A stretch of DNA of 64,000 bases from Tubulanus polymorphus (GCF_964204645.1 NC_134028.1:5580001-5644000), one strand, 5' to 3'; positions 1 to 64,000 are shown, numbered from the stretch's first letter. Notes: a model not told the origin generated them from the letters alone. Translations and numbers: made by a program.

Positions 1-3000
1 TTTATGAAAAAAACCCACAATATTGACGAAATAATAAACTAAAAATCTGTTATCTTGACGTTTCAGAAAAAGTCAGGAAAACAGACTTTATAGATTATAG
101 TAATTATTTGGTCAATACTGCGGTTTTTAGGTACAAACAAACTTGCCGACTGATATTTGGCTTAATGAGATCATGGAAATGGATTAGTATTCACTACTCG
201 CCTCTCGAAAAACGCGACTGGAAATTGATTGACAATAATTATGTTGGGGTAACCGTAGATCGGGAGAGGTCAGCGGCGCTGTTGATGACGTCACCTATTT
301 CGCAAAACGAGATACTTGTTTTGATACACTACTTCGATCTTTTTGCTTCCATTTGAATTTTTCCGCTTTCACCAACGATGAGGGAATATGAGAATTTACT
401 TCAGATAGATCTTTATAGAAAATTCAAATTTGTTAAAATCCATCTTCGGCTTCGGCAGTGGGTAGAATCTGCATTGAAATGAGGGCTAAAAGCTGTCAGC
501 ATTTCGATCAAAACTGAAAGAAATTAGCAAAATAGCATAATTCAAACCTTAAAAGCGCAACGTATTAGCGACGTTTATCATAAATGATGGAGTAAGAAAT
601 CTTGTGTGACTAACAAAACCGTACATCAATTCTGTCAAAACGAAAAGTAACTTTTCATCTGTATATGTATGTGTACAGCAGAACAGTTTCATCGAGGAAT
701 TTTATATGCCCATTCCTATATGATTAGTTTGCGATTACAGAATTTAAATAAAAAATCTTTTCTAATTTTTTGCGTGGTTCTGCGGGTGCACATAAGTCAA
801 TGAGTTGTAACCAACAAGCGGGATACATACGGGACATTAAAACAATGCGATTCTGCAAAATTCGAATCGATATTTCCGAGTTAAGACGATCCTTAAACCG
901 TTAACGTTAAATCATGAACTCTAAAAAAACGACGCGATGAAATCGAACACTACACCGGCAACTATTACCTTTTATTTGCGAATCTAATAGACTGCGGGGA
1001 ATTCGCCACCGTTGTAAGCGGGGGAGCCGTTAACAGTGATATCCACTCGTTAGAACCATTTATAAAAGCCACGTCGGAAAATATAGAGCATAATTTGAAT
1101 GTGACGAACGATGCTTGTTTTGATTTTACACGTCTGGTTTAGAACTGATTGCATTTACCGTCGAGCGCTATGCGTATCACGTGTTCGGGTTCAAATCGCA
1201 CGCTGAAAAATTTATCAAAATAAATTCTGGAGCCGCGTTTTCACGAGAGACACAGAGAGAGGAGACACGACATTTAACAACAACCTGTGATAAATCAGAA
1301 TTTATGCGAATAAAATCACTCGGCCCTTCGAATACGTCACTTAAGCACGTTTTCATTTTGTAATGAAAACTGACGAAGACTGATTCGAATTGATAACTGA
1401 ATATTATTAATGTTGCCTTTTATTTTATATATTTTCAGAATCATAACTGCTTTAATGGTTTTAGAATTAGTTCTCTTCACGTCCACATACGCCGCTTCAA
1501 GTGAGTTATCTTTCACTTTTGTCCGTTTCCATTTCAGCGCGCGCCGATGTGTGAAAATCATATGCCGCTTATTTATCACCGAACTATAAACGAAATGAAG
1601 CAAGTCGTTTCAAATCTGAATGAAAGTAAAGTCGATATCTCCCTTACATTTTCTTGCAAAACTGGTGTCCGAAATGCTAAAAGGTGAACGACGCGATGAA
1701 CTTGTGTTAATATGTAGACATTTTGGGTCACAAAATGAGACAATGCACGATAGGTGTACGATGAAATCATTGTCGTTTAGCATTTTTTATAGAAACCACT
1801 CACTATCTTTTTTTAGATGCGCGTCCTAAGCGGAATACAAATAAGTCGCGTGGATTAGTCATTCTTTTATTCGAATAGTAGCTTCCTAAAGATACAGAGT
1901 TGCGGTAGTTTATTAAACAAGGACCAGAAAGCATTATCTGAGTTTTCAATGTCGTTACTATTTTGATCTCGACTGTGCACTTTTCTCCTCAATATCGCGC
2001 GGGCTGTTAAGTGAACAGCTTTGCATTCTTACGGTGTCACTGAACACTCGAAACTCTGCAAGAACCGTCCGAAAATTGACAGCAAACATTTATTCTGTTC
2101 GTGAAACCCATTGCCTCGGCTACAATTAACAGACATCTCTACCTCGGAGATGTTTACTGGAAACTTCTGAAAATGCAATCAGGAAATATTTGCTTTCGCT
2201 AGTCGCAGCAGCGTTGGATTTCGTTTTTTACTACTTCAATATCCCACGAAAACAGAAAAAAGTCTATCATTCCTTCTGCTGCTTCTTTGTATCATTTTTC
2301 CAACGCCGAATTTTTCCGCCTCCAAACTCATCACATTGAACCTTTCGCAAAATTGCCTTCTGCGCGTGGGGTGTTCATGGCTCCATATCGCACAGGGGCG
2401 GACACAAGAGGATGCGCACTCCCTCTAAAATGTCAAGTTGCCCTGAAATTTTAAGGGATGACGAAAAGTATTAACTATAGAATATCAACTGATACTTTAA
2501 AACTTCAGATTCATAAGCTTGTTCTTCCAAAGACTTCCAAAAATGAGGTAACGTTTTCCGATGATCGGATGCCCATTTGATTACTTGATTGTCGGTTAAC
2601 ACTAGGATTTTTAAACACTGTTTCAAAAGGTTTTTTGGCTTTTATTGTACTGTTGACATTTTACGATACTTAAGGAATTGTTTGAATAATAACGATTGAG
2701 ATAGAAAACGAATATCGAGAGGTTGAAATATTCAAAAGAAGACGCGCTTTGACATTAGTTGTCACAACCGAAGTAGCAGAGCGTCGGAAAGTGTACAGCC
2801 CTGGGGCGATTAAATGGTAATGATTTTAGAGATAGAGTATTCGCAGGAAGGATACGCTCGTTCGCATCCACAATCCCCCGCTGCAACCCAACGAATCAGA
2901 ATCAACAATATTATCACTTTGTATATCAGAACTTCGACAGACAAAGGCTTGCTTTGTTGTCTTCGATAAAGTTTCATCGATGCCCGCTGGCTATGTACAT

Positions 3001-5843
3001 ATATCATTTCTTTGAAAACGAAAACCTTTCCCCGAAATACTTTTTAAATCTAATCGAATTCTTATATTAGAAACCGTGCAACACCCATATACCAGCCGCT
3101 AGATAATAAAAACACGTTTATTTAGCTATCTATAATTATGGCGTTTCATATTTGAACTGTAATAAACGGTATTGAAAGGACGAGGCCGTAGGTGGTGTTT
3201 GCCTGTCGGTTAGATTGGTGCCAGTCCGTATCGATCGTTAGTTTCGAAACCTACAGGCTCTCACAACACATATATAATTACTTGGCGATGGCGAATAGAC
3301 AAATATAAATGATTCAGTCATGAATAGACTGAGTGTATCTCAAATCCGGTTCAATATATCAAATCATCGTCTTTTCGTGAAATGATCAGTTCTGGAGGCG
3401 AATTTTCTGTTAATCGAAATTGCTGCGCGCTGTTGCTAAGCAGGGTCAAGTTGTATGGTCTGCAGCCTGGGTGGATGCAGGATTGCTGATAGGGCTGGGT
3501 TCATCCTCCGAGCGAACAGGAACTGCTCGCAGGTTCACCCATCTCACGAGGGGTTCTGTTCAGAAAAGGGGCACAAAGACCAGGTGATAAGTAAAAACCC
3601 ACAGTTTCGGAGTTGGTTTCCCTGGTAGGTTTAATCAAAAACTCCGAAGCTGTCAGAAAATTAATATTTTGTTCACCAACTGTGGGTTTATACTTATTAA
3701 CAATCCGAATCTACCAGTCAAGACAAAACGAGGGTGTATAAGACTCGATGTCTTTTTGGTGATTTGTAACGATTTTATACATTTTCCAGCTGCTTCATTG
3801 AAATAGAAATCAAATAGGAACGATTCCGAAGTGATTTTTATTTTCTCCCCAAATTCTCCATCAACTAGGTCAAAATGACTCTAATGTAGATGATACACGT
3901 AAAAACAACACTTTAATGATATTAGCTGAATTTATTTCATATTTTAATATATAGCAAAAGAAATATACTGAACAAATTATAACGCAAAACACAGTAAATA
4001 GCAATAAGCTTTTATCACTTGGTGTAAGGATGGCTTAAGTAATTTGCACATATTCCAGCGGATTTTTAAGCGGCACTTTTTGAAAGGAAACTTGACCTGA
4101 AATTGGGTTCGAACCAACGGGACCTACCCCTGTACCGCTCCCGAAGTTTAGTGCGTTAATCCGCACTCGAAATCTTTATTTTTCACCAAAATTCAAATGG
4201 TGAAAAATAATTTACACAATTTGGATATTGAATGCAAACAACACTTGTACAGCTGCATCAGTTTGGTGCTTCACCGGTGTTTATCGTATCTACTCCATCT
4301 TTCTCAGATCAATAAAAGAATGTTTTTTTTTAATGTAAGCGGATTCCAATTCCGTCTTTGTCGAACTATTTAGGAATTACATTAATCCCTTTAGTTCATT
4401 TCCTGGGTAAGAAACACAAGCATCATCGTCAAGAGAAGTAGTTGTGTTTCGATCTCGCGTCGGCTCTGTTTCCAAGAAATAGCGATGGAGTTTAAAACGA
4501 TATGAACGTGGATACAGTGCAGAACGATTGATAATTATTCTTTTAATAGGATTCAACACAAACATGTCATCCTGTAACGTGTGGAGCCAGGGGTTTTAAA
4601 TGCATATCTTCAATCCTATACATCGTCCCCCGTGCCGCCTGCCTCCAAATTTGTTCAATGGAGGTGAAGAAATTCACACCAGGGACGCGTATTTCGACAA
4701 CCACGCTCGTCAAGACGAGCAGGAATAAAACTCCAAAATTCAACCAGACGAAAAATCAGCAACTCATCGATACGTCACGCCTTGATACGATATCTAAATA
4801 AAGTACCGACAACGTCGAACCTTGGGGTAATCAGACCGATTACTCCAAGGTAGAACCAGGGAAGTGATGTACCCTGGTTTATCCAACCAGTACGACGGGA
4901 AACGGTAGAAATCCCGCGATACTAAAAGAAAAACAAGTCCGAATGGTCTCCTTGAGCTACAGTTTGTTTCGACGTTCCCAATTTATCCTATACTAATCAT
5001 CTTCGGAGATTGTGGGATTTTGCCGTTATTTCGTTTTAACCACGGACAGAGTGTTTCATCGGGATTAACAACACAACGGGGAACCGATCAAAAAAAAGAT
5101 TAAGAAAAAAATGATAAATCAATTTTTTGAAAAATCTAAACGAGACATTTTAGATATTTTGAAGTAGAATATGTCATTACATTGGAGGATCAGTTAAAAA
5201 GCAAATTATTAATCATAATCCTTATTTGAATTTCATTCTAACAATATATCCATGAATGCATAGTATTGTCGTAGTTACGTCACAGTAGAACTTCAAGAAA
5301 TTCAACACATGCAACAATTCTCATTTACGGTTCCGGTATCGGTGAAAAATAACGATAGTAAAAGATTGTAAAAGAGGAGAAAGAGAGAAAAGCGATGGAG
5401 AAATTGAGAGAAAAGTGTCTAAAAAGTAACAGGAAATAATCTAGATTCGGAAATGCGAATCGGATACGAACTGTCGGCGCTATGACGGAAATAATTCGAG
5501 ATTAAATCATCTCGAATATTGTGAATAATAAAAATGAAATATCATTTCGTGCAATGAAATGAAACTGGGAGAATTCCAGAAATTTGCATGATTACGATCT
5601 TCCTGTCCTGTCTATACATGACGCAAAGATGGTTTCTATTGCGAAAACGTGGAATATCAACTCCGAGAACACGATTCCGTTTTCTCATTCAGGCGGAAGC
5701 GGGTTGTTTTTCATTTCTCGCGAAGAATTTGAAAAACTGTTACCACGTTGGAAATAGTAATCAATGAATGGAGTCAAAATATATCTATCATTGCGGTACT
5801 GCAATCCTTCATCATATACAAACCGAATACATTTAGGCTACTA

Positions 5844-6058
5844 GAAGTCGAATGAAACACTCTAATCCGTGTACACTGTAGATAATCGAAGAAGTCCCAC
5901 AATTCGAATTTTATATGATAAAAATTTATCATTTTGAAACCACAACGTTTCAGCATTCCACCTGATGATGACTGTTAGTCAACAGCCGAAACGTTGTGGT
6001 TTCAAAATGATAAATTTTATCAAATAAAATTCGAATTGCGGGACTTCTTCGATTATAT
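5844..6058. mobile_element. Penelope-like-element-derived insertion with a long inverted repeat and 13-bp target-site duplication
   Basis: Inverted arms at about 5882-5954 and 5985-6056. The direct repeat ATTTAGGCTACTA flanks the insertion at 5831-5843 and 6059-6071. A hammerhead core lies at its centre. Confidence 0.65.
5958..5999 (+). ncRNA. Minimal type I hammerhead ribozyme motif
   Basis: Reads CCAC-CTGATGA-T-GACTGTT-AGTC-AACAGCC-GAAA-C-GTT-GTGG. Both core boxes (CUGAUGA and GAAA) are present, with stem II, stem I (CCAC/GTGG) and a palindromic AACGTT in place of stem III. Confidence 0.65.
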
Positions 6059-6923
6059 ATTTAGGCTACTACTGTTCGCTGCGTCTTTTCGTACCTTGAA
6101 ATCAATTGGGAAAACCAGGGAGGTGGGAGTTCATCACTCCCACCTCCTTGGGAAATCAGAAGATAGATTCAAAAATGGAATCAGTGGATATTATTTAAGT
6201 ACGATGCATGGTTGGTTACTTTTAGGTGTCGAGTGGTCATTGTTAGACCAAGGCTCGGTTTTGATTGCACTGACGGAGTCATTATGATGGACACGGAACT
6301 GGTGGAAGAATTTTAATAACACGCTCGTTGAGTTCCCTCGGGCATATATCTCATAACTCATTATCTGTCACTAGTCATATTAAAGTATGACTAAGATTAA
6401 TGAAACTTGATTGTGCCAATCGGTCTTCTATTGCTGACTGTCCGTGAAACCCGTGTGACGTATGTCACGGCGAGATGTAGTGCGATCGTTGTGAACATGG
6501 AGTACATACGACGTCCATGTTGCAAATGACGCGGAAATTGGTCAAAATCTATTAATTTGTCATCGATAATGGTCGAGTACAGCCTCGAATAGACACTAAT
6601 TCATTAATAGTGTTAATCACATTGTCCACATATTCTACAGATTGTGCAGATACGCTACAATTCGTGTTATATAAATCGGAAAGGTTACTATTTTTGAACG
6701 CCGCGCTCCCTATCTCTCAATTTTCAATGTTGAAAGTTTTGAATGCCACCGACCCGCTCGATCTTGATCAACAAAGTATATGTATCTTAGATTATGAGTT
6801 TGGTCTAGGGGAAACAGAATTACTCTTTGTAGCAATTATAAACGATATTCAAAGAATTTCTGGTTAAAACTAGTTAAAATATTTACATCATTGTTTTAAG
6901 ATGTAAATTTTATATATTTCCAG

Positions 6924-7183
6924 TATCCGCTGACGAAGCCCAGAATGTCGCACACCTAATAGAAAAACGATCTCCACGCGGAAAGCAGATGGGCTTCTGG
7001 AAACGAGCCTGGGAGAACATGAAGGCGATACAGTGCTGCCGAAGCACTTACAAAGCCGAATGTTGCAAAGCGTCGAAGAGGAAAAGAGTTGACGAGGGAA
7101 ATGACTTCTGCGGCGATGTCTGCCGTGATGGGTATAATTCCGAATGTTTAGTTTGCCTGCAACTCGTTTCAGGCGAACAATGA
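6924..7183 (+). CDS. Terminal exon of a secreted Cys-rich prohormone/neuropeptide- or toxin-like precursor (5' exons not located)
   Basis: Acceptor tttccag at 6917-6923. Frame reads SADEAQNVAHLIEKR-SPRGKQMGFW-KR-AWENMKAIQCCRSTYKAECCKAS-KRKR-VDEGNDFCGDVCRDGYNSECLVCLQLVSGEQ*, with three basic cleavage sites and 8 Cys. Confidence 0.65.
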
Positions 7184-7545
7184 ACTGATCGTCGATAAAT
7201 ACTGTATGATATATGACTAATCATATATCGTACATTCACTGTGTACAAAAAGCAGTTGCAAATTGTTATTTTTTCGTATAGGTGATTTTCTCATCCTCTC
7301 GGGACGATGAATTTGATAAAGAAATTATGCTTGAAATATTTCTCTTATGACGATCTTTTTCCTTCGGTTTTGTGAGTATTGTTTCATAATTCATAAAGAA
7401 AGATGTTACGAAATGAAATAAAGATATAGGAGAGGAGACTGCATAACACAGGACACAATAAATGGCGTGGTGTAAAATCTTCTGGGTACAAATAAAACCG
7501 AAAAGCCAGTTGCACATTCAAGGCTTATAGATTTGAAACCAATCC

Positions 7546-7714
7546 CAGGGCCCATTTTGCTTCTAACAACTAGCCAAGCCAACAACTACAAAAACTAGCC
7601 TGCGCTAGGTTTTATAGACTGGCATCATCTTTAACCCATGGGTTAACTCAGTTGAAGATGAATAGAGTTAGGCCCCGGGTTAAAGTTAATAACAGTATAT
7701 AAAACCGGCCCCTG
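7546..7714. mobile_element. MITE-like element with CAGGG...CCCTG termini
   Basis: Imperfect terminal inverted repeats CAGGGCCCATTTT and AAAACCGGCCCCTG. Similar ends occur at 12233-12376 and about 46944-47091. Confidence 0.45.
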
Positions 7715-9181
7715 GAAACTATTTGGGACTGAAGCCAAGGCTGTGCAACTGGGTTCGGGTAGCTGTACCTTCCTTGACTTGTTGATTTAGTAATTGGTAA
7801 CTTTCTAACGACACAGAATAGAAATATGGGTTAATATGTGTGAACTTATCATATCGTATGTATACACGTCAATGTGGACAATTTCAAGACTAAGTTGAAA
7901 AGTTGAAACACAACCCTTATACTCGTGAACATTCTTGAACATTATTCATTTTGTTTGGTGAACCGTATTGATTCTCACGTCTCGTTTATGAAAATGAAAA
8001 TAAAGATAATATTCTTTGTAAAAATCGACGACTCTTCTTGGTTGCTTCTAACGAGGATGACGAATCGCTCTCGAGATGTTACATTTGAAAAGTTTTTCAC
8101 GTAAAAATTATGCACAATTCTCAGAAAATGATAAATTCAATCAGATGAAAACATGAAAAAAAACTTCATTCAGATCACGGAAGAATCTGTGCCAAAGAGA
8201 AAAATATGAGCTGAAAATCTCGTGCGATTTAACCATTTTTGCATTTCTTCAAGAATTTCTTCATGAATTCAAGATAATCCAGAAAGCTGAAAGAAATTGT
8301 GTTTCCGCGATTGTCCATACGACCACAAATTTCCGATTATACAGTGAAGCAGAACCCATTACTATAAGTTCCGACGGACAGAGTGAGTAGTGGATAGACC
8401 TAAAGATTGTAATATCCATTGATAGGAAAAGCGGAGATCGAATTGAATAGAAATCCAGTACAGTAATACTTCTGGTATACGGTTACTTAACGAAATCATT
8501 GCACTTCGTCCGGTTACTATTGTCTTAGATCTGTGTTGAGATTGAAATCGGAAATGGCTACAAATCACTACGATTAATTCTATAGACCTAATTTGCAAGT
8601 TTATCAACTCCTCTATTGCTCATTACCTCATTGAGTGAGTCTATATGATGGATAGACTGGAAACTAGTTTCTCGGGGTAAATTTCCCGAAGGTTAGTATA
8701 TTCAGTTTCTCATTGGGCCAGATATTCAGTGGTCAGTTCCTGGGAGTAGCCATCGCTGCGCCAGTCTCTCAGACGAGTCAGTTACTTATAGTCCTCGTAC
8801 ATTATTAAGTTTACTTGAAAGCCCAATATCCTCGGATGCTCCTAGCTTGTCACTCAGTGTTTGTATTTTTTCTTGGGGAGGGGGTATTATCCATTAACGC
8901 TGAGTTCAATATCACACAAACAAGACCAAGATTTAAATATACAAATATGGTAAGGCCAGAGTCTCTCAAGGGCGAACGCTAAATGCTAAGAATCTTATTT
9001 TCGGGCTGTTAGGAATTAGCATTCTTGTCTTTTCAATGAATCAAGTCAATGAAAATGATTCAATTATTTGATATGCAGGATTTCCATAACGCCAGACTAA
9101 TAAATGAATAAGGATAAGATAAGAAAGATACGCTCAGAATAGATCGATAAATTTCCATTTTAATCAGACATTACAGCAGTT

Positions 9182-10879
9182 TCATGATCTTTGAATTTTC
9201 AATTTTCGTTTTACCGTGCTCAAATATTTAGGAAGGCGGAAAGATGGGAGACGCGGCCAGGTGAGACGCGAACGTTTTTTCTTCTTGTTTCCGGACTTTA
9301 AGTCGTCGACCACCCGTTGTAGATCTACTTTCTCGATCTGCAGCGCAACGACTACTTTTTTCAAGCAGGCCAATTCCTCGGCTATCGCAGATCCTTCCAG
9401 TGTAAGTTGTTTCGCAATATTCGCGTTGTTTTGCTTCGGTATTCTACCCCCTTCTTTAACAGCTACAAACGTATCGGTGTCATTATCAAAAACATTCGCC
9501 TCCGGGAGTCGTATCATGATATTTCTCTGAGCATTCACTCCATTTTCATCGTAACACATACCACCGCCCGACTCTGCGCGCCAGACACTCGGTTCAACAT
9601 CCTGCGTTTGAATCGAGGCGTTTTTCACGCCGACGAATTTCTGCTGTATCTGAATTTCTCGGGTTTTGCTTCGCTTCAGTTGTAATTTCAGATCGTCGAT
9701 CCGTCGTTGCAGTTTTTGCACGACTTTTATCAATCTAACTCTAGTTCTTGTCTGATCATTGATAATGGCGGATATATCCTTCGTCGGGTCTCTATCGTCC
9801 CACATGTTCACTATTTTCTCTACAGTATCAGCGCTTACATTCGACCCCTGCTTCAGTTTCCTGTACACATCTAAGATATTATCAACTTTAGTCTGGTTGT
9901 TTTCTTTCTTGTTGAATTTGGCAGTAGTTTGTAATCTGTTCAGTTCATTTTTTAATGCAGCTATGTTTACGTTCAGTTTGTAAATTTCATCATCTTTCCG
10001 GAACAATAGCTCTTGTAGATTGTGATTATGTCGTCTTAATTCTTTTTCGATATTACGACTCTATACAAAATAATGATAATTTATCAAGCCTGCAATCCAT
10101 ACATGTAATATGTTCGTTATGTAAATATGGATAGACTTCCATTTCACGTATATACATGTATATTGTTGTTACTTAGGGCAAAATGTATCTGAGTTGTAAA
10201 CTTAGATGCTTCTTTTTCACTTTGGAGTTTTGAATTACCGTTTCATATCCACCAAGAACTAACGACGTCTCCAGTTTTTGAAGTCTATCTTCAAGTTGGC
10301 TGACGATCGGGGTTTTCCAAGGCAACGATTCACCACGCGTTCCCTGCGTTACAGAGGTCTCGCTACTGTATCTGTTGAAATGGTCTATTTTCTGGGCCAC
10401 TGACGATGAGACCTCAAAATTTGTATCGTTGTAAGCTGTTGTGGCCGTTGCCTTGTTCAGATTTTTCATTCTTTCTTCGAAAAGCTGTTCAGCTAGTGAC
10501 TTCAACTGATATTAATTCAAAATGTATGTAACCTACTGGCATACACAAACTCTCCCAAATTTGGAAAGGTTTATAATGATCTTGTTGAAGGAAAATGTTG
10601 TTTGAGTGCATACAGCAGAAGGAAGGCCCCTACCTTATCGTTGAATTGTTCTTTTTGGACGGTACAGCAATTTTTCCACCTCGAAGCCTCTGATCTCAGC
10701 TCCGATATCTCATCCTTATATCTGCTCAAACTTGATGACGTATCAAGGTTCGTTTTTAATTGCTGAGCGCTTTTGTTTTGCCAGTGGGCGCTTTTTTGGG
10801 CTTCGAGTTTCAACAACTTCTTCAGCCGCCTAATATCGCCTTGCAAAATACGAATTTCAAATTCATGGTACATCTTCAT
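9182..10879 (-). CDS. Uncharacterised coiled-coil protein, 3 exons (10879-10634, 10505-10239, 10060-9182), about 463 aa
   Basis: Three ORF-track segments join in frame through canonical phase-0 GT-AG introns. The protein is rich in K/E/L/Q heptads. No family recognised. Confidence 0.8.
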
Positions 10880-11779
10880 ATACGGATTGTCTTATGCGTA
10901 GGTACTAGGAAACTGTAACTAGGCAATGGAAAAAGCCGGGTGTCTTTGACAACGGTACGTGATGTAAGCTGAAAATATGAGGTTTCTTTGAAAAAAGAAA
11001 CAATGCTCAGTACGTCACGTAGTCTTCAAACGTAGTTTCGTTTACATTATTCCGCCTTACTGCTTCAAATGAGAGATCCACGACTGTAAGACGAATAACT
11101 TTAGAATGATTCATTTTACATAAATGTCTAAATTGGCCTAATCTACATCGTATTTTTTGCCGTCCAATGCAAATATTTCGGAGATCTACGCAGCATCGTG
11201 ACATGAGAAGGATGACACTCATAGATATAAATTGTTTTTCTGCGTGATTTTCTTCCGCATTACACTCGTTATAACTTGACGAATCGAAAGTTTGGAATTT
11301 ACATAGGAGACAAGTAGAGTTAAAGAGAGTCAGGACCTTCAAAAAAAAATTAAAGCGACAAAATAAGGAAAATATATGTACTACACGTTTTATTTCAATA
11401 TATTACCATAATACATAATCTCTATACACGATCATTACACATTTTTTCATATAAATCATCGTAAATATTTGATCAACATCTAAGCTTTACTGGCTAAATA
11501 AATCGCTCATCAATTTCGGTCAGTTTAATTTCCTATTCATGGCATGTATTAGATGCGCCAGTAACTGTGAAGTATTGCAGCACATGAATCATACATTATA
11601 CAACTCAATAGTAATAAAATAAACTTCCATACAATTTTGCAATATATATTTACATAAATTTGCCTCAATACATTATCTCTCCATTTTCGCAAAAATTGTT
11701 TATACATTGTACACGCGTTCATCGCGCCTGGCTTTACAAACTCTGATCTGATACTGTACATCATAATTTCATAGCCTGG

Positions 11780-14700
11780 TTAAACTTTGGTAACCAACTG
11801 GTTCATATTAAGCAATAAATCCGCGTACGCCCGATTTTCGACTGATTTCTTTTTGATGCATTCCTTAACAGCATTCTACAACAACAACAAAATCAGAAAG
11901 ATAGAGTTGGAAGAAGACTTAAGAGAAAAAGAAGTCGATCTACATGTATTTCCAAACAAACGTGAATAAACGAATATTTTTATAATCCGTAGTTGCTGGC
12001 TTTCTAAGCGTTCTGAATTACTTACCACTTGTTTCATATCTACCGCCTGCCGGTTTGCGAGGCTCCAGACCTTTACAGCTAGTTTCAATGTATCCTGGTT
12101 GCTCATGTCGACATGGGCTAGCAATCGTTTGAAGAACTCAAACGCAACTGCAGTTTGTCGCGAAGATGTCTGTTCAAAAAGAAAGAATCCAATAGAGTCC
12201 AACAGTTTATGTCCATCAAACTTAAACATACACAGGGGCTCGTGTTATTTGAAGTTTGGGGCGAATAGTGGCTTAGAACATCCAATATTACAGGACTACG
12301 TATTCGTTTAATTAGTACCTGAGATACTCGATTATCTAAGCTACTATTCACCCCAAACTTCAAATACAAGCCCCTGAGAACGGAACACTGCTCTTACTCA
12401 GCAGCACGTAGACTGCAAATTTCAAAGAGCATAGCAATTGAAATTTAGTTTTAGCAAAAATTCATTGCAAAATTTGCCGACTTGTGAGCAATTTTGAGCG
12501 ATTTGTGGTCGATTGGTACCAAGTATGGCTGAGTTCGCTGTAAAAGAAGTGATTGCTACAAAAGTTGTGAGTTCATATTTTCTATCCACTGACCTCTGAG
12601 TTTTCTAACTGTGATAGTTGGTTCAGTATCGCATCGATGAGTGTTTTACAAATTTTACTGACTTCGTTGAGAAATTTAGGATCGCTGCCGTACATAGCAT
12701 CGTTAGAATCGACTGCAAGACAATTTACGCGATTAAATCGAACCCAAAATAACAGATCTAATTCAAATCGTTCTTCTACGAACCTTTGTTGACGTGATAC
12801 AGATACGTCTCTTGCGACATGGAAGAGAGCAAATTGAGAACATTCATATAGAGGATGATTTTGGAATCGCTGTTACTTTCCCACGAATAGGCATCCAATG
12901 CGTTTAACAGACCACGCAGCAAACACAACACAACCTGGTCCGGACTATCCTGTGAATGAAATATAATCAAAGAGTTGAAAAATGACTTTATATAGTATAT
13001 TTACATCTGGTAAATTCCTCGCCCCACTAAGCAGTTGAGATTTTGCCGGGGTATAAAATGTTTCCCTAGTTGACTGGGTGCAAGGCTAACAGCTAAGCAT
13101 GCACGAGAAAAAGATATCTCATATATATATATATAATTCAGCCAAAAATTCATTTAGTTTTTCATTTAGTCAATGAGATAGAGCAATAGTGCAATTACGC
13201 AATGGAAAATCTGATTGAATCCGCAAATTTTTGTGTACTGATACGGTACATCCAGTTTTTGGCAGACTCACTGCCATCAGGTTAGATTCTTTGCATAATA
13301 TGACTTACTTGTACGACTAACAGAGTGGACAGGAAGTTATTAACAAATTCAACCATTAAAGGTTCGGTTGACTTGAATTTTCCGTCGATCTCCATCGATT
13401 TCGGGATATTAGCGATGACTGATATCGCTGCCTTAAAAAACGCATCGGCTTAAAAAATACAAGTAGTTTGAACCAGTTAACGAGTTTCTTAATACATTGA
13501 ATATATGTGTGTACATATAACTGACTTTACCTTGCGATAGACATTGGTTTAACATAGCGACCTGGCCAGAATGTATGTACAAATTCAACTGACTGAACCA
13601 GCCGTGTAAAGAGGGGATTGTAATGAAACAGTAAGCGGCACATGCCTGAAAATATCAAAACAATCAGTGTTAATAAAAGACATTGATAATCTAGACTCGT
13701 TTTTCGTACCAAGTATCAGAAAACTTGGAGAGTTTACAAACTCGGTTAAATATTCACAGTTCCATAATTCAGTGGCGGAATCTACTAGAAATGCTAGTAA
13801 CTTACCCTGACGAATGCCGAAGTTTTTCTGGTATGGTTCCCGCGGACAACCTGTCTGGTATCCATCGATAGAGTATTGACGCACTGCAAGAATTGAAACA
13901 TACCGATGAAAATTCTGATGTTGAAAAATTATGATAAAAGGAAAGAGGGAAAAACTGGCTCACCTGAACGAGATGTATAAGCACCGCATCCAGGTTGGTG
14001 AAAGTCGATCGAGCTTCCATATAAAAACTCAACTGTTGTTCAAAATCTCGACCGAAAGAAATCTTCGACACAAATCCACAAATCAGCCTCGATACTGCGC
14101 GTCCTTCATCGTTAGATGTTAATGCGCTGTTGAGAAGAGAAAATAAAATATCATGTAAGAGAACCCTAGTTTAAGCCTTGTCTAAGAGCTAGATACCTGG
14201 GAAGAATTGTGCCATGTTCACACAGCTAAAGACTATAAGAGTGCAACTTACTTGATAGAATCGTGCATTGTTTTACAAATAAACATCAATGCATTGGTGA
14301 TAACTGGATCATTGGTTTGTTGCTGCTGGTGTCTGAAAACGAAATATACATGATATTTTCTTTATAAGATATCAAAATCATAAATAAAATTGTTAATGTA
14401 TCCGATAACTATTGCACCAATTAAACAGAATTCGGAAAAGATCTTTATGCGAAACCAGAAGCAGAATAGCCACACTCAAACCTGGAGAATAGGTAATATG
14501 ATAAAAACCCACTATTCAAAGAATTAAAAGCAGAGGATACAGCATTTTGATTTCTCACTAGAGATCATCGTCTATTTTCAATTTTTATTTTGGAAAAATC
14601 ATTTCGTTTTAAGATTTGTACATTGTGGGTTTTTATCATATCATCAAAAGCAGTTTCTACAATAACGATATCAACTCCTTACTTGATAAATGCGTCCATG

Positions 14701-17700
14701 ATGTTCTTACAAACTTCGACTTTGATTACATCTTTTTGAAACATGTCGATGAATGGCAAAAACTTCTCCTAAAACCAACACAGAAATATGAGAAATGTCT
14801 AACAACAATCGAATAACATCAGTCATTTGAAGAAATGAGGAATGAAATTCTTCAGAAACTTACGACAGAGAAGAGCAGGGAGAAATCATGAACGTGAACT
14901 AGAACTTTACTCATAATCGATTGAAGCTGTGAGTAGTAATCTTCGAATACACGGTCAGGCGTTAGATGTTTGATTATGTCCGATAGTATCGCGTTGATCT
15001 CTCGCTTCTGGAGAAAAAGAGAAAAACTCCAATACTCGTTACTGTGAACTGAGAAAACCGATTTCGCGACAATCTAATACGAGTAAACTTACTCCGAAAT
15101 GTTTGACGACGTATTCAATCCACACTTCAGCACAGCCGACATAATCCTGAAAATATCACAATTTATACGAGTTATCGTAGTTTATTCGTTAAAGATTGCG
15201 TCACTAGTATTTCTCATTCTACTCACCGCAGGATTTTTCAACTTCATGACGACTTTCCAAACTTCGTTCAGAACCGCTAGTTTCTGATCTTCCGGAGGAT
15301 CGGCCATTACTAAACACAAACCTAATGTGCGGTGAAGTAGATGCTGAAACAAAGGTTGAAAGCAAGAGGACTTTTATGAGTAGACATAAACAATCGAACT
15401 AAAGCACAAAGAAAATATAGACTTCTCCCTTGTCAGAAGCTCAAAGTATAGTTCTCCAGACTAGATCAAAACACGTAAAATATTCATTTGGAATTGCCCC
15501 TTCAATTATTACCTTAGGAAATCCAGTTTCCTCACAATCTTTGATCATGTTTGTAAACTGAGTCGCACGTGTCGCGATATATTCAGGCTTGAAAGCCGAC
15601 ATTATAGAGTTCAACAACAAAGCACTGAAATAACATGTAAAGAAGTAAAAGACATATCTAATGAAGCAATACATGTAGCATTAGTGCCAGGAAATCAATG
15701 AACTTTTTTAAGTAACTTTTCTAATATGATGTTTAAAGGGAACACTTTTACCTATTACACTGCTCTTTACAAGTTTGTAAGATGTTCATGAGAGTTTTCT
15801 CCGATGTGTTATGAGCTATACACTGCAACACCCAGTCTAAAGCGGGGGAGAACAACGTCATATAGTGTGGCATATCCATATTCTGCATGGCTAGTGTATT
15901 CTGTACGTTATCACTCTGGATCTAAAACACATAAATACGTATCATTCATTGTCAATTCTGATAATCTGAAAACAAATTCTACATAGTGTTCTTCAAAAAG
16001 ATCTCACAACACCTGATGGTAAGTTAGCAGAAATCCTTGGAAACAAGGCATCAAATGACCTCTAATATTAGGTGCCACATTCATCCCAACCTGCAAAGAG
16101 ATTATGTTCTCGAAATATATCGCTTAAAAATTACCACGGTAGATAGAATATACATGCAGTTAAAAGTACACATCCGCTTACAGGGATAGGAATCTGAAGT
16201 TTGAATCTTTGCATAGAACACATAGTAACAGTATTTTATCTAACAATGATGAATCATCCATGAATACAATTTCTATGTTATTGAGAAAAAAGTTATATTC
16301 AATGAGTTTCCCATTTCTGAGAAACTGATTGGTAGATTACCCGTGTAAGATAAGCCTTCGTATAAAGTGACACTAAGGGATCACCGATCCCACGCGTCAT
16401 GAGGGCCAGTCTACTCAACGCATCTGCAAACTCACTGAAACAAGCAAACAATAGATAACAAGAGTCACAGTGAGTATGTGAAAATGAAAGAGATAAAAAG
16501 CTCTTACTTGCTTGCTAGGAAACTGTAACATTTCAGTATAGCAGTTTCGACGTAGAACCGTGGAATTAGTTCTCTGATTGACGCGATCTTAAAGAACCAG
16601 TTACGACAAGTTTCCTTCGCCGATTCAGGAACTTGATCCGGTTTGAAACTCTCTGAAATAAGCCAGTAGTTTGTTACAATGAGTCTACGAGAAGTCGGAA
16701 ATAAGAAAATCTTTATTCAGCAGAAAGAAATATACGATAAAAGAGAATAGTTCAGTAATTCAAGAGCAAATTCGAGGCAGTCCCTTTACCTACCTTCTAG
16801 TGGTATTGCTACTACACATCCTTTAGGAATGTACATACTTTTCTGTCTAATTCTGTCATACACAAGTCTTCCTATAAAGGTATAAAACTTTGGAAATGAA
16901 AAAACTATCGTCTCATATAGAGATGATAAATTCACACATTTCTCACTTATCTTAGACTTACCAAATGTATCAAGAATGTCCGTAATTAGCACAAATTTAC
17001 TTGGATAAAACTGTATCACATTTGTATCACTTAACAGTTTAGCACACTAGAATAAAATTGATATCTACTATCAGAAATTGATCTTAATAGAAAAAAATCC
17101 TGACAAAGAATTATAGAAATTCTAAGATATCACTTGCATCCAAATTATTCTATACGAATGGTATAAGGAAATCTTAAAATAGGGATTGTCCTCATATTTG
17201 ATTGTTAGATATGATTTGATTAGATTTGGTGCTCGTACAAACCCACCACACCTGCCAGGAGCGAAGCAGGGGGTTTTGAAATCGGAAATACAGATAAAGT
17301 GGTATAAGAAGATCTTACTTGAATAGCGATTTTCAAAGCTTTCACACGCTGATCCTGATCCCACGCTGTGATCAGCGCCTGATTCAACTCGTCGATCCGA
17401 TGAACGTATTCCTGCTGCGATAGATTCAGCATCTCTTTCACGGATCCCTCTTCGAAATCGTCGAGTTGTTCCAGTCGGTTTTTCACCTTCTCCGTAACGG
17501 TTCCGGTTACCTGAGATTTAACCACAACTAGAAAAGAAAATTCCCAAAAAAATTCCTAAAGAATCGTCCATGAAAGAATGACATGAACAGATTTCGATTC
17601 ATTAACTCCTTACGTACCCCTGTCTTTGTCTGTTCCTAAAAAACTGGTAGTAATTGATAGCTTTTCTGAAGTTGTGTATCTGTTCAAAATACTGATACGC

Positions 17701-19099
17701 TTCGAAGACCATGGTTCGAACGTTTCGTCTAGACCTTCTACAGTTTTACTTTTCACCAATTCCTAAATGAAATTAGTCACATAACTTTCCAAAACTGATG
17801 CCCTGAATCATAATTATCAAGTCGATATAGACTCGAGTCAAACGGATGAAAGTACAGGTTGTATTTTCACCATTAAATCTATCACAAAAGTTGAATACGA
17901 GTTAAATGAAAAACTTCTTTTTTTCATAATAAAATACTTAATCGTGTTATAGTGGAATTTCTAGACAATTAGGGAAAGCACAATAATCAAAACTTTAGCA
18001 TCAGGACCAAGTTCCAGCATTAAGATTTAACCCATTGAACATCCATGAACTATTCTTATCTCAGAATCAACTCTTAACTCACAACTACGGAACTGGATCC
18101 TCAAGAGTTGTTTTCCTATACTGGGCCCTGTTCATTACCAACTGACCTACTCCATATTGGCCGTCGGCTTCCAAGGAAAATAGAACTTTATGAAACAAGA
18201 TACAATAATTACCTTGCTCGAAGAAGCTTGTTGCGCAAGACGCGTCAACGGATCAGCGGCAAACTGAGATAATGGATCGAGGCCATCTAAACTAGATAAC
18301 GGATCTGAAATCGTTGTAGTGGTAATACTACTGGAACTTCCCTTCCTCGGGGTCGACTTCTTACCAAATTCAGAAACCTAGATAATGAATATAGGCTTAT
18401 AAAAGTTAAATAGCGTCAGCATGTAGAAATTAGTATCCCTTTCTTTATGGGTTGGTGGATAACAGAGCTTTCATACTTCTGTATTACTTAATACATTAAA
18501 GGTAAGCTGTGTATACCCTGAGAGCAATTGAGATAATTGCTCGTAGGCATACCTAAGCGTTTCCGGCCTGGACCAACCTGAGCCATGCATGGCGAGGCGC
18601 AGTTTGTATCCAGTCAAATTTGGTGCAACTGAAAACTTGAATTTATGTTTATTTCTAATAATGCAGAAATAATAATGCGTTAAATGCATGCATACCACAA
18701 TGGCTTTTAAGGGATGGGTCGCAGTATCTTCTCTGGGTAGGTTACATTTTTTCGATTCTGCACTGTAATTCCTTTTCCGAGGAATCCTTCAATAGAGAAA
18801 AATAAAATCTAGAAATTTAAATGTACACCTAAGCGAATGACAAATTCTACACGAAAAAAACGACTTCGAATATGAATAAGTGAATAAATTGTATTTGCAT
18901 TTAACTTGATTAACAGAAATACGACAAATTATTGGCCGTTACCCCAAATAAATACATTTTAATATTCATTCTATTAATAGGTTGGGTTAGAATATAATAA
19001 AAATATCGGTTCGGCCTAAATTCATAAATGTTATTATTACTAAAATCGACAAATAATATAATATTTGACAGTTTAGTCGCACCAGACGTAATTCGCCAT
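11780..19099 (-). CDS. VPS35L: VPS35 endosomal protein sorting factor-like (Retriever subunit, C16orf62 ortholog), multi-exon
   Basis: N-terminus MANYVW|[11 protein letters not shown]...HPLKAIV. Diagnostic segments include [63 protein letters not shown] and [17 protein letters not shown]. The last exon ends NQLVTKV* at 11780. Confidence 0.95.
12233..12376. mobile_element. MITE in a VPS35L intron
   Basis: Terminal inverted repeats of about 47 bp: CAGGGGCTCGTGTTATTTGAAGTTTGGGGCGAATAG and CTATTCACCCCAAACTTCAAATACAAGCCCCTG. Confidence 0.7.
17167..17300 (-). mobile_element. Short dispersed repeat, copy 1 of 4
   Basis: Reverse complement of the core TTCGCTCCCGGCAGGTGTGGTGGGTTTGTAAGGGACACC, which also occurs at 26.0, 56.7 and 62.1 kb. 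Confidence 0.8.
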
Positions 19100-19329
19100 T
19101 TTGAATGTCACATGACCGGCATGTTTATTATTTATTTACGCCCACAACAAAAATATGTAGATCAAATTGCTATATTGTTATCAAACATGATAGAATTTGG
19201 AACAAAGTTATTGAAGCGTATAACAGTGGTTTCTTGGATATGATAGGATGTAATGAGATATTGTGGGATTCGAACCTCGCCCGCAAGAGGAAATAACCGT
19301 AGACTGGTTACCGGTCAGTATCTCCATAT

Positions 19330-20229
19330 TAGACTGGTTGCCGGTCTCTACCTTCAGTTAGAATTAAATTTCTAAACATTATTTTTGATATTTTGGGGTT
19401 TTGGGCGTCAATTAGACCCCCAAGGCGCCCTTGCACCGGGCAATAATTATATACTGGACTGTAGCTATTGAAAAGTTCTATCTTTTCTGAAAGTTTCAGA
19501 GACTTTTTGTATTTTTGAGACTTTTTGACCGTTTTGTATTTTACTTATTAATTTCTAAACATTATTTTTGATATTGTGAGTCTTTGGGCGTCAATTAGCC
19601 CCCAAGAAGCCCCTTGCACCGGGCAACAACTATATACTGGGCTGTAGCTCTTGTTTAGATCTATCTTCTCTGAAAGTTTCAGAGACTCTGACCGTTTTGT
19701 ATTTTACTTATTAATTTCTAAACATTATTATTGATATTTTGGGGTTTTGTGCGTCAATTAGACCCCCGAGGAGCCCTTGCACCGGGCAACAACTATAAAC
19801 TGGGCTGTAGCTCTTGTTTAGGTGTATCTTCTCTGAAAGTTTCAGAGACTTTGACCGTTTGGTATTTTACTTATTAATTTCTAAACATTTTTTTTGATAT
19901 TTTGGGGTCTTTGGGGGTCAATTAGATAAGGAGCCCTTGCACGGGGCAATAGCCATATACCGGACTGTAGCTCTAGACTAGGTCTATCCTCTCTGAAAGT
20001 TTTAGAGACATTGACCGCTTTGTATTTTATTTATGAACCTATTAATTTTTTAACAATATTTTTGTTGTTTTGGGGTCAATTTGACCCCCCCCCCCCCCAA
20101 GGAGCCCTTGCATCGGGCGAAAATTATAAACATCGGGCTGAAGCTCTTGCATAGCTCTATCTTCGATGGAAATTTCGGGAAAATTGGCCCTATTTTAGAA
20201 TGTCTCCATAGAGACCGGGAGCCAGCCAA
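19330..20229. mobile_element. Element with terminal inverted repeats carrying an internal tandem array (about 163-bp unit, about 5 units)
   Basis: Units start near 19363, 19547, 19709, 19872 and 20041 (shared GCCCTTGCACCGGGCAA...GAAAGTTTCAGAGAC). Imperfect inverted ends TAGACTGGTTGCCGGTCTCTA and TAGAGACCGGGAGCCAGCCAA. Confidence 0.65.
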
Positions 20230-20865
20230 CGTTGCCGCCGAGTCCGGTTCCGTGTCCGTACAATAACAACTACAATGAAATAAGTTGTATATTCACAATT
20301 TAATTTTAACGTAAAATATCTTTTTATTCAATTACAGTGCAAAAAATACACATTAAAAACCACTAAAGATTTATAATAAATTTGAATCGAGTGATGAAAT
20401 AAATTTGAATCGAGCGATACCGGTGTCCAGTGCTCACTTCACGACGGTCACTATATTGTTCAGCTGACTACTGACGCGTATTCAACCCGGCGGTTGAACC
20501 TTTCATAATGTAAATCCATTCAACAATAGAGACACAATTGCGGTTTTTCAGAGTTGTTGATATCATTTATACGCGCTATTGAATACGTCACCGGCTGACC
20601 ACGGTGTACGTACACAAGTATAGGCCATTCACCTCAACTTACTCACACTATGAACATGCTACCGTGGATTCTCCTCCTGGCGATCTTCGCTGCGCTCCCG
20701 CTCCTGTTCCTGCTTCCTGAGGAACGACGTCTTTATGTTTTATGTGTTACTGTTCGTCTCCGTGCTGTCCTGTACTGTTGTGTGTTAATTAATCCATTCT
20801 ATTTTTCAGGCTCTAATCCGTTTTATTTTTCAGGGCCGATTTCTCCGTCGAATTTCAATGTTTTC

Positions 20866-21110
20866 TGGAACAAAACTAATGTCCGAAAGCGTCAGCTCTC
20901 CGTCGCCGGTCACGTGTCGAGGATGTCAGACAAAGAGCCGGTCAGGAAATGGCTGCCCTCTACACGCCCTCATACGGAACACGGACACCAGGATGACGAG
21001 GCCTCACTCTCCCCACCTATCTACAGAGTGTGCTGGGTGATGTCAATGACGGGCAAGTCGGTCCGATTGCACGGGTTAAAAATGGAGTGGTAAAGCTTGA
21101 CTGTCTACTA
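20866..21110 (+). mobile_element. Degenerate non-LTR retrotransposon (RTE-like) ORF 3' end
   Basis: Frameshifted translation RKRQLSVAGHVSRMSDKEPVR..LYTPSYGTRTPG*, resembling the post-RT RxRLxxxGHxxR...GxRxxGRP region. Confidence 0.6.
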
Positions 21111-21420
21111 GTATTCATTGATTCCTTTTCAGGGATTGCTTCGGACAAAGATTTAGTCTTGTCTTCCTTTGCGTTCTAGCATTCATTGATTCCTTTTAAG
21201 GGATTGCTTCGGGCAGGGATTAATTTCCCTGTCTTCCTTTGCGTGCTAGGATTCATTGATTCACTGCGGGATCGCTTGCGTGCTAGCATTCATTGATTCC
21301 TTTTAAGGGATTGCTTCGGGCAGGGATTAATTTCCCTGTCTTCCTTTGAGTGTTAGTATTCATTGATTCCGCGTGGGTCGCTTCGGGCAGGGCTAAGTCT
21401 TGTCTTCCTTTGAGTGCTAG
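21105..21420. repeat. Degenerate tandem repeat (about 65-70 bp) between the inverted LINE fragments
   Basis: Recurring TAGCATTCATTGATTCCTTTTAAGGGATTGCTTCGGGCAGGG...TGTCTTCCTTTG. Confidence 0.75.
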
Positions 21421-21670
21421 TGCGGGCAATCCAGTTGCGCTGCCCTATTTTTGGCTTGGGCAATTTGATAGGTTTGTCAGTTACTGACGTCACCCGGCAC
21501 ACCCTGTCGGTAAATGGTGAAAGTAAGGCGTGGTCATTTTGGTTTTCGCGTTCTGTGTGAGGGCGTGTAGAGGGCAGTATATTCCTGGCTGGCTCTTTGT
21601 CTGGTGTTCTCGGCATGTGACCGGTGACGGAGAGCTGAAAAGCTTTCAGACATTAGTTTTGTTCCGTACC
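21420..21670 (-). mobile_element. Second, inverted copy of the RTE-like 3' fragment
   Basis: Its reverse complement aligns to 20866-21110 (AACAAAACTAATGTC...CAGCTCTCCGTCRCCGGTCAC...CTCTACACGCCCTCA). Translation includes ALYTPSHRTRKPK*PRLTF. Confidence 0.65.
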
Positions 21671-22249
21671 AGGTTTTCATCGCTCTTCTCTTTTTTTTCA
21701 TTTCAGGACTCCCAAGATGAAGAAGATGCTGAAGGCGACTACAACGAAGACGATGCCAAAAAAGAACACTGAACTCAGCAATATTGAAAGTTAAGTTGAT
21801 ACACACGTAAATTACGATGCGTGATACGGAAAGGATTGTGTAACTACAGAATATCATTATTTTACTCATTTCAGGTTAATCTGGAAAGGCCCATCTAAAA
21901 TCTGCCCACCAGAAGTGCCCACAAAAGACTCCACCTTGAAGTACCACCAAACACCGAAAGATCTGCCGCAACCGAACCTGGCAGTCTTGACCTCATCCTG
22001 CATGGCAACAGGAATACATACATACATAAAGCTAAGTTGATTTTTCATATCTGGGGTAGAATGCATAGGCGCTGGTCAAGCTCACCATCTCCGCACTACT
22101 TTATTGAAGCTCTGTGGCCGGTAGTAAATTGAAATTTAGCTAGGCAATGATTGGTTGAATATTTACAATATTAGACGAAATGATGAGTGAGGTCCCTTAA
22201 ATATTCTTTGGTCTCATAATTAAAATGTAGATTGGTGAGTTATTGATTA

Positions 22250-24700
22250 AAAGATTTTGTAAGTACGTACAATTAAGGTAAATTCAATATCTTATGTGAC
22301 ATTTGAAATTATTCGAATGTACCGTAGATATTTCAGGCCTCATATGACTATTGTTTAACTGACAATCAAGATATAGATAGGACAATTTACTAAGTAGCAA
22401 TCATTCAATATCTTGTGATGTTTGATGAGACATTCTTTTGGTGTAGATATTTCAAGGCCCCATATACATTTAGGCCGACTTTACTTAAAGATATAACAAT
22501 TAAACTTTATCGTCGGTTAATAGATTTTTCTTTACAAATAATATATTGATAAATTTATTACTTAACTGCCATACTTAACTGTATATACTGTGTGCTGCCT
22601 CACACATAACAGTAATGAATTTCATAAGATAGTGTCTAAGGCTCTATTGAGGTCTGGTGTTATATGGGGAAAACTATGGACTACGGGTCTTTATCAGTGA
22701 TTTGGTCTCAACACTTTGATAAATCCAGAATAAACCAAAGCTTTAATTGATTTAATTCATTCCTGAAACACTGCGTCTTGTTTTGGGCGACACATGATAA
22801 TTGTTGTTTGACTGACAATTAGCATACAGCCAGGAAAAATGGCTTAGATATTCACAATTAAGATGAATTCAATATTTGATGCTAGATCAAAAACTTTTTA
22901 TATCATAAATATTTATTGAAATATAGCTGAAATATATAATATATTTGAGCACATCTATAAGTGAATCAGTCTCATTGACTGATAAGTTCTGTATCGCCAA
23001 CTGCCGCGCTTACGACGACTAGCCATGCTTTTCATTTTTGGCAAAATTTACTCTAACCTAACTGATTCAATTAATATCTAAAAGCCATACTGTGTGTCAA
23101 GTGACACATATTAGATATAGTTTAACTGAAAATTAGAATCTAAGATGAATTACTCATTAACGTATCACTTAGATCGATTAAGGTTAATTTAATTGTTATG
23201 TGAAATTATTTCTAATTCCATGGACATTTAAAATGTAGCTGATACATGTGTATCTGAGCACATTTATTTATCTGTATCTAAGTGAACCTATGGTGTCTTC
23301 ATACAGCTGTATTAGTTTTGATACATATTGCCAAAATCATTTAACGCAGATTTACTTCCGATCAAATCTGTGCACAAATACATTCCTGGATTTGCAAGGG
23401 GGAATATTTCAATTTCACTGTGTATGTCAGATTGAAAGCCTTATTCTGACAGGATATCCTAAACTTAGGTCTTATTGCTCTTGCTAATAGCTCTCTTTTA
23501 CTAACCCCTCTCCTTGAAACTATTTTCTAGCATCATGACTCGCACCGCACCAGGGAGGTCCGGTCATAACAAGGTCTTTTGGTCCTTATACACAGTGTAC
23601 TATATAGGGAAATAAAGATTATATAGCCATTCGGCTAGGGAATTTCTAATTTACCACTAAAAATATGCTTTTTTATCTTTAATTTCTGATGAATTCAAAT
23701 AGTAACGAATTCACCACATCTGAAATTCTACTCATGTAGATTTTCAGGCTCCATATAAATATTGTTCAACTGACAATTAAAATATAGCTAGTATGATTAC
23801 TAATTAATGGTTCGCTTAGATACCTAGAATTCAATTAAAATTAATTCAATGTAATGAATATAAGTGAAACTTATTCAAAATTGCACAGTGGATGAGACGA
23901 CTGTATCGCGCAATGTCATCTGCGTCTAACTGGGCCACATGTGTGTGTGGGATCTGTTGAATCAGTTAGGTTTTGGGGATTCTGGCTTAGTTAAGCTAGG
24001 TATCAAAAGCTCTGTTGCAAAATTAGCAGTTCAAATAGTGATTAATTCAAATTCGTACCGGATCTGAAATTCTTCTCGTGTAGAAATTTCAAGCCCCATA
24101 TAAAATATTGTCCGAGACAATTTCAATTATAGCCAGGACATTATCAATTAACTAATTGATTAGGTATCTAATTCAGCATCTTCATATAAGGTAAAAGTGC
24201 TCAAATCTAAACCATAGGGGTTGATAAGACAACTGTATAATTTAATATTGATTGATATATAAAGAATACTGGGTATGTTTTAACTCTGTCTCTTGTGTGT
24301 GGGATTTATTGAATCTTTAAGGCTTTGCAGAATTCTGGATTTGTCGAGCTGTGGGAATGATTCGAGGTTTCTTAAATCTGTAGAACCATGTTACTTATAG
24401 GATCAGTGTGCTCAATGCTGGCAGCGCACCACTCTTCAGTTAGTTATATTATCATAATTACAAAATCATTGTATATATTAGGAGCAATATTTAGAATTAA
24501 TGAAATGGATTAGAATACCATTCACTGGGTACAGATGTTGCCATCTGTGGGTAGAAAACATCTCTTAAGTTTATTAACTGACGATGAAGTAAATTTGATA
24601 ATACGAACATGGTTTAGCTGACAATCGAAATATATATAGGCCAATATTACTAGCAGGTTTGCACTGTATGATGGCCCTGGGTTTCAATAAAAGACACATC
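22250..24700. repeat. Old, degenerate AT-rich repeat array
   Basis: The motif GTAGAWATTTCARG.C.CATAT...TATTGTT.AACTGACAAT recurs near 22320, 22440, 22800, 23120, 23735, 24078 and 24615. Confidence 0.55.
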
Positions 24701-25199
24701 AAGAATTTCAAGAAGATAAAACAGTTCAAAAACGATTTGATTAGATTGATTATGCATTACTAAATTTGTTGTAACTCTGGTATTCATAGAGATGACTATA
24801 GGTGCTTTAGTTGAATTGTTGTTAAACTATAATAATCAACCATTGCTTAGATATTTAGAATATAGATGAATGACTATATGAGTTGAATTTCATAAATATC
24901 ATTTAGACTATTATTAAAATCTGCGTATCGATCCACATTGCTGATCTTATATATGAATTGACATGATAATTATGATCAGTGATATTCGAAAGGCTTTTCT
25001 GCTCAAAAGGTTCTGCTCTTTTCTTCAGCTTGCCGTTTCAGACTGATTGGAAGATAGTTTGAATGAACGGGAATCAAATTTCCCAATTATGTACTTCGAT
25101 TTCAGACATACTCGAGAAAAACTACAATAAACTTGAAAAATTAGACAAATTTAAACGGTGAAAATGACAAAAAAATTAGAGTTAGACAAAATTCTCCCA

Positions 25200-25955
25200 C
25201 CTTGTAGACTTTCGGACTAGTTACATGAAAAAAAAGACCACAAAATATTGTAAAATATAGTTCTTTCCAAAATCTCGATGTATTAAATTAGGCAGAAAAA
25301 ATAGATAAAATTATTCAACCTTGTAAACTTTCGGACTAGTTACATGAAAAAAAGACCAAATATTGTAAAATATAGTCATTTCCAAAATCTCGATGTATTA
25401 AATTAGGCAGAAAAAAATAGATAAAATTATTCAACCTTGTAAACTTTCGGACTAGTTACATGAAAAAAAGACCAAATATTGTAAAATATAGTCATTTCCA
25501 AAATCTCGATGTATTAAATTAGGCAGAAAAAAATAGATAAAATTATTCAACCTTGTAAACTTTCGGACTAGTTACATGAAAAAAGACCAAATATTGTAAA
25601 ATATAGTTATTTCCAATATCTCCATGTATTAAATTAGGCAGAAAAAAAATAGATAAAATTATTCAACCTTGTAAACTTTCGGACTAGTAACATAAAAACA
25701 AGACAAAATATTGTGAAATATAGTTATTTCCAAAATCTCCATGTATTAAATTAGGCAGAAAATAGTTAACCCCAATCAGTCACTTAATATGTGCTTCGAC
25801 TTTTTAAACGGTGAAAACGACAAAAAAAAATTGAAGTTAGACGAAATTATTAAACGTTGTAAACTTTCGGACTAGTTACATAAAAAAGACCAAATATTGT
25901 AAAATTATCTTCAACCTTGTAATATAGTTATTTCCAAAATCAGAATTAGGCAGAA
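25200..25955. repeat. Tandem repeat, about 116-bp unit, about 5.5 copies
   Basis: CCTTGTAAACTTTCGGACTAGTTACATG... at about 25200, 25319, 25435, 25551 and 25667, with a partial copy near 25856. Confidence 0.9.
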
Positions 25956-26017
25956 TAAAAGATTGTTTGAATGAACTGGAACCGAATTACCAATTATGTT
26001 CTTGGACTTAAAATAAA

Positions 26018-26116
26018 CGACCGCCGATCACGCAACTATATCTGTACTTCGATTTCCGATTTTGAAAAAACCGCCGTTTCGCTCCCGGCAGGTGTGGTAG
26101 GTTTGTAAGGGACACC
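26018..26116 (+). mobile_element. Short dispersed repeat, copy 2 of 4 (3'-truncated)
   Basis: CGACCGCCGATCACGCAACTATATCTGTACTTCGATTTCCGA...CGCTCCCGGCAGGTGTGG...GGGACACC. Confidence 0.8.
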
Positions 26117-26624
26117 AACTCAAACGAGAGCTTGAGGTCAACAAATCATCAGAAATCTGCTGATTAGAGAACAGCGCACAGAAGGGGCCGATTCGAATGA
26201 AACTCAAGAACCAACCAACTTAGGAGATCCGATAATGAACACAGCAATCATAGAAGGTACAACTTGAATTGAATTCATCAACTACCATGGAAGAGTCCAA
26301 CGAATTTAACTCATGAACCAACTTAGACAATCCTAGCCGATACTCGGCAATCTTGAAAGGTAAGTTGATTCACATGGGAATTATTATGATTAATGTTATA
26401 TGAAATATTGTGTGAATACAGGATATTGTCTTTAACTCTTTTCAGCTGAATCACATCTATGAGAAAAAGCCCATACTAAGATCAACTAACCATCTAGAAT
26501 CTACTGATTAAAACAGTCAGCAGAATGAATCCAACTTGAATTTAACTGCTGAAGTCTAGATGAGAAATTCGGCCAGCATCGGTTTATCGCTCAATGATGG
26601 ATTTCTTCTACAATTGGTGGAGCT

Positions 26625-27118
26625 GAGACATTGCGTCTCTCATTACAATTATTCAGGAGCAGCAGAGACAATGCGTGTCTTATAAACACTTATTCAGGAG
26701 CAGCAAAGACAATGCGTATCTTATAAACACTTATTCAGGAGCAGCAGAGACAATGCGTATCTTATAAACACTTATTCAGGAGCAGCAGAGACAATGCGTG
26801 TCTTATAAACACTTATTCAGGAGCAGCAGAGACATTGCGTATCTTATAAACACTTATTCAGGAGCAGCAGAGACAATGCATGTCTTATAAAAACACTTAT
26901 TCAGGAGCAGCAGAGACAATGCGTATCTTATAAACACTTATTCAGGAGCAGCAGAGACAATGCGTATCTTATAAACACTTATTCAGGAGCAGCAGAGACA
27001 ATGCGTGTCTTATAAACACTTATTCAGGAGCAGCAGAGACAATGCGTATCTTATAAACACTTATTCAGGAGCAGCAGAGACATTGCGTATCTTATAAACA
27101 CTTATTCAGGAGCAGCAA
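26625..27118. repeat. 41-bp minisatellite, about 12 near-identical copies
   Basis: Head-to-tail units of CACTTATTCAGGAGCAGCAGAGACAATGCGTATCTTATAAA with no spacers. Confidence 0.95.
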
Positions 27119-30100
27119 CGACAGTAGAATATGTGAAGTATTGATTGATTTTACGTATCACCTTTTTACAAATCAGTCTGATGTGTAACATGAGTTTACA
27201 AAATTCACTGTCTATTTGAAGGGGCGGAATAAACTAAAGAATAGTTGTTGAAATGTTGATTATTAAGATTAGGTAATTTGGGCTCTGGGCCTGAGAAGGA
27301 ACTATTCATGTTTGAATATTTCAATAAAATGGCATCCTCCTGATTCTTTATACTGATTAGGCAAACTGTTTAGATTTGTTAAACAGATGAGTCATTTAAG
27401 TCCTTAAAGTTCCTTCTTGGAGTCTCATAAAATTTACGCTCCATTAATTCATGGTATTGATCGCGTTCAGCGTCTCAGTTTGACTCGTATGTCGGTTGAA
27501 ATACACGTAAATTGAGATATAATATCGACAGGATAGTTCAGATAAGCTTCATACTTTAGTTAAACATAGCTTTGCTTAATTTGTCATAATCATATAGTTC
27601 ATAGAATGAATTACTCTCTTAGTCTTTATTCGATTATTAATATTAGAAATAGTGATTCATTTTATATTTTATTGAGTGAAAATGATTTGCATAGCCTAAA
27701 TGTTCAAAAGGGAGAGCGTAGTCAGTTAAACAGTTGCAACTTTTAAACGCAATAAAGGATGTTGGAACGTTATTAGTTTGATCTCTTGAACTTGATTTTG
27801 ATCGTTTTAATTTTGTTTATAGCTGTTTTAACTTCTTTCATTGTCATCCATATCATAAGGTTGAGTGGCTTTCATAATCGGGGTGTTCGATAATAAACTA
27901 TTATTTAGGCGTAGCAGTGAATTTGTAGCACTTTTTTTAAGTGAGCCCATAATTTCACCGATAAAAAATTCCTGATGATGTAGATTGTAATAAATAGTAC
28001 AAAATACATAGAACATAATTAAGAAAAATACATTTAAAAAAAACAATTAATAAAAAAATACATATAAAAAAACAAATTAAATTATAAGTAATACAAATAA
28101 ACGAAACCAACAAACAATTAGTAAATACTCTATATAGGGCCTTCATCATCAGGCATTTTTTCTAATCAACTTAATCCAATTATTAAAGGTTCTTCTTTCA
28201 TAGAACAACCTTCTCCGTGTTTCCCAACCTCTTTAGATCCTTTCTGTTGTTGTTTTAAGCATTCTATCGGCTCAGTAATAAACAAAACAAATAACCATAA
28301 ACCTTAACTAAATCAAACACACTAAGAAATATCTGTTTCGATAGAATGCTTCAAATAACTGATGAAAGATCATGCGTCTATTTACCTATATATCACACCC
28401 TATCACTGCTGTAACTGTTAATCATTTTAGGGATAATATCTGAGAGATACATTTTACTCTTTTTAGAAAGAATGTTAAACAGCTATACACGTGATTAGTT
28501 ATCGATAGTAAAATTATTGTCATGTTTTCCCTGAAATAACGTTGTATCAAATGAGCGAACTGATAATGTTTGAAAATCTCAGGCAAAGTTAGAAAAACTC
28601 TAGTTATCTTGTAAAACTAGTTTTCTTGGAAAATAATTCTAATGAAAATGAAAATAAAGTTTGATTAGGTAATCTCAAGCTTTGCAGAGTTAATCTTTTG
28701 GTTTTATCTCTGATTTTAATGCTTTTATGTTGAACTGTTTTTTTTTTCAAATACAGTTCACCCATTGGTTAACGAAGAACTGATAATTCCTCGAATACAA
28801 AGCAAAGTTTGCAAAATTTCAGTTTTCTTGTAAAAATAATGTTAATGAAATGAAATTAGAGATTGATTATTTGAATGAATTTGTGATTTTATGTCCAGCT
28901 TTAATGTTTATATGCTGGAGATATGTTTTGCAGTTTTTTGTATAAACAGAAATCTTTCTCACATTGTCATTTGCTCTATAGTTGATATGATAGAATGCTT
29001 CATATTTCATGAAATAATCAAGTGTCACTTATGCCCGGTGACATCGTGAAATGTCAAATTAATAGTGTTAGACATTCAGACTAGTCCCAATTGTTGGTGT
29101 TTTATGGATCAATGTTTACAATTCTTTGTGTAATTTTGTTATTTTTCTATTGATTCAAATTGTATGAATCAGTTGCAGTGGAAATTTGAATAAAAACTTT
29201 GAAATACATTGCATGATATGTGATATTAAAAGCTAGTAATTTTATTATTGAATAATCTAAGTCATTATTATAAGGCTAAAAATCATATCTTGTTTTTCCT
29301 GATCGATCGGGTCATTTCATAAATCAATGAAATTTGTTAATTTCTATCTGCCGGGTCTGTTATGGTTAGCTTGATCATGATTTTAAAGTAATACCTTGGT
29401 AGATAGGTGGCCAGCCGGGTCAAATTTTAAAGAGTAAAAATGTAAATCAGATTGATTCATTAAATCTTACGCTTTCCAGAGTATTTGGCCAGGTTTACCT
29501 CTGGTTTTAGTGCGGGGAGCCATGGACTCAAACAGTTTAGAGTTCATGGTTGTGGGCCATAGACGTTTCTGTTTTAGAGTCTATGGTTGGACCATGGATG
29601 TATAAACTCTAGTTTATAGTTTATACGTCCATGGTTGGACTGTTTTTGAAATACAGCCCACGTGTTTGAGGAGCTTACGTTATAATTCCTCGAGCACAAA
29701 CCTGGCATTTTGTATAATTGTTGTACACTGTATGAGATTAAATATGATTGAAATTCTTTATCTGTTTAGCTACTCTGAACTTTGTTAGTTCACCAGTCAG
29801 TGGTTTTTTGTTATCTTGCAATCCACCTCTTTTTTCAACCCAATATTCCCACCAACATTGTGCGGAGACGAGGATGTCCGGAAAACATAATAATCGAATA
29901 TTGGCAATACAGCTTACCACTTCAACCCGGACACACTAACACTTGTTGACCGGTTAGAAGCGAGTGTTGAGCTGCCGAAGAGTAATTACGAAATTAGCAA
30001 TCTTTTTGATTGTCACTATAGCCATCAGGGGCGGATCCAGATCGTATTGCCCAATACATTGTTTGTACGGTCTAAAATTTAAGTGCCCTTCGGCAATATT

Positions 30101-30337
30101 TTGTGACGGCATATATATTTCACCACCCGCTAATTTGATAGTTCCACTGATGATCAGTTTGATTTTTATATACAGAAGCAGAGTCCTGAATAGTTAACTT
30201 GCACCCAGTATCCTTCTTTTGGTGTTAACATTACATGATTAATTACATGAGATTTGTGTTTCTCCCGTAAAAATCATTGTTTTTGTTTTTCTTCATGCTT
30301 TCGGTAAATGTAGCCGATGACCTGCTGATCGTCTCTA

Positions 30338-30760
30338 AGGTTCGAACCCAGTAATTACTGATACTGGTTCAGAGTGGTCCTGATGCTGAATAGAGGATGC
30401 ACAGGGGTGTCCCGGGTTCAAACCCAGTAATTACTGATACTGTTTGAGAGTGGGCCTGATGCTGGATAGAGGATGCACGGGGTGTCTCGGGTTCAAACCC
30501 AGTAATTACTGATACTGATTCAGAGTGGCCCTGATGCTGAATGGAGGATGTACCGGGGTTTCCCGGGTTCGAACCCAGTAATTACTGATGCTGATTCAGA
30601 GTGGTCCTGATGCTGAATAGAGGATGTACGGGGGTGTCCCGGGTTCAAACCCAGTAATTACTGATACTGATTCAGAGTGGTACTGATGCTGAATAGAGGA
30701 TGTACAGGGGTATCCCGTGTCCAAACCCATCAATTGCTGTGATTCAGAGTGGTCCTGATG
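30338..30760 (+). repeat. Tandem array of tRNA-derived units (about 76 bp, about 5.5 copies)
   Basis: Each unit has an A-box-like TGRTTCAGAGTGG and a B-box GGGTTCRAACCC. The period is 75-76 bp. Confidence 0.75.
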
Positions 30761-31272
30761 GATCGGGTTATCGAGCTGCTCGCGTAATTTTTACTTGTCC
30801 TATCCAAAGAAAAATGCTTAGTCTACGTCAGATATTGCACACGGATTCTAGCAAACTTTCAATGTAACTAACCGATCGTTCATCGAATTTCGTATCAGAC
30901 GAGTGCCGTGCGCCCGACAATAGGTTTTTGGTTTCTCTCAGTGATTCAAGATGTTCTGTTCCAACGGTCACGAAATATCGAAAAAGTTTCGGAAGATGAT
31001 TTTTATTTGAGACAGATTGTAACACGATTTTTGACTTGATAACGATAAAGATAAAATCGACGATTAGAAATGATGAGAAATTAGCAGTAAAGTTTCATTC
31101 GGCTTGAACACGGTGTTTGCATGCAACTCCACCGCATCTCCACATTGCTTTTCTAGCTTTCGATGAATCTTCTGAAAACAAAAACAGCGAAACTTTATTT
31201 GTAAAATATAACATAAAATGTTAAAAATGGCTTCTTTTCCAAACTCGGTTGTCCCACGGTTCTACCTAATCT

Positions 31273-32181
31273 TTATGTACACATTTCTGAAGTCAATAAT
31301 CCAGATTCTTGAAGATATGTGCAGACATCTTTACGGCCTCGTAATTTGGCAAATGTAAAGACCGAAAAGCCCTTGTTGCTTTTAGTATTCATATTTGCGT
31401 TGCCGATTTCTAAGAGGTATTTACATATGGCTACGTAACCGTTGCCAGCAGCGTGGTGTAACGGGGTGCAACCTGAATTAGAAAAGAATTTTTTTAAACA
31501 TGGTCAAAATAATGACTGCTTGACTAAATATTGGCTAGTTCTGTATCGAGAAATGAGAAATGTTACATTATTCATTGTTGAAAATATTTAGCGCAATAAA
31601 AATCTGTAATTTTAATTTTAAAGGCGTCAATAAACGCTCAAGTTAGTTGTCTCGTTGAATATTGGTTAGTTGTGTATCGAGAAATAATCTGCTTACCTGA
31701 TATATCAGTACTGTTAACATCAGCACCTCCTTCAACGAGATAAATCACACACGCTAGCTGGCCATTCATGGCCGCTTTATGAAGTGGCGTATGACCAAAA
31801 CGATTACGTTCGTCTAAACACTGCAATTCAACATAAGAAAATAATCATGCAATGCGATACTGTTGTTTATCGACGACTTGTTCGTTTAGAAATCAGAATA
31901 ATTTTGATAGAGTATTCGTTGTGAATATAATAGTTTAACATCATCAGAAATACTTCCAGACCCCATCGATTTTTACCTCGCCAAAGCTTTCTATCAATTT
32001 CCTCAGAGCAGAAAGATCGCCACAAAACGCTGGAATCCATGGAAGAAAGATATGATTTCATTTAAAATGTGTACAGTATAACAATGTAGTATGTACGGAA
32101 TATAGCAGTTTATGTGAGACCAAATTATAATTGAGAACACGGCAGCCTTTGATAAACGATACCTGCTTCATGTAAATCCAT
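31273..32181 (-). CDS. Small ankyrin-repeat protein, about 131 aa, 4 coding exons (32181-32163, 32029-31977, 31820-31697, 31472-31273)
   Basis: Spliced protein reads MDLHEAAFCGDLSALRKLIESFGECLDERNRFGHTPLHKAAMNGQLACVIYLVEGGADVNSTDISGCTPLHHAAGNGYVAICKYLLE...; all intron phases are compatible. Confidence 0.85.
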
Positions 32182-33128
32182 TTCTACTGCTTCTTATGGC
32201 TCTTAGTAGAGACTACGAGCAATTATCTAACCATAATTGCTCGTAGGTAGAGAAATGAACTCGAGTCTCATTCATATTTTAGCAGCTCATTCACACATAT
32301 AACCGCTTCCATAAATGGACATATAGCGCTCGACACAGTTGCGCTTGTCGCCATTAATTCACAATTAAGTTAATTTTAAAATATTACATATAATATGAGC
32401 TGAATATTGCGTATAACATGTACCGTATTGTCTCATGCCGGCTCAAAGGGCGTTGACAAATAAATGTCAATTAAATCCAGATAAACAGGATACGTCGCCG
32501 TGCCAACCGGTACTGATGATCATAACAGTTTTTGTGAGAATATAATGCAGTCATTTTCCTGGATTTCTTCTAACGTTTATATGCATTTCATATGGAATAA
32601 ATCCGAAAATATGTTTTACAATATCTGATATCTACAAACATTAAACCTTTTTTCAACTTCAATAATAAGGATAGTATTCTACCGCAATAATGTCTGCGTT
32701 AACATAAAAAAAGATCCCCACAACAAAGATGTATCTAAAAATTGATCCGCGTACTAGATGGTAGGAGCCTCAAACGATGATTCGCACGTAAAAGGGTTAA
32801 TTATAATATGAGTCTAATAATAGTTAGCTGTTGTACGCGTGTTAGAATAGCTCGTTTTTAGTATACCATAGTGCAGCCTTATATCTACAGCTTCAACAGC
32901 ACGAATCATATTCACAGATAAGAGTCTTTTCGCAAGGATCCAGAGGCTCGTCTAAATGTTTTCTGATATTTGAGGTAATGTAACGGTCACTGTGTTGCTA
33001 ATATGCATGAGTGAGTATACTGTGTATGCATGTTAAAGGAAACATTTGCGTTTTACGCGATTCTATTCTTTCTGGGTTTTCAATTGTAGAGTGACAATGG
33101 GACTGCATCACTGATAGAAATAGAAACA

Positions 33129-35993
33129 ATGTCGGGAAGAATAACAGTTTTAAGTCAACGATCAATAAACTACTTCAAAAGGTTTGTATTCAATTTGAAT
33201 ATGTCAATTCTGAAGTAAAAATTAGGTCATTTTAATTTTGCTTAGCTTAACCATTTAACAAATTATACATATTCGATTGACGGCTTGCGTACGGACGTAC
33301 ATACCAAGTCTCGGGTTCATCGATGTCTTCAATGTTTTAGATATTTCAGTTGGTTTGGGTCAGTTGATTAGGGTGGTTTTCAAGGTAACTTTGTTGTTGG
33401 CATTTTCAGTACTGGTCTGCAATCATCAGTGAACCGGTATACTCTAGATACACTGTCCTACGCTGTCGAAGCTCGGGATGAGGGATTGGCAAGTCAGATC
33501 TGTCGCCATAAACTACCTCAAATATGTATTTACCCCGGTGACGATACCTGGCAGCAGTCACCACTATACGAAGCAGTCAACACGGGACAAGATAAGATAG
33601 TAGAGATCGTATTGCGTAATGTGGATCTGAAAGGTCTTGAGAAATTGATGGGAAAGTGTTTAGTAACTGCGATTGGGCAGCGAAACCGGCATATAGTCGA
33701 ATTACTTGTCAAAAACGGTTGCGATGTTAACTACGAATATGATGGCGAGTCACCTTTAGCTAGAGCTTGTATGGGTGGCTATATCGATATGGCTGAGTTT
33801 ATCAAAGATAACGGAGGTTTGATTTTTGGAGACGATGTACTGAAGTCTGCCGCAGGTCGTGGGTACGAAAAGGCCGTGGAAAAGATCATCGAATGGTCGG
33901 AACCGAGTCGTCACGAGGTTCTGGCCGCTATAAGAGAGGCTTGTAAGAAGGGGCAATGTCGGGTTATAGAGACACTGGTGGACTACTGTAAACCGTTTCC
34001 GGACGTGTCTGAAACTCTGCAGTGCGCATTAGAGGCTGTACAAACCGAGAAATACGAAGCGGTGAAACTTATATTAAATACGTCTCTCGATCGAGTCCCA
34101 GAACACGACAAACGCGACGAAATATTCCGCGAACTGCTCCGTTTAGTCGCCTCGGACGACAGACTCGTCCCGGAAGTGTTGTTGCACTTTGCTGTAATAA
34201 TTGAAAATGAAGACGCGATCGCCTTTTGTTTGGAACACGATTTAGAGATCGTCGAATTAGTGTACGACCAGACGGCGTTGCATACGGCTGTAACTTGTAA
34301 ACAAGACAAAATAATCGCTCTTTTATTAGAATCGATAGATGATGTAGAATGTCCGGATAAAAAGGGTCGGACACCTTTGATTCTGGCGTGCGAGGTTGGT
34401 TGTAGTAAAGAGTCCGTACAGTTATTACTAGACCACGGCGCCCGCATCAATGCCGTTGATAAGGACCTGAAAACGGCTCTTATTTCGGCAAGTGCTGCCG
34501 GTCACATGGATCTAGTCGATCTTCTGATAGAGTCACGGGCAGATATCGACGCCCGGGATAGCAAATCGATGACAGCTGCGCATCACGCGGCAGGACGCAA
34601 CCGCGCGTACGTTATTCATGAGCTGGTCGAAGCTGGTGCTGATCTTACTCGGTTTAGCGATAAGAACAACCTGCCGTTGCATGAGGCATGTAGGGCAGGT
34701 GGGGATGAAATCGTGGAAATGATACTCGATCAATTGAAATCAGGTAAAACAGAATTCGACCTCGATGTTGGAAACGTGGACGGATCGACTGCGCTTTATT
34801 TGGCAAGTGACGCGGGTGATTTGGAATCCGTTAAAATGTTGATTTCGGCTGGAGTAGATGTGCTTGTTTTGGATAAGAGTGGCAGGACGGCCCTTCATGC
34901 GGGCAGCTGGAAAGAAGACCTGGTGACGATTCTTATCGACGCGGGAATCGATGTAAATAGCGTCGATTGCGACGGAGAAACTGCGCTTTACAAAGCGTGC
35001 CAATGCGACCCCGAAAAGCCGAACGTAATTCGTGAATTTATCCCAGGTGGCGCTGACGTGAATATGAAGACGAACAACGGCGAAACCGCGCTCATTGCCG
35101 CATGCAAAAACATATCCGTGGACACCGTGGGATTGTTACTGGAAGCGGAAGTGGATGTGAATTATCATGCAGACGCTGTCGACTGCGCGTTGATGGAGCT
35201 TTGTAAATATTCCGCCAGGGGTCTCTCCTTGCAGTCGTGCCAGAGGCCGCATCTGAGACAAACGAGGATTGCCCAATGGCTCATAGAACACGGGGTCGAT
35301 GTGGTAACCTGGGGCGAAGCGGCTCTCGAGGAAGCGTGTTTCACGGCGAATAATATCTCACTGCTAAAAGCCCTATTAGAAAGGCTACCCCAGATTGTAG
35401 TGGAGAAATGGCTCGAGACTGACCCCGTTTTTAGACTTCTCGAACGCAATTTATCACATAATTTCAGGCATAAAAGATACGCCGTCGTTTACACGGTTAA
35501 TGCTGTCACGCTTCTAGCGACAAGTGGCGCGAAATTCGATTTGAATAACGATCGAATCGTTGATTTATACGAATGGAACTTGTTCGTATCCGTGGTGATT
35601 TACAGTCTGGCGACTAAAAATACCAATAGAAATATCGAGAACGGAAAGATACCAGCAGAATTATTCAAGTCACTGATATCGAACTCGGATATATTTACGA
35701 TAGAGCTGTTGTTGGAAAGCGGGTTCGAAATCCCCAATAGCGATGACGCGTACGGCAGATGGAGAGGAAGTCACCTGACAACTGAATGTCCATCGTACGA
35801 TGTCAGTTTTCTAGATGATACCAGTGTACATCAGTCCCGTAATGCCAGAACTCTAAAGTCTATCTGTCGTGTTTATATACGCCGCTTTCTGGGTATACAG
35901 CAAACTGGGAACACGTTGATTGCTAAAATATTTGAACTTCCTTTACCAAATCAGTTAACTGATTATTTGACATTTGTGAAATTGCCGAGGTAA
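33129..35993 (+). CDS. Ankyrin-repeat and SOCS-box protein (ASB-like), exons 33129-33181 and 33410-35993, about 878 aa
   Basis: Many G-x-T-[AP]-L-x-x-A ankyrin repeats. C-terminal SOCS box RTLKSICRVYIRRFLG...IFELPLPNQLTDYLTF. An upstream ATG exon splices in frame. Confidence 0.9.
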
Positions 35994-36161
35994 GCAGTTA
36001 AGAGGTCTGAGTTAAGGATATAGAAAAAAAGTCAAGAAATGCACAGAAAAATTCAGACTTTGGATTTGAGAAAACTACAATTACTGTAAAAATCTATTGA
36101 ATTTATGAATTTTGTGTTTATTTTCATTATCATTGTGTACATAAGTATTACCGTGAATGAA

Positions 36162-38467
<2,306 letters not shown>

Positions 38468-38813
38468 TGTCACCGAATGCGGGATGACACGAGAACTGAA
38501 ACCTCAGCGCGTTAAGCGTACAACCAAAAACAGGTGTTTATGAGTTATCTAGCGGTGTATGACAGGAATTTAATGACTTCAATGATAACGACAACTAGAA
38601 TTAAAGCAAATACTGAAATTGTAACACGCCGATCGGTCCTCCCGATAAGGTCACAACTATTGAAAACAGGCGTATATACTCTCACATATACTTCATTTAA
38701 TGGTTCCGTTCAATCAATATGAACTTGGCGTAAATACAATCCTTTTTCTCCTCTTAGTTTTCCTCTTTGTTCTCCTCTTATTCAGACAAAACGACAAACA
38801 AATTGTTAAAATT

Positions 38814-41355
38814 TCATTTTTCAGTTTTTATTTTCTTTCGGCGGGATACAATATTTGCAGACGGACAAATGTTGACATTGAGACATTGCTGGCATTTGGG
38901 ATTGACGGGTAGACAAGTTTGTTGACCAAAACCAACTAACAGATGATTCACCTCTTCCCAGTATTCCCTGAAAAACACGAAAATTGGACGTTTAAAAACT
39001 GGAAATAACATCGGTTGATTGAACATCCAAGGGTGGCTCCAGACTGCTGATTCTTAAGGGAATTTGAATACATCGCGCTATTAAAAAGTTAGCATTAAGA
39101 TCTTCCCGTTGATATCACCTCAGGCTTTCAGAAAATTGTCTACGTAATTCAAGTTCATACGTTTGGAAGAAATAATCACTTATTCTGTCAAAATACTATT
39201 TATCCGTTTATAGTTTTTAAAAGTCATTAACGGATTTTTATCACATTTGATAAGCACAAATATCTGATTATTTTATCACTGCGAAATTCTGTGACAAGCA
39301 ATCATTGAATAACGGGCAGCAGAGAAAATACAATACGCAAAATGATTTGTCGACCATCATTTTATTCATCTAAAATTGGTGGCACTGAGTTCACTGCTCT
39401 ACAACACTTTATTAATAAAATTTATTCATAATAATTACAATTTCTTAAGTTATCAAGAAATGTTAAATAAAGTCCAACGTTACCTCGGTAACCAATCTTC
39501 GAGTGCTTTTTGCGTTTGTTCAGGCTGTTTTGTTTTAACCCAGCCGAGTCGGTTTGAGATTCGATGTACGTGAGTATCAACGCCTATTCCTGTTAATTGA
39601 CCCCAGGCTGACCTCATCACTAAATGTGCCATCTTAGGCCCGACACCTGAAAGTATAAATCTATGAATCACTGGCCAATCTCATCAATGAATAGTCCTGG
39701 TCGACATATCATAAATTGGTCAAAGAATATTTACCAGGAAGTTCACATAAAGTTTTCACAGTATCAGGAATATCACTGTTGTACTTGTCTTGAAGTATTT
39801 GCGTTGTTCGTTTGATGTACTGGACTTTTTTCTGCAAAAATAGGCATTTGTTATGATTATTAAACTAACTTCAGCAGCTGAGAAAAATTTTTCCTTTCAA
39901 ATCACAATCGATTTTGAACATGGTTCCGTTGCAATCAGTTGATTCAAATCAGTACTTCTAAGGATCTTTCTAAAAAATAGTGTACATGTATAACTTATAC
40001 GACAACGAGAAGTTTGACTTTCACGCAATAATTTCTTACATTCCAGAACCCGACAGGGTGGATCAGTCGACCAAGTTTATCATCCTTAGTTTTCAGTATA
40101 TTGGAAACGCTGCACCCGTGTTCGCGTAATCTGTACATCGCGGCTGCTGTCACTTGATCTTTAGTTTGACTCGATAACATCAGAGATAACAGAATCTGAT
40201 ATCTAAATTCCTACAAATAAACACATAACATCAATCGGAGTCTGAGGCGTTTGCCTTTTTGTGAAAATGTACCCAAATATTGGATAAGTCTAATACGGCA
40301 CCTGAGGTGAAGCCTCTCCGTCTCCTAGCTGATCACAACCCATCGAATCAACCGGTGCATCTTTGGCCTTGCGCATTTCTCTAATATTTACAAGCTGTTC
40401 ATGCCAAAATGTCGGCTCCCATTTGAGTTCCTTTTCGAATTGTTCTTCATCTATTTCTTGTTTAATTTCTATTACAGGTAGCTTATTGTCCGTTTCATAT
40501 TGAATGCTTGAATGCACCCTCTTAGTCTTAGATCCACTGTCTTCAGGATTTTCCTTTTTGACAGTAATCTTATTTTCTGGTTTGGCCGTGTCATCTGCCC
40601 GAGTTAAATTTTTCACTTTGCGGCCCAATTTTGAAGCTGGCGTTTCTGAGGAGGCATCAGGCGGTTTTTCAGTTTTGATAGACTGTACTTGAAGAATCTG
40701 AGAGGATCGCGTGACTCTTCTCCCTGATAAATGCATCGCTGGTCTTAATACTGTTGAAAACCTGCAAAACAAAACCTTGCATGAAGAGAAGTGGATTGCG
40801 TCAGATTCTGGGAATATCATCAGAAGTTTGTGTTCAGTATCAAAATCCAGTTAGGTATCCTTCCATGGCTTATGCCACCTGGATTTATTTTAAAAGAAAT
40901 GATGGCGCCTTTGAGAAAAATGTTGCACGTGCAAGAAATATATGATAGACATAGTGCGATAAGTGGAAGTGAAAGGCTTTTAAACTGAAGGAAACATGGC
41001 CCTATGATTTGAGAAAGTCGTGTAAAGTCGGTGTAGACCTATGCAGGAACAATCTCGATAAATGGCGTTGGTGCATCCAACATTTCACGACAGGGAAACA
41101 TGAGAGGGGGAAGAAATATAACTTAGGGCTGATGAATGGTTGCGTAAATTAGTTAGATTTTCGACAACTGCATAGATAATTCATAGGCTACGACGTGAGT
41201 GCACAGTAAGATGTCAGTTGAGTTAGAGCACAAGCGGTTAGCAAATACGGACACAAACATTACAGTCGTTCAAGTTCAAGCATTCATAGAATTGAAGGAA
41301 AAATGTGTAATTATTTACGATAAATTCGAAACACGATCCAGTATTCCACTCACAT
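38814..41355 (-). CDS. NTHL1: Endonuclease III-like DNA glycosylase/AP lyase
   Basis: [24 protein letters not shown], the HhH motif [26 protein letters not shown] and the 4Fe-4S motif [25 protein letters not shown]. The first ATG appears to be split by an intron (41355-41354 plus 40761). Confidence 0.95.
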
Positions 41356-41382
41356 GTCCTACAAATAGCGTTATATAACTAT

Positions 41383-41411
41383 ACCGGAAGTACCACGGGC
41401 GCCGCCATCTT
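41383..41411. promoter_or_regulatory. Bidirectional promoter core (NTHL1/PRPF31) with ETS and YY1 motifs
   Basis: ACCGGAAGT (ETS/GABP-like, 41383-41391) and GCCGCCATCTT (YY1, 41401-41411) lie between divergent starts less than 500 bp apart. Confidence 0.6.
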
Positions 41412-41829
41412 TGAATTTCGGCATTATTCAATTCAATTCAATTTAATTTGATGCCTTATAAGCTTATAAGAAGATTCACAAAGTAATTTCGCGCGGATAT
41501 AATCTTACTCGTAGGTATTTGAGATCCTCCGGAATATTTAGAATAAAGTAGTGGAGTTTGTCTTAGGCAATGTCTGAAGTGCAAAAGTAGTGTGAAAAAT
41601 AAAGTGTTTTTTGAGACCGTTTTAAAAGTTCAATTTAATCAATTCAAAATAACTTTATTGTTCCTAAATGTTACACATAAAGACATTTGGATTGACAGTT
41701 CATTATAGTAAACAGGTCAAACAAGAAACATGGAGTTATATCCATTGCAGTATAACGGAGCAATTTTGAAAGCATTTTCTTATCGTTTCAGTTTCAACTC
41801 TGTCCGGATTGAGAGAGATTTAAGCAGCC

Positions 41830-44800
41830 ATGTCTCTCGCCGACGAGCTGTTGGCAGATTTGGAAGATGGTGGTGATGACGGAGTTGAAGATGAGATGGA
41901 AGTCGGTTTGGAACCGATTGCCGAAATCGACGAAATCCGATCGATGGATACTCATGACGATCCGAAGAATCTATCGATACGAAGCATAGCTAAACTACGC
42001 GATAGTTCAGAGGTGAGAATTTAGATATGCTGTTAGATGATACGCGGAGATGTGAAAAAAGATTATTTCTTCAAAACTTTCTCTGGTAATTTAGTGAAAT
42101 GCTATTTTTTTTCAGTTAAAACGGGTTCTCAGCGATATCGCTGAATTTCAACAAGTCGCGAGACGGGAAGCAGGTATTTTCCGATCGAAAGATTTTGACA
42201 CTGTGCATTTAAAGAGATCTGGTTGAAATATCAGTTTTCTGTTTTCAGTGGCCGGGCCGACTGAAGCTGATCCCGAATATCAGCTGATCGTTGAAGCTAA
42301 TAACATAACTGTAGAAATTGAAAATGAAATAAGTAAGTAGTGATGACAAGAAATTCACAAAAAATGATTGGTGTACTGTTATTTGCTCTGATCCCAGTTT
42401 CATAAAGAATATGATGTTAAGTTTTTGGTTTAGTTGTGTTATAGGTTACTTCTTCATGTTTTAAATGTTGGCAACGATACAAACTTTCAGCTTAATATTT
42501 CTAGTCAGTATCCTGTCATTAGTTCAGTTTCACGATTGGATATTTTCAAACAAATAACCAAAAGTACATAGTATTTAAGCCCATTCTATTGTAAAGCGAT
42601 GACCACAATCAGCAAACAAACAGCTAACCCCAATGATGAGCTAACTAACTCAACTTAGTTATGAAAGTACCCAAGGAATAAGCGGTAACTGGGCATTGAA
42701 AAGGATGATGACTGTTCATCTCGATTAATGTATTATATTCTAGGTATCATTCACAAGTTTACGAGAGATCAATACTCGAAACGTTTCCCCGAATTAGAAT
42801 CGCTCGTACCGACACCCGTCGAGTACATGAGAACCGTCAAAGAGCTCGGTAATCACATCGACCAATCGAAAAACAATGAAACTCTTCAACAGATCATCAC
42901 ACCGGCTACGATAATGGTCGTCAGCGTTACAGCATCAACGACACAGGGGTATGTGTTTATCGTAAATAGCAGAATCCTTCTACCCATCTTCAGAGTTATG
43001 CAACTGTAACTCATTTTCAAACTCTGAAGATGGGTGGAAGGATTCAGCCTCAGAAATTTTAAAAAAAAACAGTTGTTTGAATTGATACTCTGGGTTACTC
43101 TTAATGTATTTATTGGTTGAGCCCATTTTCCTTTGAACTAAGGACCCCATTTAACAATGAGGTTTAAGTAAAAACTGATAAGTGAAAGTAAATGCGAAAA
43201 CCTGATATTTGCAGAACTAAATTAGATCGTGATGAACTCACGCGGACAATGGAAGCTTGCGATATGGTGAGTATGACTTTGAAATACAGTAGAACTCGCC
43301 CAGTTCGGATTTTTCAATCGACATTTCAAATGAAATATCTTGTCCAATTAACCAGCAACTACCAGGCTGGTGTTTAAATTGTTATTCGTAATTCGGATTT
43401 TACTTAAGTTCTACTGTAGATCTGACTGACTTTGAATCTCTTCAGTTTAGTTCTCTACAACAATTCACATATTACTGCATCTATGTCTTCAGATGATTAT
43501 TATCTCCTCTTTTAAGGCCATCGAATTAACGGACATCAAGATGAAAATATTTGAATATGTCGAATCCCGAATGACATTCATCTCGCCGAATTTAACGATC
43601 ATCGTTGGCGCGACAACCGCTGCTAAACTAATGGGTATGCATTGTATTCCTCCAATTCGTCCCTCGGTAGCCAGTTGGTTTAATATTTACTTTCCCAATC
43701 ATACCACATAAGGTGGAGTCTACTGTAATGAAAATGCTTTTAGCACCTTATCAAATGTTTCTACGTTGGATTTAAAAATGTGGAGCTATTTTAGAGTTAA
43801 GCCTAATTTTATTAACAGGTTTGGCCGGAGGAATGACAAACTTATCAAAGATGCCTGCCTGTAATATAATGATACTCGGATCACAGCGTAGAACGTTATC
43901 CGGATTCTCCAGTTCACAGAATATGCCGCATATGGGTTTTATTTACTACAGCGAATTCGTACAAGAACTTCCCCCGGTAAGAACCACAATCAATCGGAAG
44001 CGCATGCAGTACGAGGTGTATGATCGATACTGGATTAAGAATGATGAAATCCTTATAACTGGTTCGAAATTTAACCAACCCTGGTAGAATTTAATTTTAG
44101 TCATGGATTAATTTTTCTGTAGGATTTAAGGAAAAAAGCGTCTCGTTTGTTAGCAGCTAAATGTGCGCTGGCCGCGAGGGTCGACTGTTGTCACGAGAGC
44201 GTCGATGGAAAAGTCGGCGATGATATGAAAGCGGATATCGTTGCTAAACTCGACAAATTACAAGAACCGCCGCCCGTAAAAACGGTGAAACCGTTACCGA
44301 CTCCGATCGACGTCGCTCGCAAAAAGAGAGGAGGCAGACGGTAGGCTCGATTAGCTTCACAAATTCTCCTGTCTGTGGACCCAATGGTGATGGATCCAGC
44401 GGGCATCCGTGGTGGTCGGGACATGTTGATGTCCCTTAAAAATCCATCCTCAAATATTTCCGACTGAATATTTGCTGAAAAAAAACAAAATTAAGATTGG
44501 ACAAATATAGAAATACCGACATTTTGTAATGGCAATTAGCTGTTTCAGAAGATCTAAAAAATCATTGTGCATGTGAAAAAGGAAATTTCAGCAAAGCTTT
44601 TAGAAAAAAGGCCATAAATTTCTTAAGTTGACACTCCCTTTACTTTTGACCATGGATTTGCCATCACAGTTCCACAGAATGTAGAATGATTTGAAATATT
44701 TTTCTATTTCCAGTGCAAGAAAAATGAAAGAGCGACTCGGTATCACTGATTTCCGTCGACAAGCGAATAGAATGAACTTTGCAGATGTAAGATTATTGTG

Positions 44801-45694
44801 AATTGCGATTCATTTTCTAGTCGTACATGAATCGATTATCTTACGAATATTTCTCTTTCCATGTTTTAAGATCGAGGATGACGCGTACCAAGAAGATCTC
44901 GGTTTTTCATTGGGTAATGTCGGTAAAGGGAACACAGGCGGTATCAGAGGGCCGGTGGTCGATTCGAAAACGAAAGCTCGAATTTCTAAAACACTCCAGG
45001 TAACGTTAATCACCTCTTAGAATCATATGGTCAAACTTATTTAAGTCATCATCAGATAAGACGTCACATTACTTAAGTCATCAATATCTTTGATTCCCAA
45101 TTTGCATTTCCAATTCGATTTACTAAGTGTAAGTCATGATTTGGATAAGTTGCCTATGATGACTTGAGTATGACTGTCGACTTCAGTCATGGCAAAGTTA
45201 TGACATGGTTTGTTTGTTATGTATTGTAGCAAAAGATTACGAAACAGAATCAGACGTGGGGAGGAAGTACGACGGTTCGTAAACAAGTATCTGGAACAGC
45301 TTCTAGTGTAGCCTTTACTCCTCTACAGGTCAGTATTTCAAACAGCGTTTTGGTTTATGTAATTTTGTATAATACGGCACAATGAAGAATTGAATTTGTT
45401 TACTATTCCTGTTGATAATTCCTGCCACTTTTTCAAAATACTGGCTGTACCCCTTTAGTTCCACAGTGGAAACAAATGAGACTATCGCGCCTGATGCCAA
45501 ACTTCAAAGGACCACATATGCCCATTATGTATAAACGGAATGCTTAATACAGTTAGTTTTTCAATCTCTTCTCATGTACTCTCTAATTGCAGGGTCTCGA
45601 AATTGTAAATCCTCAAGCGGCAGAGAAGAAAGTACAGGAAGCTAATCAGAAATATTTCTCTTCGACATCCGGATTTCTCAATCTGAAGAAGTGA
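41830..45694 (+). CDS. PRPF31: U4/U6 snRNP protein Prp31, multi-exon
   Basis: MSLADELLADLED, EADPEYQLIVEAN, YSKRFPELESLV, IMVVSVTASTTQG, LSKMPACNIMILG, KKRGGRR, SGTASSVAFTPLQGLEIVNPQAAE. Stop codon at 45692-45694. Confidence 0.97.
43287..43416. mobile_element. Tc1/mariner-type MITE with TA target-site duplication, in a PRPF31 intron
   Basis: TA-CAGTAGAACT ... AGTTCTACTG-TA. Confidence 0.65.
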
Positions 45695-46442
45695 ATGGTG
45701 TTGTCCACATTCACAATCTAATTTCAAGAGTATTGGAATTATATTCTTTTAAGTTCGATGACCTTACAAAACTTGTTGAGGTCTTTAAGTAAATGGCCGA
45801 AGTGTTAGTTCATATTCATCTGCTTAAACTGCAAATTGAAGTGCACAATTTCTTAACCGATGGCATGCATTTATATATTGTTTTATATAATATATATGGG
45901 TGTAAATGTGGAAATGATGATTTGTATGGTGATAATAAAGTGTACATACAATGCAAGATATAGAATACTCGAGTTTGCGATTGTTTTTGCTTGATATCTC
46001 AAAGTATTGGTATTTTACAATGGCCTCTTCCACCGGGTGATTGTCTTTCATGGAAGAGATGCAGACACATCCTTGAAATTTTCACCTTTAACACTGATCT
46101 GAACTGTAAAAACCTGGCCTTCCTCGCAAAGGATTTGGAAACGAATAGAAAATAAATCACTGGTATGATACAAATGCTACATACGGTATTAATTTATTCC
46201 TGTAAAACATGATGACAGGATAACCAAAATTTATACATTAACATGATATAATATCATTTAGATCAATTATTCGAGGGTCTACATTATTCGTGTTAAAAAT
46301 TAACTAGCTTCCAAACCATAGGTCGATTGATCACTTGGTGGTCAAAAAAGCGACCACTACAGGCTAAAAAATGTCTTAAAATAACACTATTGCCCTAAAA
46401 CTTTCCAAATCTGTGGATATCATCGTATCAAATGGATATGAA

Positions 46443-47712
46443 TTATGGTTTCGCCTCTTCAATTGCGCCTGCTGCTTGCTTCTTCTGTTGTTCATGCCTA
46501 GGATTAAAGAAATGTCAATTACTTTCAGAGAAACCTGCATGCAGTTTAATTCTTGATCTCAATTGATTCTATTCGAAAAGATTTTTCTTAGCTCGTCTTC
46601 AAGACAACATAGTATAAGCGGCATGAGCCCTCAATTACCTCTGACTTACACCAAACAAGCAATTCATTTTGTGTGACCTAATTAGGCCTGGACAGGTTTT
46701 ATCCTCAATTGACTACGTACGTGTAAATTCTGTATAACTGATATAATCCAGTAGCACCGACGAAAATATTTACGCTGAACAAATTCCAGTTCTTAGGAAT
46801 AATGACCATCGAATATCTCGACCAAATTATGCCTGCGTAAAGACGAATTACAACATTACAACATGTACCAGTTAATCTAATTCGATAATCTTGTATTGCT
46901 ACTTAGAATTTTCAATGTTTCCATGGTGAAGGAATTAGAAACCTGGGCTGGGATTCATAGATGTGGAAGGAAAATAGTCCCTGGGAATATTTTGAAATTC
47001 GTCAGTTATAACGACTATGGAGGTTGTCACCCAGATTGAAGATTCACTCCTAGGGATAACTTTGATACTCAGTCTATGAAACCGGGCCCTGGAAATTGCA
47101 AAATGTTCCCAGGTAGGGTATTAAGCTGTTTTGATAAATCCAGACGGCATTTGAGCCAAATTAATTTACCAGTTGCTGCTAAAGCGGTCGATTGCGTTAA
47201 ACTCAATTTCTCAGCAGGACGGTTTATATCGGCTAGACCAGCAATCACTAGACCCTAGAAATATAATATCAAAAAAGGATTTATATGATTTAGAAAAAGG
47301 TCTCTAGAACAGGTACAAGTACAAGTGAAGCCCAACACCTCTGCGAGGCAGTTGGAAGCATTGTTTCCTGAAACCATGTTTGCTGGTGCTACTACGAGGA
47401 GGTTACCGACATGGACACTTACCCATTTAAATGTTGGTGCCCAAAAGAATATTGTTTTCGGCCCTATAAGAAATAAACGACGATACGATTGAGATTGGTG
47501 AAGAAATAGGGAGTGATTAGACTTAGACTAGAGTGAGACAGAGAACATGTAATGATTAATGAATGAATTATTGGAGTGGGCCGGGGACGGGGTGTCAACT
47601 TGCTTTCTTCATTGAGTTTTTACAGACCTGCCGGATGATTCCAAAAAGGTAAAAATTTAGCGGGTACTACTTTATCAAGTGCCCGTATACACGATCTAAA
47701 AATTGTCGCCAT
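46443..47712 (-). CDS. MPC2: Mitochondrial pyruvate carrier 2, 5 coding exons
   Basis: Spliced protein reads MATIFRSCIRALDKVVPAKFLPFWNHPAGPKTIFFWAPTFKWGLVIAGLADINRPAEKLSLTQSTALAATGIIWSRYSMVIIPKNWNLFSVNIFVG... It is absent from the ORF track because the exons are short. Confidence 0.95.
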
Positions 47713-48430
47713 GGCTGGAGCTGGCTACTTAAAATTGAAGATTGCAGAAACTAATTCCTGTCCAATTGAATTGACAGGTAGCAACAGTTCATTTCCGGTT
47801 CAAGGAATCCCTATTGCGCGTATATGGACTCAATTTGGCTTGCCAGGGATTGCTCCGACAGCGGATAGATTCGTTACGGTTCTCGACGGAAAGACCAATA
47901 AACGATTATTCTTCATAAATAGATAATTTGATATTCGTCTGACGAGCAGATTGCAACGAGCTGAACTGGTTCTGGTAGATATCCTTCCACTTACAAGGCT
48001 AGACTTGCAAAAGGGGATCGTTTTTTTCATTCATTGGTCATGAACATAGATTCGATAACCAAATGCATCATTTCCCTGATGATTTCCTAAGACAATGCAA
48101 ATTTCACCACAAATTCATAAATTGATCTCGTATATAAGCTTACTTTACAACCGAGTCTCCATCAAGACTCACAGCTGAAAAGCTGTCTGTAACTGCAACT
48201 GTAAATTGATCCTTGTACGGGTGAATAAAATAGCAAAAGAATAGACTACATGATTAAAGGTCGATATTGTCATAGATCCAGATAAAGACTTTTTATGCAC
48301 TGATAAATGATCATTTAAAATGAATCCCCAGATTATCAGATGGCGGTTGTTCGTACTTCGCATAAAAGCAGTCACAGTTTTAAAACGAGCGACACGAGGA
48401 GAGATTCGTGAAACGGCGTGAAAAACTATC

Positions 48431-49937
48431 ATGGATAAAACACTTATTCTAGTCGTCGCGTTGATGTGTTCCGTTGATCTATCGTCAGGTACGTGTCGTC
48501 CTGCTGCGCTCGTATTTCCATCGTGAGCACTTTTCTGTAGTTAGATACGAGAGCCCTTATACCCGCATCGTATCACAACGACATTGTCTGAACAAGGTAC
48601 AAAAGTCTATCTCTATCATCGAGAGGGTGTTAGGACGCATCCAAAAATATGCACCAAATCAACTACATATTTTCATAATAATTTAGCTCTTTTACGAAGG
48701 ATTACTATTTTGTACATTCAAAAAATCTAGATTTACATTTTTTTATGATTCAAAATATAACAAGTTTTGATTCTACAGGAAACTGGAAGATATTTGGCGG
48801 AATCCAAGTGCTTTCCGACCAAGCGTGGCCGCATCAAGTTAGTTTACAATACAATAACCGCCACGCATGTGGCGGAAGTATCTTAGATAGGAACACCATC
48901 CTTACTGCTGCTCACTGCTTCCAGAATACCGGGTACGATATATTGAAAAGATCCTCAGTCATTTATGAAATGCATTTTGACATAAAGAGAGTTTTTGATA
49001 TGTCTTTTGGTAAAGAGCTGATCCGTATTTATGGAGAGTGGTTGTCGGCACGATAAATCTTAGAGATCCTATGCGCCAGATCTTCGCCGTACAAGATATC
49101 CGTGTGCACGAACTTTATCAAAGCCCACAAAAAGGTAAAACAAACGCGGAAATGTCACTAGCTTGATTCGCAGCAATCGTAACAAACTATCAATGTTCAG
49201 AGTTTTGCTAGTGTATAAAAGCTTCAAGAACAATTTGTATAACAAATCATACTTAATCACAAACAGGTAATGATGTGGCGATTGTGAAGTTGTCGGAATT
49301 TCTACAGTTTTCACCGACGGTCACAGCAACACAACTACCTTCATCGAAATCCGACAACAGTGACGTCGGCACGACTTGCTACGTATCCGGCTGGGGCTAT
49401 ATCAATACACCCGGTCCGTCTGGTGAGAAACCGTTCATAAGAATATTAAAAAATATTAATATTAAGACTTCAAGTTGCAATCGCATTGCTACCATACGAT
49501 TCTATACTTATAGGAATTTTGTCGGACCAACTGACGTACACAGATCTGCAAATTTGCAACACAAATTGGTGCACTCAGTACTTCGCCGACGCGCAACCAC
49601 CGGTGGATGATTCAATTTTGTGTGTCTTTGGCTTGTATGGAAAGAACGCTTGCATCGTAAGTCTATAGCACAAAATAAATCAAATCAAATTATCATATCT
49701 TCCGAATGATAAACGTTAAGTGATAATGACAAGAGGGTAGACAGTTTTAAGTAGATAAAAATCGCTTTTTTTCAGGGAGACTCCGGCGGGGCGCTGATGT
49801 GCCCGAGAGCTGGCTACTACGTGGCGGAGGGGATCGTGTCCTGGGGTAGAATCGAATGCGGTTTGGATGTATCGGCACCTGTTGTTTACACAAGAGTTTC
49901 ACATTTTCTCGATTGGATAGAAGCGAATCGGCATTAA
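48431..49937 (+). CDS. Secreted S1A serine protease (catalytic domain only)
   Basis: Signal peptide [19 protein letters not shown]. Activation site WK|IFGG. Motifs [27 protein letters not shown] and NACIGDSGGA. Stop codon at 49935-49937. Confidence 0.9.
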
Positions 49938-51447
49938 ACCAACATTATGATACGTTAAAAAGTATCTGCACATAATCACCTAAAAAAGAATGACGGTTTT
50001 TGAAAAATACTCTCGTTTTATGTATTTCTGATTATATGATACGCTAATCTATATCAGAAAATGAAACAAAAGCAAATATATGGATGACTTCGAAAAAACA
50101 TTAACTGATGATTCTCATTGTATCAGAGGACCAGATTTATCATCTATAAAAAAAAAACTAAGGAGATTTTTTGTTGGGGCAAACTTCATCATTACGCAGT
50201 TTAATGATGTGATTTACGATTAGTTGGGGTGAAGTTATATTTCTTGAGAATGGAAAATGGACTCTGGCGTTTTAGCACGTTATGTGTGTAGATTTGTTTT
50301 TAGATATCTAAATCGTATGACTGAAGAGATGATTAATCAATGTTATTCAAAGCCAACTTAATTAATTACGCAAGGTCATTTGAAAAACCTGTATTCTAAC
50401 CTAACCTTACCTAAATGTATGCGTTTGTTACGTCTGTGTGTGCGCGCTTAGGGTGACCTCCGACCTTTAATCCCTAGGACGGTCGCCTCTGAGGCGATCG
50501 TCCTAGCGATACGGTTACGCTGACTGGGGAGGGATATTTGCTGTGTTCGACCAAAAGTTTAGCAGGAATCATGGCTATATTCGAATTCCAACTGGCACAT
50601 TCCTGTTTGTTCTTCATATTATAATAGGTCTGTCCATCTATAGCAAGAGATCCCGTTGTGTTTCACAAATGAAATGAATACTTTTTGACTTGAAAATTAA
50701 AACAACTGTTTTGTCGATATGGAAGTTGTCAATTGTCAATGATATGACGAGATTTAAGCACCAGATACCTAAGGAGAACGATTCAAAGAACGTGTTCGAA
50801 TCGCTTATCGGAAAACAAAATTAAAGGTTGGGTCTTATAGAACAAGCCCTCATGATTCGACATGCTTTACGTGATGATGTGGAAGGGGGATTATAGTTCA
50901 ATTAATTAGTTCTCTGTTGAGAGACGTGCATTTCTCTCTGACCCCGGTGTCGTCTGTGATCTACGTCATCATCGCCATCATAGTATCGTCTGCGCGTCGT
51001 CGCATCGTCATCATCTCGTAGCGTTTCTATTCTACACGAGAGATAGAGGAAGAGGATGATGATGTTATAAGCCGATCGGAAGAACTTTTAGATATGGGGA
51101 GTCGTCTTCGTAATGCGGAACCCTGTACGCTTCGGCGATGCGTCGTGTTTATCAAAAGCCTTGCCGAGAGCGTCGGCCTTTTATAAGTCGGAGACCGCGG
51201 CAAACATCTAAGACTGCTTCGGCTCTTGATTGGCTTTTCGTCGTTATAATCTACGACTGGTAAAAGAGCAGCAGAGCGCGCTTTTTCTCTAGTCCACGCG
51301 TTCAGCGACGCAGAATGAGAGCACACCACCGACAGAAAACATGCCTTAATAATGATATCCCGAATAACTCGAGCGGGCAAAATTGAACTCACTATCTTTC
51401 GACGGATAAGAAGCGTCTGAGTAGATGTATTCTGGGCACAGTGTGTG

Positions 51448-54400
51448 ATGGCGGTCGTGTTTTGGGTAGTTCTAGGAGTGGCAGTACTAATCTCGACATT
51501 CGGCGGGGTCACCAACTGGTAGGAATAAAAAGCTTTTAAAACGAATGCGTGTATTCGATAACGGATTTATCAGTGTTTCGTGGAATTGAAACGTTCACAC
51601 ACGGCGTGAAACAGTGATAAGCCTGTTATTTATAGGATTATCCAAAAGGAATTTCGAGATGAGCACAAATTTCACAAGTTTATGAGTTTATCTTTTGAAA
51701 CGATTTCCCAAAGATCTTTATCACGACGGCGATTATCTTTTTTTTGCTAATTGAACAAAACAAGAATGAATTCTGGATTCTTCTGATGTATCATTTTTTG
51801 TCTTCCAAGCTTTTTCATCGTTTAACGATACAAATTTTCTCAGTTTGTTTTACCGACTTTGTTGACTTGATTCCTTATTCAACAGATAAAATATCATATT
51901 CAGAGACTTATCATTTCAGGCAATACAACGTGCTTATCACCGGGTCAAAGGTAAGTCTCTCGTATTTACTTAATTTCCTTATTCCAGAATTTCGAAAGTG
52001 TATATAAGTCAAGATGAAAATTGTGTTGTTTGTTAATAGTCAAAAACGTGTTTAAGAACGAAAATGTGTAATATAGAAATTATGAGAAATTTGGTAGGTT
52101 TTAAAAGTCTTTCCCGATGCTTGCATTTTTTCTATTCAAATGTATCAAAAGAACATGCTCGAAAATGTATATGCGCAATATCCTGGACAAGGATTGACCT
52201 TGTCGGGGCAAAATTCTGACAAATCGTATTTCGCGACCAAAGTTCAGTAAGTACGCAGATTCGGGCTGTGATAAGGGGAGGATGTTTCAGACCACGCAGA
52301 CGAACGCAAATCGATTTTGTCGAATCAATTTATTTTTGTTGTCTCTGGGGTTGACAAAGTTGGACGCGTGCGTCATTGATCCGGGATGGAACGGGCCACA
52401 GTTCAAATAACAACAGTCAAGATCCAATATCCAAGATATTAAATGTGTAGTGAACGATATTGACTGATTTCTCGTGTTCTCGAATATTTTAATCTCGGTC
52501 GTCTGACGAGGAGGTGTTCCCCTGTCATTCAAATCCGAACTAACCGATATTTTAATCCCGAAACGCCACGAGAGATTTGCATCGATTTCGATCGACTGAA
52601 AACTGATACTGTTCAATTGCGTCAGACGAACTGCTGACATTTTTATTTCAGAAATCTCTTTATCGATTTTGTGTTGTCCAACTTTTCCAGACAAATTTAA
52701 CTATTCAGTCACGATATGACACCGCGAACCTATTCGAATCATCTCGCTCGATATCGTGGCGGTTTTTCTCATAATTCTATCTATCGGATATTTCTATCTA
52801 AATTTTTGATTGAATATCAGCAGAGACTCGAACACAAGAACGGAACATTTTTCCAAAATCAAATTCAAAGCGAACAAGATGAAAAGAAAAGAATAAAACC
52901 AATTATTGGCCAGATTCGGTAGATTGTCTAATGAATCGGAATGTACCATCCGTATTTTGTAAAGAAATGATAGTTCTTCCGTTAAGTATGCGTGAATGAT
53001 CGGTTAGATCATAGCGATAAGTTTCCTGAAATAATACGTGGATATCAGTTTAGGAGTGGCACTGGTTTAGATAACAATAACTTGAACATTATAACAATCG
53101 AATTAGACTATGAATGTGCGTAACGTGAGTGAACCTTAGCGGAGTAAACAAATAAATAATACTGAATTAATTATTATTTGATATAGTTTGATTTTGAATG
53201 ACAGGTTGAACTTTCCTGGATATTTCTAGGCTTGGTTCGGTCTTTCGACGACAGTTTGACCCGAGGCTATCGCGCGCGCGCGTATTGCAATGTCCACCGC
53301 GCGTATAGGCGCGTTCATATTACGAATGGAAAGTCGGGAGAAAAAAACAAAAACACGAAATTTTCATCCTCGCGCGATGTACGTATATCTTTACAATACA
53401 TATATGCGAGGATTGGCATTTGAACAAAAGTTGATAACGAATTCCTCAAAACTCTTTCGGGGTGCAATAAATTCGTAGAAAACACAGCCGACTATTTTAT
53501 AGTTCTGTTACTATTAGTACATTATCGACGGAAACCGGTAAAAGACAGACGCAATAAACTCGATCTTCTTTCCATTTCCATTGGTAATTCTTTCTCAAAG
53601 TTTTTTCTCACATATAATTGAATTGAATCGTTAGTTCTTTACATTCAATTTACCTTTGTAAATATTTTTCTTAATATGACCGAAGGGTATGAATTTTTTC
53701 TTGTCTTTTTAAGAAGACGCTTGCGTAGGCTTCATTGTTCATTAGTCCAGGCAGAGACCACATAGAAATTGGCCACCAACAAGCGCATTATTAGACGACG
53801 ATATCTCCCCCAAACAACCTCCTTCTGGCAGACGATATTGAACTAATACGGGGATTAAGTTGTTGTGGCCAATGTTGATATAGCCCGAATATAGAGATTT
53901 ACTAAGAATTGACGAAAGAGAATCTATTTAGAAAAGCCCGCGGGAATACAACATCTTTGCCGAATCGGATTAAATCGGCATTGTCAAATTCAGACGCGGA
54001 CTTAACCAGTGAAAGGTGTAATTTTCTGGCATTCTTTTCTGGCGAATGTTTTTACGCTTGATAACATTCATTATTCGCCGATCTGGTACGTCTAGTTCAG
54101 CCACGAGATTTACCCTTTTATGGAAGTAGGATATATGGAAGTTCCTCAGCTTTGCTCTCATAATTTAGGCATATATGCATATCATTTTCAATTCATTTTC
54201 GTTAAACCATCGACTGTAATACGCCCATAGTTATACCTCAAACATACTTCACAAACATGAAGCAAGACTCGTAGAAAATAAAACGGATACTTTATCTACG
54301 TTACATCAAAGTCAGAAGTTGAAAACTTTTACTCATGTAGTTCCTCTATTTGAAGTCCACGTAATTTCTTTAATCTCAATGCCATAAAATTCTTCCCCTG

Positions 54401-57400
54401 TAAATTTCAAATTCTACAAGCAGAATTTCTCAGTGAAACCACCAAAGCTAACATCAGGGTGATGAGTAAGACTTTTGTTGTGCTGCTTGTAAACTTTCGA
54501 GAAACCAGGTTTTGCTTGCGGTGGATTTTCAACGAATATAACAAAAACTATCGTTTTTCAAAGGGATCTGGATTTTTGCTATATTGCGGTATCTGAAGGG
54601 AATAACGATTCTAAGATAAATTGTTTCAAAATTTTTCAAATCTTTCACCATAAAAATAGAGACTCGTTCAGGCCCATTGGAGTGCACATGGACACAAGCT
54701 TCGGCGTTTTGATGGAATCGCGATAGAGGTCGAGAAGATACACAAGATGAATACGTGGGAAATCCCATAATAATTTCAGCAAAAGACGAAAATTCTTGTA
54801 GTAAATGAGTAAATATATTTCGAGCAAGGTTTCGGCTCATAGCTATCATCAGGCATCCTGAGGAGGAAATATCGCGTAGAATTACCACACTATGACGTGG
54901 AGAACAGATAATAAGTTTTACACCCACGTCGCGTATTTAGATTTCAATTCATGATATATAAAATTCGACTTTACTCTTTTAAGTTCGACATGTAGTGGAT
55001 TTTAAACTTATCAAATATCGTGTAATTCTATTCTATATCGGTATGCCTGATGATGGCTAGAATTATTGTGGGATTCCATTAGGTATAGAATCGAAATATT
55101 TTTTTCAAGTTTCTAAGTTATCAAAATGGTGTTTGTGGGCTGCATATATATTCATATCATACATACATATCTACATAATTGTAATGGCCTACAAGGTTAT
55201 TGACTTGGTTCGCACGCAGCGATGCAGAAGGACAGAGTATATCAAAGATACAGTGGGGGGAAATCGAAGAGAAATTGTAACGATGTGGCTCAGATAATAA
55301 CAGTCAGGTATATGGAGATTATCGGTTAAGTAATTAGTGATCCAGAAAGAGAAAGTAGGGATGATAAATATGATTTGTCTGGGTCTCTTTGATGTAGGAA
55401 ATTCGATCAGTGTTTGATCGACGTATGCGATGCACTGTTTATGTAGACGGATCACCTTGATTTGAATATATATGTATACGTATATATGATTAATACATAT
55501 ATCTATCTACATATATCCGGGAGTACGAAACATTGCTGCACCCAAAATGTAGATTCGAGCTCATTACCTCAGTAACAGGTCTTATAACTTTGAATATTAT
55601 AACGGTCTAAAATTCGAACATTTACATGTGATGTGCACTACGTCATCACTTTTGGCGTTTTAAAATAACAATTACAATTGTAAATTTATATATTAGCGTT
55701 TGTTCTATTATCTAATAAGTTTCACGACTTATTTTCTATTCAATGAAGAATTTTCAAAAGATTTTTGATAATGATTTTTGAGTGGATGTGCACTACATCA
55801 TCAATATTGAGGCTAGACTGGTTGCCGGTCAATTAGAATCATTGTCGATATATTCAAATGCAAAATAACTTTATTGGTCCTTAGAAACACATCATATCAT
55901 TAATGACAGTATTTAGCGATGTGTGTTATTATCAAGACGTCCGTAGACTTTCAAGTTAGTTTTCTTGTCGTATTTTTCGAACGATAGAATGAGACTTTTA
56001 ATTAGCACAACATAAAAGCAAGCAACATGTTTATTTTGAGGCAGTGTTATACAGCGTTATTTTCTCTTTCTCGTCTGTGTATATTTGTTTTAGAGCTGCT
56101 CGCAAACTCCGCCGCTTCTTCTCTCAATTCTCTTTGTCCCCAATGTTATTTGTTTTACCGTTCTAGGTGTGTTTGCCGTTTGAAGGCTGTCTGGCATTTT
56201 CTGGCAGTGTTGCCGCCGGTGTACTGACGGGCATAAACGAATGCAAATACCAATTCAAATGGGAGAAATGGAATTGTTCTGTGAGCGCGTTTGATATATT
56301 CAAAGATCAAAATCTTTCTCCGTGTAAGTTTTTGGTTGCAGGTTTGTCGAAATTCTTAAATTGAAAATCTATTCATTCGCAAAACAGAATGTTACAAAAT
56401 ATGCATCACATCGATTAGAAATAAATACAAACTGCTGTCACTTCGTCCTTTCAGTTCACTGTCAATAAGTAAAAAAAGATGTCATTTGCAGTGAATTTAT
56501 CTTAAATCAAAAGATGCTACAAAATGCAGATACATAAAAATGATATAAGATATACAGTCGTATACATTTCATCATATAAAGTTAAATAATCGAATTAATT
56601 ATGAACAGGAATAAACTGACAATAAAAACTGATGAAGTAAAACATAAGTTCTACACAAACAGAAATTCTGTTATTTCGACCGTCAATCACGCAACTATAT
56701 CTGTACTTCGATTTCCGATTTTAAAATCAAGCCCCCTTTTTCGCTCCCGGCAGGTGTGGTGGGTTTGTAAGAGACACACAATCAAAACAAATCAAACGAA
56801 ACCTACCAATTAAATGGATAATAGGGTCAATCCCTATCTAAAGATTCTTGAAAAACCAAAAACAAAGATTGATCCTGATTTCTTTATCAAGTTTTAGGAT
56901 GAATAATATGTATATAGAGATTGTACACAGTTCATGATATATGAAATGTAAAACGTGTGTGTCAATCTGACTTCTGTTATCATATTTTCTTCGATGATGG
57001 AAGAATTGTGTAATTTGTATTTTTTAGCCAGCCGTGAAACAAGTTTTATCTACGCTATAAGTTCGGCGGGAGTCATGTTCACGTTGACGAGAAATTGTAG
57101 TTTAGGAGAGATTGATAAATGCGGTTGTGACGATACTAGAAAAAAAGGCAAGCGAGGTGCGAATTCGTAATCCTCATTCATGTCGGTCTCTTAGAGATCA
57201 TAGTCGTAAGAGTAAAGTTGGTGGTTTTTTATTCATAAAAAGACGTCGAAAATTCGTATTTTTCGGTGTTTTCCACCTATTGAATTTCATTCCTAGGGCA
57301 CAAAGACTGGAAATGGGATGGATGCAGCGATAATGTTCAGTTTGGCGAAAGAATTGCTAAGTTAGTGATCGATTCTACGGAGAATGGTAAAGACACTCGC

Positions 57401-58842
57401 GCTATGGTTAATTTGCATAATAACAACGCCGGTAGACAGGTACGTTCTCGAATATGTAGGATTGATTATGTAGGCAGCACTCAAACTCTAACCGACGAGA
57501 CTAGTGAAAACAGGCTAACATTTAAGATAGCTTAAGACTTACAGCTCAGAAATCGGACTAGTTCTACGTCCGCCATCGGGTCTATAAATGAAATAGGCTC
57601 ATCTTAATACCAGTCATAAGTTGTTAGTTCGTGTGGTTCAAATGAGCTTAGATGAACATCATAGGCGCGGATCCAAGGCCATTCAGTGACTACAGCGTCA
57701 GCACAGTGAAAAAAGGGCACCAACTTTGAAAAGGGCCAGTATTAATGCCCAGCGAGTGAGTTTGAGTGCCATTTATTGGTATAATGCCACTGAATTTGCC
57801 TTCATATTCAATTTGCTTGTGCCTTTTTTAGATTTTTTGCGAAATTTGCCCTTTTTCGATTTAATCTATAGAGCAACAATAATGTCTCTTTTAGAATAGT
57901 GCCCTTTTGAGTAAAGGAAAATGACTTAACTTGTCTTGATTTGGGGCAATTAATTTTCATTCACATTTTGCTTTAGTCCTAGTACAGAAAGGCATTATGG
58001 GGCACAAATTGTGTGCCCTTTTATTTACTCTTTTCCCAAAACAAAAAATTTTCAAGGGTATATGAAAACTGCGACTACCGCATGTGCTGCATGTGCGATA
58101 GTCTGGATCCGCGCCTGCGACAAGGCCTACCAGATTTGGCCTATGAAAAGAGATTAATATTCAATTATAAAATTACATGTATGGAAGCCCCCGGTGCTCG
58201 AACCAATGCGACTATTATTCTTTCCAACTTTAATCCGTGTGGTTATGATTTTAGGCGGTGATTAAGAAGATGAAATTGACGTGTAAATGCCACGGTGTTT
58301 CTGGAAGCTGTACCACGAAGACCTGTATACGACAGCTTTCGGATTTTAGGACCGTCGGGGATTACTTAAAGCGAAAATATCGCCGGGCAAAACGCATCGA
58401 TCTGCAAGGCGGCGAATTGAACCAGGGAAACTTGGCGCGGCACATCGCTCATTCCGGAGTGAAAGATACCGACATGTTGTATTTGGAAGATTCTCCGGAT
58501 TACTGTATGGCGAACAATACCGCCGGCACATACGGTACGTTAGGCCGCGAATGCGTGCGCCCGAGCAAAAAGAAAGGTAAACGCAATCTGACGACCGCCG
58601 AGAAACGGTCGTGTAAAGTACTGTGTCGCGACTGCGGCCTGACCGTGAAAAAGAGCGTCGTGCCCGTCGAGTCGAAATGCAACTGTAAATTTCACTGGTG
58701 TTGCGAGGTCACGTGTAAAACGTGTCGCATGAAAGCTACGAAATACATCTGCACCGTGAAATCGAACGGCAAAACGAAGAAGCCGAAGAAATCGTCGAAA
58801 AGTAAAAAAAAGAACGCGAAAAAGGCTGCCGGTAAAACGTAA
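51448..58842 (+). CDS. Wnt8: Wnt ligand of the Wnt8 subfamily; exons 51448-51518, 51920-51950, 56167-56323, 57028-57156, 57297-57439, 58255-58842
   Basis: Signal peptide, then the short Wnt8-type N-terminus [11 protein letters not shown]. Wnt8-like motifs [24 protein letters not shown] and [25 protein letters not shown], plus [10 protein letters not shown] and [13 protein letters not shown]. Confidence 0.9.
54825..54856 (-). ncRNA. Degenerate Penelope-type hammerhead motif in Wnt8 intron 2
   Basis: Minus strand reads ATGC-CTGATGA-T-AGCT-ATG-AGCC-GAAAC-CTT. A partial inverted copy, ATGCCTGATGATGGCTA, lies at 55043-55059. Confidence 0.4.
56675..56850 (+). mobile_element. Short dispersed repeat, copy 3 of 4 (Wnt8 intron)
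   Basis: Same core as the other copies, followed by an (AATCA/AAAC)-rich tract and the hairpin ATAGGG-TCAAT-CCCTAT. Confidence 0.8.
57663..58116. mobile_element. MITE in the last intron of Wnt8
   Basis: Perfect 13-bp terminal inverted repeats AGGCGCGGATCCA and TGGATCCGCGCCT. Confidence 0.7.
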
Positions 58843-60899
58843 TTGTCGTGCGCGCTAATGGACGAACTCAAATGAACCCAAAAAACGTGCGATGAAAAAA
58901 TACTTGTATTTTGCGAATTGGTGAATATTGTGGATCATGGATTTGTGTATAATAATCTAGTGTCTCAAAGTGGACACAACAATAACGATGTTATTATTTA
59001 TTGTATCTCTGCGTATCGGAATATTGTGTCGAATTGTTTCTTTAAGAAAAAAAAACGACTGTCAGACATGATACCGTATTTCTGCGATCACCGTGTATAT
59101 GTATATTCTGGCGATTTGGTACTGTAACTGCTAAAATCGATCCTATATATTTTGTTACTTCAATTCGGCGTTGATTTTGGACTGTTGTCGGAAACGTCAC
59201 GAGGATCGGTTTGACGAGGCACCGCCGCCGCCGCCGCCACCGCTGTCGCGAATGCTGTAGAATCTAAAACTTTTAACCTCGAATAAACTTGAAGAATAAT
59301 CTTGACTCGTGAGTTGTTTTGTATCTTCCAGATCGGGAATTAACATTCCGCAATAAATAATCTATACATAGTAACTCCGCTTTCAGCCTACAAAAACAAA
59401 TTGCCGAATTTTTTTCTCATTCCGCATGTCGGCAAGGGCGTATGTTTAGGTTACCATGGTAACGTATCCGTCGAAAAATGTCTGGCACAAACGTCGAATG
59501 AAAATGTGTAGGTTATCAATTAGAAAATGAAATTGCCAGATACGAAGTCACCGAACGGGATTTTTATTGGTGCTGAGCTGCGTGTTTTTTTTTTTTTCAA
59601 ATGTATCCGAGGAAAAAGGAATTTTCGTAATATCGTAAAATGACGCCAAAAATGACATCCTGCGGCCATATTTAGGTAAAAGATTAAATTTAAGAAAGGT
59701 TCAAGAATTTGCATGTTTACCTTATGAAACTTAACCTAAAATCAATATGGCATCTTGCCATTTAAACAGGCCGACAAAATGGTGATATACATGATCTTGT
59801 CTGAGGATACTATGGGAACTATTATGACGCATACGAAGCAACAAAAGTTTCAATAACGCCCCGATTTTAGCCCCCATTTGCCCAGGTGGGAGTTTCGAAT
59901 TGGAGGTATCTCAGAATCCGAATAAAAGAAAGATGAAAATGAAAAATAAAAACATATTCAATAATGTATTTTCGTATACCATTTATTTCTAGAATTTCAG
60001 TAACATTGAGCCGTTGTTGTCACGTCACTGTCTATATTGATGCCGATAGATTGATGTCTGACCTTTCGCAGAATAACCAATAAGTCATGAGTCAAATTGT
60101 GGTTTTGAATTTTCTTGAATCAGAGGGAATTCCCCAAGGCTTTTTATAGATGACGATAATTGCATGTGTAAAGGTCATGGTTTGATAAATTACCTTAATT
60201 ACGCCGTCAATGCGCATCTTTATTCCAGGTTACATCGTAAACAGACCTTGCTTTATAGCATAGCTGCGAGTACGGCGGGCTAATAATCTTAACGCGGGAA
60301 TGTTATCCAACAAATGAAGCAAAAATTAGCCACTTTTTAACGATTCGGTCGAGACGTTTGAACCTGAATATTTTTACGTGGGAAGGAATTCGATTCGCCC
60401 GAGGTAAACCAGTGCTGGTTGTGACGATTGAATTACAATTATATAGTTGTTTCCATGAATAAATAATGGACTTAATATTGCTCATATATACGTGGATTGT
60501 GATTTATTGACTCAGAGACAAACAACGTTTGAAGATAAATATAAATCAAGATCGACACAGGCGCAGACAGACGACAGTCGGCCTTCATTCAGCGGAAGCG
60601 ACACAACGCTACATAAAACGGCTATTGTCATTTGAGAACCTATATGCATTTCTCGCGTACCGCATCTGTGTCATATTATCTTGAGCAGACGACTTGGATG
60701 TAAAATACATCGTAGATGAGCTAACTGACTGACACACATTTTGGACCGAGAATTTTTACGCGCTTGTGTTTGCGGAAACAGTTTGGTTTACGAACGAGTA
60801 AACGCCTGACAAATATTTATTTCATAACCGTGAATTAAACATTGCGAACGGGTCGCGTTGTGTTTAAAAAGAGTTCGTGCGATAGTAATATTCTACGTG

Positions 60900-60940
60900 T
60901 ATATAAAAACCGGCTGACTTAGTGTGCGTGTAGTCAGTGG
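60900..60940 (+). promoter_or_regulatory. TATA box and initiator-like element of the chorismate-mutase-like gene
   Basis: TATATAAAAA at 60900-60909, TCAGT about 30 bp downstream, and an ATG at 60981. Confidence 0.55.
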
Positions 60941-60980
60941 ATGACAAGCCCCGGCGACAGTAAGGTCACAGATCTGAAAC

Positions 60981-63059
60981 ATGGTTACATCGGTTCTACT
61001 CGGTTTGATGCTGACTTGTTGTTTGTGGAATTTCGTTGATGCTGGTTGTCGGTAAGTTACTCCCATGGGCCCAGTTCCACAATCGAAACGAAGAAGATAC
61101 CACACTAGATCAAGACTCTTATGAATAATTTGTTGACTTTGTAGCAACGAGGGGCTTAGAATCCAATTCTATTTCTTCATGATAACTTGTTTTGGCGTCA
61201 GAGATTTGTTACATTTTTTCATGAATTCAATCGCTTTTCATATATGGACATCCTGGTTTCTAACCCGCACGCGAAAACCGGTGAAATTTTCGCCTTCCTC
61301 CCTGAAATGGCATTGAAATTTTGTACAATAGACACGAAACTACCCACATTTAAATAGAAATCCAACAGGATGTATAATTGCACAAAGAATCTACTATACC
61401 GGCTATTAAACGACCGAATCTATATATGTATTTGCACCTATATATTAAATATATCGGACTGCGCACATTATTGGATGTTTGTTGTACTGTGCGTCTCATA
61501 ATTTATGCCTTATCAAAACCTAATATTTGTTCATGATTTTATCTGCTACCATTTATATATCCGATAAGACCCAACAACATCCAATCCGTATACGTGTAAC
61601 ACAGTTTTTTCAATATTGCGACAGCAATTGGATCCCGTTTTTTTACAGTTATGAGTTAAGCTTCGAATTGATCAGTTCATTTTATATAATCAGAAACTTC
61701 AAATTTAAATTTCGTGGTCGAGTGAGGGTATGTAACAGTATCGCACACAATTAATGTTTTCAAGCTAGATGTATCTCATATATGTAATTGCATCGTATGG
61801 GGTGGATTGATATCTGATACGAAATTGATTTTATATTTGATGAATACAGATTAAGTAGCAAAACATTGACGATCACGTTATTATATCCAACGGCACGACA
61901 TCTGAATTTCATGGGACGCCACAGTGGTCATTTCACCGTAGACACAAGCGCAACCAAATCCACTGTCACGAGATGCTACACATTAGGTTATATATAATAA
62001 GGCGAACTCGTTACATAGACGTGTCTATCCTGTCGTGATCAAATTTGATAAGACATTCGAAAATCTATCAATCACCAAGTTCACTGTAAATTCGACAGCC
62101 GATCACACAACTATATCTGTAGGCGCTACTTCGATTTCCGATTTCAAAATCAAACCCCCCTGTTTCGCTCCCGGCAGGTGTGGTGGCTATGTAAGGGACA
62201 CCGAATCAAACCAAAACAAATCAAACTAAATCTATCTATCAAATAAGTAACAGGGTAATCCATATTTTAAGATTTCAAAATTAACATCCGACGTTTAAAG
62301 ATGGTTTGGCCATTGATTGACAATTGAGTGTTGCGGTCTCGTCTGTCCAAGGGATGTTGATGATTTATCCATACATTCCTAGAGGGAAACTATGCATATC
62401 TATCTTTCAATACTTTTTCCAGTTCTGACTGCGGTATCGACGACGCGAATCTAGATTGTTGGCGGGATAATATAGACTTCTATTCGAACGCGATTCTGCA
62501 GTCTGTCAACCAGCGAGGAATCGTAGCTAATCACATCGGAGAATGGAAAAGAAAGCGAAATATGGCCATATACGACCCGGTCAGAGCGGCGGCGGTTATT
62601 GAAAAAATAGCGGATAAAAACCCTGGACCTATGCCCGATAGCGCTATAAAAGTCATATTTACTGATATAGTCAACGAGGTACGTATTGCGCTGAAAACAA
62701 ACGTAATTATTTCTATTCAGATAAGCTTTTATTGAGTAGTGCTGACGTCAGCATTCATGACAGCATCGTGCGTAACGGTTCTAATCTTATCGTTTCAGAC
62801 GACAGTTTACGAGCAGAACTACCACGCCAAACCGCCCAAGTTCGTTTGTCCGGATAAAACATCGTGTGAATCGAATACGGCAGCTGCCGCGGTTGGAATG
62901 CAAGAATCTCAAAGACTTTTCAAAGTCGTCATTATTCTACAGAGTATTATTCTAATAGCCCAATTTCTAGCGTTAGGCATCATGGGTTATTATCTGTACA
63001 AAGAACGTCGCAACAGGCAACGAGCACCGGAAGATAGTGAACTGAGGCCGTACAAATAA
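60981..63059 (+). CDS. Type I membrane protein with an AroQ (type II) chorismate-mutase-like ectodomain; core exons 60981-61051, 62423-62678, 62799-63059; possible extra exons 61649-61727 and 61859-61986
   Basis: Signal peptide MVTSVLLGLMLTCCLWNFVDA|GC. Domain LDCWRDNIDFYSNAILQSVNQRGIVANHIGEWKRKRNMAIYDPVRAAAVIEKIADKNPGPMPDSAIKVIFTDIVNE|TTVYEQ. TM helix VVIILQSIILIAQFLALGIMGYYLY followed by KERR. Introns are GT-AG and phase-compatible. AATAAA at 63121. Confidence 0.8.
62091..62275 (+). mobile_element. Short dispersed repeat, copy 4 of 4, inside an intron of the chorismate-mutase-like gene
   Basis: Same core as the copies at 17.2, 26.0 and 56.7 kb. Confidence 0.8.
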
Positions 63060-63628
63060 TGTCAAGGTCACATTTCGGCCGGCAATAATTGAAAAAGACA
63101 ACAAAACGGGAAACCTTTTGAATAAAATGCTACCTCTTTGTCTGCTAGAAATTTGATATGATATTTTCAACATTATTTTGGTTGTTATATAAATCAACAA
63201 ACGATATTCTAAGATATTTTCAATAATACCGTTAGAAAAAAATCTATAGAAATTTATGACAAAAGAAACGACTGTATGATAAGATTAACGGCAAATTTAT
63301 ATAGCATGTATTTTCACATTTACAAAATGTATGTAATTTCAATCTGTAATATTGAAACACAATGTAAATATTTATAGATATATACACATACAATAAGTGA
63401 TGTAAACATTTATTTGTTATGTAAAGCTTATATTCATATGTTGATGTTTCAATGGAAAACAAGCGATATTTTGTAAAAAATAAAACATTTAGATTCCATA
63501 ATATTCAATAATGAAGTTGACAGTCGATTTTGATTCAGGAAAGATGTGAAAATCATATGGAATGATCTTTGAAATCCCATTTCTCGTCGTTTTTCTGGAT
63601 TTCAACATTCCTCTTGTCTGCTGGCCAT

Positions 63629-64000
63629 TCACAGCTCGCCCCGTCGGCTATCCGCCACTTTACTGGTCAAGACAGCGTATTCAATAAATTGTTGCAGTGT
63701 GCGCAAATCAGCTTCCATGTAGCTATTCCGTTGCGCATCTTTTGCAATGATAGTACGAAATATCTCAGCCAGACCTCGAAATCTGACAACGAAGCTTGTG
63801 ACGTCACTCATATGCAGACTAATAACTACGGAATCGTCATTTTCCAGAACAAGGCCTCCGGCAAATAGGAAACCTTGCATCTTTGACTGCGATTTATTTT
63901 TAGAAGCCCTTTCGATGAATTTCGAGTTAACGTTTAATGGCGCGCTTGTATACACGATGTGAAAATAATCGGCTCGCATGATAACTAAATGAGCGGCATG
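63629..64000 (-). CDS. 3' end of an unidentified gene, open to the window edge; possibly a beta-propeller glycosyltransferase/glycosidase-like C-terminus
   Basis: Uninterrupted frame of at least 123 codons: HAAHLVIMRADYFHIVYTSAPL...FLFAGGLVLENDDSVVISLHMSDVTSFVVRFRGL...*. An AT-rich 3' UTR follows. Confidence 0.6.
   Translation of the reverse strand, partial: HAAHLVIMRADYFHIVYTSAPLNVNSKFIERASKNKSQSKMQGFLFAGGLVLENDDSVVISLHMSDVTSFVVRFRGLAEIFRTIIAKDAQRNSYMEADLRTLQQFIEYAVLTSKVADSRRGEL

Follow-up and report, generated by a model that had tools for sequence, protein, structure and literature searches.

We describe a real, well-supported and unusual gene family in ribbon worms, represented in the nemertean Tubulanus polymorphus by a spliced gene that encodes a chorismate mutase (CM) domain of the AroQ type between a predicted signal peptide and a predicted transmembrane (TM) helix. 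The reading that we favour, to which we give a probability of about one half, is that its product is a cell-surface dimeric enzyme that would rearrange or degrade a chorismate-type molecule supplied by microbes or by food.

The gene lies in a window of 64,000 nucleotides (GCF_964204645.1, NC_134028.1:5580001-5644000), in which a sequence-only reading had proposed that phase-compatible GT-AG introns join a signal exon, a CM exon and a TM exon (Table 1). This structure is borne out: the three joined exons give a 588-nt frame and a 195-residue protein that is, letter for letter, RefSeq XP_074648200.1 (P0001), the uncharacterized protein LOC141903785 on a 27.4-Mb contig, and the junctions are seen in contigs from sequencing runs. 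A stop codon stands in frame immediately 5' of the ATG of exon 1. Exon 2 encodes Arg38, Arg55, Lys66, Asp75 and Arg78 plus Cys27 and Cys36, and a sequon (N108-x-T110) is split by intron 2.

Table 1. Features of the CM gene and its neighbour, in positions of the window.
Feature	Position	Strand	Evidence
Last coding exon of the neighbouring host gene, Wnt8-like	58255..58842	+	Pfam wnt, E 1.7e-42
Probable 5' UTR (transcribed at least this far)	60603..60980	+	X2 contig continuous with exon 1
Coding exon 1: Cys23, preceded by a predicted signal peptide of about 21 residues	60981..61051	+	junction joined in X2
Intron 1, GT-AG, phase 2, 1371 nt	61052..62422	+	joined in X2
Host interspersed repeat within intron 1	62093..62256	+	further copies in the window; X1 depth
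Coding exon 2: AroQ domain from helix 1 through most of helix 3	62423..62678	+	Pfam CM_2, model
Ala79 codon, position of E. coli Glu52	62586..62588	+	alignment to PheA
Intron 2, GT-AG, phase 0, 120 nt	62679..62798	+	joined in X2 and X5
Coding exon 3: remainder of helix 3 (T110, E114), stalk with Cys126/Cys132, predicted TM helix, basic tail, stop	62799..63059	+	
Core of the predicted TM helix (residues 152-170)	62925..62981	+	hydropathy, AlphaFold2 model
3' UTR, lower bound	63060..63297	+	spliced X2 contig ends at 63297

Profiles and fold agree on the assignment of exon 2 to the AroQ type, which had been made by eye. Exon 2 matches Pfam CM_2 (PF01817) with 54.4 bits (E 1.5e-14, cut-off 27), and the match at residues 38-114 of the protein scores 54.7 bits against the same curated cut-off of 27, as expected of the AroQ class. 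The matches of the exon among solved structures are the CM domains of Bacillus, Thermus, Geobacillus and Listeria DAHP synthases. Scores stay below the cut-offs of all NCBIfam CM equivalogs (best, TIGR01801 CM_A, 58.8 vs 106.35; TIGR01807 CM_P2, 46.8 vs 69.55) and, for exon 2, of the AroQ-gamma model TIGR01806 (18.6 vs 74.15); the NCBIfam isochorismate lyase model is absent from the matches at E 0.001. The AlphaFold2 model from a 90-row alignment (mean pLDDT 84.5; a single-sequence model was poor, with 52.6, and was left aside) has helices at residues 34-68, 76-88, 96-116 and 142-183. Its top Foldseek match is 5gmu, the CM domain of Bacillus AroA(G), with an rmsd of 0.7 A over 83 columns and a TM score of 0.93 by target, and the first 15 entries of a wide structural search all have the chorismate-mutase fold. 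The earlier impression of a likeness to PheA and to the Bacillus AroA(G) domain is matched by structural Z values of 11.0 (1ecm) and 11.1 (5gmu), followed by PchB (8.7), Burkholderia CMs (6.7-6.8) and the maize enzyme (6.0); a Z below 13 is weak alone for helical proteins, and here it agrees with the HMM. The predicted protomer has three helices and is superposable on EcCM-type chains, as in the AroQ-alpha subclass, and not the six of an AroQ-gamma protomer.

The domain is also predicted to dimerise. Residues 22-135 reach an ipSAE of 0.88 as a homodimer vs 0.02 for the best control, a value that may reflect likeness to solved AroQ dimers; the mark used is reached by 20 of 30 solved homo-pairs and by 1 of 23 single chains. 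The runs agree in at least 92% of contacts, with pLDDT 87-88 and antiparallel helix-1 contacts. As the predicted interface takes in residues 23-29, 124-127 and 132, cysteines near the N-terminus of one chain may come close to the stalk cysteines of the other and form inter-chain disulfides.

The gene is not alone. A phmmer search of 1.84 billion representatives gave 802 matches at E 0.001, the best 150 of which were used; five matches reach E 5e-21 or better, and the next has 7e-13. The family includes P0002 (LOC135498284 of Lineus longissimus, 62% identity to P0001), P0005 (a second Tubulanus gene, LOC141900212, on a separate contig, 53%), P0003 and P0004, also among the top five, and P0151 and P0153, added by later searches. 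Three of these proteins (P0003, P0151 and P0153) have two CM domains. P0004 has the look of a translation of unspliced genomic DNA: its likeness begins behind Phe-Phe-Ser and breaks off at IVNE, where Val-Ser follows, the residues to be expected if the same two intron positions had a pyrimidine tract with AG and a GTAAGT donor. With exon 2 or residues 24-125 as the query, word-index protein searches matched only the protein itself, metagenome contig scans gave no family match, and an atlas feature search gave no usable match. An alignment search added P0153 and missed P0002, P0004 and P0005 from its own query, which makes it non-exhaustive.

Hydropathy is compatible with the predicted signal-peptide exon, and hydropathy and model agree with the prediction of a TM exon with a short basic tail. 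The hydrophobic core of exon 1 has a hydropathy of 2.64 over 11 residues and the C-terminal helix of 2.57 over 19 residues, with 5 Lys/Arg in the 15 residues after the TM core. A Pfam NCE101 match over the TM region fell below its cut-off and was rejected. A signal-like N-terminus combined with a C-terminal hydrophobic helix is found in all three named members (P0001, P0002, P0005) and in none of 149 non-family proteins; signal-like N-termini occur in 6 of the 149 outside matches, none of which groups with the family with support. Cys36 is present in 10/10 family domains vs 1/149 others, and the Asn108 sequon in 7/7 first domains vs 1/149. Both features would fit a secretory route. P0002 and P0005 have the same hydrophobic N-terminus, five cysteines, sequon and C-terminal TM segment, and the cytoplasmic tail of 15-25 residues is unconserved across the three. 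The two-domain relatives end in a hydrophobic stretch that has no cytoplasmic part and is, by eye, like a GPI signal; P0153 also begins with a signal-like stretch.

The pocket is where the sequence-only reading needs correction. It had placed five residues at the right spacing, and in this it was right: Arg11, Arg28, Lys39, Asp48 and Arg51 of E. coli PheA correspond without gaps to Arg38, Arg55, Lys66, Asp75 and Arg78, a one-residue gap coming after this stretch, in the loop between helices 2 and 3. Yet it overstated the intactness of the site, in which the consensus Glu52, itself not universal, is replaced by Ala79. At this position 144 of the 149 outside domains have Glu and 1 has Ala or Val; within the family, Glu is found in P0005, Ala in P0001 and P0002, and Val in the others. 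PheA Ser84 and Gln88 correspond to Thr110 and Glu114 (Thr in 27/149 and Glu in 93/149 outside domains), and His61, Trp65 and Thr110-Thr111 are pocket-side residues specific to the family. The position-52 Glu is reported to contact the 4-hydroxyl of chorismate, to be 81% conserved in PF01817 and to matter critically for mutase efficiency (PMC12329711). The same source describes an exported CM that has Val at this position as fully active (kcat/Km 300,000 per M per s), with trace lyase activity as well; a single swap does not switch specificity. We found no primary E52A data in the literature consulted. On these comparisons Ala79 probably lowers the odds of an efficient mutase, without ruling it out.

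The rest of the family indicates that the pocket has been kept. First, the equivalents of Arg38, Arg55, Lys66, Asp75 and Arg78 are present in 4/4 single-domain members, at 47-60% pairwise identity. Second, the P0005 paralogue keeps the complete Arg11/Arg28/Lys39/Asp48/Arg51/Glu52/Thr84/Glu88 set. Third, Lys39, the transition-state residue, is kept in 7/7 intact-site family domains. Fourth, the tandem relatives have divided the site between their domains: domain 1 (3/3) keeps Arg28, Lys39, Asp48, Arg51, Thr84 and Glu88, with Ser or Lys standing in place of Arg11; in domain 2 (3/3) Arg11 is kept, and Arg28, Lys39, Arg51 and Glu88 have been lost. Because Arg11 is supplied by the partner chain in AroQ dimers, as PMC5526877 describes, these residues total exactly one composite site, which speaks for continuing selection on the pocket. 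This one-site pattern, which comes from two independent sequences (domain 1 of P0003 and that of P0151 are 99% alike), argues more strongly than any other sign that the pocket matters.

We propose that a bacterial AroQ gene was captured, likely before the main ribbon-worm lineages split, and that disulfides and an N-glycan gained after the transfer would stabilise the ectodomain. The predicted type I topology would put the domain outside the cell, or in the endosomal or gut lumen, where an intertwined homodimer would form two composite pockets, each with Arg38 from one chain and Arg55, Lys66, Asp75, Arg78, Thr110 and Glu114 from the other. Following an early duplication, the paralogue that keeps Glu52 would be the likelier classical chorismate-to-prephenate enzyme, and the Ala79 copy, having lost the 4-hydroxyl contact, may be a slower mutase or may favour an analogue, for instance isochorismate. 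The worm would likely gain by clearing a precursor or signal of microbes from the surface of its body or gut, or alternatively by salvaging it as prephenate/phenylpyruvate. Counting against an enzyme are the Glu of nearly all outside domains at position 52, where the tolerated natural exceptions carry Val, not Ala; the NCBIfam equivalog scores; the unconserved tail; and the closest solved relatives, described as low-activity regulatory domains (PMC5526877). Animals also lack the pathway, and we know of no source of extracellular chorismate for a predatory worm.

These regulatory relatives lead to the alternative that survives best, although we still hold it to be unlikely: a dimer that binds chorismate, prephenate or a small dicarboxylate without useful catalysis, as a scavenger or as a sensor signalling via a partner membrane protein, comparable to the regulatory part that the CM domain plays for DAHP synthase in Bacillus AroA(G). 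Domains of the AroA(G) type are the best matches in both sequence and structure, and they are reported to bind chorismate, citrate and chlorogenic acid at 480-725 uM (PMC5526877). A mere binder would also account for the loss of Glu52 while the carboxylate-binding arginines stay, and the one-site tandem pattern speaks for a kept pocket, not for catalysis. Against a binder stands Lys39, present in all seven intact-site domains, and the short unconserved tail, together with the tandem forms that have no cytoplasmic part, suits an ecto-enzyme better than a receptor.

An improbable alternative is that the pocket was re-purposed for an animal or dietary ligand outside the shikimate pathway, be it for a new pericyclic or lyase reaction or for a carrier role in mucus or gut. 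The long stem branch of the family (1.43 changes per column), its specific pocket-side residues, the Ala or Val at position 52 in most members and the want of a known substrate supply all point this way. Against it stands the full residue set of P0005 and, among the literature consulted, AroQ proteins of known chemistry act on chorismate or isochorismate. A purely structural dimer, serving as an adhesion or mucus protein and binding no small molecule, is very unlikely: the pocket arginines do form inter-chain contacts in AroQ dimers (PMC5526877) and domain 2 of the tandem relatives keeps the fold without them, but exactly one full site is retained across both tandem domains and the pocket residues are all kept in the diverged single-domain members.

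The phylogenetic analyses delimit the family better than they reveal its source. The 10 family domains form one clade with a support of 0.999 in a FastTree analysis of 161 domain rows and of 100/100 in an IQ-TREE analysis of 75 rows and 93 columns (10 family, 63 of the 149 outside domains and 2 E. coli rows; P0037, which has no CM domain, was left out of the trees). P0005 is sister to the rest of the family (99/80), the tandem domains nesting with P0001 and P0002 on long branches, from which the duplication likely predates the split between Tubulanus and Lineus. This split, between Palaeonemertea and Pilidiophora, is the deepest of the nemertean phylum. Since the family is common to these two distant nemerteans, the transfer is likely ancient. 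No supported sister group outside the family emerged in 500 bootstrap trees, which placed it with large and unstable sets. The best outside match, P0006, comes from a Rhodothermales metagenome-assembled genome and its relatives are mostly Acidobacteriota, which names no donor. The tree rows were picked by similarity to the query, and 14 outside proteins were looked up, with 2 of 148 tied to a named bacterium; we presume most outside domains to be bacterial because of their architecture and because the atlas neighbours of the family fall in clusters that are 90-100% bacterial. Hence, the suggestion of a horizontal transfer keeps its basis in the two distant nemerteans and the prokaryote-type next relatives, whereas the donor branch has no support. 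We consider one old transfer from a bacterium, followed by the gain of the signal exon, anchor, cysteines and sequon, as most likely.

An older eukaryotic family, either inherited and widely lost or passed from another eukaryote, would dispense with a direct transfer from bacterium to nemertean. The range of the family would be wider if P0003, P0004, P0151 or P0153 were not nemertean; the trees had no known fungal, plant, nematode or insect CM, and few of the outside proteins are tied to a named bacterium. Still, we judge this origin improbable: 1) the fold is AroQ-alpha, which resembles bacterial domains (Z 11) far more than it does the plant enzyme (Z 6); 2) the atlas neighbours are bacterial in the proportions given above; 3) the five closest of 1.84 billion representatives, the only ones at E 5e-21 or better, include three named ones, all nemertean; and 4) the tandem domains nest with P0001 and P0002 to the exclusion of P0005, albeit on long branches.

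The gene is resident in the animal genome, as had been argued from its surroundings. Contigs of run X2 join both introns exactly at the predicted GT..AG ends, and contigs of run X5, from a separate study, join intron 2, which provides the junctions in RNA that the gene model called for; X2 and X5 are taken as RNA because the joins are exact, and neither joined form is among the joins listed for X1 (DNA-like) or X6 (raw DNA reads). Over 62280-63600, X3 has two short unspliced pieces, and X7, X8 and X9 have none. Contigs cannot fix the starts or ends of transcripts, but they do cast doubt on two signals attributed to the gene. A TATA-like motif is indeed present at 60900; it lies inside the X2 contig 60603-61051, which enters exon 1 at depth 401 (43 for the intronic contig), so it is probably part of the 5' UTR and its role as a promoter is doubtful. 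Likewise, AATAAA is present at 63121, and again at 63479 and 63683, and the 3' spliced X2 contig extends past the first of these to 63297, which makes its role as the poly(A) signal doubtful.

On the DNA side, X1 depth is 39-44 over the single-copy Wnt parts, the spacer and the CM gene alike, and one X1 contig (59234-62156) links the 3' region of Wnt8 to exon 1 and into intron 1. X6, from a third study, covers 30/30 bins with allelic differences, and the coding polymorphisms are synonymous in the 3/3 checked among the alleles listed. The repeat in intron 1 is, as supposed, a host one, with copies at 56677-56827 (in a Wnt intron), at 26018-26140 and, inverted, at about 17168-17279, and with an X1 depth of about 24,000 vs about 40. 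The identity of the neighbour also stands: among solved Wnts its last exon is closest to Wnt8 (E 1e-44 vs 9e-29 for Wnt5a). Pfam matches in 9 of the 102 scanned frames of the window (ankyrin repeat, trypsin-like, Nop, mitochondrial pyruvate carrier, Wnt) show that the remainder carries ordinary animal genes. Contamination or misassembly can therefore be set aside almost entirely, even if X1, the best DNA-like run, may itself be the assembly source and no contig among those listed spans alone the full stretch from Wnt8 to the gene: spliceosomal introns are removed in two studies, the linking contig has single-copy depth, the raw reads of a third study fill every bin, and there is a homologue on a 29-Mb Lineus contig and a paralogue on a separate 32-Mb Tubulanus contig. 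On the three points on which the initial reading could have failed, the CM_2/AroQ match, the splicing and the assembly, it has held.

A broader picture can be drawn, tentatively and with more doubt than confidence, in which ribbon worms, and possibly other marine eukaryotes, run a cell-surface chorismate surveillance from a bacterial enzyme captured long ago: one paralogue would be a true mutase, the Ala79 copy would be tuned to isochorismate or to another precursor of siderophores, salicylate or quinones, and the tandem form, held by a lipid anchor, would have independently re-invented the exported six-helix, one-site CM. If true, this would be a host defence or a nutrient capture aimed at the microbial shikimate branch point in a non-herbivorous animal. 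For the published animal CMs, a plant host or a nutritional symbiont is a ready supplier of substrate. The present family persists in predatory marine worms of two lineages that parted early, where it would have been refitted for the cell surface and has duplicated into forms with Glu and forms with Ala or Val. This would mean that chorismate-type molecules occur in an extracellular pool, so far overlooked, where animals and microbes meet, or else that the AroQ pocket has a new ligand. The role of exported chorismate mutases has been called controversial (PMC10520331), and the family offers a small testable handle on what they do, with the Glu and Ala paralogues of Tubulanus as a natural pair for the role of Glu52.

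We found no paper on a nemertean CM family or on a type I AroQ-alpha layout in marine predators, in a search by title or opening of the abstract, outside which lay subscription papers and bioRxiv supplements that may list the gene among transfer candidates, and the supplement of a nemertean toxin proteo-transcriptome (PMC9132205) has no 'chorismate', 'CM_2' or 'PF01817'. The architecture is in this sense undescribed, as first supposed, although the gene was already modelled, uncharacterised, in RefSeq. The systems that it resembles most are the AroQ-alpha CMs (AroA(G) 5GMU, Thermus 2D8D, Geobacillus 5J6F, PheA 1ECM), with which it shares the three-helix protomer, as modelled, and Arg11/Arg28/Lys39/Asp48/Arg51, at 17-31% identity in structural alignments, and would share the intertwined dimer that is predicted for it. 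The bacterial AroQ-alpha proteins are cytoplasmic and fused to DAHP synthase or prephenate dehydratase, whereas the Tubulanus protein is free-standing, with a signal peptide, five extracellular cysteines, a sequon, an anchor and Ala for Glu52, the outer features being predicted. The exported AroQ-gamma enzymes of bacteria, fungi and nematodes, as PMC10520331 presents them, have features that are predicted for the Tubulanus protein too, namely a signal peptide, disulfide stabilisation and a place outside the cytoplasm, with no clear substrate supply in either case, and in one of them that has been studied well Val replaces Glu52 (PMC12329711). Yet their protomers are six-helix and soluble, the Tubulanus protein being three-helix and, by prediction, membrane-anchored, and structural Z is 6-7 to them vs 11 to AroQ-alpha; the two-domain relatives seem to have arrived on their own at a protein with six helices and one site. 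PchB, the isochorismate pyruvate lyase, has the AroQ fold (Z 8.7) and an aliphatic residue for Glu52 (Val55; Val at position 52 is also given in PMC12329711). It differs in having Ala at Asp48 and Tyr at Ser84, according to that source, and of its pocket pattern Ala51/Val55/Tyr87 only the Glu loss is common, with Asp75, Ala79 and Thr110 here. Because the Asp48 and Thr84 positions are mutase-like, Ala79 would not make the protein a lyase.

Among animals, which are described as lacking the shikimate pathway (PMC4828791), the horizontally acquired CMs of Hoplolaimina nematodes (PMC4828791) and of the whitefly Bemisia tabaci (PMC4607527) are likewise bacterial-type genes with introns. They are reported to cluster with Burkholderia (PMC4828791) and to be assigned to Enterobacteriales (PMC4607527), respectively. 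Most nematode copies carry signal peptides, and the CM of Nacobbus aberrans is described as having two N-terminal TM regions and no signal peptide (PMC4828791). A membrane-bound animal CM thus has a precedent in the Nacobbus protein, which has its TM regions at the N-terminus and not the type I layout predicted for the Tubulanus protein. The Hoplolaimina and the Bemisia hosts feed on plants or house a nutritional symbiont.

The active sites of the family differ in what they retain. Glu52 (E. coli PheA numbering) is kept in P0005 (LOC141900212), a Tubulanus paralogue of the main gene that is encoded on another contig and splits off before the Tubulanus-Lineus pair. The relatives P0003, P0151, and P0153 each carry two domains and a C-terminal end that resembles a GPI signal. 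The active-site losses are complementary between their two domains, which suggests, as far as residues can tell, that both would contribute to one composite site. An N-x-T sequon (residues 108-110 of the main protein) is found family-wide, is interrupted by intron 2 (62679-62798), and has as its Thr the pocket residue equivalent to Ser84.

Other features of the window
Feature	Position	Strand	Remarks
Uninterrupted frame, many ankyrin repeats	33372-35990	+	873 codons
Further ankyrin piece	31276-31503	-	
Trypsin-like exons, Nop-domain gene, mitochondrial pyruvate carrier-like exon	37346-37684, 48682-49607, 42689-44084, 47258-47527	-, +, +, -	
Tandem arrays	25169-27205, 30331-30784, 19428-20071, 21108-21369		units ~116, 41, 76, 160, and 107 bases
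43-base stretch skipped in some contigs	58929-58973		directly after Wnt8-like stop
Open frame at window end	63632-64000	-	123 codons; weak coverage by X2 contig, 63638-63936

The stretch beside the Wnt8-like gene is skipped in contigs of both the DNA-like run (X1) and the run taken as RNA (X2), and is therefore probably a deletion allele rather than an intron. The terminal frame, without a match in a Pfam scan of the window's frames, probably represents the final exon of a gene that runs convergently. The long ankyrin frame has no introns, in a region that is otherwise intron-rich.

Outside the family, P0007 (above the cut-off of the NCBIfam model CM_P2), P0014, P0031, P0059, and P0152 are short three-helix chorismate mutase proteins, presumably bacterial, with N-termini resembling signal peptides; P0061, judged by eye, is likewise. 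They may be exported enzymes of the AroQ-alpha, not the AroQ-gamma, type.
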